Translations under genes and position numbers: made by a program
NCBI GenBank assembly: GCA_041477795.1
Contig: JBGOUY010000002.1
Location: 1-37,782, forward strand
DNA: 37,782 nucleotides
Reading direction: 5' to 3'
Source: a bacterium
GTDB taxonomy: Bacteria; SAR324; JACQKK01
Part shown: positions 1 through 37,782 of the stretch, one piece after another
How the letters are laid out: every line of letters begins with the position of its first letter
Position numbering within the stretch: the first letter of the stretch is position 1
Notes under the pieces: generated by a model
What the model saw: only the letters and a program-made list of their open reading frames with translations
Database searches by the model: none
Told to the model about the DNA's origin: nothing

Positions 1-47
1 AGCCGGGTCGTCACGTACTGATCGGCGAAGGGGAATTTCACTCCCAT
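1..47 (-). CDS. nuoB: NADH-quinone oxidoreductase subunit B, N-terminal fragment running off the window
   Basis: The minus-strand ATG at 47 overlaps the nuoA stop (ATGGGAGTGA). It reads MGVKFPFADQYVTTR, which resembles NuoB N-termini, and it sits directly downstream of nuoA. Only 15 codons are visible. Confidence 0.4.
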   Translation of the reverse strand, partial: MGVKFPFADQYVTTR

Positions 48-397
48 TCCAGCGCTCCTTTCTTCCAGTCGTACACCAGGCCGACCAGGAGGATGGCGAA
101 GAAGATCATCATCACCCAGAAGCCGTAGAAGCCCAGCTCGCGGAACTTCACGGCCCAGGGATAGAAGAACACGATCTCCACGTCGAAGATGAGGAAGGTC
201 AGTGCGACCATGTAGAAGCGCACGCTGTAGCGGCGGAACTGCGAGCCCTGCGAGGGCATGCCGGATTCGAAGGGCATGCTCTTCACCGCGGAGGGCTTCT
301 TAGGCCCGAGGAGGATGCTCAGGCCCGTGAACAGGGCGCCGATGCCCAGTGCCACGATGATCAGGAACAGCACCGGCAGGTATTGTTCACTCAGCAT
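38..397 (-). CDS. nuoA: NADH-quinone oxidoreductase subunit A (119 aa)
   Basis: Internal ATG (MLSEQYLPVLFL...) of ORF 38..466, with GGAG upstream. It has three TM segments and the NuoA signature FDVEIVFFYPWA...WKKGALEWE. The length is typical of NuoA. Confidence 0.85.
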   Translation of the reverse strand: MLSEQYLPVLFLIIVALGIGALFTGLSILLGPKKPSAVKSMPFESGMPSQGSQFRRYSVRFYMVALTFLIFDVEIVFFYPWAVKFRELGFYGFWVMMIFFAILLVGLVYDWKKGALEWE

Positions 398-595
398 GCC
401 CGCTCCACTCCGGTATGGGCTTCGGACGCGAATCGGAAGGCACTCGTAGCCCCACCGTAGCGGCACGGCAGGCGCATCCGGCTCGCTTGCTGCGGCCCGG
501 CGCGTCCAGTTGCGAGGCTACCACACGTCGACGCGATGTCAACGCGGATGCGGCTTTGCGGCCGATCGGGCGCGGTGCCGGGCGTCCCGCGCGCC

Positions 596-3481
596 TCACC
601 CGCGCAGGGCCTCGGCGACCACCTCCACCAGGTGTCGCGCCTGGCGCTCGGTGCCGTGCGCGATCTGCTGGCGGCACGAGATGCCGTCCGCCACGATCAC
701 CGTCTCGGGCTTGGCGCGCCGCACGGCCGGGAACAGCCGCTGCTCGCCGATGGTCATCGAGACGTCGTAGTGCTCCTTCTCGTAGCCGAAGGAGCCGGCC
801 ATCCCGCAGCAGCCCGAGGGGATCTCGCGCACGCTGGCGCCGGGGATGCCGCGCAGCACGCCCAGGGTGGGGCCCGTGCCCACCAGCGCCTTCTGGTGGC
901 AGTGCCCGTGCAGCAGGTACTCGCGCGCCGGGCGGCCCTCCGCGGCGGGGTAGGGCAGCCGTCCCTCCTGCGTCAGCTTGAAGAGGAACTCGTCGATGGT
1001 CTGCGCCTGGGCCGCCACGCGCTCGGTGGCCGGGCCGGGCAGCAGCGCGGGGTAGTCCTCGCGCAGCGTGAGGATGCAGGAGGGCTCCACGCCCACGATG
1101 GGCAGCCCCTGCTCCGCGTAGGGCGCCAGGGAGGCCACGTTGAACCGCGCGTTCGTGCGGGCCTCGGACAGCAGGCCCTTGGAGATGAGGGGGCGGCCGC
1201 AGCACTTACGCGGCGGCACGATCACGCGGCAACCGGCCCGCTCCAGCACCTCCACGGCGTCCCGGCCCAGTTGCGGCACGTTGTATTCCATGAACGTGTC
1301 CTGGAACAGCACCACCGCCGGACGCTCGGCCGCCGCCACGCGGCCATTGCTCCCCGCGTGGCGAGCGAACCAGCGCGAGAAGCGCCGCCGCCGGAACGGC
1401 GGCAGCGTGCGCTGCGGGGCAAAGCCGATGCGCGCCAGCAGCCAGCGGTTGGGCCGGCTGGCCGCGATCCAGTTGGAGACCGGCGCCAGCGCGCTGCCCA
1501 CGCGGCTGATCAGGTCGATCCGGCCGAACAGCCGGCTGCGCAGGGGCACTCCGTTGATCTTCTGGTAGTGATAGAGGAACTCGTACTTCATCTTGGCCAT
1601 GTCCACCTGGGACGGGCACTCGGTCTTGCAGGCCTTGCACTCCAGGCACAGGTCCATCACCTCGAAGAGGTCCGGCCCGCCCAGCTCGCTGAAGGGCAGG
1701 TCGCCCTGCAGCAGCCCGCGCAGGGCGTTGGCGCGGCCGCGCGTGGAATGGCGGTCCATGCGCGTGGCCTGGTAGGAGGGGCACATGGTGCCCGCGTCCA
1801 GCTTGCGGCACTGGCCATTGCCGTTGCACATCTCCACCGCGAAGCTGAAGCCGCCCTCCTTGCTGAAGTCCAGCACGGTGTCCAGCGTGCGCACGATGGG
1901 CTTGCCCCAGCGCAGGTTCTCCAGGGGCGGCTGGGCATCGACGATCTTGCCCGGGTTCATCAGGTTGGTGGGGTCGAAGGCCGCCTTCACGTCCCGGAAG
2001 GCCTGCGCCAGCTTGGGCCCGAAGAGCCGCTCGATCAGCCAGGAGCGGGCCAGCCCGTCGCCGTGCTCGCCGGAGATCGCGCCGCCGTACTCCTCCACCA
2101 GCGCCGCCACGTCGCTGAAGATGGCCATCAGGCGTTCCTTCTCGCCGGCCTTTTTCAAGTCGAGGATGGGGCGGATGTGCAGGCAGCCCACCGAGGAGTG
2201 CCCGTAGTAGCCCGCGCGCGTGCCGTGCTTGCGCACGATCTTGTCGAAGGCCTTCAGGTAGTCCGCCAGCCGGTGGGGGTCGACGGCGGTGTCCTCCACG
2301 AACGGCAGCGGCTTGGCGTCGATGCGGTGACCCATCATCAGGCCCAGGCCGGCCTTGCGCAGGTTCCACACCAGGTTCTGCTGCTCGGGCTCCAGCGCGC
2401 GCACGTGCGCGTAGCCCATCCGGTGGCGCTTCAGGTCCGCCTCCAGCTTGTCCAGCTTGTCCACCAGCTCCGCGCGGGTCTCCCCGTAGAACTCCACCAC
2501 CACGATGGCGCCGGGCGTGCCCTGCAGGAAGCCGGTCTTGCCCGCGAAGACCGGGGAGTTGACCGCCTCCTTGATGATCGTATCGTCCACCAGCTCCATG
2601 GCCGAGGGGTTGTGCGCGAGGATCAGCGCATCGGCCTCCACGGCCTTGATCATATCCTCGAAATGCGCGACCAGCAGCGCCTTCATCGTGGGCAGGGGCA
2701 CGATCCGAACCTTCAACGCGCTCCACACGGCCAGGGTGCCCTCCGAGCCCACCAGCAGCTTGGCCAGGTTCAGCGAGCGGTCGCGCCGCAGCACCTCGTC
2801 CAGGTTGTAGCCCGACACGCGGCGCATGAGCTTGGGGAAGCGCGCCTCCACTTCCGCGCGGTTCTCCTCCGCGATGCGCAGCACCTCCCGGTAGATGTGG
2901 CCTTCCAGCGACTCCGCGCGCAGCTTGACGTCCAGCGCGGCGGAGCCCAGCGGAGCGAAGGTGGCGCGCGAGCCATCGGCCAGGATCGCCTCGGCCTCGA
3001 TCACGTGATCGACCGTCTTGCCGTAGAGGATGGAGCGGGCCCCGCAGGAGTTGTTGCCCGTCATGCCGCCCAGCGTCGCGCGGTTGCTGGTGGAGGTGTC
3101 CGGCCCGAAGCCGAAGCCGTGGGGCGCCAGGAAGGCATTGAGCTGATCCTGCACGACGCCCGGCTGCACGCGCGCCCAGCCCTCCTCCGTGTTCAGCTCC
3201 AGCACCTTGTTCATGTGCGTGGACAGGTCCATCATCACCGCCCGTCCGACGCATTGGCCCGCCAGGGACGTCCCGCCGCCGCGCGGGAGCACGGGCATGG
3301 CGTGCTTGCCGGCCAGCTCCACCACCGCCTGCAGATCGTCCGCGTCCAGGGGATGAACGACGCCCAGCGGCTCGATCTGGTACATGCTGGCGTCCGTGCT
3401 GTAGAGCTGGCGGCTCATGCGGTCGAAGCGCACCTGGCCGCGCACGGTGCGGCGCAAGTCGGAATACAGGTCATTCAGCAT
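596..3481 (-). CDS. FAD-linked oxidase fused to 4Fe-4S and CCG (cysteine-rich) domains; YdiJ / GlcD-GlcF-fusion-like 2-hydroxyacid dehydrogenase (961 aa)
   Basis: N-terminal FAD_binding_4 pattern ([13 protein letters not shown]). Two ferredoxin-type Cys clusters ([17 protein letters not shown] and [12 protein letters not shown]). C-terminal CCG motifs ([14 protein letters not shown]). Confidence 0.88.
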
Positions 3482-3608
3482 CGGGTCGTTCTCGTCCGGA
3501 ACGGGAGGATCGCCAAGGGGGCTCCGTGAGCGGCTTGCAGCGGGCGGCGCGGCCCCGCGGCCAGTGGGCGCAGGGCCGCGGGCGGAAGGCGGCTACATGC
3601 GTTCGATG

Positions 3609-4856
3609 CTATATCCGTTCGATGACCGTGGCGATGCCCATGCCCCCGCCGATGCACAGCGTGATCAGCGCGGTGGACCCGTCCCGGCGCTCCAGCTCGT
3701 CCAGCGCCGTGCCCACCAGCATGGCGCCCGTGGCCCCGATGGGGTGACCCAGGGCGATGGCGCCGCCGTTCACGTTCACGCGCTCCGGATCGATCTCCAG
3801 GTCGCGCATCGTCTTCAGCGGCACGCAGGCGAACGCCTCGTTGATTTCCCACAGGTCGACGTCCTGCACCGCCATGCCCGCCTTGTGCAGCGCCCTGCGG
3901 CTGGCCGGGACGGTGGCGGTGAGCATGATCACCGGCTCGGAGCCGACCGTGGCCACCGCCCGCACGCGGGCGCGCGGCCGGAGCCCGTGCGCCCGGGCAT
4001 AGTCGCTCGAGGCGATCAGCACCGCCCCCGCGCCATCCACGATGCCGCTGGAGTTGCCGGCGTGGTGCACGTGCTGGATGCGCTTGGCCTGCGGGTACAC
4101 GCGCAGCGCCATCTGGTCGAAGGTCTCGCCCGTGCCGTAGGGATCGTAGGCGCCCATCGCCTCGAAGGCGGGCTTGAGGGCGGCCAGGCTCGCCAGGGTC
4201 GTCTCCGGCCGCGCGAACTCGTCGCGCTCCAGGGCCACGCCGCCATTGCCATCGCCTACGGGCACCACGCCGCGGGTGAAGCGCCCCTCGGCCAGGGCCA
4301 CGCCCGCCTTGCGCTGGCTCGCCACGGCGAAGCCGTCCACGTCCGCCCGCGAGAAGCCCTCCAGCGTGGCGATGAGGTCCGCCGAGATGCCTTGCGGCAC
4401 CAGGGGGTGCAGCGCGCGCAGTTGCAGGTTGCCGCCGTCCAGGCCGGCGCCGTCCGAGCCGATGGGCTGATGGCTCATGGACTCCACGCCGCCGCCCACG
4501 GCCAGCTCCTGCTGGCCGGAGAGCACGCCCATCACCGCGAAGCCCATCCCCTGCAGCCCGGAGCCACAGAAGCGATTGAGGGAAACCGCGCCCACTTCCA
4601 GCGGCCACTGCGCCAGCAGCACGGCGTTGCGGGCTATGTTGGCGCCCTGTTCGCCCGCCTGGGAGACGCAGCCCACCACCACGTCGTCCACGTCGCGCGG
4701 GTCGATGGGGTTGCGCGCGGCCAGGGCGCGCAGGCAGGTCGCCATCAGCTCGGTGGGGTGCGTTTCCGCCAGGGAGCCTCCCGGCTTGTCCGGCGTGCCG
4801 CGCTTGCCCTTGCCGCGAGGCGTGCGCACGGCATCGATGATCCAGGCTTCTCTCAT
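3609..4856 (-). CDS. Acetyl-CoA C-acyltransferase (thiolase), 415 aa
   Basis: Thiolase motifs are present: [20 protein letters not shown] (active-site Cys), [29 protein letters not shown]. The start is taken at MREAWIID. An upstream in-frame ATG at 4889 is possible. Confidence 0.85.
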
Positions 4857-5194
4857 GGTCCGCTCGCGAATGGGGTGGGGCGCAGGCATGGGACGGGCTC
4901 GGGAGCCGCGCGCCGGCGGCGTGCCGGCCCGCGCGGCGCGGGCCGTTCACCGCACACGTTCCCACGATTCGCTGGGGAGTTCAATGGCCGCCGCCGCCCG
5001 CAGCGGGCTCCGGCACGCGGCCGCAGCGCCCTCCGCCACGTCCCGCGCTGCCCGTTGCATTTCCCGCCCGCCGCGCCGATACAATGGGCCGAACCAATGG
5101 GCCCGGGCGCGCTTCCCGCGCGGAGCGGGAACCGGCGGCGGCCCCGCGGCATCCCGGGTGCCCACCCCGCTGCCTTCAGACAAAGGAGGGAAGC

Positions 5195-5692
5195 ATGGAG
5201 CGCTACGCGGGCTTCTGGCTGCGGTTCATCGCCTACATCATCGATACCGTCATCGTGGATGTGGTGGCCTTCGTCATCGGAGCCGTCTCCGGCCTCTGGC
5301 TGGGGGGTGGAGGCTACAATAGCGCGGCCGCCACCGTCGTCAGCTCCCTGCTGGCCGTGGTGTTCGTGCTGCTCTACTGGTCCGTGGCGGAAAGCTCGGC
5401 CTGGCAGGCCACGCCCGGCAAGCTCGCCGTGGGCGTCTGCGTGACGGACCTGGCGGGGCGCCGCATCTCTTTCGGCCGCGCCCTGGGGCGCACGCTGGGC
5501 AAGCTGCTCTCCATGCTGTTCTTCGGGATCGGATTCCTGATGGCGGGCTGGACCGCCCGCAAGCAGGCCCTGCACGACCTGCTGGCCGGCACGCTGGTGG
5601 TCAAGCGCGACCGCGCCGCCCCCGAGCAGCCCGCGACGGACGCGCCCAGCATGATGTCCGGCCGCGCCCCGGACAAGCCCACGCCGCGCTGA
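5195..5692 (+). CDS. RDD-family membrane protein (165 aa)
   Basis: AGGAGG lies 6 nt upstream of the ATG at 5195. The sequence MERYAGFWLRFIAYIIDTVI..., TM segments and ...RKQALHDLLAGTLVV are typical of RDD domains. Confidence 0.75.
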   Translation: MERYAGFWLRFIAYIIDTVIVDVVAFVIGAVSGLWLGGGGYNSAAATVVSSLLAVVFVLLYWSVAESSAWQATPGKLAVGVCVTDLAGRRISFGRALGRTLGKLLSMLFFGIGFLMAGWTARKQALHDLLAGTLVVKRDRAAPEQPATDAPSMMSGRAPDKPTPR

Positions 5693-5713
5693 GGGTGCGC
5701 TGCGCCGGCCCGG

Positions 5714-6760
<1,047 letters not shown>

Positions 6761-7049
6761 GCGCTGGTGTGTCCTGGTTCACGGTTGCCCCCCTCGCGCC
6801 CGCCCGGCAGGAGCCGGCCGGCGCGCTTCCGGCCTCCAGTATGGCAGATGTGCGCCCGCGCCCACAACGCAGCCGGCGCCGCGGGTCGGCGTGCGTCGGC
6901 GCGAGCGGGAGCGGGGCACCGGCTTGCCTCAGCGGGCACCGGCGCGGTATCCGGTGAGAACGATCGCGCCGACCGATTGCTCCCACGCGCTGCGGCCCGC
7001 GCCCATGCCGCCCGCCCGCGCAACCCGCCCACCCACGAGACGCCACCTC

Positions 7050-7421
7050 ATGCGCAAGCTCAAGCTGACCCTCGGCCCGCTGGTGCTGGAAGCCGAGCTG
7101 CTCGCCACGCCCACCGCCGATGCCCTCTTCGCCGCAGCGCCCTTCATGGCCCGCGCCAGCACCTGGGGCGAGGAGGTGTACTTCGCCACGCCCGTGGAGA
7201 TCGCGCAGGAGCGCGGGGCGCGGGACGTGATGCAGCCGGGCGAGCTGGCCTACTGGCCGCCGGGCCACGCCATCGCGATCGGCTACGGGCGCACGCCCGC
7301 CTCGCGCGGGGACGAGATCCGGCTGGCCTCGGCGTGCAACGTGTGGGGCCGCGCCCTGGGCGACGTGAAGCAGCTCGCCCAGGTGCGCTCCGGCGCCCCA
7401 ATCAAGGTGGAGCCGGCCTGA
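7050..7421 (+). CDS. Cyclophilin-like fold (TM1367-like) small protein, 123 aa
   Basis: ATG at 7050 inside ORF 6198..7421. The pattern LEAELLATPTADALFAAAPF...WGEEVYF...GELAYWPPGHAIAIGYG matches what I recall of the cyclophilin-like family. Upstream in-frame sequence is low-complexity. Confidence 0.6.
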   Translation: MRKLKLTLGPLVLEAELLATPTADALFAAAPFMARASTWGEEVYFATPVEIAQERGARDVMQPGELAYWPPGHAIAIGYGRTPASRGDEIRLASACNVWGRALGDVKQLAQVRSGAPIKVEPA

Positions 7422-7526
7422 GCGCCTCGGCGCCCCCATGCAGGGGGAGCCGGCCTGATTCTCCGCCGCCCCCATCCCGGCCGTGCGCGGCCATCCGCAG
7501 CCCACCCGCACCAGGAACCGCCCCTC

Positions 7527-8321
7527 ATGGCACACTCCCTCATCGAAGTGGACATCCAGCGTCGCGTGGCCACCGTGACGCTGAACCGGCCCGAGCGCCT
7601 CAATGCCCTGGGCCAGGACATGCGCGAGCGGCTCTACGCGGCGCTGGAGCGCGTGGCCAGCGACGATGCGGCGCGCGTGGTCATGCTCACCGGCGCCGGG
7701 CGCGCCTTCTGCTCCGGCGGCGACGTGAAGGAGATGAACGAGCGCCGCGCCGCGGGCAAGACCCCGCGCCGCGAGACCGAGGTGGTGCCCCTGCGGGACG
7801 GCATCCTGCTGCGCCTGCAGACCCTGCCCAAGCCCGTCATCGCCGCGGTGAACGGCATCGCCGCCGGAGCGGGCATGAACCTGGCGCTGGGCTGCGACCT
7901 GCGCATCGCCTCGGACAAGGCCGCCTTCGGCCAGGTGTTCGTCAAGCGCGGCCTGCACCCGGATTGGGGCGGCACCTTCTTCCTGCCGCGCCTGGTGGGC
8001 ATGGCCAAGGCGCTGGAGCTGATCCTCACCGGCGAGCTGGTGCCGGCGCCCGAGGCGCTGCGGCTGGGCCTGGTGAACCGGGTCGTGCCGGACGCCGACT
8101 TCGCCGCCGAGGCGCGGGCCTGGGCCGAGCAGCTCGCCGAGGGCCCGCCCATCGCCATGCGCCTGGCCAAGCGGGGCGTGTACCGCAACCTGCACGCCGA
8201 TCTGGCCTCGGCGTTGGAGTACGAGACCTACGCCCAGCAGATCGTCTGGGGCAGCGAGGACGCGGGCGAGGGCATCCGCGCCTTCGTGGAGAAGCGCCCG
8301 CCGCAGTTCCAGGGTCGCTAA
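7527..8321 (+). CDS. Enoyl-CoA hydratase/isomerase (crotonase) family, 264 aa
   Basis: Crotonase motifs are present: LNRPERLNAL, TGAGRAFCSGGDVKEM, PVIAAVNGIAAGAGMNLALGCDLRIA, EGIRAFVEKRPPQF. Confidence 0.88.
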   Translation: MAHSLIEVDIQRRVATVTLNRPERLNALGQDMRERLYAALERVASDDAARVVMLTGAGRAFCSGGDVKEMNERRAAGKTPRRETEVVPLRDGILLRLQTLPKPVIAAVNGIAAGAGMNLALGCDLRIASDKAAFGQVFVKRGLHPDWGGTFFLPRLVGMAKALELILTGELVPAPEALRLGLVNRVVPDADFAAEARAWAEQLAEGPPIAMRLAKRGVYRNLHADLASALEYETYAQQIVWGSEDAGEGIRAFVEKRPPQFQGR

Positions 8322-8594
8322 TGCCAGGGTCGCAAGGCCCCCCAGCGCCGTGCCTTTCCTGGCGGCGGGTCCCGCTCGCAAGGGGGCGCGCCGTGGCGAC
8401 CCATGCCCCCGGCCGGGCCGCGCCGGAGGACATCGCCCGCTCCACTCCGGGCGCGGCTTGCGCCCTAAGCGCGAGCCGCCCGGCCAGGGCACGAGGGCCG
8501 GGCGTGCCGCAGCGTGGCGCCCCACCCCCCGCGATGGCCCGAAATACGGCCTTCGGCGCCCTATTGCGGGCGGGGCCGGGGTCAGCGCGTTCGA

Positions 8595-8862
8595 TTGACT
8601 TTGCGGGGTAGAACGGGCACACTGCCCCTGACGTCCAAACCCTGTTCGGGGGAGCCAGTAGGCTCGGGAGGCGTTAGCGATCAAGGTCCATCTGATAGTC
8701 CTCGATCCTTCCTCCTGTCCCGGCGCCGAGATGAGCGCCGCGGGGGAGGCGTACTCAACCAATAGTGTCGTGCACGCCCGTGATCGGGCCTGATACCGCC
8801 GACGTGGCGCTCGGGTGGCAGCGGTGCCAGCCGATGGGCTGCAAGCTAACCACACAAGGCGC
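8595..8862 (+). other. Long, lower-GC, hairpin-rich 5' leader or possible ncRNA upstream of the NMO-moaC pair
   Basis: TTGACT at 8595-8600. There are several stem-loops, including an extended one at 8667..8715 (GGAGG...GATCAAGG/CCTCGATC...CCTCC). The GC content is visibly below that of the flanks, and no convincing ORF is present. Confidence 0.35.
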
Positions 8863-10044
8863 ATGAGCAGTCAACTGCCTCCGCTCAAAATCCGTAACTT
8901 CACGCTGAAGTACCCCATCATCCAAGGTGGCATGGGGGTAGGTGTGTCCTGGGACCGGCTGGCCGGAGCCGTGGCCCACACGGGCTGCGCCGGCACCGTG
9001 TCCTCCGCGGGCACCGGGTACTGGAACACCCGCGAGGTGCGCCTCATCAACGGGCGGCCCCTCAAGCCGGTGAACTTCCACCACTCGGAGAACTACAAGG
9101 CCATCATCCGCAAGGCCATCGAGCGCTCGGAAGGCAACGGCGTGGTGGGCGTGAACATTCTGTGCGCCCTGACCGACTACGAGCGGCAGGTGAAGGACTC
9201 GGTGGAGGCCGGGGCCAGGTACATCATCAGCGGCGCGGGCCTGCCCCTGCGGCTGCCGGAGTTCGCCGGCAACGCGGACGTCGCGCTGATCCCGATCGTC
9301 TCCTCGCCCCGCGTGGTGGACCTGATCTGCAAGCGCTGGAAGCGCTCGGGCCGCCTGCCCGATGCGATCGTCCTGGAAGGGCCCAAGTCCGGCGGGCACC
9401 AGGGGTACACGTACGAGCAGTGCTTCCAGCCCGAATATCAGCTCGAGAACATGACCCCCGCGGTGCTCAAGTCCTGCAAGGCCTGGGGCAACATCCCGCT
9501 GATCGTGGCCGGGGGCATCTGGGACAAGAAGGACATCGACCTGTTCATGGACATGGGCTGCTCGGGTGTCCAGGTCGCCACGCGCTTCATCGGCACCCAC
9601 GAGTGCGACGCCTCGGACGTGTTCAAGCGCGTGATCCTGAACGCGCAGCAGAAGGACATCCGGCTGCTCAAGAGCCCGGTCGGCTATCCGGCCCGCGGGG
9701 TCATCACCACGCCGCTCGTGCAGCGCGTGATGGCCGGCGTGCGGCCCAAGATTCCGTGCATATCCAACTGCGTCACGCCCTGTGACCACGGCAAGGAATC
9801 CAACAAGGTCGGCTACTGCATCGCGGACTCCCTGGGCGACTCGTGGAGCGGGTACCTGGAAACCGGCCTGTTCTTCACCGGCAGCAACGGCTACCGGGTC
9901 ACCCGGCTGCAGTCCGTGCAGGAGCTGATCGAAAAGCTGATCGGCGTCCGCGCGGACAACGACACCTGGGAGGAGCACCCGGAAGACGACGAGTACTACG
10001 TGGGTGCTCACCGGACTTCGGTCGTCGCCACCGCCGGCTCCTGA
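8863..10044 (+). CDS. Nitronate monooxygenase / 2-nitropropane dioxygenase (FabK-like FMN oxidoreductase) family, 393 aa
   Basis: YPIIQGGMGVGVS N-terminal motif, then GAGLP, EGPKSGGHQG, IPLIVAGGI, GVQVATRF. The start is taken at MSSQLPP. An in-frame GTG at 8815 is an alternative. Confidence 0.85.
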   Translation: MSSQLPPLKIRNFTLKYPIIQGGMGVGVSWDRLAGAVAHTGCAGTVSSAGTGYWNTREVRLINGRPLKPVNFHHSENYKAIIRKAIERSEGNGVVGVNILCALTDYERQVKDSVEAGARYIISGAGLPLRLPEFAGNADVALIPIVSSPRVVDLICKRWKRSGRLPDAIVLEGPKSGGHQGYTYEQCFQPEYQLENMTPAVLKSCKAWGNIPLIVAGGIWDKKDIDLFMDMGCSGVQVATRFIGTHECDASDVFKRVILNAQQKDIRLLKSPVGYPARGVITTPLVQRVMAGVRPKIPCISNCVTPCDHGKESNKVGYCIADSLGDSWSGYLETGLFFTGSNGYRVTRLQSVQELIEKLIGVRADNDTWEEHPEDDEYYVGAHRTSVVATAGS

Positions 10045-10052
10045 ATCTCCTC

Positions 10053-10544
10053 ATGCCCAAGGCGCTCAGCCACTTCGACCGCGTCACCGGCCGCGCCCGC
10101 ATGGTGGACGTGGGCGGCAAGGCGGTGACGGAGCGCATGGCCCGTGCGCGCGGCATCGTCAAGATCAGCGCGGAACTGGCCGCCGTGCTCAAGGCCGGCA
10201 CACTGGAAAAGGGCGACGCCTTCACGGTCGCCAAGACCGCGGGCATCCTGGCCGCCAAGCAGACCGGCACGCTGATCCCGATGTGCCACCCGCTCCCGCT
10301 CAACGTGGTGGAGCTGGAGCTGGAGCTGGACGAGGCCACGCTGACCGTCCAGATCGAGGCCACGGCCAAGACCGAAGCCAGGACCGGCGTGGAGATGGAG
10401 GCGCTCACCGCCGTGTCCGTGGCCGCGCTGGCCTTCTACGACATGTGCAAGGCGGTCGACAAGGGCATGGTGATCGACCGGGTGCACCTGGTCGAAAAGA
10501 CCGGCGGCAAGAGCGGCCCGTACCGCAACCCGCAGCCCCGTTAG
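10053..10544 (+). CDS. moaC: Cyclic pyranopterin monophosphate synthase MoaC (163 aa)
   Basis: MVDVGGK, TLEKGDAFTVAKTAGILAAKQTGTLIPMCHPLPL, TGVEMEALTAVSVAALAFYDMCKAVDK. The ATG lies 8 nt after the NMO stop. Confidence 0.92.
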   Translation: MPKALSHFDRVTGRARMVDVGGKAVTERMARARGIVKISAELAAVLKAGTLEKGDAFTVAKTAGILAAKQTGTLIPMCHPLPLNVVELELELDEATLTVQIEATAKTEARTGVEMEALTAVSVAALAFYDMCKAVDKGMVIDRVHLVEKTGGKSGPYRNPQPR

Positions 10545-10721
10545 CGCCCCGGCCGGCCGGCGGCGGCAAGCCGCACCGGATTGACGTTCCGCGGCGGCTA
10601 CGGAACAAGAGCAGGAGCGCCTGCCGGCCCCGCTCGCAGCGGGTCGGCAGCGCGACGCCGGACATGCCGGCAGCGGTCGCCCGCTGCGCCCGTCACGCCG
10701 GTGGCGCTGCACCGGACCCCC

Positions 10722-11435
10722 ATGGCTGCCGAAACGATCCCCGACACGAGCTTTCCGCACGGCACGAGCCGCTACACGGTCGCCATGGCCAAGTGCCTGG
10801 GCGCGGTGCGCCAGGCGGGCGATGGGACGCCCAACCGCACCATCGTGCAGGCGCTGGTCAACCTGGTGCAGGGGCGGATGCTGGAATACCTGGCGGACCG
10901 CATCTGCCGCGAGTACGACATCCAGGACGACCTGCAGCGCCAGCGCATCGTGACGGTGCTGCTGGGCATCTTCAGCGACGAGTTCTTCGCCCTGTTCCGC
11001 TCCAAAATCGAGTTCCAGCCCGACCTGGTGGTGCAGATCGCGCGGCGCATCGTGCGCAAGGAACTGCACCCGGAATCGCCGACCAAGTACCCTTCGCCCA
11101 CGCGGCAACCCTCCGACCGGCTCTACCCGGCCCTCTTCCGCAAGTCCTTCGAGTACCGCGACCTGGGCACGCTGTTGGAGCTGGTCGAATCCGACGCGCA
11201 GATCCAGAAGATCCTCCTGCGCAACGTGCTGCAGAAGCGACTGGGCGAAGGGCCGCTGCTCCAGCGCGTGCTGCAGATCGTGGAGGAGGACGCGGACGGC
11301 ATTGCCCCCAGCCTGTTCCTGGGCTACGTGAAGGGCAACGACATCTCCCTCCTCGAGGACAAGGTGCGCAGCGGCGCCTGGCGCGGGGAACTGGAGCAGC
11401 TGCGCACGCACATGGCGCACCTGCGCGGCGCCTGA
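10722..11435 (+). CDS. Hypothetical protein, predicted all-alpha, no domain recognised (237 aa)
   Basis: Long ORF with normal amino-acid composition from MAAETIPD onward, unlike the Arg/Ala/Pro-rich shadow ORFs. It lies 55 nt upstream of the DUF2203 gene on the same strand. The start is uncertain. Confidence 0.55.
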   Translation: MAAETIPDTSFPHGTSRYTVAMAKCLGAVRQAGDGTPNRTIVQALVNLVQGRMLEYLADRICREYDIQDDLQRQRIVTVLLGIFSDEFFALFRSKIEFQPDLVVQIARRIVRKELHPESPTKYPSPTRQPSDRLYPALFRKSFEYRDLGTLLELVESDAQIQKILLRNVLQKRLGEGPLLQRVLQIVEEDADGIAPSLFLGYVKGNDISLLEDKVRSGAWRGELEQLRTHMAHLRGA

Positions 11436-11490
11436 GCTCCCCAGCCGCCAAGCCGCCCGGCCCACCTCGGCCACCCGGACGACGAACGCC

Positions 11491-11865
11491 ATGGACAAGA
11501 CGTTCACCTACGATGAAGCGAGCGCCCTGCTGGAGGATGTGCGCACCCTGACGACCGCCGCCCATGAGCGCCTACAGGCGTTGCGGGCCCAGGCGGAGGG
11601 CGCCACGCCCGGCTCGCAGCGGGCCAAGAAGCTGAGCGAGTGGATCAACAACGTGATCCACCAGTGGGCCGAGGACATCATGGCCCTGGGCGCCCTGCCC
11701 AAGGGCCTGTGGACGGTCGACTTCGACTCAGGCCAGGGCTACTACTTCTGCTGGACGCTCAACGAGGCGCGCCTGGCCTTCTACCACAACTACGAGCAGG
11801 GGTTCATGGGCCGCAAGCCCCTCAGCGAGCTGCCGGACGTCGGCCCGCCCGTGCTGCTCAACTGA
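11491..11865 (+). CDS. DUF2203-family protein (124 aa)
   Basis: The pattern FTYDEASALLEDV...GLWTVDFDSGQGYYFCWTLNEARLAFYHNYEQGFMGRKPL matches my recollection of DUF2203 (FT.eEA..LLP ... GLVDF ... LCW..gE..i..WH....GF.GR.p). Confidence 0.65.
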   Translation: MDKTFTYDEASALLEDVRTLTTAAHERLQALRAQAEGATPGSQRAKKLSEWINNVIHQWAEDIMALGALPKGLWTVDFDSGQGYYFCWTLNEARLAFYHNYEQGFMGRKPLSELPDVGPPVLLN

Positions 11866-11989
11866 CCGCGCCCCACTCCCCGCTCCCGCCCATGCCCGCC
11901 AGCCGCGCGCAGCAATGCGCCGCGCTGCCGCTCGTGCTGGCCTGTGCTGCCGGATCGGCAGGTCTGGCGGAGGAGATGCGGGCGGGCGG

Positions 11990-12568
11990 TCAGGCCCGGC
12001 ACGACGTGTTGCAGAAGTACGGCGTCTTCTGGAGCCCCAGCTGCTTCATCACCTTGTCCCAGCGATCGTCGCAGGTGTGCTGCAGGATCGAGAGCGGATC
12101 CAGGTCGGCCAGCCACCAGGCCTCCTGCTCGATCTCATTGTCGAGCTGGCCGGGGCCCCAGCCCGCATAGCCCACCCCGAGCAGGTAGTCGGTCGGGGCC
12201 ACGCCCTCGGTGATGCTGGTGAGCACCTCCTGCGCCGCGCTGAGGGCCAGGTTGCTGCCCAGCGCCGTGGTGGAGCGCCCCTCGTAGTCGGTCGTGTGCA
12301 CCACCCAGCACAGCTCGGGCTGCACGGGGCCACCGATCATGATGGGCTTGTTCTGCACGGGGTGCCCGTTCAGCCCCAGCTCGCACAGCAGATCGTCCAC
12401 CGAGGTGGTGGAGGGCGAATTGATGACGAATCCCATTGCGCCGGAGGCGTTGTACTCGCAGAGCAGGATCACGCTCTTGTCGAAGTAGCCGTCCTTCAGG
12501 GACGGCATCGCCACCAGGATCTGCGGCTTCTGCTTGGCTTCGATGATCTGGATCGCGGGTTCAGCCAT
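11990..12568 (-). CDS. YqgE/AlgH family (UPF0301) protein, 192 aa
   Basis: LVAMPSLKDGYFDKSVILLCEYNASGAMGFVIN...GGPVQPE...GYAGWGPGQLDNEIEQEAW is a typical AlgH/YqgE signature. Confidence 0.85.
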   Translation of the reverse strand: MAEPAIQIIEAKQKPQILVAMPSLKDGYFDKSVILLCEYNASGAMGFVINSPSTTSVDDLLCELGLNGHPVQNKPIMIGGPVQPELCWVVHTTDYEGRSTTALGSNLALSAAQEVLTSITEGVAPTDYLLGVGYAGWGPGQLDNEIEQEAWWLADLDPLSILQHTCDDRWDKVMKQLGLQKTPYFCNTSCRA

Positions 12569-12760
12569 GTTGCATCATCCGCTGCGGCGCAACGCACCCC
12601 GCTTCTGGCGTCTGGCACGCCGGGGCGACTTGCAGCGGTGCTGTCCTCGTGGAAGGCATCGGCGACGGTCACGTCTTGCTGGCCCAACGTCGACTCCCCA
12701 GGGTCGCTGCGGGCGCGGTATCCATCCCTGCAAACCGCCGTCCAGCTTGCCTTGATGCTA

Positions 12761-14020
12761 TCATCGGGCCGGGATGTCAGCAAGTCCCAGGCAGCGCGGC
12801 AGGCGGATCGAGCCATCGGCCTGCTGCCCGTTTTCCAGCAGCGCGATCAGGGTGCGCGACGCGGCGATGGCGGTGCCGTTGAGCATGTGCACGTGCTGGG
12901 TGCCCTTCTGCCCCTTCTCCTTGAAGCGGATGTTGAGCCGGCGCGCCTGGTAGTCGGTGCAGTTGGAGGTGGAGGTGACCTCGCCCCAGGCGCCGCGGCC
13001 GGGCATCCACGCCTCCAGGTCGTACTTGCGGTAGGCCGGCGCGCCCAGATCGCCCGTGCAGATGTCCATCACGCGATAGGGGATGCCCAGCTCGCGGTAG
13101 ATGCGCTCCTCCACGGCCAGGATGCGCTCGTGCATGGCCTCCGATTCCTCCGGCCGCGTGAAGGCGAACATCTCCACCTTGGTGAACTGGTGCACGCGGT
13201 ACAGGCCGCGCGACTCGCGCCCGGCCGAGCCGGCCTCGGTGCGGAAGCAGTGCGAGATGCCCGCATACAGCAGCGGCAGCCGCTCGGCCTCCAGCACCTC
13301 GTCGGCCAGCAGCCCGCCCAGCGTGATCTCCGCGGTGGCGATCAGGCAAAGCTCGGAGTTCTCGATGCTGTAGATCTGCGTCGACTCCCCGCGCGGGTTG
13401 AAGCCGATGCCGGCCAGGATCTCCCGCCGCGCCAGGTCGGGCGTGGTGAAGAGCGTGAAGCCCTCCTCCTGCACCAGCCGCGCCGCGTAGGTGAGCAGGG
13501 CCAGCTCCAGCAGCACGGCCTGGTTCTTCAGGTAGTAGAACTTCTGCCCGGCCACCTTGGCCCCGCCCTCGAAGTCCACCAGCTCCAGCGCTTCCATGAG
13601 CTGGACGTGATCCTTGGGCGCAAAGTCCAGCCGCGGCGGCTCGCCCGAGCGGCGCAGCTCCCGGTTCTCCGCGTCGTCGCGGCCGATGGGGGCGGCGGGG
13701 TGCGAGAAGTTGGGCACTTGCAGCTGCAGCTCGTGCCGGCGCTCCTCGGCGCGGCGGTGGCGCTCGTCCAGCTCCCCCTCGCGCACCTTGAGCGCCCGGC
13801 CCTCCTCCACCAGCGGCGCGCGCTCCTCGGCGGGCAGGCCGCCCTTCATGCGCTGGCTGATCTCGTTGCGCCGCTGGCGCACCGCCTCCAGCTCGGCGCG
13901 GGCCGCGCGCGCCTCCTGGTCCGCCGCCAGCAGCGCCGCCACGTCCAACGTCAGGTTGCGGTTGCGCACGTTGGCGATCACCTCCTCGGCGCGCTCGCGA
14001 ATGACCCGCATGTCCAGCAT
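12761..14020 (-). CDS. serS: Seryl-tRNA synthetase (419 aa)
   Basis: The N-terminus MLDMRVIRE is followed by a coiled-coil arm. Class II aaRS motifs are present: FRTEAGSAGRESRGLYRVHQFTKVEMF, TSNCTDYQARRLNIRF, HMLNGTAIA. Confidence 0.95.
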   Translation of the reverse strand: MLDMRVIRERAEEVIANVRNRNLTLDVAALLAADQEARAARAELEAVRQRRNEISQRMKGGLPAEERAPLVEEGRALKVREGELDERHRRAEERRHELQLQVPNFSHPAAPIGRDDAENRELRRSGEPPRLDFAPKDHVQLMEALELVDFEGGAKVAGQKFYYLKNQAVLLELALLTYAARLVQEEGFTLFTTPDLARREILAGIGFNPRGESTQIYSIENSELCLIATAEITLGGLLADEVLEAERLPLLYAGISHCFRTEAGSAGRESRGLYRVHQFTKVEMFAFTRPEESEAMHERILAVEERIYRELGIPYRVMDICTGDLGAPAYRKYDLEAWMPGRGAWGEVTSTSNCTDYQARRLNIRFKEKGQKGTQHVHMLNGTAIAASRTLIALLENGQQADGSIRLPRCLGLADIPAR

Positions 14021-14542
14021 CGTCGTCCGGCCTCGCTTGGGGCTGTGGTTGGGGGTGGGGCACCCTGCGGCAACCCGGTGCGGCGACCCGGGGCGGCCCT
14101 GGGCACCGGGGGGCTCCCGCCTGTGCTCCGGTGTAGCAACTCACCCCGGCGACGGCAACGGCGACCCGCGCCCGCGGCTGCGGGGCTGACCGCGACGCGA
14201 CGCCTCACCCCCGCCCCGGCGGGGCCTCATCCCCTCGACTGCGCTCGGGACAGGCTCCGGCACGCCCCTGGCGGGGCGTGCCACCTGTCTCCATTGCATG
14301 GAGAGAGGAACGGCAACGGCGACCCCGCCCCGGCCCGCTTGCGCGGGCCCGCCCCTCTCCCGGTACCATCGGTTCGCCCCGCGAGCGGGGCTCACGGCGG
14401 AGAAGGACGCAAAGCCGTGCTCGGAGCCGTTCCCCTCCTTCTCCATGGAATGGAGAAGGAGGCCGGGAGGATGAGGCTCGCGGCGAGGGCCCCTACAGCG
14501 CTCCCGACTGGAGCGGGGAGAGGTCCCGCGCCGGCGTGGGGT
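14021..14542. repeat. GC-rich intergenic repeat and hairpin region
   Basis: A 16-bp perfect direct repeat ACGGCAACGGCGACCC occurs at 14152 and 14310. Two hairpins share the core TCTCCAT-N3-ATGGAGA, at 14288..14304 and at 14434..14462 (13-bp perfect stem). Further hairpins include CACGCCCC/GGGGCGTG at 14261..14280. Confidence 0.6.
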
Positions 14543-15412
14543 CTACGACGGAAAGCCGTACAGCGCGGCGGGATTGTCGACGAGGATGCGCCGGCGCTGG
14601 GCGGCGTTCGGGGCCCAATCCGCAAGCAGGTCGGCCAGGTCGCCGTCGTTGGGCATGGGGCGGTCGTAGACCGACGGGTGCGGCCAGTCCGAGCCCCACA
14701 CGCAGCGCTCCGGCGCCGCCTCGATGAGCGCGCGGGCGTAGGGCACCACGTCGGCAAAGGGCGCGCGCGGCTCGCGCGAGAGGCGGTAGGCACCGGAGAG
14801 CTTGACCCAGGCGTTGCCCCCGCGCAGCAGGCGCAGCAGGGCCTGGAAGCCCGCATGGGTCAGCCCCAGCTCCGCGCTGACGTGGCCCATGTGGTCGATC
14901 ACGACAGGCACCGGCAGGCGGGCCAGCTCCGGCTCGAGTCGCGCCAGCGCGTCCGCCGTGGCGAAGACCTGGAGGTGCCAGCCCAGCGGGGCCATGCGCG
15001 CAGCCACGCGTGCCAGGCCCTCCAGCGCCACGCCGCCCTTGCTGACCAGATTGAAGCGCACGCCGCGCACCCCGGCGGCGTGCAGGCGTTCCAGCTCGGC
15101 GGCGGGGACGTCCGGCTCCAGCACGGCCACCATGCGGAAGTCCGCGCCGGCCTCGGCCAGGGCGTCCATGTGCGCGCGGTTGTCCGTGCCGTAGACCGAC
15201 GGCTGCACCAGCACCGCGCGCGTGCAGCCGATCGTGGCCAGCATGCGGCGGTAGTCCGCCAGCAGGCAGTCCGGCGGCGTGTAGCCGCGCCGGGGCGACC
15301 ACGGGTAGCGCGCCGCCGGGCCGAAGATGTGGGCGTGGCAGTCCGTCGCGCCGGGCGGGAAGGCCACGCGCGGCCGGCGCGGCTGGAAGTCCGGCGGTGG
15401 ACAGGGCTGCAT
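14543..15412 (-). CDS. Amidohydrolase-2 family (LigI / 2-pyrone-4,6-dicarboxylate hydrolase-like), 289 aa
   Basis: ATDCHAHIFGP near the N-terminus, then VIDHMGH, WVKLSGAYR, CVWGSDWPHP. The start is taken at MQPCPPP because the longer ORF would overlap the neighbouring membrane-protein gene. No clear SD is present. Confidence 0.8.
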   Translation of the reverse strand: MQPCPPPDFQPRRPRVAFPPGATDCHAHIFGPAARYPWSPRRGYTPPDCLLADYRRMLATIGCTRAVLVQPSVYGTDNRAHMDALAEAGADFRMVAVLEPDVPAAELERLHAAGVRGVRFNLVSKGGVALEGLARVAARMAPLGWHLQVFATADALARLEPELARLPVPVVIDHMGHVSAELGLTHAGFQALLRLLRGGNAWVKLSGAYRLSREPRAPFADVVPYARALIEAAPERCVWGSDWPHPSVYDRPMPNDGDLADLLADWAPNAAQRRRILVDNPAALYGFPS

Positions 15413-15470
15413 GGGCGAGCCAGGGGAGAGGGTGCGCGACGGCGCTGTGACGGCACGGTGCCGCGCCGGC

Positions 15471-15857
15471 TTAGCTGCGGTCCTGCGCCAGGTCCGCGTG
15501 GCCTCGCCCCAGGTGGCGCGGCAGAGCGGCAACGAGCACGAGGCCCACGGCCAGATCGAACGCACCCGAGGCGGCCAGCCCGAGGCCGAGAGCCTGGGTG
15601 AAGCTGAACGTAAATTCCGTCACGCCCAGCACGGCCAGCGTCCAGCCCGCCCAGTAGACAATGGCGCCTCGCGCTGACAGGTCGCGGGCGCCCAGCACCA
15701 GGGCTATGCCCAGGAACATCGACAGCAACCCCAGCGCCTCGGTCCAGAAAACGCTAGCGGGGGTGCGGACATAGAAGGCATTCAGCAGGCGCGGGAAAAA
15801 GAGCAGGATCCCGCCAGCGATGTAGATCCAGCCCACCCAGAACACGAAGCCTTTCAT
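15471..15857 (-). CDS. Small integral membrane protein, about 4 TM segments, family not recognised (128 aa)
   Basis: A strong SD (AGGAGGGAG) lies upstream of the ATG at 15857. The protein has four hydrophobic segments and a composition unlike shadow ORFs. Confidence 0.65.
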   Translation of the reverse strand: MKGFVFWVGWIYIAGGILLFFPRLLNAFYVRTPASVFWTEALGLLSMFLGIALVLGARDLSARGAIVYWAGWTLAVLGVTEFTFSFTQALGLGLAASGAFDLAVGLVLVAALPRHLGRGHADLAQDRS

Positions 15858-16198
15858 CGCTCCCTCCTGGCCAAGGCCCGGTGCAGCCCATCACGGCGCT
15901 GCCCGGCCCGGCCTGTTGCCGTTGCACGGCGGACACGAGTCGGATCGCCCCCCCCAGCCGACTGTTACCACGAGGATGGAACGCATAGCCACCGAACGCC
16001 GCCGCACGGGCGCGGTTGGCAAGGGCCACGTACACGCGGGCGGGCGTGGGTGCGGGCGGGGCTGCCGCCTCCGCCGTTGCGGCGTCCCGCGCCGTGTGCC
16101 AGGGTAAGCGACACGTCCGGCCCTCCGCCGCCCGGCCGCACGCCATGCGGCCGCCCGCGCGGCGCCGCTCCCGCAACCCCTTCCGCGCTGGATCCTGA

Positions 16199-17287
16199 AT
16201 GGCAGCAACCCTGAAAAGGAACGTCCTCATCCTCAATGGCGACGGCATCGGCCCCGAAGTGACCCGCCAGGGCGCCAAGGTGCTGCGCGTGATGGCCGCC
16301 AAGGCCGGCATCGCGCTCAAGCTGGAGGAGGGCCTGATCGGCGCCGCCGCGCTGGAGGCCACCGGCAAGCCGCTGCCCGAGGAGACCTTCGCCAAGGCCA
16401 AGGCCAGCGACGCGATCCTCTTCGGCGCCGTGGGCGACCCGCGCTACGACAAGGCCGGCTCCACCGAGCGCCCCGGGCGCGGCCTGCTCACCCTGCGCAA
16501 GGAACTGCAGCTCTACGCGAACCTGCGGCCGGTCAAGGTCTTCGCCGCCACCATCGACGCCTCGCCGCTCAAGCGCGAGCGCATCGAGGGCGTGGACCTG
16601 ATGATCGTGCGCGAGCTGACCGGCGACATCTACTTCGGCGAGCCGCGCGGGCGGCGCGAGGAGGCGGGCCAGAAGTTCGCCATCAACACGATGATCTACA
16701 CCGACAAGGAGATCGAGCGCATCGTGCGCTTCTCCTTCGAGCTGGCCCGCAAGCGCCGCCGCAAGCTGACCTCCGTGGACAAGGGCAACGTGCTGGAGGT
16801 GAGCGCGTTCTGGCGCGAGATCGCCGGGCAGGTGGCCCAGGACTTCAAGGACGTCGCCTTCAACTCGCTCTACGTGGACAACGCGGCGAATCAGATCATC
16901 CGCGACCCGCGCCAGTTCGACACGATGGTGACGGGCAACCTGTTCGGCGACATCCTCAGCGACGCCGCCGCGAACCTGGCCGGCTCGCTGGGCATGCTGC
17001 CCTCGGCCAGCCTGGGCCCGCGCAACGCGCTCTACGAGCCCTGCCACGGCTCCGCGCCGGACATCGCCGGGCGCGACAGCGCCAACCCGGTGGCCTCCAT
17101 CCTCTCGGTGGGCATGCTGTTCCGCCACACCTTCGGCCGGCCGGACGCCGACGCGGCCATCGAGCGCTCCGTGGAAGCGGTGCTGGAGGAGGTGCGCACG
17201 GCGGACATCATGGCTCCCGGCAAGCGCCAGGTGGGCTGCACCGAGATGGGCGACCGCATCGCCGCGCACCTGGAAGCGGCGGCGTAG
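16199..17287 (+). CDS. leuB: 3-isopropylmalate dehydrogenase family (isocitrate/isopropylmalate DH superfamily), 362 aa
   Basis: LNGDGIGPEV, LLTLRKELQLYANLRP, IVRELTGDIYFGEP, NLFGDILSDAAANLAGSLGMLPSASL, EPCHGSAPDIAG. No leuC or leuD is present in the window, so tartrate or D-malate DH specificity cannot be excluded. Confidence 0.8.
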   Translation: MAATLKRNVLILNGDGIGPEVTRQGAKVLRVMAAKAGIALKLEEGLIGAAALEATGKPLPEETFAKAKASDAILFGAVGDPRYDKAGSTERPGRGLLTLRKELQLYANLRPVKVFAATIDASPLKRERIEGVDLMIVRELTGDIYFGEPRGRREEAGQKFAINTMIYTDKEIERIVRFSFELARKRRRKLTSVDKGNVLEVSAFWREIAGQVAQDFKDVAFNSLYVDNAANQIIRDPRQFDTMVTGNLFGDILSDAAANLAGSLGMLPSASLGPRNALYEPCHGSAPDIAGRDSANPVASILSVGMLFRHTFGRPDADAAIERSVEAVLEEVRTADIMAPGKRQVGCTEMGDRIAAHLEAAA

Positions 17288-17552
17288 CAGCCGTCTCGGC
17301 AGGGCCGCTTGCAGCGCTCTCAAGAAATAGCTTCCTGCCGCAGCTCCGAGACGCTCGCGTCGCTCGCTCCTCAGGACCACGGCAGGAAGCCCGAGTTCCT
17401 GAGGAGGGCTCCGCAGGAGCCCGTCTCGAAGGGCCGGGCTTCCCGCGCGTCTTATATTCTTGAGACCGCGTTATAGCGGCCGCCTGCGGGGGCCGCCTGC
17501 GGGGGTCGACGCGCCTTGCCAGCACCGGCCGGCTGGTCTATACACGGATCGA
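17288..17552. repeat. Composite intergenic repeat element
   Basis: Outer imperfect inverted repeat CTCAAGAAATA (17319) / TATATTCTTGAG (17453). Inner 11-bp perfect inverted repeat GCTTCCTGCCG (17330) / CGGCAGGAAGC (17380). Direct repeat CCGTCTCGxAxGGGCCG at 17291 and 17421. Perfect 13-bp tandem duplication GGCCGCCTGCGGG x2 at 17478..17503. Confidence 0.6.
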
Positions 17553-18311
17553 GTGCCCGCACCCCGCCGCCCGACCCGCCACGGCCTGCCTGGAGTCCGT
17601 CCCATCGCCGCGACCCGACCGGAGAATCGCCGCCAGGCCCTGCTGGAGGCCGCCGCGCGCCGCTTTCTGCAACGGGGCTATGCCGCCGCCTCCCTGCGCG
17701 AGATCGCCGCGGACGTGGGCATGCAGGTCGGCTCGATCTACTACCACTTCCCCTCCAAGGCCGAGCTGCGCGCGGCGGTGCACGAGGAGGGGCTGCGCCG
17801 CATCCGCGCGGCCGTGACGGCCGCGCTGGCCGTGCCCGGCACGCCCTGGGAGCGGCTCGAAGCGGCCTGCGTGGCGCACCTGCGCGTGCTGCTGGAAGGC
17901 GGGCACTTCTTCCAGGCGGTGATGCGGGAGATGCCGCGCTCCCACGAGCCGGGCTGGCAGCGCCTCATCGCCGCGCGGGACGCCTACGAGGCGATCTTCG
18001 CCGGCTTGCTGGACGAGCTGGCGCTGCCGCCGCAGGTGGAGCGGCACGAGCTGCGCCTGCTGCTGCTGGGCGCGCTGAACTGGACGCACACCTGGTACCG
18101 CCCCGGCGGGCAAGGGCCGGCGGGCATCGCCCGGCACTTCCTGCAGGTGCTGCGCCGGGGGCTGGAGTCGCCGGCGGGCTGGGCTGGCGGCGACGCCGTG
18201 CAGGGCCCAGTGCAGGGCACCGTGCAGGGCCCAGTGCAGAGCGCCGCGGAAGGCACTGTGCGCCGCGCCCGCGGCCTGGCCCGCCCGGCCGCGCGGAGGG
18301 CCCGCCATTGA
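17553..18311 (+). CDS. TetR/AcrR-family transcriptional regulator (about 252 aa)
   Basis: HTH region RRQALLEAAARRFLQRGYAAASLREIAADVGMQVGSIYYHFPSKAEL. There is no in-frame ATG before the HTH, so GTG 17553 is chosen. The first possible start, TTG 17460, lies inside the repeat element. The start is uncertain. Confidence 0.75.
   Translation: MPAPRRPTRHGLPGVRPIAATRPENRRQALLEAAARRFLQRGYAAASLREIAADVGMQVGSIYYHFPSKAELRAAVHEEGLRRIRAAVTAALAVPGTPWERLEAACVAHLRVLLEGGHFFQAVMREMPRSHEPGWQRLIAARDAYEAIFAGLLDELALPPQVERHELRLLLLGALNWTHTWYRPGGQGPAGIARHFLQVLRRGLESPAGWAGGDAVQGPVQGTVQGPVQSAAEGTVRRARGLARPAARRARH
18198..18245 (+). repeat. In-frame 12-nt tandem repeat x4 inside the TetR C-terminus
   Basis: GTGCAGGGCCCA GTGCAGGGCACC GTGCAGGGCCCA GTGCAGAGCGCC, encoding VQGP VQGT VQGP VQSA. 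Confidence 0.9.
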
Positions 18312-18418
18312 CAGCGCGGCTGACACCACGGCTGACCTCACCGCCGGCGCCGCGGCGCCCGCGGCGGGCCCCCTGGCGAGCGTTGACGCCCCCGTGCTGA
18401 ACGACCGCTGATCCGCCC

Positions 18419-19414
18419 ATGACGCCACCCAAGACGCCGCCCAGCGCCCGCCTCGGCCCCGAGCATCCGCAGTGGATCGCCCGCCTGCGCGCCGGCGACC
18501 GGGCCACCCTCGCCCGCGCCATCACCCTCATCGAGAACGAGGCGCCGGGCGCCCAGGCCGTGCTGCGCGCCATCTTCCCCCACACCGGGCGGGCGCAGGT
18601 GGTCGGCTTCACCGGCGCGCCGGGCGTGGGCAAGTCCACCCTCGTCAATGCCTACATCGGCGAGCTGCGCCGGCGCGGGCGTAGCGTGGGCGTGATCGCC
18701 GTCGACCCCTCCAGCCCCCTCAGCGGCGGCGCCATCCTCGGTGACCGCATCCGCATGTCCGAGCACGGCGGGGACGCCGGCGTCTTCGTGCGCTCGCTCG
18801 CCGCACGGGGTCACCTGGGCGGGCTGACCCGCATGACCGCGCGCGTCGTGGACGTGATGGACGCCGCCGGGCGGGACGTGGTGATCCTGGAGACCGTGGG
18901 CACGGGGCAGTCGGAGGTGGAGGTGGCCGAGATCGCCCACACCAAGGTCGTCATCGGCGCGCCCGGGCTGGGCGACGAGATCCAGGCCGTCAAGGCGGGC
19001 GTGCTGGAGATCGCGGACGTGCTCGTCGTTAACAAGGGCGATCATCCCCTGGTCGAGGAGACGATGCGCCTGCTGCGCGACGCGCTGCACATGTCCCGCC
19101 CCAAGCCGTGGGCCGTGCCCGTGCTGCGCACGGTGGCCACCACGGGCGAGGGCATCGCGGAACTGGCGGACGCGATCGACGCCCACGCGGCCCAGCTCGA
19201 CCCGGCCGAGCGGCGGACGGCTCCGCGCCTGCGCATGCGGCGCCTGCTGGCCGCCACGGCCGCGCGGCAGGCCCGGCGCCGCATCGAGGCGCTGCACGGG
19301 CCGGCCTTCGATGCGCTCTGCGATGCGGTGCTGCGGGGCGAGCTGGACTTCGAGGAGGCCGCCCGGCAGGCGCTCACGGCAGCTCCGGACGGCCCGCCCG
19401 AGCCGCAGCCATGA
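18419..19414 (+). CDS. meaB: Methylmalonyl-CoA-mutase-associated G-protein chaperone MeaB/ArgK family (331 aa)
   Basis: LARAITLIEN, P-loop GAPGVGKST, VIAVDPSSPLSGGAILGDRIRM, ILETVGTGQSE, VVNKGD. Confidence 0.9.
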   Translation: MTPPKTPPSARLGPEHPQWIARLRAGDRATLARAITLIENEAPGAQAVLRAIFPHTGRAQVVGFTGAPGVGKSTLVNAYIGELRRRGRSVGVIAVDPSSPLSGGAILGDRIRMSEHGGDAGVFVRSLAARGHLGGLTRMTARVVDVMDAAGRDVVILETVGTGQSEVEVAEIAHTKVVIGAPGLGDEIQAVKAGVLEIADVLVVNKGDHPLVEETMRLLRDALHMSRPKPWAVPVLRTVATTGEGIAELADAIDAHAAQLDPAERRTAPRLRMRRLLAATAARQARRRIEALHGPAFDALCDAVLRGELDFEEAARQALTAAPDGPPEPQP

Positions 19415-20031
19415 GCGCCCGCAGGACTGTCCGCCCGCACCGCGCCAAGCGCCCGGCGAGCGCTCCAGCCGCCGGCACCCGCGCGCAGCGGCTGGCAGAG
19501 CTGGCCCCGCGCGATGCCTGGGCGCGGCAGATGGGCGCCCGGCTGGTCGCGGGCGGGCGCGGCGGAGCCGGGTCCGTCACGCTGCGCCTGCGCGTCACGG
19601 AGGCCCACACGAACTTCTACGGCTTCTGCCACGGCGGCGTGATCTTCACCCTGGCCGACTCCGCCTTCGGGCTGGCCTGCAACGCCGCGGGGGCGGTCAC
19701 CGTGGCCCTGGACGCCCACATCGCCTTCACCCGGGCCGTGCGTGCGGGCGAGGAGCTGATCGCCACGGCCCGCGAGCTGGCCCGCACGCGCCGCACGGGC
19801 AGCTACCGCGTCGAGGTGCGCACGGGGGACGGCCAGCGCGTCGCGCACTTCCTCGGCACGGCCTACGTGCCTGGCGAGGCCGGCGCGACCGGCGCTGCCG
19901 CCCCGGCCGGCCCGGCAGCGCCCGCCGCGCCGCGCCCGCCGCGCCAGGGGCGCTCGCCGCGAGCCCCGCGCACGCCACGCATGCCTCGCACGCCGCGCAA
20001 GGTTCGCAGCCGGCCCGCAGCGGAGCGCTGA
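19411..20031 (+). CDS. PaaI/hotdog-fold acyl-CoA thioesterase with Arg/Pro-rich N- and C-terminal extensions (206 aa)
   Basis: The ATG overlaps the meaB stop (ATGA). The core NFYGFCHGGVIFTLADSAFGLACNA...TGSYRVEV is typical of PaaI-type thioesterases. The tail ...PRPPRQGRSPRAPRTPRMPRTPRKVRSRPAAER is low complexity. Confidence 0.72.
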   Translation: MSARRTVRPHRAKRPASAPAAGTRAQRLAELAPRDAWARQMGARLVAGGRGGAGSVTLRLRVTEAHTNFYGFCHGGVIFTLADSAFGLACNAAGAVTVALDAHIAFTRAVRAGEELIATARELARTRRTGSYRVEVRTGDGQRVAHFLGTAYVPGEAGATGAAAPAGPAAPAAPRPPRQGRSPRAPRTPRMPRTPRKVRSRPAAER

Positions 20032-20032
20032 G

Positions 20033-20968
20033 ATGGAGCTGACGCTGGCCACGGGCGACTATGCCCACACGCGGGCGCTGGCGGCCTGCCTTGCCGAACG
20101 CGCGCCGGGGCTCGCGCTGCGGCACGAGATCGACCGGCCCGTGCGCATCTTCGCACGCGCGCTGGGCGCCGACCGGCCCTACGCCGCCGCGGAGATGTCC
20201 CTCGCCACCAGCTACGTGCTGGCCGACGCGAGCGACCGGCGCTTCGTGGCGCTGCCGGTCTTTCCCTCGCGCATGTTCCGCCACTCGGCGTTCTACGTTG
20301 CGGGCGCCAGCGCGCGGCCCGAACAGCTCGCCGGCGCGCGCATCGGCGTGCAGCGCTACGGCATGACGGCCGCCGTGTGGGCGCGCGAGCTGCTGCAGGA
20401 CGGCTACGGCATCGCGCCGGAGCGGATGACGTGGTGGATCGCCGAGCCCCAGTTCTTCCAGCCCCGCGGCATCGCGCTGAACGTGGCGGCCGGACCGGAC
20501 GCGCTGGAGCGCATGCTGCTGGCCGGCGAGCTGGACTGCCTGTTCTCCGTGGACGAGCCCGCCGCGTTCCGCAGCGGGCGCGTGCGGCGCCTGTTCCCGG
20601 ACTTCGCCGCGGCCGAGCGCGAACGCCATGCGCGCACCGGCATCTTCCCCATCATGCACACGGTGCTGCTGCAGCGCGCCCTCCTCGAGCGCGAGCCGAC
20701 GCTGCCCGCCGCGCTCCTGGCGGGCTTCGAGGCGGCCAAGCGCATCGCGCAGGACTGGATCCGCGACACCGACCACTCCTCGCTGCCCATCCCCCTGCAG
20801 CACGGCTGGAGCCGCGAGATGGAAGCGCGCTTCGGCGCCGACCCGTGGCCCTATGGCCTCGCCGCCAACCGCCCCGTGCTCGAACGCTTCGGCGCCCTCA
20901 TGCACGAGCAGGGACTCACCCGGCGCCAACTGGCGCCCGCGGACGTGTTCCTCGACCTGGACCCGTAA
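20033..20968 (+). CDS. PhtD-like protein (4,5-dihydroxyphthalate decarboxylase family; periplasmic-binding-protein-like fold), 311 aa
   Basis: The ATG lies 1 nt after the thioesterase stop. Motifs I recall from this family are present: AEMSLATSY, LPVFPSRMFRHSAFYV, GIFPIMHTVLL, DPWPYGLAANR, HEQGL. Confidence 0.65.
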   Translation: MELTLATGDYAHTRALAACLAERAPGLALRHEIDRPVRIFARALGADRPYAAAEMSLATSYVLADASDRRFVALPVFPSRMFRHSAFYVAGASARPEQLAGARIGVQRYGMTAAVWARELLQDGYGIAPERMTWWIAEPQFFQPRGIALNVAAGPDALERMLLAGELDCLFSVDEPAAFRSGRVRRLFPDFAAAERERHARTGIFPIMHTVLLQRALLEREPTLPAALLAGFEAAKRIAQDWIRDTDHSSLPIPLQHGWSREMEARFGADPWPYGLAANRPVLERFGALMHEQGLTRRQLAPADVFLDLDP

Positions 20969-20979
20969 GCCCGCACCGT

Positions 20980-21012
20980 GGCCGCTGCGGGGGCGCTGCC
21001 CCCGCAGCGGCC
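20980..21012 (+). terminator. Terminator-like hairpin after the PhtD-like gene (no U-tract)
   Basis: Perfect 14-bp stem GGCCGCTGCGGGGG / CCCCCGCAGCGGCC with the 5-nt loop CGCTG, 12 nt after the stop. No T-run follows it. Confidence 0.4.
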
Positions 21013-21140
21013 CCGCAAGGGAGCGAGCCCCCTTGACCCCTATTGCATTCAGCAACTGTGCGGCTGCAACGCAGCCGCACACGTCCATAAGGGGTGCGCG
21101 AGGGGGCCTGCTCCCTCGCAAGATGTGGTCTTGCCGCAAC
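21013..21140. repeat. Nested inverted-repeat element between convergent genes
   Basis: An imperfect long inverted repeat (GCAAGGGAGCGAGCCCCCTT ... AAGGGGTGCGCGAGGGGGCCTGCTCCCTCGCAAG) encloses a perfect 11-bp hairpin TGTGCGGCTGC-AAC-GCAGCCGCACA (21057..21081). Confidence 0.55.
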
Positions 21141-21144
21141 TTGA

Positions 21145-22338
21145 TCAGGCCACGCGTTCCAGCAGCACGGCCGTGCCCAGGCCGCTGCCGGCGGGCACAG
21201 TGGCCCCGCCCCGCCGTCCGCCGCGCTGTTGCAGGGCATGGGCCAGGTGCAGCGTGATGCGCAGGCCGGACATGCCCACCGGATGCCCCATCGCCACCCC
21301 GCCGCCGTCCACGTTCAGCCGCTCGCGGGGCCACTTGCCCATGCGCTCGCAGGCCAGCAGTTGCACGGCGAAGCCCTCGTTGCACTCGATCAGGTCCAGG
21401 TCGTCCACGCGCAGCCCGGCGGACTGGAGCGCGGCGTCCAGCGCCGTGACGCACGAGTAGCCCATCAGCGTCGGGTCGCAGCCCACCTGCGCCGTGCCGG
21501 GCAGCAGGATGCGCGCCAGGGGCGTCAGCCCCAGGCGGGCCAGCCCGCGCTCGTTGCAGACCAGCGCCGCGGCGGCGCCGTCGTTGATGGGCGAGGCGTT
21601 GCCGGCCGTGACGGAGCCGCCCGGCTTGACGGGCGCCAGGCGCGCCAGCGCTTCCAGCGAGGCGTCGGCGCGCGGGCTCTCGTCGCGCTCGAGCACCAGC
21701 GAGCCGCCCCGGCTGCGCGGCACCTCGATGGGCACGAGCTCCCCGGCCAGCCGCCCCGCCTCCTGCGCCGCAATGGCGCGCGCGTGGGAGACGACGGCGT
21801 AGGCGTCCATCTCCGCACGGGCAAAGCCGTCCACGCGGGCATGGTGCTCGGCCACGTCCACCATGTACCAGGGATCGCCCCACATCTTGCTGCCGGCCAG
21901 CGTGCACTCCTTGATGGTGTCGATGAACTCGCCGTGCGCCAGGCGCAGGCCCCAGCGCGCGCCGGGCACCATGTGCGGCGCGTTGCTCATGGACTCCAGG
22001 CCCAGCGCCAGCACGCAGTCCACCTCGCCCAGCGCCACCTGCTGCGCGGCCAGGATCAGCGCCATCATGCCCGAGCAGCACTGCATGTTGACGGTGAAGG
22101 CGGGAGCAGTGGAGGGCACGCCGATGCGCGTGGCGACGATGCGCGCCGGGTTGGACTCCGTCATGTCCTGCAGCACCATGCCGGCGATGACGCGCTGCAC
22201 GTCCGCCGGCTGGAGGCCCAGGCGCTCCAGCAGCGCGGCCGCCACCGTGGTGCCGAATTCCGTGGCGCGCAGGGGCAGCAATGCCCCGCCGAAGCGCCCG
22301 ATGGGGCTGCGCACTCCCGAGACCAGATAGGCTTGCAT
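21145..22338 (-). CDS. Acetyl-CoA C-acyltransferase (thiolase), 397 aa
   Basis: MQAYLVSGVRSPIGRFGG, NMQCCSGMMA (active-site Cys), NEGFA, NVDGGGVAMGHPVGMSG. The start at MQAYLV has GGGAG upstream. Confidence 0.87.
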   Translation of the reverse strand: MQAYLVSGVRSPIGRFGGALLPLRATEFGTTVAAALLERLGLQPADVQRVIAGMVLQDMTESNPARIVATRIGVPSTAPAFTVNMQCCSGMMALILAAQQVALGEVDCVLALGLESMSNAPHMVPGARWGLRLAHGEFIDTIKECTLAGSKMWGDPWYMVDVAEHHARVDGFARAEMDAYAVVSHARAIAAQEAGRLAGELVPIEVPRSRGGSLVLERDESPRADASLEALARLAPVKPGGSVTAGNASPINDGAAAALVCNERGLARLGLTPLARILLPGTAQVGCDPTLMGYSCVTALDAALQSAGLRVDDLDLIECNEGFAVQLLACERMGKWPRERLNVDGGGVAMGHPVGMSGLRITLHLAHALQQRGGRRGGATVPAGSGLGTAVLLERVA

Positions 22339-22378
22339 GGCGATGCTCCCGGCATTCCCCGCGTGGCCGACGTCCCCC

Positions 22379-22398
22379 AACCGAACGATCGTTCGGTT
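22379..22398. promoter_or_regulatory. Perfect 20-bp palindromic operator candidate AACCGAACGATCGTTCGGTT
   Basis: It lies 41 nt upstream of the thiolase ATG and 3 nt downstream of a predicted -10. It shares the half-sites ACCGAAC/GTTCGGT with the site at 23184..23201. Confidence 0.65.
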
Positions 22399-22401
22399 AC
22401 G

Positions 22402-22430
22402 ACTCTACCCAGCCGCGGGCGCCGGTGCAA
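22402..22430 (-). promoter_or_regulatory. Sigma70-like promoter for the thiolase gene
   Basis: On the minus strand this reads TTGCAC (22430..22425), a 17-nt spacer, then TAGAGT (22407..22402). The palindrome follows immediately. Confidence 0.5.
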
Positions 22431-22443
22431 CCACCGCGGGCGG

Positions 22444-23034
22444 CTACGTGGCGGGCGCGCTGACGCGCTTGGCCAGCAGGATGTCCGGCCGGCCCGGGCC
22501 GTTGGCGTCCGGGATGACGCCCACGACCACGAAGCCCAGCCGCCGGTAGAACTCCAGCGGGTGCGGCGCGCGCGCTGTGATGCGCTGCAGCGCGCCGAGC
22601 GGATCGGCGAAGAGGTCCTCGCCGGCCAGGGAGGTCAGGCCCGCCTCGTCGTCCGCCCCCACCCACAGCGTGCGGCCGCCCTGCTCGTAGACGAGGGCTT
22701 CCAGGTCGAGCACCAGCGCCCGGCCCACGCCGCGCCCGCGCTGGGCGGGGTCGACCACGAGCGGCTGCAGCTCCCAGGTCTCGCCGTAGTACTGCGTGAG
22801 GCCGCCCACCCAGCCCAGCAGCTTGCCGGAGTCGTCCAGCGCGCCGCGCGCCAGGTTGGGCGGCTCCAACAGCACGCGCACTTCGCCCTCGGCCACCAGC
22901 ACATTGGGCCAGGCGCGCGGGGCGAGGTCGCGGAAGCCGTCCACGAGGAGCTGCGCCGCCTCGCGCAGCACCGGGCGCGGCTGGCCGGCCAGGTCCACCA
23001 GCCGGAACGGGGAGGAGTGCCGTCGGGTTGCCAT
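22444..23034 (-). CDS. GNAT-family N-acetyltransferase, AAC(6')-I-like C-terminal pattern (196 aa)
   Basis: The acetyl-CoA site is QRGRGVGRAL. The C-terminus HPLEFYRRLGFVVVGVIPDANGPGRPDILLAKRV resembles what I recall of AAC(6')-I-type enzymes. The start at MATRR has GGAG 6 nt upstream. ATG 23046 is an alternative. Confidence 0.78.
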   Translation of the reverse strand: MATRRHSSPFRLVDLAGQPRPVLREAAQLLVDGFRDLAPRAWPNVLVAEGEVRVLLEPPNLARGALDDSGKLLGWVGGLTQYYGETWELQPLVVDPAQRGRGVGRALVLDLEALVYEQGGRTLWVGADDEAGLTSLAGEDLFADPLGALQRITARAPHPLEFYRRLGFVVVGVIPDANGPGRPDILLAKRVSAPAT

Positions 23035-23153
23035 GTCCGACTCCATAGCACGGTCGCAACGGCGGCGCAGCCAGCGCAGGGACCTGGGCAGGCCCGGGCG
23101 TCGAGAGCGGGCGGCTTCGGCGATCGGGTGGTTTAGCGGCAACGCGCCGCGTC

Positions 23154-23182
23154 TTGACGGCTGTGGCGGCCATTGCTAGGTT
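23154..23182 (+). promoter_or_regulatory. Sigma70-like promoter for the mutase operon
   Basis: TTGACG (23154..23159), a 17-nt spacer, then TAGGTT (23177..23182). The palindrome begins 1 nt downstream. Confidence 0.5.
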
Positions 23183-23183
23183 T

Positions 23184-23201
23184 ACCGAACAACCGTTCGG
23201 T
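23184..23201. promoter_or_regulatory. Palindromic operator candidate ACCGAACAACCGTTCGGT
   Basis: It has perfect 7-bp arms with a 4-nt spacer, the same half-sites as 22379..22398, and the same position relative to the -10. It lies 65 nt upstream of the mutase ATG. Confidence 0.62.
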
Positions 23202-23265
23202 GACGGCCGCTGGCCGCCCACCCACCCATCGCCTTCGCGCCGCGAGACCCGCTCCGGAGCCGCCG

Positions 23266-24993
23266 ATGTTCGACGAGGACACGCTGCGCCGCTCCCGCGA
23301 AGCCGAGGCGGAATGGCGCACCCAGTACCGCCGCATCGTGGAGCGCTTCGGGGACAAGGCCCCGGCCCGCGCCACGGCGCCCGCCACCCACGGCGGGATT
23401 CCCCTCAAGAACGCGTACTTCCCCCACGACGTCGCGGGCCAGGACTTCTCCGCCATCGGCGCGCCGGGCCAGTACCCCTTCACGCGGGGCAACCTGGCGG
23501 CGCAGTACCAGCTCATGCACTGGGCCAACCAGCCGGTGATCGGCTACGGCCTGCCCGAGCACACGCGCGAGCGCATGGACCTGCTGGCGGCGCAGGGCAT
23601 GATGGGCTACTTCGGCCAGCGCTTCTACAACCTGGTCTACGACCTGGTCTCCCACGAGGGGCTGGACCCCGATCACCCGGCGGCGCGGGGGCGCATCGGG
23701 CAGTGCGGCATGGCCGTGTATTCCGTGGAGGACATGGAGCGGCTTTTCCACGACATGGATCTCACCCAGATGAACGTGATCCACATCACGTACTACCAGG
23801 TGATCCCCGCGCTGGCGCAGTACATCGCCCTGGCCGGGCGGCGCGGCATCGCGCCGGGCGACCTGCGCGGCAACTCCATGAACTGGTACCACCAGAGCGC
23901 CTACGTGGGCATGAGCGCCTTCCCGCCCGAGCAGGGGCACAAGCTGGCCGTGGAGCTGCTGGCCTACTGCGGGGCGCACATGCCGCGCTGGAACACGACC
24001 AACTTCTTCGGCTACGGCGTGGAGGAGGCGGGCGGCACGGCGGTGCAGGAGATCGGCCTGATGCTGGCCTACGGCATCGAGCTGGTGCGCTCCTGCCAGC
24101 GCGCCGGGCTGGCGCCGGACCAGGTGCTGCCGCGCTTCGGCTTCCAGATCGCGCAGGCCAGCGACTTCTTCGAGCAGGTGTGCAAGGTGCGCGCGTTGCG
24201 CCGCATCTGGGCCACCACCATGGCCGAGCACTTCGCCGCCAAGGATCCGCGCTCGCTGCACGTGCGCATCCACACGCACACCTCCGGCGTGGATCTGATG
24301 GCGCAGCAGCCGCTCGTGAACCTGATCCGCACGACCCTGCACGCCTTCGGCGCGGCCCTGGCCGGCACGCAGGCGATGGAGGTCTCCGCCTACGACGAGG
24401 CGCTCGCCATCCCCACCGAGCAGGCGGCCACGCTGGCCCTGCGCGTGCAGCAGGTGGTGCAGGAGGAGACCAATCTCACCACCGTGTCCGATCCGCTCGC
24501 CGGGTCGTACTACGTGGAGGCGCTCACGCAGCAGCTCGCCGAGGCGGCGCTGGCGCTGGTGGAGCAGATCGAGGCGCGCGGGGGCTACATCGCCGCGCAG
24601 AAGAGCGGCTGGCTGCGCGGCCAGGTGGAGACCTCCGCGGAACGCTGGCGCGAAGCGGTCAACTCGGGCCAGCGCCGCGTGGTGGGCCTCAACTGCTACC
24701 AGACCGACGAGCCGCCCCAGGGCAACACCTTCAAGGTCGACCCGGAAGTGGAGCGCATCGCCGTCGAGCGCGTGCAGGCCCTGCGCGCCCGCCGCGATGC
24801 CACCCGCCATGCCCAAGCCATGGCGGCCTTCGATGCGGTGGTGACGGACTTCGCTACGCGCGACGTCGCGGCGCTGGGCGAAAGCCGGCTCATGCCCGCC
24901 GCCATCGCCGCGGCGCAGGCCGATGCCACCACCGGCGAGCTGATGGGCGTGCTCAAGCAGCGCCTCGGCTGGCGCGCCCCGCACGAGACGTGA
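23266..24993 (+). CDS. Coenzyme-B12-dependent acyl-CoA mutase family, large (substrate-binding TIM-barrel) subunit, divergent (575 aa)
   Basis: GGAG lies 6 nt upstream of the ATG. Family motifs are present: PGQYPFTRG, DFFEQVCKVRALRRIWA, RIHTHTSGVDL, NLIRTTLHAFGAALAGTQA, YDEALAIPTEQAATLALRVQQV, DPLAGSYYVEALT. The N-terminal barrel motifs are non-canonical. Confidence 0.85.
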   Translation: MFDEDTLRRSREAEAEWRTQYRRIVERFGDKAPARATAPATHGGIPLKNAYFPHDVAGQDFSAIGAPGQYPFTRGNLAAQYQLMHWANQPVIGYGLPEHTRERMDLLAAQGMMGYFGQRFYNLVYDLVSHEGLDPDHPAARGRIGQCGMAVYSVEDMERLFHDMDLTQMNVIHITYYQVIPALAQYIALAGRRGIAPGDLRGNSMNWYHQSAYVGMSAFPPEQGHKLAVELLAYCGAHMPRWNTTNFFGYGVEEAGGTAVQEIGLMLAYGIELVRSCQRAGLAPDQVLPRFGFQIAQASDFFEQVCKVRALRRIWATTMAEHFAAKDPRSLHVRIHTHTSGVDLMAQQPLVNLIRTTLHAFGAALAGTQAMEVSAYDEALAIPTEQAATLALRVQQVVQEETNLTTVSDPLAGSYYVEALTQQLAEAALALVEQIEARGGYIAAQKSGWLRGQVETSAERWREAVNSGQRRVVGLNCYQTDEPPQGNTFKVDPEVERIAVERVQALRARRDATRHAQAMAAFDAVVTDFATRDVAALGESRLMPAAIAAAQADATTGELMGVLKQRLGWRAPHET

Positions 24994-25269
24994 CACGCTG
25001 CCGAAGCAACCGCGTGTGGGGGAGCACGCTCCCCCACCCCTGCGGGACTGCAAACGGGAAGCCGGGCGGGGTTCCGCACGAGAAATGACGCCGGGTCTCC
25101 CCGGCGACTGTGTCAGGGGCTCCGCCCCTGACCACCCCGCCAAGGGCCAATGGCCCTTGGAACCCGTATTTGCGGCAGTGGCTGGCTTGCCAGCCACTGC
25201 CGCCCAAAGAGGGGGTGCGGGGGAACGTGTTCCCCCGAATGCTTCTCTCGTTACAGGTGACCGAGCGCC
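24994..25269. repeat. Array of six near-perfect hairpins between the mutase large- and small-subunit genes
   Basis: The stems lie at 25017..25036, 25089..25106, 25112..25132 (9 bp), 25140..25160 (9 bp), 25172..25203 (14-15 bp) and 25219..25236. Loops are 3-4 nt. Confidence 0.8.
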
Positions 25270-25680
25270 ATGAGCGGACCGATCCGGGTGTTGCTGGCCA
25301 AGCCCACGCAGGACTGCCACGACCGCGGCGTGCGCTACGTGGCGCGCAAGTTCCGCGATGCGGGCTTCGAGGTGATCTTCACCAACTTCCTGCTGGCGGG
25401 CGAGGTGGTGCACACGGCGCTGGAGGAGGACGTGAACGTGATCGGCATCTCGTCCTCCTCGGGCGGGCACATGCCGGTGTTCGAGGACCTGCTGGCGGGC
25501 ATGCGCGAGCAGGGGCTGGACGACGTGATGGTGCTGGGCGGGGGCGTGATTCCGCCGGAGGATGCGGAGCGCCTGCGGGCCTGGGGCGTGAGCGCCATCT
25601 TCGGCCCCGGCACCAGCGCGGAGGACGCCATCGCCCTGATTCGCGCGCGCGTGCAGGCCGCGCCGGGCGGGCGCCCATGA
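25270..25680 (+). CDS. Cobalamin-binding small subunit of acyl-CoA mutase (136 aa)
   Basis: The B12-binding DxHxxG motif is present (QDCHDRG), followed by GISSSSGGH and VMVLGGGVIP. The size is typical of IcmB/HcmB-type subunits. Confidence 0.9.
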   Translation: MSGPIRVLLAKPTQDCHDRGVRYVARKFRDAGFEVIFTNFLLAGEVVHTALEEDVNVIGISSSSGGHMPVFEDLLAGMREQGLDDVMVLGGGVIPPEDAERLRAWGVSAIFGPGTSAEDAIALIRARVQAAPGGRP

Positions 25681-26666
25681 GCGCCGGCACGGGCACGGCG
25701 GCGACGGGAGCGGCACGCTTCCGCCGCATCGCCATCCTGGGCGGCGGCGGGCTGATGGGCCACGGCATCGCCCTGGCCTGCCTGCAGGCGAGCCCGGCGG
25801 AGGTGGTGCTCGTCTCGCGCCGGGCCGAATCGCTGGCGCAGGGCCGCACGCTTGTGGAGAGCGGGCCCTTCGGGTTCGCCAAGGCGGTGCAGCGCGGCAA
25901 GCTGAGCCAGGCGCAGGCACAGGAGATGCTGAGCCGGCTGCGCGGCACGACCGATTACGGCGAGGGCCTGGCCGGCTGCGATCTCGTCTTCGAGTCCGTG
26001 CCGGAGGTCGTCGCGCTCAAGCAGGAGACCCTGCGCCTGGCCGAGCGGCACGCGCCGGCGCACGCCGTCTTCGCCAGCAACACCTCCTCCATCCTCATCT
26101 CCGAGCTGGCGGCGCAGCTCGAGCGCCCGGGGCGGCTGGTGGGCGCGCACTGGTTCTATCCCTCCAACGTGATGCCGCTGGTGGAGGTCGCGCGCAGCGA
26201 GCTGAGCGAACCCGCGGCGCTGGACGCCGTGGTGGACTACCTGCGCGCGCTGGGCAAGAAGCCGGTGGTGGTCAAGGATTCGCCCGGCTTCTTCATGACG
26301 CGCTTCATCAACAACTTCCTGGCCGAGGCGATGCGCCTGGTGGAGCTGGGCATCGCCGGGCCGGCGGAAGTGGACGAGATGGTGCGCACGGGCCTGGGCT
26401 GGCCGATGGGCGTGTTCGAGCTGCTGGACGATACGGCGAGCTTCGACTCGTTCTACCACGCGCAGGAATACCTCTTCGCCACCTGCGGCGAGCGCTACGC
26501 GATTCCCCCCCTCGCGCGCAAGGTCTTCATGGCCGGCTATCGCGGCGCCCCGGCCCTCAAGCCGGGCAGCCGGGGCGGCTGGTACGACTTCCTGGGCGCC
26601 GCCCGCCCACCGCGATCCCTCCCGCCCGGCAAAGCCGGGACGCCCGACAAGAAAGGCGGGCGCTGA
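25677..26666 (+). CDS. 3-hydroxyacyl-CoA dehydrogenase family (Hbd-like), 329 aa
   Basis: The ATG overlaps the small-subunit stop (ATGA). Rossmann motif IAILGGGGLMGHGIA, then FASNTSS, GAHWFYPSNVMPLVEV, VKDSPGFFMTRF. Confidence 0.85.
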   Translation: MSAGTGTAATGAARFRRIAILGGGGLMGHGIALACLQASPAEVVLVSRRAESLAQGRTLVESGPFGFAKAVQRGKLSQAQAQEMLSRLRGTTDYGEGLAGCDLVFESVPEVVALKQETLRLAERHAPAHAVFASNTSSILISELAAQLERPGRLVGAHWFYPSNVMPLVEVARSELSEPAALDAVVDYLRALGKKPVVVKDSPGFFMTRFINNFLAEAMRLVELGIAGPAEVDEMVRTGLGWPMGVFELLDDTASFDSFYHAQEYLFATCGERYAIPPLARKVFMAGYRGAPALKPGSRGGWYDFLGAARPPRSLPPGKAGTPDKKGGR

Positions 26667-27033
26667 AGGCGCAGCCGTCCCGCCGTACGCCGTGCGGAGC
26701 CCCTGCTCCGCCCGCCGCCGGCCCGGCCGAGCGGCCCCGGCCGCAGCGCGCCCGATTCCGCTGCACGGGCGACGCTCCTTTTCCCCGCCACTCAACATCC
26801 GTTCGCACCCAAATTAAGGGGGTTGAGCCGAATTATCATTGCTGGGCTGAATGCCCGGTGATAGGAATGCAAGCGGGGTGGGCGGCCCCGTCCTTGAGTT
26901 ATTCTTGGCGCCGGCGTCCGGCGCGTGGCCACCGCTCTGGCGGTCGCGCGGCCTGACGCAAGCGGTGCCTGTTACCGGATTCTTGTGGCGTCGGCGACCG
27001 ACGGTGCGCTGCACCCGGTGCGCAGCCTTCCCC

Positions 27034-28431
27034 ATGCCATTCCCCTCGTCGCTCGGTCGCACCCTTGCCGCGCTGGTCGCGTTCGTCGCGCTCCTCGCGC
27101 CGGCCACGCCTTCGTTGCGGGCGCAGCCGGCCGGCGCAGGAGCCGGTGCGGCGGGCGCCGGCAAGGGCGCTCCGGCCAAGGAGCTGATCGCGGTGCTGGA
27201 CTTCGACATCGTGGGCGGCAGCAAGGCCGAGGCCAGCGCCGTCACGGACCGGCTGCGCGAGGAGATGCTCAAGACCGGCCAGGTGACCCTGGTCGACCGC
27301 AGCCAGATCGAAGCCGTCCTCAACGAGCAGGCGCTGCAGCAGGCCTGCACGTCCTCCGAGTGCGCCGTGCAGGTGGGGCGCATCCTGGGCGTGCGGCGCA
27401 TGGTGGCCGGCAAGGTCACCAAGATCTCCGACACACTCTGGCAGATCTCCGCGCAGGTGGTGGACGTGGAGACGACCGAGACGCTGCGCGCCGAGACGGT
27501 GACGCACGAGGGGCGCTTTCTCGATCTGCTGCTTTCCGGCGTGAGCGAGCTGGCGGGCAAGCTGGCCGGCGCCGCCGTCATCCCCTCCGGCCCCGCCGCA
27601 CGCGGCCGCGCCGCCGTGCTGACCGAGCCCAGCGGGGCGGAGCTGATCCTGGACGGCCAGCCCATCCCGGAGAAGTCCGACGCGCTGCTGGATCAGCTCC
27701 CGGCCGGCTCCCATAGCATCGTCGCCACCCGGGGCAACCTGACGGCCACGCAGAACTTCACGGTCAATCCCGGCTCCCTCACGCGCGTGGAGCTCAAGCT
27801 GGTGCCCAAGCAGGCCAGCCTGCACGTCAACAGCACGCCGCTCAACGCCACCGTGCGGCTGGACGGGCGGGACATCGGGCGCACACCGCTCGTGCTGGAC
27901 GTGCGGCCCGGCGAGCACCGCCTGGAGGTTTCGCGCGAGGGCTACCTGACCGCCACGGGCAGCGTCGCCGTCACGCTGGATACGCCCACCACGGTGAGCG
28001 TGACGCTGGAGGAGAAGGACCTGGCCATGCACGACTACGACCGGCAGCGGACGTTGTGGAACTTCAACCGCTGGACCTCGCTCTACGGCGGCGGACTGAT
28101 GGTGGTGCTGGGGTACCTGGAAGCGCGCAAGGTCGCCGAATCCAACGCGCGCCAGGACACGCTGCAGGCCCAGGCCCAGGCCGCCAACAACGTGCAGACC
28201 CGCCAGTCGCTGGTGAACCAGATCGCCCTGGAGCGCGACCTGGGCCAGGCCTACAGCAACGCCTCGAAGGTCGGCTACATCACCGGCGCGGCGATGCTGG
28301 GACTCTACGCGTGGCTGCAGACGCACGAGCCCGAGCGCCCTCCGGTGGCCCGCGATTCCACGATCCGCGTCTCCGTGCTGCCCTTCGGCGCGGCGGGGGC
28401 GCCGGCCCTGGCCCTGCAATGGAGCTGGTAG
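27034..28431 (+). CDS. Exported protein with a CsgG/LpoB-like N-domain, two PEGA domains and a hydrophobic C-terminal region (465 aa)
   Basis: Signal peptide MPFPSSLGRTLAALVAFVALLAPATPSLRA. N-domain IAVLDFDIVGG...LVDRSQIEAVLNEQALQQ...VGRILGVRRMVAGKV. PEGA-like units (EPSGAELILDG; VRLDGRDIGRTPL...GEHRLEVSREGY). Two hydrophobic segments. The protein ends LALQWSW. Confidence 0.75.
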   Translation: MPFPSSLGRTLAALVAFVALLAPATPSLRAQPAGAGAGAAGAGKGAPAKELIAVLDFDIVGGSKAEASAVTDRLREEMLKTGQVTLVDRSQIEAVLNEQALQQACTSSECAVQVGRILGVRRMVAGKVTKISDTLWQISAQVVDVETTETLRAETVTHEGRFLDLLLSGVSELAGKLAGAAVIPSGPAARGRAAVLTEPSGAELILDGQPIPEKSDALLDQLPAGSHSIVATRGNLTATQNFTVNPGSLTRVELKLVPKQASLHVNSTPLNATVRLDGRDIGRTPLVLDVRPGEHRLEVSREGYLTATGSVAVTLDTPTTVSVTLEEKDLAMHDYDRQRTLWNFNRWTSLYGGGLMVVLGYLEARKVAESNARQDTLQAQAQAANNVQTRQSLVNQIALERDLGQAYSNASKVGYITGAAMLGLYAWLQTHEPERPPVARDSTIRVSVLPFGAAGAPALALQWSW

Positions 28432-30089
28432 CCGTGCGCGCGCGCACCTGGACGGCGTGGCTGCTCGGGGCCGCGAGCCTGGCGCTCGCCGTGGCTTGCG
28501 CGCCGGACGTGAAGGACAACACCAAGGGCGTCCCGCCCTGCAGCGGCTGCACCGACCTCACCCTCGCGCAGGTGCAGCAGCTCATCGTGACGCCGCTCAC
28601 GCCCACCTCGGTGCAACTGGACTGGACGCTGCCGACCGACCCGGCCTTCACTTCCGTCGTGATCCGCCGCAGCAGCACGGGCTACGTGACGAGCGCGAGC
28701 GACGGCACATTGGTCTGCGAGACCAGCGCCGACCCTCTCATCACGACGTGCCCGGACACGGGGCTGGACGTCGCAAGCGACACCTACTATTCCGCGCTGG
28801 CCTACTACGCCTCCCGCACCAATTACTCCTGGCCCAAGTTCGGCTTCCGGCGCATGCCCTGGACGGCGCTGATGCAGGGGCACTCCGGGCTGCACTCCCT
28901 CGCCGTCCGCGGGGGCCAGGTGACGTGGGGCTGGGGCTTTAACGGTTCCGGGCAGGCGGGGGACAACACGACCACCTCCTGGAGCGGCCCGGTGCGCGTG
29001 TGCGCTGCGGCGGCCTGCACGAGCTATCAGACCGGCATGACGGCGCTTTCCGTTGGGGGCGACCATTCGCTGGGCATTGCCGCCGACGGCAGCGCCTGGG
29101 CCTGGGGCAGCAACAGCGGCTATGGCATGCTCGGCGACGGCACGCTGCTCAACCGCAAGGCGCCCGTGCAGGTGTGCGCCCCCCACACGATCAGCGGCTG
29201 CAGCACCTTCCTCGGCGGCATCGTCTCCATCGCCGCTGGGTACCAACATTCCCTCGCCGCGGACAGCAACGGCCACGTCTGGGCCTGGGGCCAGAACAAT
29301 TCTTTCCAGCTCGGGGACGGCACCGCCTCCGCGCACACCGTGCCGAAGCAGGTCTGCGGCCTTGGCACCACGTGCACCGGGAACGACTTCCTGAGCGGGA
29401 TCGTCGCCGTGAGCGGGGGCGACGCCCATTCGCTGGCCCTGGACTCCACGGGCAACGTGTACGCCTGGGGCGACAAGACCTTCGGCCAGCTCGGCAATGG
29501 GGAGTTCACCCCGGGATTCAGCGAGGCGACGCCCGTTCAAGTTTGCGCGGCAGGCCAGGTCAAGCCGTGCAACTCCTTCATCACCAATATCAAGGCGATC
29601 GCCGCCGGCGGCAATTTCTCCGTGGCCCTGGACACCACGGGCACCGTGTGGACGTGGGGACGCAACGATGCCGGCCAACTCGGGGACGGCACCACCACGA
29701 ATCAGTTTGCCCCCGTTGAGGTCTGCGCGCCGGGACAGAATGCGCCTTGCGGGGCTTTCCTGACCGGAATCACGGCCATCGCGGCGGGATTCTCTTACGT
29801 CCTGGCGTTGGACAATGCGGGGTTCGTCTGGGCCTGGGGCAACAATACCTACGGCCAACTTGGCAACGGCACCCTTTCCGACAGCAAGGTGCCCGTGCAG
29901 GTGTGCGCACCCGGCACGAGCCTCGGCTGCACCACCTACCTCTCCAATGTCGCCCAGATCGGCGGCGGCCGCTACCACAGCCTGGCGATCCGGGGTGACG
30001 GCACCCTGTGGGGCTGGGGCGACAATGAGAACGGCGAGGTGGGGGACAACAGCGGTATCACCCGGAACATCCCCGTGCAGGTGCCCTAG
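28419..30089 (+). CDS. Exported FN3 + seven-blade RCC1-repeat (beta-propeller) protein (about 556 aa)
   Basis: The signal peptide ends LALAVAC (AxA or lipobox-like). An FN3-like segment follows (VQLDWTLP...VVIRRS). Seven RCC1 blades are marked by WGWG/WAWG...GQLGDG repeats. The gene overlaps the upstream gene by 13 nt. GTG 28434 with GGAG upstream is an alternative start. Confidence 0.8.
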   Translation: MELVAVRARTWTAWLLGAASLALAVACAPDVKDNTKGVPPCSGCTDLTLAQVQQLIVTPLTPTSVQLDWTLPTDPAFTSVVIRRSSTGYVTSASDGTLVCETSADPLITTCPDTGLDVASDTYYSALAYYASRTNYSWPKFGFRRMPWTALMQGHSGLHSLAVRGGQVTWGWGFNGSGQAGDNTTTSWSGPVRVCAAAACTSYQTGMTALSVGGDHSLGIAADGSAWAWGSNSGYGMLGDGTLLNRKAPVQVCAPHTISGCSTFLGGIVSIAAGYQHSLAADSNGHVWAWGQNNSFQLGDGTASAHTVPKQVCGLGTTCTGNDFLSGIVAVSGGDAHSLALDSTGNVYAWGDKTFGQLGNGEFTPGFSEATPVQVCAAGQVKPCNSFITNIKAIAAGGNFSVALDTTGTVWTWGRNDAGQLGDGTTTNQFAPVEVCAPGQNAPCGAFLTGITAIAAGFSYVLALDNAGFVWAWGNNTYGQLGNGTLSDSKVPVQVCAPGTSLGCTTYLSNVAQIGGGRYHSLAIRGDGTLWGWGDNENGEVGDNSGITRNIPVQVP

Positions 30090-30160
30090 CCGAGGGCCTT
30101 GGCTGCGCTGGACTTGCTGCCGCTTCTATGGTATACAAATGTATCCCTTCCGGGTCCTTG

Positions 30161-30202
30161 GCCGACTGCCGGGGCCGGCCGCCGGCTGCCCCGGCAGTCG
30201 GC
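30161..30202 (+). terminator. Terminator-like hairpin after the RCC1 gene (no U-tract)
   Basis: Perfect 14-bp stem GCCGACTGCCGGGG / CCCCGGCAGTCGGC with a 14-nt loop. It lies 72 nt after the stop. Confidence 0.35.
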
Positions 30203-30461
30203 GGCCGGCCCCACAGACGCGGCGCGTGGAAATTTCCAAACGAACCCAGGATGCCGCAAGGCCCTGAGCGGGCGGGGAATCCGGCATGCCAGGGCCGCGC
30301 GGCCGCCGCCTCCCCGGTGTGGGTGGGACGCGTCCATGCGGCCGGCCGCCGGCACCTCCGCGCCCGCTCGACAGGCCCGCCGATCTGGGCGATCCTGGGC
30401 CGATTGCCCGGCGGCCGGGGGAACGGCCCGCCGTGGCCTCGTCGCAGCGGTCGCCCCAGCG

Positions 30462-32432
30462 ATGCCCATGTCCAAGCCTTTCCTCGTCTCGCGCGAAGAC
30501 CGCTACCCGCTCAGCGCGGCGCAGTTGTGGGAGCTGGTGGGCAACACGGAGCACGTCAATCGCCTGATCGGGCTGCCGGACGTGACCTTCGGGCCTGCGC
30601 AGGACACGGCGCAAGGCCTGTACCGCCCCGCCTCCGCGCGCATGCTGGGTCTCCGCCGGACCTGGCGGGAATACCCCTTCGACTGGGTGCGCGACCGCAG
30701 CCACGCGGTGCTGCGCGTCTACGAGAACGGCCCCCTGCAGCGGCTCTGGCTGGGCGTGGAGCTGGCCGACGAGGCGCCGGGCTGCCGGCTGCGCCAGTTC
30801 GCCGAGGTCACGCCGCGGCGCCTGTGGCCGCTGGCCGGCTGGGTCTCGCGCCGCATCGTGCGCCAGCGCATGGAGGCGCTGCACCGCTTCTGCCTGCAGC
30901 AGGCGCTGCTGTGCAAGCAGAGCCCGGAGCAGCCCTTCCCGCGGGCCAGGCCGACCGGCGTGCGGCACAGCCGGCTGGCGGAGCTGGCGCAGCGCCTGCT
31001 GCGCACCTCCCCGGCCGATCCGGCGGTGGTGCAGCGCTTGCAGACGCTGCTGGCCGAAGGCTCCGACGAGGAGGTGCTGCACATGCGCCCCTTCGCCCTG
31101 GCGCGCCGCTGGGCCCTGGGGCGCGACCGGGTGCTGCGCACCTTCCTGCACGCCACCACGGTGGGGCTGCTGGAGCTGGACTGGGAGCTGATGTGCCCCA
31201 ACTGCCGCGTGCCCAAGGCCGGCTTCAAGACCTTTGGCACGGTGACCGACTCGTTCCACTGCGACCTGTGCGGCACGGACTACGCGGCCGATCTGGACCG
31301 CACCACCGAGCTGCGCTTCTCGGCGCACTCCAGCGTGCGGCACGCCGAGGACGCGGTCTATTGCATCGGCGGGCCGCACAACGCGCAGCACATCCTGCTG
31401 CAGCAGGGCCTGCGCCACGAGGATAGCCACGCCGTGCTGGCCACGCTGCCCGCGGAGCCGCTGCGCGTGCGCGTCCTGCGGCTCAACCGCATGCTCGAGC
31501 TGCTGCCCGACCCCGCCGGCCCCGACACGCTGGATCTGAACTTCGATGGGGAGCGCTGGCAAACTTCGGCCACGCACTTCCGCCCCGGGCCCGTGCGGCT
31601 CTCCTGGCAAAACCAGAGCGAGGCGGCCTGCACCGCCGTGATCGAGAAGGAGCAGTGGGACCCGGACGCGGCCACCGCCGCGCGCGTGATGGCGATCCCG
31701 GAGTTCCGCGCCCTGTTCAGCTCGGAGGTGCTGCAGCCCGGCCGGCAGATCGGCATCCGCAACCTGTGCGTGCTCTTCACCGACCTCAAGGGCTCCACCG
31801 CGCTCTACGAGAAGGTGGGCGATGCGCCCGCCTACGGGCGCGTGCACCGGCACTTCGACTTCCCGATCGACTGCTTCACGCGGCACGAAGGGGGTATCGT
31901 CAAGACCATCGGCGACGCAGTGATGGCCAGCTTCCCCTCCCCCGAGTGCGCCCTGCGCGCGGCGCTGGAGGTGCAGCAGCACGTCGCTGCGTTCAACGCG
32001 CGGCTCAACGTGAAAGAGCCCATCGTGATCAAGATCGGCCTGCACCACGGGCCGGCCATCGCGGTGAACGCCAACGGGCAGATGGACTACTTCGGGCGCA
32101 CCGTGAACATCGCCGCGCGCATCCAGGGCCTCAGCGAGGGCGGCGACGTCGTGCTCTCCGCGGCGCTCTGGAGCGAGCCCCGCATCCAGGAGGTGCTGCA
32201 GGGGGCGCCCTTCGCCATGGAGCGCTTCAGCGCGGAGCTGAAAGGCATCGCCGGCACCGTGCCCATGTGCCGCCTCACGCTGAGCGAACGGCCTCCGGTC
32301 GCGCCGGAGGCCGAGGCCGCGCGCCGGGCGGAATCGCCGGCAGCGGGCGGGGCGGCAGCGCCGGCAGCGGGCGCGGCCGCGTCGCACGGCGCCGCGGGGC
32401 CCAGCGCGACGCCGCGCGTGTTCCGCTATTGA
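30462..32432 (+). CDS. Class III adenylate/guanylate cyclase with a large N-terminal DUF5939-like sensor region containing a CxxC...CxxC element (about 656 aa)
   Basis: The cyclase core is CVLFTDLKGSTALYE, VKTIGDAVMASF, IKIGLHHGP, DYFGRTVNIAARI. The N-terminus has CPNCRV...CDLCG. The start is MPMSK or MSK (30462 or 30468). The C-terminal tail is Ala/Gly/Pro-rich. Confidence 0.8.
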   Translation: MPMSKPFLVSREDRYPLSAAQLWELVGNTEHVNRLIGLPDVTFGPAQDTAQGLYRPASARMLGLRRTWREYPFDWVRDRSHAVLRVYENGPLQRLWLGVELADEAPGCRLRQFAEVTPRRLWPLAGWVSRRIVRQRMEALHRFCLQQALLCKQSPEQPFPRARPTGVRHSRLAELAQRLLRTSPADPAVVQRLQTLLAEGSDEEVLHMRPFALARRWALGRDRVLRTFLHATTVGLLELDWELMCPNCRVPKAGFKTFGTVTDSFHCDLCGTDYAADLDRTTELRFSAHSSVRHAEDAVYCIGGPHNAQHILLQQGLRHEDSHAVLATLPAEPLRVRVLRLNRMLELLPDPAGPDTLDLNFDGERWQTSATHFRPGPVRLSWQNQSEAACTAVIEKEQWDPDAATAARVMAIPEFRALFSSEVLQPGRQIGIRNLCVLFTDLKGSTALYEKVGDAPAYGRVHRHFDFPIDCFTRHEGGIVKTIGDAVMASFPSPECALRAALEVQQHVAAFNARLNVKEPIVIKIGLHHGPAIAVNANGQMDYFGRTVNIAARIQGLSEGGDVVLSAALWSEPRIQEVLQGAPFAMERFSAELKGIAGTVPMCRLTLSERPPVAPEAEAARRAESPAAGGAAAPAAGAAASHGAAGPSATPRVFRY

Positions 32433-32465
32433 GCGAGACGCAAACCGGCGCGCGGCGCGAGACGC

Positions 32466-32780
32466 CTACAGCACGGCCTCGCTCACCTGAATCACCGGAT
32501 CGATGTCCGAGAAGTTGGGCAGATCCGCCATCAGCGGCGCGCCGCGTTCGCGGAAGGCCTGCTTGTAGCCGTCCATCGTTTCGAAGGTCAGGGTGCCCAC
32601 GCAGATGTAGTTGGGGGGCGACTTGGGCTTGCTCCCCACCAGGCCGCGGTCCACGCGGATGTCCACCAGCCCGTAGCCTGCGAAGGCGCGACGGGCCATG
32701 TCCATGTGCTGCTTGGCGTAATAGGCCACGTCGAAGCGGGCCCCCTCGCGGTGCGGGTACATCACGTAGACGCGAATCAT
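32466..32780 (-). CDS. EthD-family protein (104 aa)
   Basis: GGGAGG lies upstream of the ATG at 32780. MIRVYVMYPHREGARFDVAYYAKQHMDM...CVGTLTFETMDGYKQAF matches the TIGR02118/EthD-like pattern. Confidence 0.72.
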   Translation of the reverse strand: MIRVYVMYPHREGARFDVAYYAKQHMDMARRAFAGYGLVDIRVDRGLVGSKPKSPPNYICVGTLTFETMDGYKQAFRERGAPLMADLPNFSDIDPVIQVSEAVL

Positions 32781-33003
32781 TGGCGCCTCCCGGATCGGGT
32801 GCGGAAGCTGGCCGGCGGGCGGCCGGCGGGCGGCGGACGGTCGGATTAGGGGCATCCTGGCAGGGATGCGCCAGCGCGGCAAGCCGTGCGGCAAGCCGGC
32901 CGGGCGCACGGCACCGGCCGCGACGATTGACGGCGGGCTGCCCGCATCGCTACTGTGGCGGGTACCCCGGCGCAGCTCCGAATCCCCCCAGTCAGGAACC
33001 GCC

Positions 33004-34377
33004 ATGACCGAATCGCTCACTCCCGCGGCCCGGCAGGACATCGCCGCACATCTGCACCCCTACACGAACCTGGCGCGCCACGAGGAAGTGGGCCCGCTGG
33101 TGCTCACGCACGGCAAGGGCATCTACGTCTACGACGAGCAGGGGCAGGAATACATCGAGGGCATGGCCGGCCTGTGGTGCACGTCCCTGGGCTTCGGGGA
33201 GGAGGAGCTGGGGCAGGCGGCCGCGGAGCAGATGCGCAAGCTGCCCGCCTACCACACGTTCGCCCACAAATCGAACCCGACCGTGATCGAGCTGGCCGAG
33301 CGCCTCAAGGCGCTGGCGCCCGTGCCCATGTCCAAGGTGTTCTTCACCAATTCGGGCTCGGAGGCGAACGACACCGTGGTCAAGATGCTGTGGTACTACA
33401 ACAACGCGCGGGGACGGCCGCGGAAGAAGAAGATCATCTCGCGCATCAAGGGCTACCACGGCATCACGGTGGCCAGCGGCAGCCTGACCGGCCTGCCGCT
33501 CAACCATCGCGACTTCGACCTGCCCATCGCGGGCATCCTGCACACGGACTGCCCGCACCACTACCGCTTCGCCCAGCCGGGCGAGAGCGAGGAGGCCTTC
33601 GCCACGCGCATGGCCGGGAGTCTGGACGCGCTGATCCGCAAGGAAGGCGCGGACACGGTGGCGGCCTTCATCGCCGAGCCCGTGATGGGCGCCGGCGGCG
33701 TGATCATCCCGCCGCGCGGCTACTTCTCCAAGATCCAGGCCGTGCTGCGCAAGCACGACGTGCTGATGGTGGCCGACGAGGTGATCTGCGGCTTCGGGCG
33801 CACGGGCACCTTCTGGGGCAGCCAGACCTACGACATCCAGCCGGACATCATCACCAGCTCCAAGGCCATCACCTCGGGCTATCTGCCCCTGGCCGCAATC
33901 CTGATTTCCGACGAGGTGTACCAGGGACTGCGGGATGGCAGCCGCAAGATCGGCGTGTTCGCGCACGGCTTCACGCAGTCGGGCAATCCCACCTGCTGCG
34001 CGGTGGCGCTCAAGACGCTGGAGCTGATGGAGCGGCGCCAGCTCGTGCAGCACGTGCGCGAGGTGGGCCCGCGCCTGCAGGCGGGCCTGCGGGCGTTCGC
34101 GCAGCATCCCCTGGTGGGCGAGGTGCGCGGCGTGGGCCTGATGGGCGGCGTGGAGCTGGTGGCGGACAAGGCCAGCAAGCGCCCCTTCGATCCGGCCCAG
34201 CGCGTGAGCTATTATTGCACCGAGCGCGCCCAGGCGCACGGGCTGATCTTGCGGCCCATGCTGGACACCATCGGCTTCTGCCCGCCGCTCATCATCGAGG
34301 CCGGGCAGATCGACGAGCTGCTGGGGCGGTTCCGGCACGCCCTGGACGAGACCCTGGCCTGGGTGCAGAAGAGCTAG
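33004..34377 (+). CDS. Class III PLP-dependent aminotransferase (omega-amino acid/putrescine:pyruvate type), 457 aa
   Basis: FFTNSGSEANDT, GYHGITVASGSLTG, AAFIAEPVMGAGGVI, MVADEVICGFGRTG, SSKAITSGYLP (PLP lysine). Confidence 0.9.
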   Translation: MTESLTPAARQDIAAHLHPYTNLARHEEVGPLVLTHGKGIYVYDEQGQEYIEGMAGLWCTSLGFGEEELGQAAAEQMRKLPAYHTFAHKSNPTVIELAERLKALAPVPMSKVFFTNSGSEANDTVVKMLWYYNNARGRPRKKKIISRIKGYHGITVASGSLTGLPLNHRDFDLPIAGILHTDCPHHYRFAQPGESEEAFATRMAGSLDALIRKEGADTVAAFIAEPVMGAGGVIIPPRGYFSKIQAVLRKHDVLMVADEVICGFGRTGTFWGSQTYDIQPDIITSSKAITSGYLPLAAILISDEVYQGLRDGSRKIGVFAHGFTQSGNPTCCAVALKTLELMERRQLVQHVREVGPRLQAGLRAFAQHPLVGEVRGVGLMGGVELVADKASKRPFDPAQRVSYYCTERAQAHGLILRPMLDTIGFCPPLIIEAGQIDELLGRFRHALDETLAWVQKS

Positions 34378-34659
34378 GCGGCGGGGAGCGGGCCGCCGGC
34401 CGCGGCGGAGCCGTTTCCGCGCGGCGGGCGTTCGTCAAGGAGGCGCACCGGCGGCGCGGCGCTTGCACCGTGTTGCGGCAGGTGGCCGCGTCCGCAAGGC
34501 TGCGCGGGTTCGCCGTTGAGGAGCAGCGCTCGCTCCGGTAGAGACGGGAGCGGGCCGCCCGCCACACCGGCCGTTCCCCGCCGCGCGAGCCACTGGCCGC
34601 GGCACCTGCTGCGCGTCCCTCCGGCCGGCATCCCCCGGCGACCTGCTGACCTGCCGCCC

Positions 34660-37572
34660 ATGACCGTCTGGATCGTCTGCGCCGCCGCCTTCGGGGTCGC
34701 CTTCGTGCTGACCGGTCTGCTGGCCAATCCCCACTGGCCGCTGAACATCCTGGACTACCCGCAGACGCGCTCGCTCCACGAGACGCCCACGCCGCGCACG
34801 GGCGGGCTGGGGCTGCTGATCGGGCTGGCGCTCTCCGTGCTGACGGCGCTGTGGCTGGAGCTGCCGGTGCTCCGCGATCCGTACGTGGTCGGCGGGCTGG
34901 CGCTGGTGGCCGGCATCTCCGCCCTGGACGACATCCGCAGCCGGCCCGCCTGGTTGCGGCTCCTCGTCCACGCCGGCGCGGCGCTGCTGCTCATCGCGGG
35001 GGGCTACCAGATCGAGACGCTGGCCCTGCCGGGCGGCTGGGAGCTTCCGCTGGGCTCGGCCGGGCCGCTCATCACCGTCCTGTTCGTCGTGTGGATGGCG
35101 AACCTCTACAACTTCATGGACGGCATGGACGGCTTGGCGGGCGGCATGGGCGCGATCGGCTTCGGCGCCCTGGCGCTGCTGGGCGCCCTGGCCGGCCAGG
35201 CCGCCTTTGCCCTCAGCGCCGGGCTGGTCGCACTGACGTGCCTGGGCTTCCTGCTGCACAACTTCCACCCGGCCCGCATCTTCCTGGGCGATCTGGGAGC
35301 GATCTCGCTGGGCTACCTGGCCGCGGCATTCACGCTGGTGGGGCGGCGCGAAGGCCTCTTCGCCGAGTGGCTGCCCGTGCTGGTGTTCTCCGCGTTCGTG
35401 ATGGATGCCACCGTGACGCTGCTCAAGCGGCTGGCGCACGCGGAGAAGATCTGGCGCCCCCACCGCACGCACTACTTCCAGCGCCTGGTGCTGATGGGCT
35501 GGAGCCAGCGCCGCACCGCGCTGGCGTACTACAGCGTGATGCTGCTCTGCAGCGCCACGGCCGTGGCCCTGGTGCGGCTCGGCCGGCCCGCCGCCGATGC
35601 TGCGGCAGTGGTGGCGTGGTGCCTCGTCTATGCGCTGCTCGCCTTCCAGATCGAGCGGCTGGAGCGCCTGGAGCCGCTGCCGCTCTGGCGCGGCCTGCTG
35701 GCCCGGCTGAACGGGCGCGCGCTGGTGCTGGCGCACGACGTGGCCTGGGTGCCGCTCGCCGTCTACATCGCCTATGCCCAGCGCTACAACTACCTGCCGC
35801 CGCTGGACGACCCCGGCATGCTGTGGATGATGGCGGTGACCGTGCCGGTCTTCGGCGTCGTCTTCTGGACGCTCGGCCTGCACCGCGACATCTGGCCCAA
35901 GCTGTCCTTCGCCGACCTGTTCAAGCTGGTGCGGGCGCTCATGCTGGGGCTGGGGGTCAGCGGGCTGCTGCTGTTCATGCTGACCCGCTTCGAGGGCGTG
36001 CCGCGCTCGGTGTTCGTGATGTTTCCGGTGGTGCTGGGGCTGGGGCTGATCTGGCCGCGCTCGCTGTACCGCTGGCGCGCGGACCAGCGCAGCGGCCCCT
36101 CCTTTGCCGACCGCACGCGCGTGATGATCGTGGGGGCGACGGGCCCGGGCGACCAGCTCACCAGCGAGCTGCTGCGCGGCAGTCCCTACCTGCCCGTGGC
36201 CCTGCTGGATTCCGACCCGCGCCTCAAGGGGCGCTCGCTGCACGGGGTGCGCGTGGTGGGCGACCTGGGCCAGGCCGGGCACGTGCTGCGCACGCGGGGC
36301 GTGCAGATGGCCGTGCTGGCCGCGCCCCAGGCCACGCGCCAGGAGATCGGCCAGCTCGTGGCGGCCTGCGCGGCGGCGCACGTGCCCGTGCGCATCCTGC
36401 ACTTCCCCGAGGCGGGCGCGCAGGGGGCCGCGCCGCAGCCCGCGCTGCGCCCGGTGACGCTGGCGGATCTGCTGCGCCCCGCGGCGGCCGGCCAGGACCC
36501 GCGGCCGGTCGTGCAGGCCCTGCGCGAGCAGCGCGTGCTCGTCACCGGCGCCGGCGGCGCCGCCGGCGGAGAGCTGGCGCACCAGATCGCCGCGGCCGGC
36601 CCGGCCAGCCTGATCGTGCTCGATCACGACGAGCACGGCCTGCAGGCCCTCAAGACCGCCCTGGAGACGGCCTACCCGCAGCTCCCCGTGCACGCGGTGC
36701 TGGGGGACGTCAACCTGGGCCACAGCGTGGACGAGGTGTTCCGGCGCCTGCGGCCGCAGATCGTGTTCCATGCCGCCGCCTACTCCCACGCGCCGCTGCT
36801 GGAGAGCAATCCGTTGCAGGCGCTGCAGGCCAACGTCTTCGGCACGCGCGAGGTGGCGCTGGCGGCCGATCGGCACGGCGCCGCCAGCATGGTGCTGCTC
36901 TCCACCGACAAGGCGGCGCACCCGGTCAACGTGATGGGCGCCAGCAAGCGCCTGGCCGAGCGCGTCTGCCAGAGCCTGGACGCCCGCTCCAAGACGCGCT
37001 TCATCGCCTTCCGGCTGGGCAGCGCGCTGGGCGCGCTGGGCTCCATCGTGCCGCAGATCGAGGCGCAGATCGCCCGCGGCGGCCCCGTCACGGTGTCGCA
37101 CCCGGAGGCGAGCCGCGCCTTCCTGCCCCTGCCCGAGCTGGTGCGGCTGGTGCTGCACGCCTTCGCCCTGGGCGAGGGCGGCGAGGTGTTCCTGGCGGAG
37201 ATGGGGCCGCCGGTCACGCTCAAGGAGCTGGCGGAGGACATGATCCGCCTGGCCGGCCGGCTGCCCGGCACGGACATCCCCATCGTCTACACCGGCCTCG
37301 CCCCCGGGGAGCTGCTGCGCGAGGAACCCTCGACCGCCCGCGGCGAGCTCACGCCCACGGCCCATCCGGCCATCCTGCGCGCGGCGCAGCAGCGGCTGGA
37401 CTGGAGCTGGCTGGATGCGGAGCTGGAGGTGCTGCGGCAGGCCATCACGCGCGGCGACAGCGCGGCGGCGCTCGCGCAGCTACAGCGGCTCGTGCCCGAG
37501 TTCACGCCCACCCGCAGCGAGCCGGGCCAGGACGACGACGCGCGCCCGCCGCGCCTGCACGTGGTCAAGTAG
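34660..37572 (+). CDS. Single-ORF fusion of a GT4 polyprenyl-phosphate HexNAc-1-P transferase (WecA/WbpL-like, about aa 1-335) and a WbpM/CapD-like membrane-anchored NDP-sugar 4,6-dehydratase (about aa 340-970)
   Basis: The GT4 part has NLYNFMDGMDGLAGG and FLGDLGAISLGY. The second part has four TM segments, IVGATGPGDQL, VLVTGAGGAAGGEL and LLSTDKAAHPVNVMGASKRLAE. There is no in-frame stop between the parts. Confidence 0.8.
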   Translation: MTVWIVCAAAFGVAFVLTGLLANPHWPLNILDYPQTRSLHETPTPRTGGLGLLIGLALSVLTALWLELPVLRDPYVVGGLALVAGISALDDIRSRPAWLRLLVHAGAALLLIAGGYQIETLALPGGWELPLGSAGPLITVLFVVWMANLYNFMDGMDGLAGGMGAIGFGALALLGALAGQAAFALSAGLVALTCLGFLLHNFHPARIFLGDLGAISLGYLAAAFTLVGRREGLFAEWLPVLVFSAFVMDATVTLLKRLAHAEKIWRPHRTHYFQRLVLMGWSQRRTALAYYSVMLLCSATAVALVRLGRPAADAAAVVAWCLVYALLAFQIERLERLEPLPLWRGLLARLNGRALVLAHDVAWVPLAVYIAYAQRYNYLPPLDDPGMLWMMAVTVPVFGVVFWTLGLHRDIWPKLSFADLFKLVRALMLGLGVSGLLLFMLTRFEGVPRSVFVMFPVVLGLGLIWPRSLYRWRADQRSGPSFADRTRVMIVGATGPGDQLTSELLRGSPYLPVALLDSDPRLKGRSLHGVRVVGDLGQAGHVLRTRGVQMAVLAAPQATRQEIGQLVAACAAAHVPVRILHFPEAGAQGAAPQPALRPVTLADLLRPAAAGQDPRPVVQALREQRVLVTGAGGAAGGELAHQIAAAGPASLIVLDHDEHGLQALKTALETAYPQLPVHAVLGDVNLGHSVDEVFRRLRPQIVFHAAAYSHAPLLESNPLQALQANVFGTREVALAADRHGAASMVLLSTDKAAHPVNVMGASKRLAERVCQSLDARSKTRFIAFRLGSALGALGSIVPQIEAQIARGGPVTVSHPEASRAFLPLPELVRLVLHAFALGEGGEVFLAEMGPPVTLKELAEDMIRLAGRLPGTDIPIVYTGLAPGELLREEPSTARGELTPTAHPAILRAAQQRLDWSWLDAELEVLRQAITRGDSAAALAQLQRLVPEFTPTRSEPGQDDDARPPRLHVVK

Positions 37573-37608
37573 GACGCCGCTTCAAGCGGCACCCGCGCCG
37601 CCCGTGCG

Positions 37609-37782
37609 TCAGGAGAGCACGGCAATGCGCTTGCGGCGGATCAGATCGAAGTCGATCGCCGCGCCCAGACCCGGCCCCTGGGGCGCGTGCACCAGCCCCG
37701 CGTCGTCCACGGCGATGTCCGCTTCCAGGCCGTACTTCTGCGCCTCGTCCGGCAGCAGCACCTCGAAGAACTCGCAGTTGCG
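37609..37782 (-). CDS. C-terminal fragment of an enolase-superfamily (mandelate racemase/muconate-lactonizing-like) protein, partial at the window edge
   Basis: The minus-strand frame reads ...RNCEFFEVLLPDEAQKYGLEADIAVDDAGLVHAPQGPGLGAAIDFDLIRRKRIAVLS*. The PGLG..IDxDLI ending is typical of the family. Only 57 aa are visible. Confidence 0.5.
   Translation of the reverse strand, partial: RNCEFFEVLLPDEAQKYGLEADIAVDDAGLVHAPQGPGLGAAIDFDLIRRKRIAVLS

Follow-up and report, generated by a model that had tools for sequence, protein, structure and literature searches.

Which acyl-CoA is rearranged by the B12-dependent mutase encoded at this SAR324 locus, and into which route is the product passed? The window (the whole stretch of DNA analysed, 37,782 nucleotides) was examined by third-position GC frame analysis, Pfam, and NCBIfam, and all nine genes named in an earlier sequence-only reading were confirmed (Table 1). 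The junctions described there are equally real: the nucleotide sequence shows MeaB and PaaI overlapping at ATGA and a single base separating PaaI from the gene at 20033, and by coordinates 25677 and 25680 MutS and Hbd share four bases; the small-subunit DxHxxG motif reads QDCHDRG in translation. The open reading frame at 20033–20968 has no family match in Pfam or NCBIfam; its homology to 4,5-dihydroxyphthalate decarboxylase (PDB 9jp7, E = 3e-43) makes "PhtD-like" the right name. The PaaI thioesterase carries a C-terminal tail rich in Pro, Ala, and Arg. The thiolase gene is divergent from the mutase operon, the GNAT gene lying between it and the mutase genes; best PDB matches are acetoacetyl-CoA thiolases for the thiolase and L-3-hydroxyacyl-CoA dehydrogenases for Hbd. 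In its resemblance to C4-specific enzymes, the thiolase would fit a small mutase substrate better than a bulky one, which counts against the bulkier acyl group proposed below.

Table 1 Features of the mutase locus, with positions in the window and supporting matches.
Feature	Position	Strand	Evidence or remark
TetR-family repressor	17553..18311	+	Pfam TetR_N + TetR_C_24; start (GTG at 17553) uncertain
MeaB, G-protein chaperone for B12 loading and repair	18419..19414	+	PF03308 304 bits; TIGR00750 322 bits
PaaI/4HBT-type hotdog thioesterase	19411..20031	+	4HBT 56 bits; TIGR02286 104 bits (below its cutoff)
4,5-Dihydroxyphthalate-decarboxylase-like (PhtD-like) protein	20033..20968	+	PDB 9jp7_A, E = 3e-43, residues 2–306
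Thiolase, short-chain (acetoacetyl-CoA-type)	21145..22380	-	Thiolase_N/C; best PDB 4n45, 294 bits
Operator 1, perfect palindrome CGAACGATCGTTCG	22382..22395	.	adjoins thiolase start
GNAT acetyltransferase, AAC(6')-like	22444..23142	-	matches below curated cutoffs (Pfam, NCBIfam)
Operator 2, CGAACAACCGTTCG	23186..23199	.	67 nt upstream of MutL start
Acyl-CoA mutase large (substrate-binding) subunit, MutL	23266..24993	+	PF01642 487 bits, model positions 2–511 of 512
MutL-MutS spacer, 276 nt	24994..25269	+	six perfect GC-rich hairpins
B12-binding small subunit, MutS	25270..25680	+	PF02310 78 bits; TIGR00640 135 bits; DxHxxG = DCHDRG
L-(S)-3-hydroxyacyl-CoA dehydrogenase, Hbd/HADH type	25677..26666	+	3HCDH_N/3HCDH

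MutL is predicted to adopt the full acyl-CoA-mutase fold (AF2 pLDDT 94.4), its model superposing at TM 0.90–0.94 on HCM (4r3u), 0.86–0.90 on MCM, and 0.65 on MCM beta chains; HCM is the top PDB match both in sequence (315 bits) and in fold. Identity to HCM, MCM, and ECM is about 28–35% (HCM 34–35%; MCM 31–35%; ECM, MeaA, 27–29% and most distant), against 43% between HCM and MCM; ICM-type representatives reach at most 37%, and IcmF covers the barrel only in part in profile and structure comparison. Nesting within a characterised clade had been named as the outcome that would overturn a distinct specificity; by identity, tree, and residue comparison, MutL falls outside the MCM, HCM, ECM, and ICM-type sequences that made up the comparison set. 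Its own clade is tight (64–96% identity), comprises at least 121 non-redundant members from at least five phyla, and is monophyletic on a long stem; members, like those of the two closest neighbouring clusters (50% and 41% identical), bear only generic names. Genomes returned by a scan with clade-specific peptides included no characterised HCM or RCM host and no Bacillota genome. MutL belongs to a widespread, strongly conserved, so far unstudied branch of B12 acyl-CoA mutases, one among many uncharacterised mutase clades.

The substrate pocket was mapped through HMMER alignments of MutL to HCM 4r3u and to MCM (HCM residue numbers are MCM numbers plus one or two). All motifs quoted for MutL were found, and the aberrant ones align as supposed: RQ[Y/I]AGFG is replaced by NQPVIGYG and GT[IV]Q.DILKE by GNSMNWYHQ, and the apparent insertion amounts to six residues before the FD strand. 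The barrel divergence, placed by the sequence-only reading in the N-terminal part, is present there yet not confined to it: GYH(244) has become GYG, Q330 His, and the LHTN strand MEVS, and with the loss of the conserved His244/Gln197 pair the departure exceeds what had been described. At the specificity positions MutL is non-canonical as claimed, with Val for P. shermanii Tyr89, loss of Arg207, and Val for both Ile90 and Asp117 of A. tertiaricarbonis; further changes are S114N, T195N, and Q197M (MCM numbering), and Tyr243 is retained. The key pocket residues (V91, I92, N122, V124, I174, Y176, N203, M205, W207, Y208, H209, F248, Y250, G251, G292, Q294, H338, E372, V373, S374) are invariant or nearly so among the 121 members, and 63 positions conserved in HCM, MCM, and ECM are fixed to other residues in the clade, which keeps 57 universally conserved columns.

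Judged by these alignments, nearly all residues that normally touch the substrate are replaced in the clade, and because of this MutL probably rearranges an acyl-CoA handled by no characterised mutase. The clade is under selection rather than decayed, since identity stays at 64–96% over at least five phyla, the pocket residues are near-invariant, and the universal columns are kept. Uncharacterised mutase clusters commonly have non-canonical pockets, which makes the case of MutL less exceptional. In MCM, the migrating thioester carbonyl is hydrogen-bonded by Gln197 and His244; with neither residue present, MutL must depart from the MCM mechanism in its details, or else it could be only weakly active, a point against a functional mutase with a rebuilt pocket.

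Linkage was followed through 56 related loci. The conserved core is a divergent thiolase plus MutL-MutS-Hbd-TetR-MeaB, with orthologs of MutS at 46 loci, thiolase at 37 (59–77% identity), Hbd at 33 (63–78%), TetR at 29 (42–68%; mostly between Hbd and MeaB), and MeaB at 26; at about 10 loci neither thiolase nor Hbd is close by. The expected linkage of the mutase to MeaB, Hbd, thiolase, and TetR is thus upheld, and that to the thioesterase and PhtD-like genes is not: PaaI, the PhtD-like gene, and GNAT each occur at 0 of the 56 loci, so that the "tightly coupled trio" falls as a feature of the system and these three are window-specific accessory additions to the SAR324 genome. Over 56 sequences (55 loci and the window), ECH is linked in 17, a ligase in 13, ACAD in 4, and carboxylase genes in 3–4. 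Absence of a CoA ligase from the window was correctly noted, but elsewhere ligases do form part of the operon or of the regulon; Streptomyces has all in one operon, thiolase-TetR-ligase-ECH-MutL-MutS-Hbd-MBL-MeaB. The linked ligases are nearest to fatty-acyl/feruloyl-CoA synthetases (FadD/feruloyl-type), and 2-HIBA-CoA ligase is absent from their top 60 PDB matches. Accessory genes vary by lineage (biotin carboxylase and carboxyltransferase in actinomycetes; peptidases or PLP enzymes in some MAGs), an inconsistency that speaks, as do the loci lacking thiolase and Hbd, against the pathway proposed below.

Only two operator sites occur in the window, 0.25 being expected, and they are placed before the thiolase and the mutase genes; co-regulation of the two, as had been proposed, is therefore likely. 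The operator is conserved across phyla in thiolase-MutL spacers and stands in other genomes also upstream of a ligase-hydratase operon. Operator 2 lies just downstream of TTGACG-17 nt-TAGGTT (hexamers picked by eye), where a strict sigma-70 scan called no promoter; other alphaproteobacterial loci carry CTTGAC at an equal distance. The Thermus PaaR box is CNAACGNNCGTTNG (PMC6651687), and operator CGAACGATCGTTCG agrees with it at every specified position. Although box and general kind of TetR are shared with Thermus thermophilus PaaR, a phenylacetate-gene repressor, the targets here are the mutase, Hbd, and thiolase set rather than paa genes, and the best solved matches of the TetR are other TetRs (4mxm, DarR, Thermus 3vpr, and FadR 8sv6 among them). 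The protein resembles acyl-CoA-sensing TetRs. In one relative of the locus (L003) the TetR gene is displaced and has the box about 34 nt ahead of it, which suggests autoregulation.

From the fold, family membership, conserved pocket substitutions, synteny, and operator, we infer a reaction, its direction, a substrate class, and an effector. A FadD/feruloyl-type CoA ligase, unlinked in the window and encoded in the operon or regulon elsewhere, would activate a branched carboxylic acid; the mutase would shift the thioester carbon (1,2-shift), so that a branched acyl-CoA blocked for beta-oxidation becomes either a straight 3-hydroxyacyl-CoA or an enoyl-CoA, from which the associated hydratase makes one; the L-specific dehydrogenase would oxidise the 3-hydroxyacyl-CoA, and the short-chain thiolase would split the product into acetyl-CoA and a second acyl-CoA. 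The PaaR-like TetR would repress the thiolase and mutase promoters through the shared palindromic operator, an acyl-CoA being the probable release signal. Funnelling of the mutase product into an Hbd/thiolase route, suggested earlier, is the best reading, and the operon logic parallels the 2-hydroxyisobutyrate pathway. The substrate would most likely differ from those of characterised mutases; because the pocket is apolar, aromatic, and enlarged and the ligases are of FadD/feruloyl type, the comparison points to a branched acyl group bulkier or more hydrophobic than 2-hydroxyisobutyryl. Taken whole (a functional two-subunit AdoCbl mutase with its own MeaB, of an uncharacterised clade, with rebuilt pocket and the above pathway), this explanation may be right or wrong with about equal probability.

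A third, independently evolved 2-hydroxyisobutyryl-CoA/3-hydroxybutyryl-CoA mutase lineage with HCM/RCM function, delivering 3-hydroxybutyryl-CoA to Hbd and the acetoacetyl-CoA thiolase, is rather unlikely, though it has points in its favour. Known 2-HIBA clusters hold mutase large and small subunits, MeaB, 3HB-CoA dehydrogenase, thiolase, and ligase (PMC13188929), the same core set as here save that the ligase lies outside the window (see also PMC7176365); HcmAB of Aquincola tertiaricarbonis (4r3u) likewise has a large barrel subunit and a small B12 subunit with DxHxxG, HCM is the top match, thiolase and dehydrogenase are of the fitting types, and ACAD linkage is rare. RcmAB (Kyrpidia tusciae, Bacillus massiliosenegalensis) was compared indirectly, by residue spacing; on this basis RCM I95, V122, V172, H174, Y252, and F296 correspond to MutL V91, V124, I174, Y176, Y250, and Q294, four of these six first-shell residues being identical or conservative; in both proteins HCM Asp117 is replaced by Val and MCM Thr166 by a hydrophobic residue. 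Yet His174 and Phe296 of RCM are Tyr and Gln in MutL, the clade matches the nine-residue RcmA fingerprint at 3/9 positions only, and its six-residue insertion separates it from HCM and, between the I95- and V122-equivalent positions, from RCM; the HCM residues Ile90, Asp117, and the equivalents of Gln197, His244, Gln330, and the LHTN strand are all replaced. Described hcl-hcm clusters have a GntR-type regulator (PMC7176365) where MutL-clade loci have TetR; the ligases are not HCL-type, and ECH, often linked, would have no role. An ICM/PCM-like mutase for alkyl-branched acyl-CoAs (isobutyryl/butyryl, 2-methylbutyryl/valeryl, or pivalyl/isovaleryl), feeding unlinked ACAD, ECH, Hbd, and thiolase, is distinctly unlikely: the apolar pocket (V91, I92, V124, I174, M205, W207, F248) without Arg or Asp for a polar substituent, ECH in operon or regulon, ACAD both at the Nocardioides locus and in the sister cluster of 41% identity, and an MCC/GCC-like carboxylase in actinomycete and Sphingobium sister loci, suited to 3-methyl-branched products such as isovaleryl-CoA, would agree with it, but the ICM signature (Phe 89 and Gln 207, with retention of His244 and Gln197) is missing, ICM-type sequences and IcmF match poorly as given above, and ACAD contrasts in its 4 of 56 with Hbd and thiolase at 33–37 loci.

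For a carboxylated substrate (alkylmalonyl-CoA or alkylsuccinyl-CoA; compare the ethylmalonyl-CoA, hexylmalonyl-CoA, and propionate routes), which we consider improbable, there are the biotin carboxylase and carboxyltransferase within Nocardioides, Nocardia, and Streptomyces operons, the Sphingobium sister mutase in a carboxylase/AtuA cluster, and the precedent of mutases whose substrates are long alkylmalonyl-CoAs (PMC5719088); a decarboxylase role is then conceivable for the linked ECH-family protein. The carboxylate-binding Arg207 and Tyr89 are missing, however, carboxylase genes are scarce, and ECM is the most distant reference. With MCM (P. shermanii 1req, human, M. tuberculosis) MutL shares fold, Tyr243, B12 dependence, MeaB partnership, and the 57 universal columns, but the B12 domain, fused to the large subunit in MCM, is separate here. 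Loss of the hallmark residues His244, Gln197, and Tyr89, and the existence of inactive paralogs in the family, could also mean that MutL, like the MCM beta subunit, lacks catalytic activity, or that its role is non-enzymatic (sensing, scaffolding); this is scarcely credible, as MutL is the sole large subunit of the locus, partnered by an intact B12-binding subunit and MeaB, the replacement residues are themselves invariant over at least five phyla within a clade of high identity, and the distance to MCM beta chains is much greater. The MutL-MutS spacer, with no Rfam match at E <= 0.1, differs between close relatives both in its length and in its sequence.

On the modelled structure, the mutase large subunit (MutL) is a true member of the acyl-CoA mutase fold with a rebuilt substrate pocket, and an AdoCbl-dependent rearrangement is predicted. 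MutL matches PF01642 at 487.5 bits (cutoff 22.1; model positions 2-511 of 512) and TIGR00641 at 425 bits (cutoff 303.8). The AF2 model from a diverse alignment has pLDDT 94.4 and pTM 0.93 (a model from a shallow alignment, pLDDT 66, was set aside); in Foldseek it reaches TM 0.90-0.94 to the large subunit of 2-hydroxyisobutyryl-CoA mutase (HCM, PDB 4r3u) and 0.86-0.90 to methylmalonyl-CoA mutase (MCM), at structure-based identities of 29-32%. Four attributes of an acyl-CoA mutase are present: full-length profile, TIM-barrel fold, a partner with the DxHxxG motif (MutS, the B12-binding small subunit) and a MeaB chaperone.

Because the G+C content of the window is ~72%, raw ORF lists are full of spurious frames; genes were called by third-position GC frame analysis together with Pfam and NCBIfam. 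The gene content described in the sequence-only reading was borne out by these calls, and both the ATGA overlap and the 1-nt gap can be read directly from the window sequence.

Features of the window on and around the mutase locus
Feature	Position	Strand	Remarks
Amidohydro_2 gene	14543-15619	-	LigW/ACMSD-type decarboxylase/hydratase family
Isocitrate/isopropylmalate-dehydrogenase-family gene	16199-17287	+
TetR	17553-18311	+	TetR_N + TetR_C_24
MeaB	18419-19414	+	TIGR00750 322 bits
PaaI-type thioesterase	19411-20031	+
PaaI C-terminal tail	19850-20031		low complexity
PhtD-like ORF	20033-20968	+	without Pfam/NCBIfam family; homologous to 4,5-dihydroxyphthalate decarboxylase (PDB 9jp7, E = 3e-43)
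Thiolase	21145-22380	-
Operator 1	22382-22395		adjoining thiolase start
GNAT	22444-23142	-
Operator 2	23186-23199		upstream of MutL
MutL	23266-24993	+
MutL-MutS spacer	24994-25269		276 nt
MutS	25270-25680	+	DxHxxG motif reads DCHDRG; PF02310 78 bits; TIGR00640 135 bits
3-Hydroxyacyl-CoA dehydrogenase (Hbd)	25677-26666	+
PEGA/CsgG-like gene	26851-28431
DUF5939-cyclase gene	30090-32432

The sequences of 44 clade members (relatives of MutL at 64-96% identity) were compared with those of HCM, three MCMs and one MeaA/ethylmalonyl-CoA mutase (ECM), in the literature numbering of P. shermanii anchored on the 1e1c chain, the offset being verified by the Y89 and H244A positions. There are 63 columns in which the clade is fixed on a residue other than the one shared by four or all five of the references; in 57 columns that are invariant among the references, the clade keeps the common residue. 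The altered positions take in almost all known MCM substrate contacts (MCM residue first, window MutL second): R82, M84; T85, A87; R87, Q89; Y89, V91; A90, I92; S114, N122; A116 (= HCM D117), V124; T166, I174; N168, Y176; T195, N203; Q197, M205; S241, F248; H244, G251; S285, G292; F287, Q294; Q330, H338; H364-T365-N366, E372-V373-S374; R207 is lost (Gly or gap at the aligned position). Tyr243 is retained as Y250. In the MutL model the altered residues lie within or just after the barrel beta-strands, the region where acyl-CoA mutases bind their substrates. Gln197 and His244 of MCM form a conserved pair that hydrogen-bonds the carbonyl of the migrating thioester; this pair is absent, with Met205 and Gly251 in all 121 members, across which the pocket residues vary little or not at all. 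The motif strings quoted in the sequence-only reading were all found in MutL and its non-canonical pocket stands, but the divergence is not limited to the N-terminal half, as had been claimed: altered columns reach the equivalents of H364-T365-N366.

Clade identities are 34-35% to HCM, 31-35% to MCM and 27-29% to ECM, whereas HCM and MCM share 43%. Tyr89 and Arg207 bind the substrate carboxylate in MCM, in place of which MutL has Val91 and the Gly or gap. Ile90 and Asp117, which we take to be the specificity residues of HCM (positions checked on the 4r3u sequence), are replaced by Val91 and Val124. Ruegeria MeaA, the ECM compared, and the clade fall on opposite sides of the tree.

The subunits of the (R)-specific 2-hydroxyisobutyryl-CoA mutase (RCM), RcmAB, are only distantly related to HcmAB (PMC7176365). 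Residues within ~5 Å of the acyl group in B. massiliosenegalensis RcmA are I95, V122, V172, H174, Y252 and F296 (PMC11599936 supplement), with the same spacing as HCM I90, D117, T167, N169, Y244 and F288 apart from a 3-residue insertion. Matched by this spacing, with RcmA taken from published positions only, the six fall on V91, V124, I174, Y176, Y250 and Q294 of the window protein (2 identical, 2 conservative, 2 different). A 6-residue insertion in the clade is absent from RCM, and MutL carries 3/9 of a nine-residue constant-offset RcmA fingerprint, the best of all retrieved proteins carrying 5/9. Kyrpidia, Robertmurraya, Aquincola and Desulfococcus were all missing from the results of a genome scan with clade-specific peptides, NSMNWYHQ among them. 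Compared through the listed residue positions, RCM looks like the characterised enzyme with the most similar pocket; on this indirect comparison, the clade is probably not RCM in the strict sense.

The clade is a widespread, conserved, uncharacterised acyl-CoA mutase group with its own regulon. A word-indexed search returned at least 120 non-redundant relatives (70-96% identity, generic names only) from Alphaproteobacteria, Gammaproteobacteria, Acidimicrobiia and Actinomycetes. Scanning species-representative genomes gave 54 loci, adding Pyrinomonadaceae, Polyangia and a delta-proteobacterial MAG, and including the cultured strains Microtetraspora sp. NBRC 16547, Nocardioides sp. Root140 and Nocardia australiensis (DSM 111727). 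Streptomyces sp. NPDC001292, also a cultured host, came from the protein search. Four unusual MutL motifs are practically invariant across the relatives found. In a distance tree the clade sits on a long stem beside two other uncharacterised plasmid-borne mutases, away from HCM, MCM and ECM. Exhaustive search of 1.84 billion cluster representatives placed the nearest full-length neighbours at 50% and 41% identity and all others at <=39%; the 20 nearest all bear generic names. No characterised clade member was found in literature searches, and no clade member among PLSDB plasmids (best match 41.5% identical). That match, from Sphingobium sp. WTD-1 (NZ_CP119128.1, L059 1-12894), is likewise without His244 and lies in an Atu-like cluster (AMP-ligase, carboxyltransferase, enoyl-CoA hydratase (ECH), biotin carboxylase, AtuA-family protein, two NTF2-like proteins, mutase large and small subunits, MeaB, SDR, OYE reductase), which is another uncharacterised mutase pathway.

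When 131 full-length 50%-cluster representatives (P0121-P0270) were profiled at 27 pocket positions, the signatures of canonical MCM, HCM-type (P0190) and isobutyryl-CoA mutase (ICM)-type (P0135, P0171) proteins were readily recognised, all <=38% identical to the window MutL, together with dozens of uncharacterised clusters with non-canonical residues at MCM 89, 197, 207 and 244; His244 is replaced by N, D or G in many. The two nearest clusters (P0121, P0124) have N114, N195, M197, F241, G244, Q287 and H330 in common with the clade, and both lie in beta-oxidation-type contexts. The clade is one well-populated example of a large unexplored diversity, by which the surprise is tempered and the interest is not.

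Neighbourhoods were established by tblastn with the window proteins and by de novo ORF clustering. The conserved core is a divergent thiolase followed by MutL-MutS-Hbd-TetR-MeaB; MutS was found at at least 46 loci, thiolase at at least 37, Hbd at at least 33, TetR at at least 29 and MeaB at at least 26, minimum counts given the number of short contigs. Tblastn found no PaaI, PhtD-like gene or GNAT at any related locus examined; these three genes were rejected as parts of the system and are additions in the window genome. The proposed linkage of the mutase to MeaB and Hbd is thereby upheld, that to PaaI and the PhtD-like gene withdrawn. Relaxed searches of 55 loci plus the window found ECH at 17/56, an acyl-CoA ligase at 13/56 and an acyl-CoA dehydrogenase (ACAD) at 4/56. 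The Streptomyces locus is a single operon (thiolase-TetR-ligase-ECH-MutL-MutS-Hbd-MBL hydrolase-MeaB). Linked ligases lie at L056 7629-9227 and L044 18378-19916. In the cultured actinomycetes (L037 and L038, Nocardioides sp. Root140 and Nocardia australiensis; L056, Streptomyces) the family operon is extended by carboxyltransferase, biotin carboxylase, MBL-fold hydrolase and ligase, in Nocardioides sp. Root140 also by ACAD. About ten loci have MutL-MutS with no thiolase or Hbd nearby and mixed neighbours (peptidases, PLP enzyme, PhyH, P450, ligase, ECH). Two such loci (L051 1-12862; L033 3417-12928) have MutL-MutS amid peptidases (S15/M20/M24), ligases, a PLP-dependent enzyme and a PhyH-family dioxygenase; the substrate in these lineages may perhaps derive from amino acids or peptides.

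A palindrome, ~TAACCGAACGATCGTTCGGTTA, is conserved in the thiolase-MutL spacers of 36 loci. The window has two such sites (operators 1 and 2), with 0.25 expected by chance per 37.8 kb; across loci, at <=2 mismatches, 17 sites fall in 5 kb of spacer versus ~13 in the other 553 kb. Several of the non-spacer sites are also promoter-proximal: in L003 a site lies ~34 nt upstream of a TetR gene that is displaced, in L044 one precedes a ligase-ECH operon, and in L018 one precedes a second mutase operon. The window motif fits the PaaR box of Thermus, consensus 5'-CNAACGNNCGTTNG-3' (PMC6651687), and the regulator, which has a TetR_C_24 domain, is similar to TetRs that sense acyl-CoAs or other ligands. 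There is thus good support for thiolase and mutase being co-regulated; a PaaR-like regulon, with a TetR repressor that would be released by an acyl-CoA effector, is suggested. No operator was found before the TetR-MeaB-PaaI-PhtD-like unit of the window. A strict sigma-70 scan of 22300-23300 called no promoter; TTGACG-17 nt-TAGGTT upstream of operator 2, read by eye, is a weak match only. The second operon of L018 (14902-19217, minus strand; Sneathiellales MAG), 3 kb from the family locus and preceded by the operator CGAACGATCGTTCG, encodes a TetR_C_24 regulator, a B12-binding small subunit and two distinct paralogs of the mutase large subunit (578 and 553 aa). Its products could form a heteromeric mutase belonging to the same regulon.

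There is in our view an even chance that the mutase acts on a branched acyl-CoA outside the known set, its product being cleaved by Hbd and thiolase. Hbd is of the L-specific HADH/Hbd type and the thiolase is closest to acetoacetyl-CoA thiolases; because a linked ACAD is rare, the product is suggested to lie at, or one hydration from, the 3-hydroxy level. The joint reading is tentative, if nearly even: a bulkier apolar branched acyl-CoA (e.g., one made by a FadD/feruloyl-type ligase from an acid with tertiary branching or 2-aryl/2-alkyl substitution) would be rearranged with His338, His209 and Tyr176 aiding thioester migration instead of His244 and Gln197, in a widespread TetR-controlled 'unblock then beta-oxidise' pathway of marine and soil Alphaproteobacteria, Acidimicrobiia and actinomycetes. 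The 2-hydroxyisobutyrate (2-HIBA) pathway consists of ligase, mutase, MeaB-type chaperone, 3-hydroxybutyryl-CoA dehydrogenase and thiolase (PMC13188929; PMC7176365), and the core architecture of the clade is the same. A third isofunctional HCM/RCM lineage acting on plain 2-HIBA is nevertheless unlikely: HCM Asp117 is Val in the clade, the pocket, locally enlarged by H244G and Y89V, is apolar and aromatic, and the nearest relatives of both ligases examined are fatty-acyl/feruloyl-CoA synthetases and FadD5/FadD13 rather than 2-HIBA-CoA ligase.

An alkyl mutase like ICM or pivalyl-CoA mutase is rather improbable. Phe at MCM position 89 and Gln at 207, presumably the ICM signature and seen in P0135 and P0171, are not shared by MutL, which has Val91 and, in pairwise alignments, no Gln aligned with 207; the match to the NCBIfam model of IcmF is confined to residues 247-502 and scores 154 bits versus a cutoff of 1500. 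Biotin carboxylase and carboxyltransferase genes in the actinomycete operons speak for a carboxylated substrate tied to that carboxylase, and they occur only at the Streptomyces, Nocardioides and Nocardia loci; we consider this very unlikely. That MutL is a pseudoenzyme is hardly credible and was rejected, the substituted residues being invariant and the B12 and MeaB partners intact. Repair by the mutase of a tertiary 3-hydroxy-3-methylacyl-CoA made by ECH was rejected by our own chemical reasoning, because there is no C3 hydrogen to abstract.

To our knowledge, only a handful of acyl-CoA mutase specificities have been described (methylmalonyl, isobutyryl, ethylmalonyl, 2-hydroxyisobutyryl (S and R), pivalyl, hexylmalonyl), each new one so far having opened up a metabolic route as well as a biocatalyst with which branched carbon skeletons can be built or broken down. 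The clade is highly conserved, has a clear regulon, is plentiful in metagenomes from sea and soil and occurs in cultured hosts; it could reveal a new substrate and catalytic variation because the His/Gln pair thought to assist thioester migration is absent. The dozens of clusters with non-canonical pockets indicate a chemical range of the family far wider than the characterised enzymes suggest. The cultured hosts make the question of the substrate directly testable.

Some further features of the window were recorded. No cobalamin riboswitch or other RNA was found above chance in 16-28 kb, a sub-threshold sRNA match (21098-21203) being taken as chance. The MutL-MutS spacer holds six perfect GC-rich hairpins (arms 7-15 nt), with no Rfam match at E <= 0.1; it is 35 nt in an 89%-identical relative and 249 nt, non-aligning, in an 88%-identical one, and looks like variable REP-like palindromic inserts within the operon. 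The PaaI protein ends in a ~60-residue Pro/Ala/Arg-rich tail (…PAAPRPPRQGRSPRAPRTPRMPRTPRKVRSRP…), across which the coding-frame signal is ambiguous, making its stop codon and the coupling to the following gene provisional. A DUF5939-adenylate/guanylate cyclase gene directly follows Hbd in an 89%-identical relative (L066 3420-5351); in the window it lies 3.4 kb further away, with the PEGA/CsgG-like gene between, which is further evidence of local insertions in this genome. The Amidohydro_2 and isocitrate/isopropylmalate-dehydrogenase-family genes just upstream of TetR may form, with the PhtD-like gene, an aromatic-/dicarboxylate-acid module unrelated to the mutase core.

Follow-up and report, generated by a model that had tools for sequence, protein, structure and literature searches.

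Palindromic sites at thiolase and B12-dependent acyl-CoA mutase promoters as probable operators of a TetR_C_24 repressor

In Thermus thermophilus HB8, the TetR protein PaaR (TTHA0973) represses two promoters, responds to phenylacetyl-CoA and has paaABCDE, paaK and paaI as its targets. The PaaR consensus CNAACGNNCGTTNG was derived by Sakamoto et al. from only two promoters (PMC6651687). In vitro selection produced the consensus AACnAACGTTnGTT, and the native sites, AACAAACGACCGTT and AACGGCCGTTAGTT, read AAC-N4-GTT (PMC6651687). Two further TetR repressors of CoA-thioester catabolism are PaaR (BCAL0210) of Burkholderia cenocepacia, which has the operator ACCGACCGGTCGGT, and PfmR of T. thermophilus (3VPR). 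The PfmR operator is a similar inverted repeat of the ACCGA type.

AibR of Myxococcus xanthus (PDB 5K7Z) controls a thiolase gene, and its ligand, isovaleryl-CoA, is a branched acyl-CoA. AibR binds its operator, the 18-bp inverted repeat ACCTACCG-N2-CGGTAGGT, only when liganded (PMC5389471). DarR of mycobacteria and Rhodococcus (PDB 8SVA, 8SVD) recognizes ATACT-N4-AGTAT, a palindrome with a 4-nt spacer, and its binding to DNA is enhanced by ligands (PMC10636190).

We analyzed a stretch of 37,782 nucleotides (termed the window) from a bacterium of the SAR324 lineage. The window has a G+C content of 72%, and its genes were mapped by using frame-specific GC3 and searches of Pfam and NCBIfam (Table 1). 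Two palindromic sites, termed O1 and O2, precede a thiolase gene and an operon for a B12-dependent acyl-CoA mutase, and a tetR gene is located in the same window.

Table 1. Positions of genes, predicted promoters and putative operators in the window
Feature	Positions	Strand	Basis or remark
Isopropylmalate/isocitrate dehydrogenase	16199-17287	+	Gene map
TetR-family regulator (TetR_N + TetR_C_24), proposed repressor	17553-18311	+	Pfam
MeaB G-protein chaperone	18419-19414	+	Downstream of tetR
PaaI-type hotdog thioesterase	19411-20031	+	Downstream of tetR
Protein without assigned function	20033-20968	+	Downstream of tetR
Acetyl-CoA C-acyltransferase (thiolase), proposed O1 target	21145-22338	-	Pfam and NCBIfam
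O1, ACCGAACGATCGTTCGGT	22380-22397	.	Core of a 20-bp palindrome; top genome-wide matrix score
Predicted thiolase promoter	22402-22430	-	-35 TTGCAC (22430-22425), 17-nt spacer, -10 TAGAGT (22407-22402)
GNAT acetyltransferase	22444-23034	-	Between O1 and O2
Predicted mutase promoter	23154-23182	+	-35 TTGACG (23154-23159), 17-nt spacer, -10 TAGGTT (23177-23182)
O2, ACCGAACAACCGTTCGGT	23184-23201	.	Matrix score second-best genome-wide
Mutase operon, proposed O2 target	23266-26666	+	Same gene order in L001-3, L005, L054 and L055
Acyl-CoA mutase large subunit	23266-24993	+	Mutase operon
B12-binding small subunit	25270-25680	+	Mutase operon
3-Hydroxyacyl-CoA dehydrogenase (HADH)	25722-26666	+	Mutase operon

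O1 is enclosed by a perfect 20-bp palindrome (AACCGAACGATCGTTCGGTT, positions 22379-22398), and O2 has perfect 7-bp arms around a non-palindromic 4-nt centre. Both sites carry ACCGAAC-N4-GTTCGGT exactly, as the first-pass annotation had read them: two palindromes with common half-sites and 4-nt spacing. O1 is 41 nt from the thiolase ATG and lies, together with the thiolase promoter, in a 105-nt gap 3' of the GNAT stop codon, which is not a divergent region. O2 is 64 nt from the mutase ATG and resides in the interval that separates the GNAT gene from the divergently transcribed mutase gene.

The sites are rare. When up to two mismatches to ACCGAAC-N4-GTTCGGT are allowed, O1 and O2 remain the only matches in the window, in keeping with the earlier claim that no further pair of half-sites is present. 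One hundred shuffles of the window give an expectation of 0.07 matches, and none of the 100 contains two or more. The 4.26-Mb assembly (91% complete) contains only two exact copies, none with one mismatch and seven with two. A weight matrix trained on 33 sites, all of them from other organisms, ranks O1 first (26.6 bits) and O2 second (24.8 bits) in this genome. Ten first-order Markov genomes have a mean of 0.1 sites of at least 24 bits, whereas the real genome has two within ~820 bp.

The PaaR consensus given in the first-pass annotation proves to have been quoted correctly. O1 (CGAACGATCGTTCG) matches it exactly, as claimed, and O2 (CGAACAACCGTTCG) has one mismatch. The native PaaR sites fit the form AACnAAC-N4-GTTnGTT, which is found, flanks included, in the TetR family of the window. 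The resemblance between PaaR and window operators therefore probably reflects a genuine similarity in DNA recognition. A PaaI-type thioesterase is also linked to the regulator in both loci. However, the selected PaaR consensus lacks the 4-nt spacer that separates AAC and GTT in O1 and O2, and the predicted targets in the window are the thiolase gene and the B12 mutase/HADH operon rather than paa genes. A search of the genome for a phenylacetate cluster yielded one borderline PaaA/C match, with 29.6 bits over half the model, and the matrix scan brought up no other strong operator. Because the targets differ, assignment to a PaaR regulon was rejected, and the window regulator is not filed as PaaR.

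The outer ACCTA/TAGGT of the AibR operator corresponds to the ACCTAAC-N4-GTTAGGT variant of the window's TetR family, but its inner half-site is CCG rather than AC. The sites of Burkholderia PaaR and PfmR have a GACC/GGTC core without the 4-nt spacer, and their target genes are different. DarR has another half-site, its ligands are cyclic nucleotides, it binds DNA as a dimer of dimers, and its targets are not related to mutases.

Each palindrome is preceded by a predicted promoter, and both promoters are weak by the Escherichia coli sigma-70 consensus, which they match at 8 of 12 positions. The hexamers and 17-nt spacers are present as the first-pass annotation gave them. Its description of the two sites as identically placed holds for the order of promoter and site, but not for the exact offset: the -10 box is 1 nt from the 18-bp core of O2 and 4 nt from that of O1 (3 nt from the 20-bp palindrome). 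Thus, the 18-bp inverted repeats begin 1-4 nt past the predicted -10 boxes and overlie the core promoters. A generic scan of positions 22300-23300 for sigma-70 promoters and terminators returned nothing, both promoters being below the scanner's threshold. The predictions for the thiolase and mutase promoters are instead based on reading of the sequence and on conservation.

This conservation extends to several genomes. On the mutase side, TTGACG is kept 28-31 nt 5' of the operator in L005, L054 and L055. TTGC-type hexamers (TTGATT in L054) are found 5' of orthologous thiolase genes, with the distance to the operator unchanged. More broadly, 17 of 41 unique sites have a TTGAC box 27-31 nt 5' of the palindrome, compared with an estimated chance expectation of ~0.2. 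Because the two hexamers and the 17-nt spacer between them together occupy 29 nt, an operator at this distance would begin where the -10 box ends, or slightly further on, and span the transcription start. An operator over the start site is what one would expect if repression works by occlusion, and the conserved position of the motif relative to the -35 and -10 boxes fits the occlusion layout that was originally claimed. The operator of Burkholderia PaaR, unlike O1 and O2, sits between the -35 and -10 boxes.

The centres of the half-sites are 11 bp apart, so that both face the same side of the helix. Published lengths are 15-17 bp for sites of one TetR dimer and 22-32 bp for sites of two (PMC5397183). 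At 18 bp, the window sites are slightly longer than the first range and well below the second, so one dimer per site is likelier.

On comparative evidence, we consider it likely that the palindromes are operators of the TetR repressor that is encoded at 17553-18311. The proposed mechanism is an ordinary, textbook TetR switch. One TetR dimer would occupy each 18-bp site, where it would cover the transcription start and block formation of a productive RNA polymerase complex. The promoters of the thiolase gene and of the operon for the mutase large subunit, the B12 subunit and 3-hydroxyacyl-CoA dehydrogenase would thereby be shut off. An acyl-CoA, most likely the mutase substrate or a close intermediate of the pathway, would enter the C-terminal domain of TetR and spread the two DNA-binding heads, and the repressor would leave the operator. 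The operator of tetR itself appears to have been lost in this genome, so the repressor is probably constitutive.

The effector is probably an acyl-CoA. Every gene that is linked to tetR acts on CoA thioesters, and acyl-CoA sensors among the nearest solved relatives of the protein are AibR, KstR2, Bacillus FadR and PfmR. Because the substrate pocket of the mutase appears non-canonical (see below), the effector can be described no more closely than as some acyl-CoA that belongs to the pathway. In AibR and DarR, the two nearest structural relatives whose response to ligand is known, the ligand strengthens DNA binding, and this makes the direction of the ligand effect uncertain here. The same TetR protein and sites could in principle use the acyl-CoA as a co-repressor, which would result in feedback shut-off rather than induction by substrate. 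AibR, which requires its ligand and likewise has a thiolase gene among its targets, resembles the window TetR closely in structure, and DarR is the closest solved relative of the window TetR in sequence. However, the thiolase, the 3-hydroxyacyl-CoA dehydrogenase and the mutase look catabolic, whereas the route regulated by AibR is biosynthetic. Moreover, PaaR is reported to be a repressor with phenylacetyl-CoA as effector, and acyl-CoA releases Bacillus FadR from DNA. KstR2 is said to be released by acyl-CoA in the same way. Co-repression is therefore unlikely, and induction by release of the repressor is preferred. The analysis shows the sites and their uniqueness, the conserved palindromes at orthologous promoters, the link with tetR within loci and among genomes, the promoter geometry and the co-variation of protein and site. 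That TetR binds the sites, that it represses, which ligand it senses and which way the ligand acts are inferred.

The TetR protein scores 57.7 bits with TetR_N and 65.9 bits with TetR_C_24, both over the Pfam cut-offs, and it is the only protein of the TetR_C_24 type in the genome. NCBIfam contains no model that names it. A confident AlphaFold model (pLDDT 85.7) has nine helices. Profile and fold searches place DarR, PfiT, PfmR, KstR2, AibR and Bacillus FadR nearest among solved proteins. DarR shares ~32% identity with the window protein (profile E-value 2e-29), PfmR is a significant match in both sequence and fold, and AibR has a TM-score of 0.69-0.80 despite only ~25% identity. The helix-turn-helix is nearly invariant across homologues (G60, S61, Y63, Y64, F66 and K69), in correspondence with the invariant AAC/GTT core of the operators.

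The association of this protein, the candidate regulator of the first-pass annotation, with the motif was examined in other genomes. The TetR protein was searched against species genomes, and the loci were then defined by tblastn with the neighbouring proteins. Orthologous loci, with proteins that are 55-73% identical, are found in metagenome-assembled genomes of α-proteobacteria, and L054 and L055 come from a metagenome scan. The order in L001-3 and L054 is thiolase, divergent mutase large subunit, B12 subunit, HADH, tetR and meaB, such that tetR sits within the mutase operon. The tetR-meaB pair of L005 and L055 adjoins the divergently transcribed thiolase and mutase. The tetR orthologues are always linked to these same thiolase/mutase genes.

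The operators are conserved at these loci as well. L005, L054, L055 and L001-3 each have two AAC-N4-GTT palindromes in the thiolase/mutase intergenic region, one immediately 3' of each -10 box, and these include equivalents of O2. L005, for instance, carries GCCGAACGATTGTTCGGT and GCCGAACGATTGTTCGGC, and L055 carries ACCGAACGGTTGTTCGGT and ACCGAACGTTTGTTCGGT. An equivalent site is also present upstream of thiolase orthologues that are 69-76% identical to the window protein. In G006, a member of the same family, ACCGAACATACGTTCGGT is found immediately 3' of TAGGTT and 53 nt before the thiolase gene. The sites proposed as operators in the window therefore have two equivalent palindromes at orthologous thiolase and mutase promoters.

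The phyletic distribution of the motif follows that of the regulator and the mutase. A TetR orthologue is present in three of 64 genomes of the order (G000, G006 and G009). Among the 41 closest relatives searched, only G006 carries an orthologous mutase (78% identity) besides G000, and exact copies of the motif are confined to the same two genomes. G009 has the TetR protein and one site.

A motif before a regulator's own gene is a classical sign that the motif belongs to that regulator. A copy precedes tetR in L055, L004 and G009, and the motif upstream of the G006 tetR is reduced to a relic with four extra bases. A tblastn scan of metagenomes produced 80 TetR homologues with 35-64% identity. 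In 28 of the longer metagenomic loci, tetR is followed by a mutase of another subtype, often with meaB and a thioesterase next in order. Matrix sites of at least 14 bits occur within 300 nt 5' of tetR for 43 of the 60 metagenomic homologues with enough upstream sequence, and a site heads the tetR-mutase-meaB operon in most loci that are long enough to tell. L054, L097 and L098 have no site at tetR, but a site heads the operon (the operon content was examined for L097). A strict search for AAC-N4-GTT with at least six of seven palindromic pairs found 41 matches in 575 kb, of which 30 fall within the 16.7 kb upstream of tetR that make up 2.9% of the sequence. The family consensus is A-[C/A]-C-[A/T/G]-A-A-C-N4-G-T-T-[T/A/C]-G-[G/T]-T. 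Linkage, phyletic co-occurrence and the motif before genes of homologues thus support the TetR protein at 17553-18311 as the predicted regulator.

The protein and its sites also co-vary. Residue 58 of TetR, located two positions before the invariant Gly60, varies with operator position 4/15. Gln or Arg at residue 58 is accompanied by G at 4/15 in 17 of 20 half-sites, Leu by A in 40 of 42, and Lys by T in 24 of 28. The exceptions are L084 and the site before tetR in L004. The co-variation follows phylogeny in part. However, the combination of Lys and T occurs in at least two clades of the TetR tree, one separate and one nested in the Gln/G clade of the window protein, so the association is not a single inherited event. 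Residue 59 aligns with Lys44 of DarR and Lys47 of AibR, both of which read bases. In DarR, bases are read by the conserved Gly at the start of helix 3 and by the residue before it, and the co-varying residue of the window's TetR family is adjacent to these.

An operator before the regulator's own gene is the usual layout for TetR proteins, and lack of one is unusual for the family. No operator was found before tetR in the window, where the best matrix score is -13 bits (~17201-17640), and the gene is 4-5 kb from O1 and O2. These facts could mean that the palindromes are genuine binding sites that are read by a different regulator. This is very unlikely, because the genome encodes no second TetR_C_24 protein, the motif stands before the genes of homologues in other genomes, motif, TetR and mutase co-occur phyletically, and residues of the recognition helix co-vary with the site. 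Moreover, no pointers to another regulator were found.

It is still less probable, indeed extremely so, that the palindromes are non-regulatory (a dispersed repeat, a terminator or RNA hairpin, or a chance pair), even though inverted repeats are abundant in the window and O1 lies 3' of the GNAT stop codon, a possible place for a terminator, because the genome has only two copies, no T-tract follows the palindromes and no terminator was detected in the 22300-23300 scan, the letters of the half-sites are conserved rather than their pairing, and the position of the motif relative to the -35 and -10 boxes is fixed across many genomes. An Rfam search of positions 17000-27000 gave no match near the palindromes, and the predicted folding of the two leaders is no better than that of shuffles (z-scores +0.4 and +1.7). 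Copy number, terminator scan, Rfam and folding together exclude an RNA element, a terminator and a dispersed repeat.

The mutase is nearest to 2-hydroxyisobutyryl-CoA mutase (E-value 1e-92). In the alignment, it has Val at the position of Tyr89 of methylmalonyl-CoA mutase (MCM) and Ile90 of HcmA, and Val at that of HcmA Asp117. Gly and Met occupy the positions of MCM His244 and MCM Gln197, respectively. We take these four positions to be specificity determining. The substrate pocket predicted from this alignment is non-canonical, and its specificity residues do not correspond to those of methylmalonyl-, isobutyryl- or 2-hydroxyisobutyryl-CoA mutase.

No TetR regulator of acyl-CoA mutases emerged from searches of the literature. 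In dozens of uncultured bacteria, B12 mutase genes have the putative repressor and its site nearby, and we found no earlier account of this pair. It is plausible, and we propose this tentatively, that the window is one case of a widespread and undescribed TetR_C_24 clade that is dedicated to operons for B12-dependent acyl-CoA mutases and MeaB. The operator of this clade would be ACCnAAC-N4-GTTnGGT, with Gln or Arg, Leu, and Lys at residue 58 specifying G, A and T at position 4, and its ligand would be the substrate of the mutase with the non-canonical pocket. If this proposal is true, the repressor could serve as a sensor with which to find the mutase substrate.

The gain lies in the assignment, by which an operator motif is tied to a TetR clade found with B12 acyl-CoA mutases across many uncultured bacteria. 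The assignment may provide a regulon-based handle on mutases of unassigned substrate, including that of the window, and makes TetR a candidate acyl-CoA biosensor. The correspondence between residue and base amounts to a small, testable specificity rule for TetR proteins.

One further site in the genome, C332:184 (AGCGAACGATTGTTTAGT, 22 bits), is located 98 nt 5' of an acyl-CoA dehydrogenase gene and is an unconfirmed candidate for a third operator. Such a site is absent at the orthologues of this gene in G006 and G009, which are 77-79% identical. The remaining genome matches, of 18-19 bits, are inside coding sequence or in unrelated contexts and were set aside.

Other genes of the window probably stand apart from the predicted regulon. 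Those at 18419-20968 are probably co-transcribed with tetR and outside operator control here. The GNAT gene is missing from the position between the operators in all related loci. It is probably a later insertion that moved O1 and O2 800 bp apart, and thus no member of the core regulon. In L055, a small membrane ORF is found where the window has GNAT.

In the window, the thiolase and mutase genes are separated by a GNAT gene, whereas in all related loci they are directly divergent. In one of these, L055, a small membrane ORF occupies the position of the GNAT gene. The divergent region seems to tolerate insertions, with an operator retained at each promoter.

No operator was found upstream of tetR in the window (17288-17552), where a tandem duplication of GGCCGCCTGCGGG is present. 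At the corresponding position, G006, a genome of the same family, carries AACCTAACGAGTGATCGTTCTT, which looks like an operator disrupted by four additional bases. This lineage seems to have lost autoregulation of tetR. The TetR protein of the window ends in a low-complexity tail of ~45 residues (GPVQGTVQGPVQ...), Arg-rich at its end, that is absent from most homologues and unlike the tail in G006.

The thiolase/mutase/tetR locus of G006 is fragmented. Its second exact operator has a phage-type integrase gene ~240 nt away, and its orthologous mutase (L137, contig C56) has no operator. The upstream neighbour of this mutase gene resembles, on visual inspection, an IS-type transposase gene.

The nearest relative of the mutase large subunit is HcmA. 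Val occupies the positions equivalent to MCM Tyr89/HcmA Ile90 and to HcmA Asp117, Gly replaces MCM His244, and Met replaces MCM Gln197. The substrate is probably none of those characterized.

The third-ranking matrix match in the genome, AGCGAACGATTGTTTAGT (22 bits), is 98 nt upstream of an acyl-CoA dehydrogenase gene; such a site was not found at the orthologues in G006 and G009, the latter of the same order.

At two loci, other CoA-ester operons begin with a related TetR_C_24 gene that has an operator of the same type. One operon encodes methylcrotonyl-CoA carboxylase subunits and enoyl-CoA hydratase and lies directly 3' of a tetR-mutase-meaB-thioesterase unit; the other encodes a P450, an AMP-ligase and an SCP-x-like thiolase.

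Locations of features in the window and in other loci
Feature	Location	Remark
TetR C-terminal tail	window 18170-18311	
GNAT gene	window 22444-23034	between O1 and O2; AAC(6')-I-like match under NCBIfam cut-offs
Mutase large subunit	window 23266-24993	
AACCTAACGAGTGATCGTTCTT	L051:9080-9115	G006
Second exact operator	L044:10963	G006, contig C11
AGCGAACGATTGTTTAGT	C332:184-201	L134
Related TetR_C_24 genes	L077:14190-19243; L097:5884-10555
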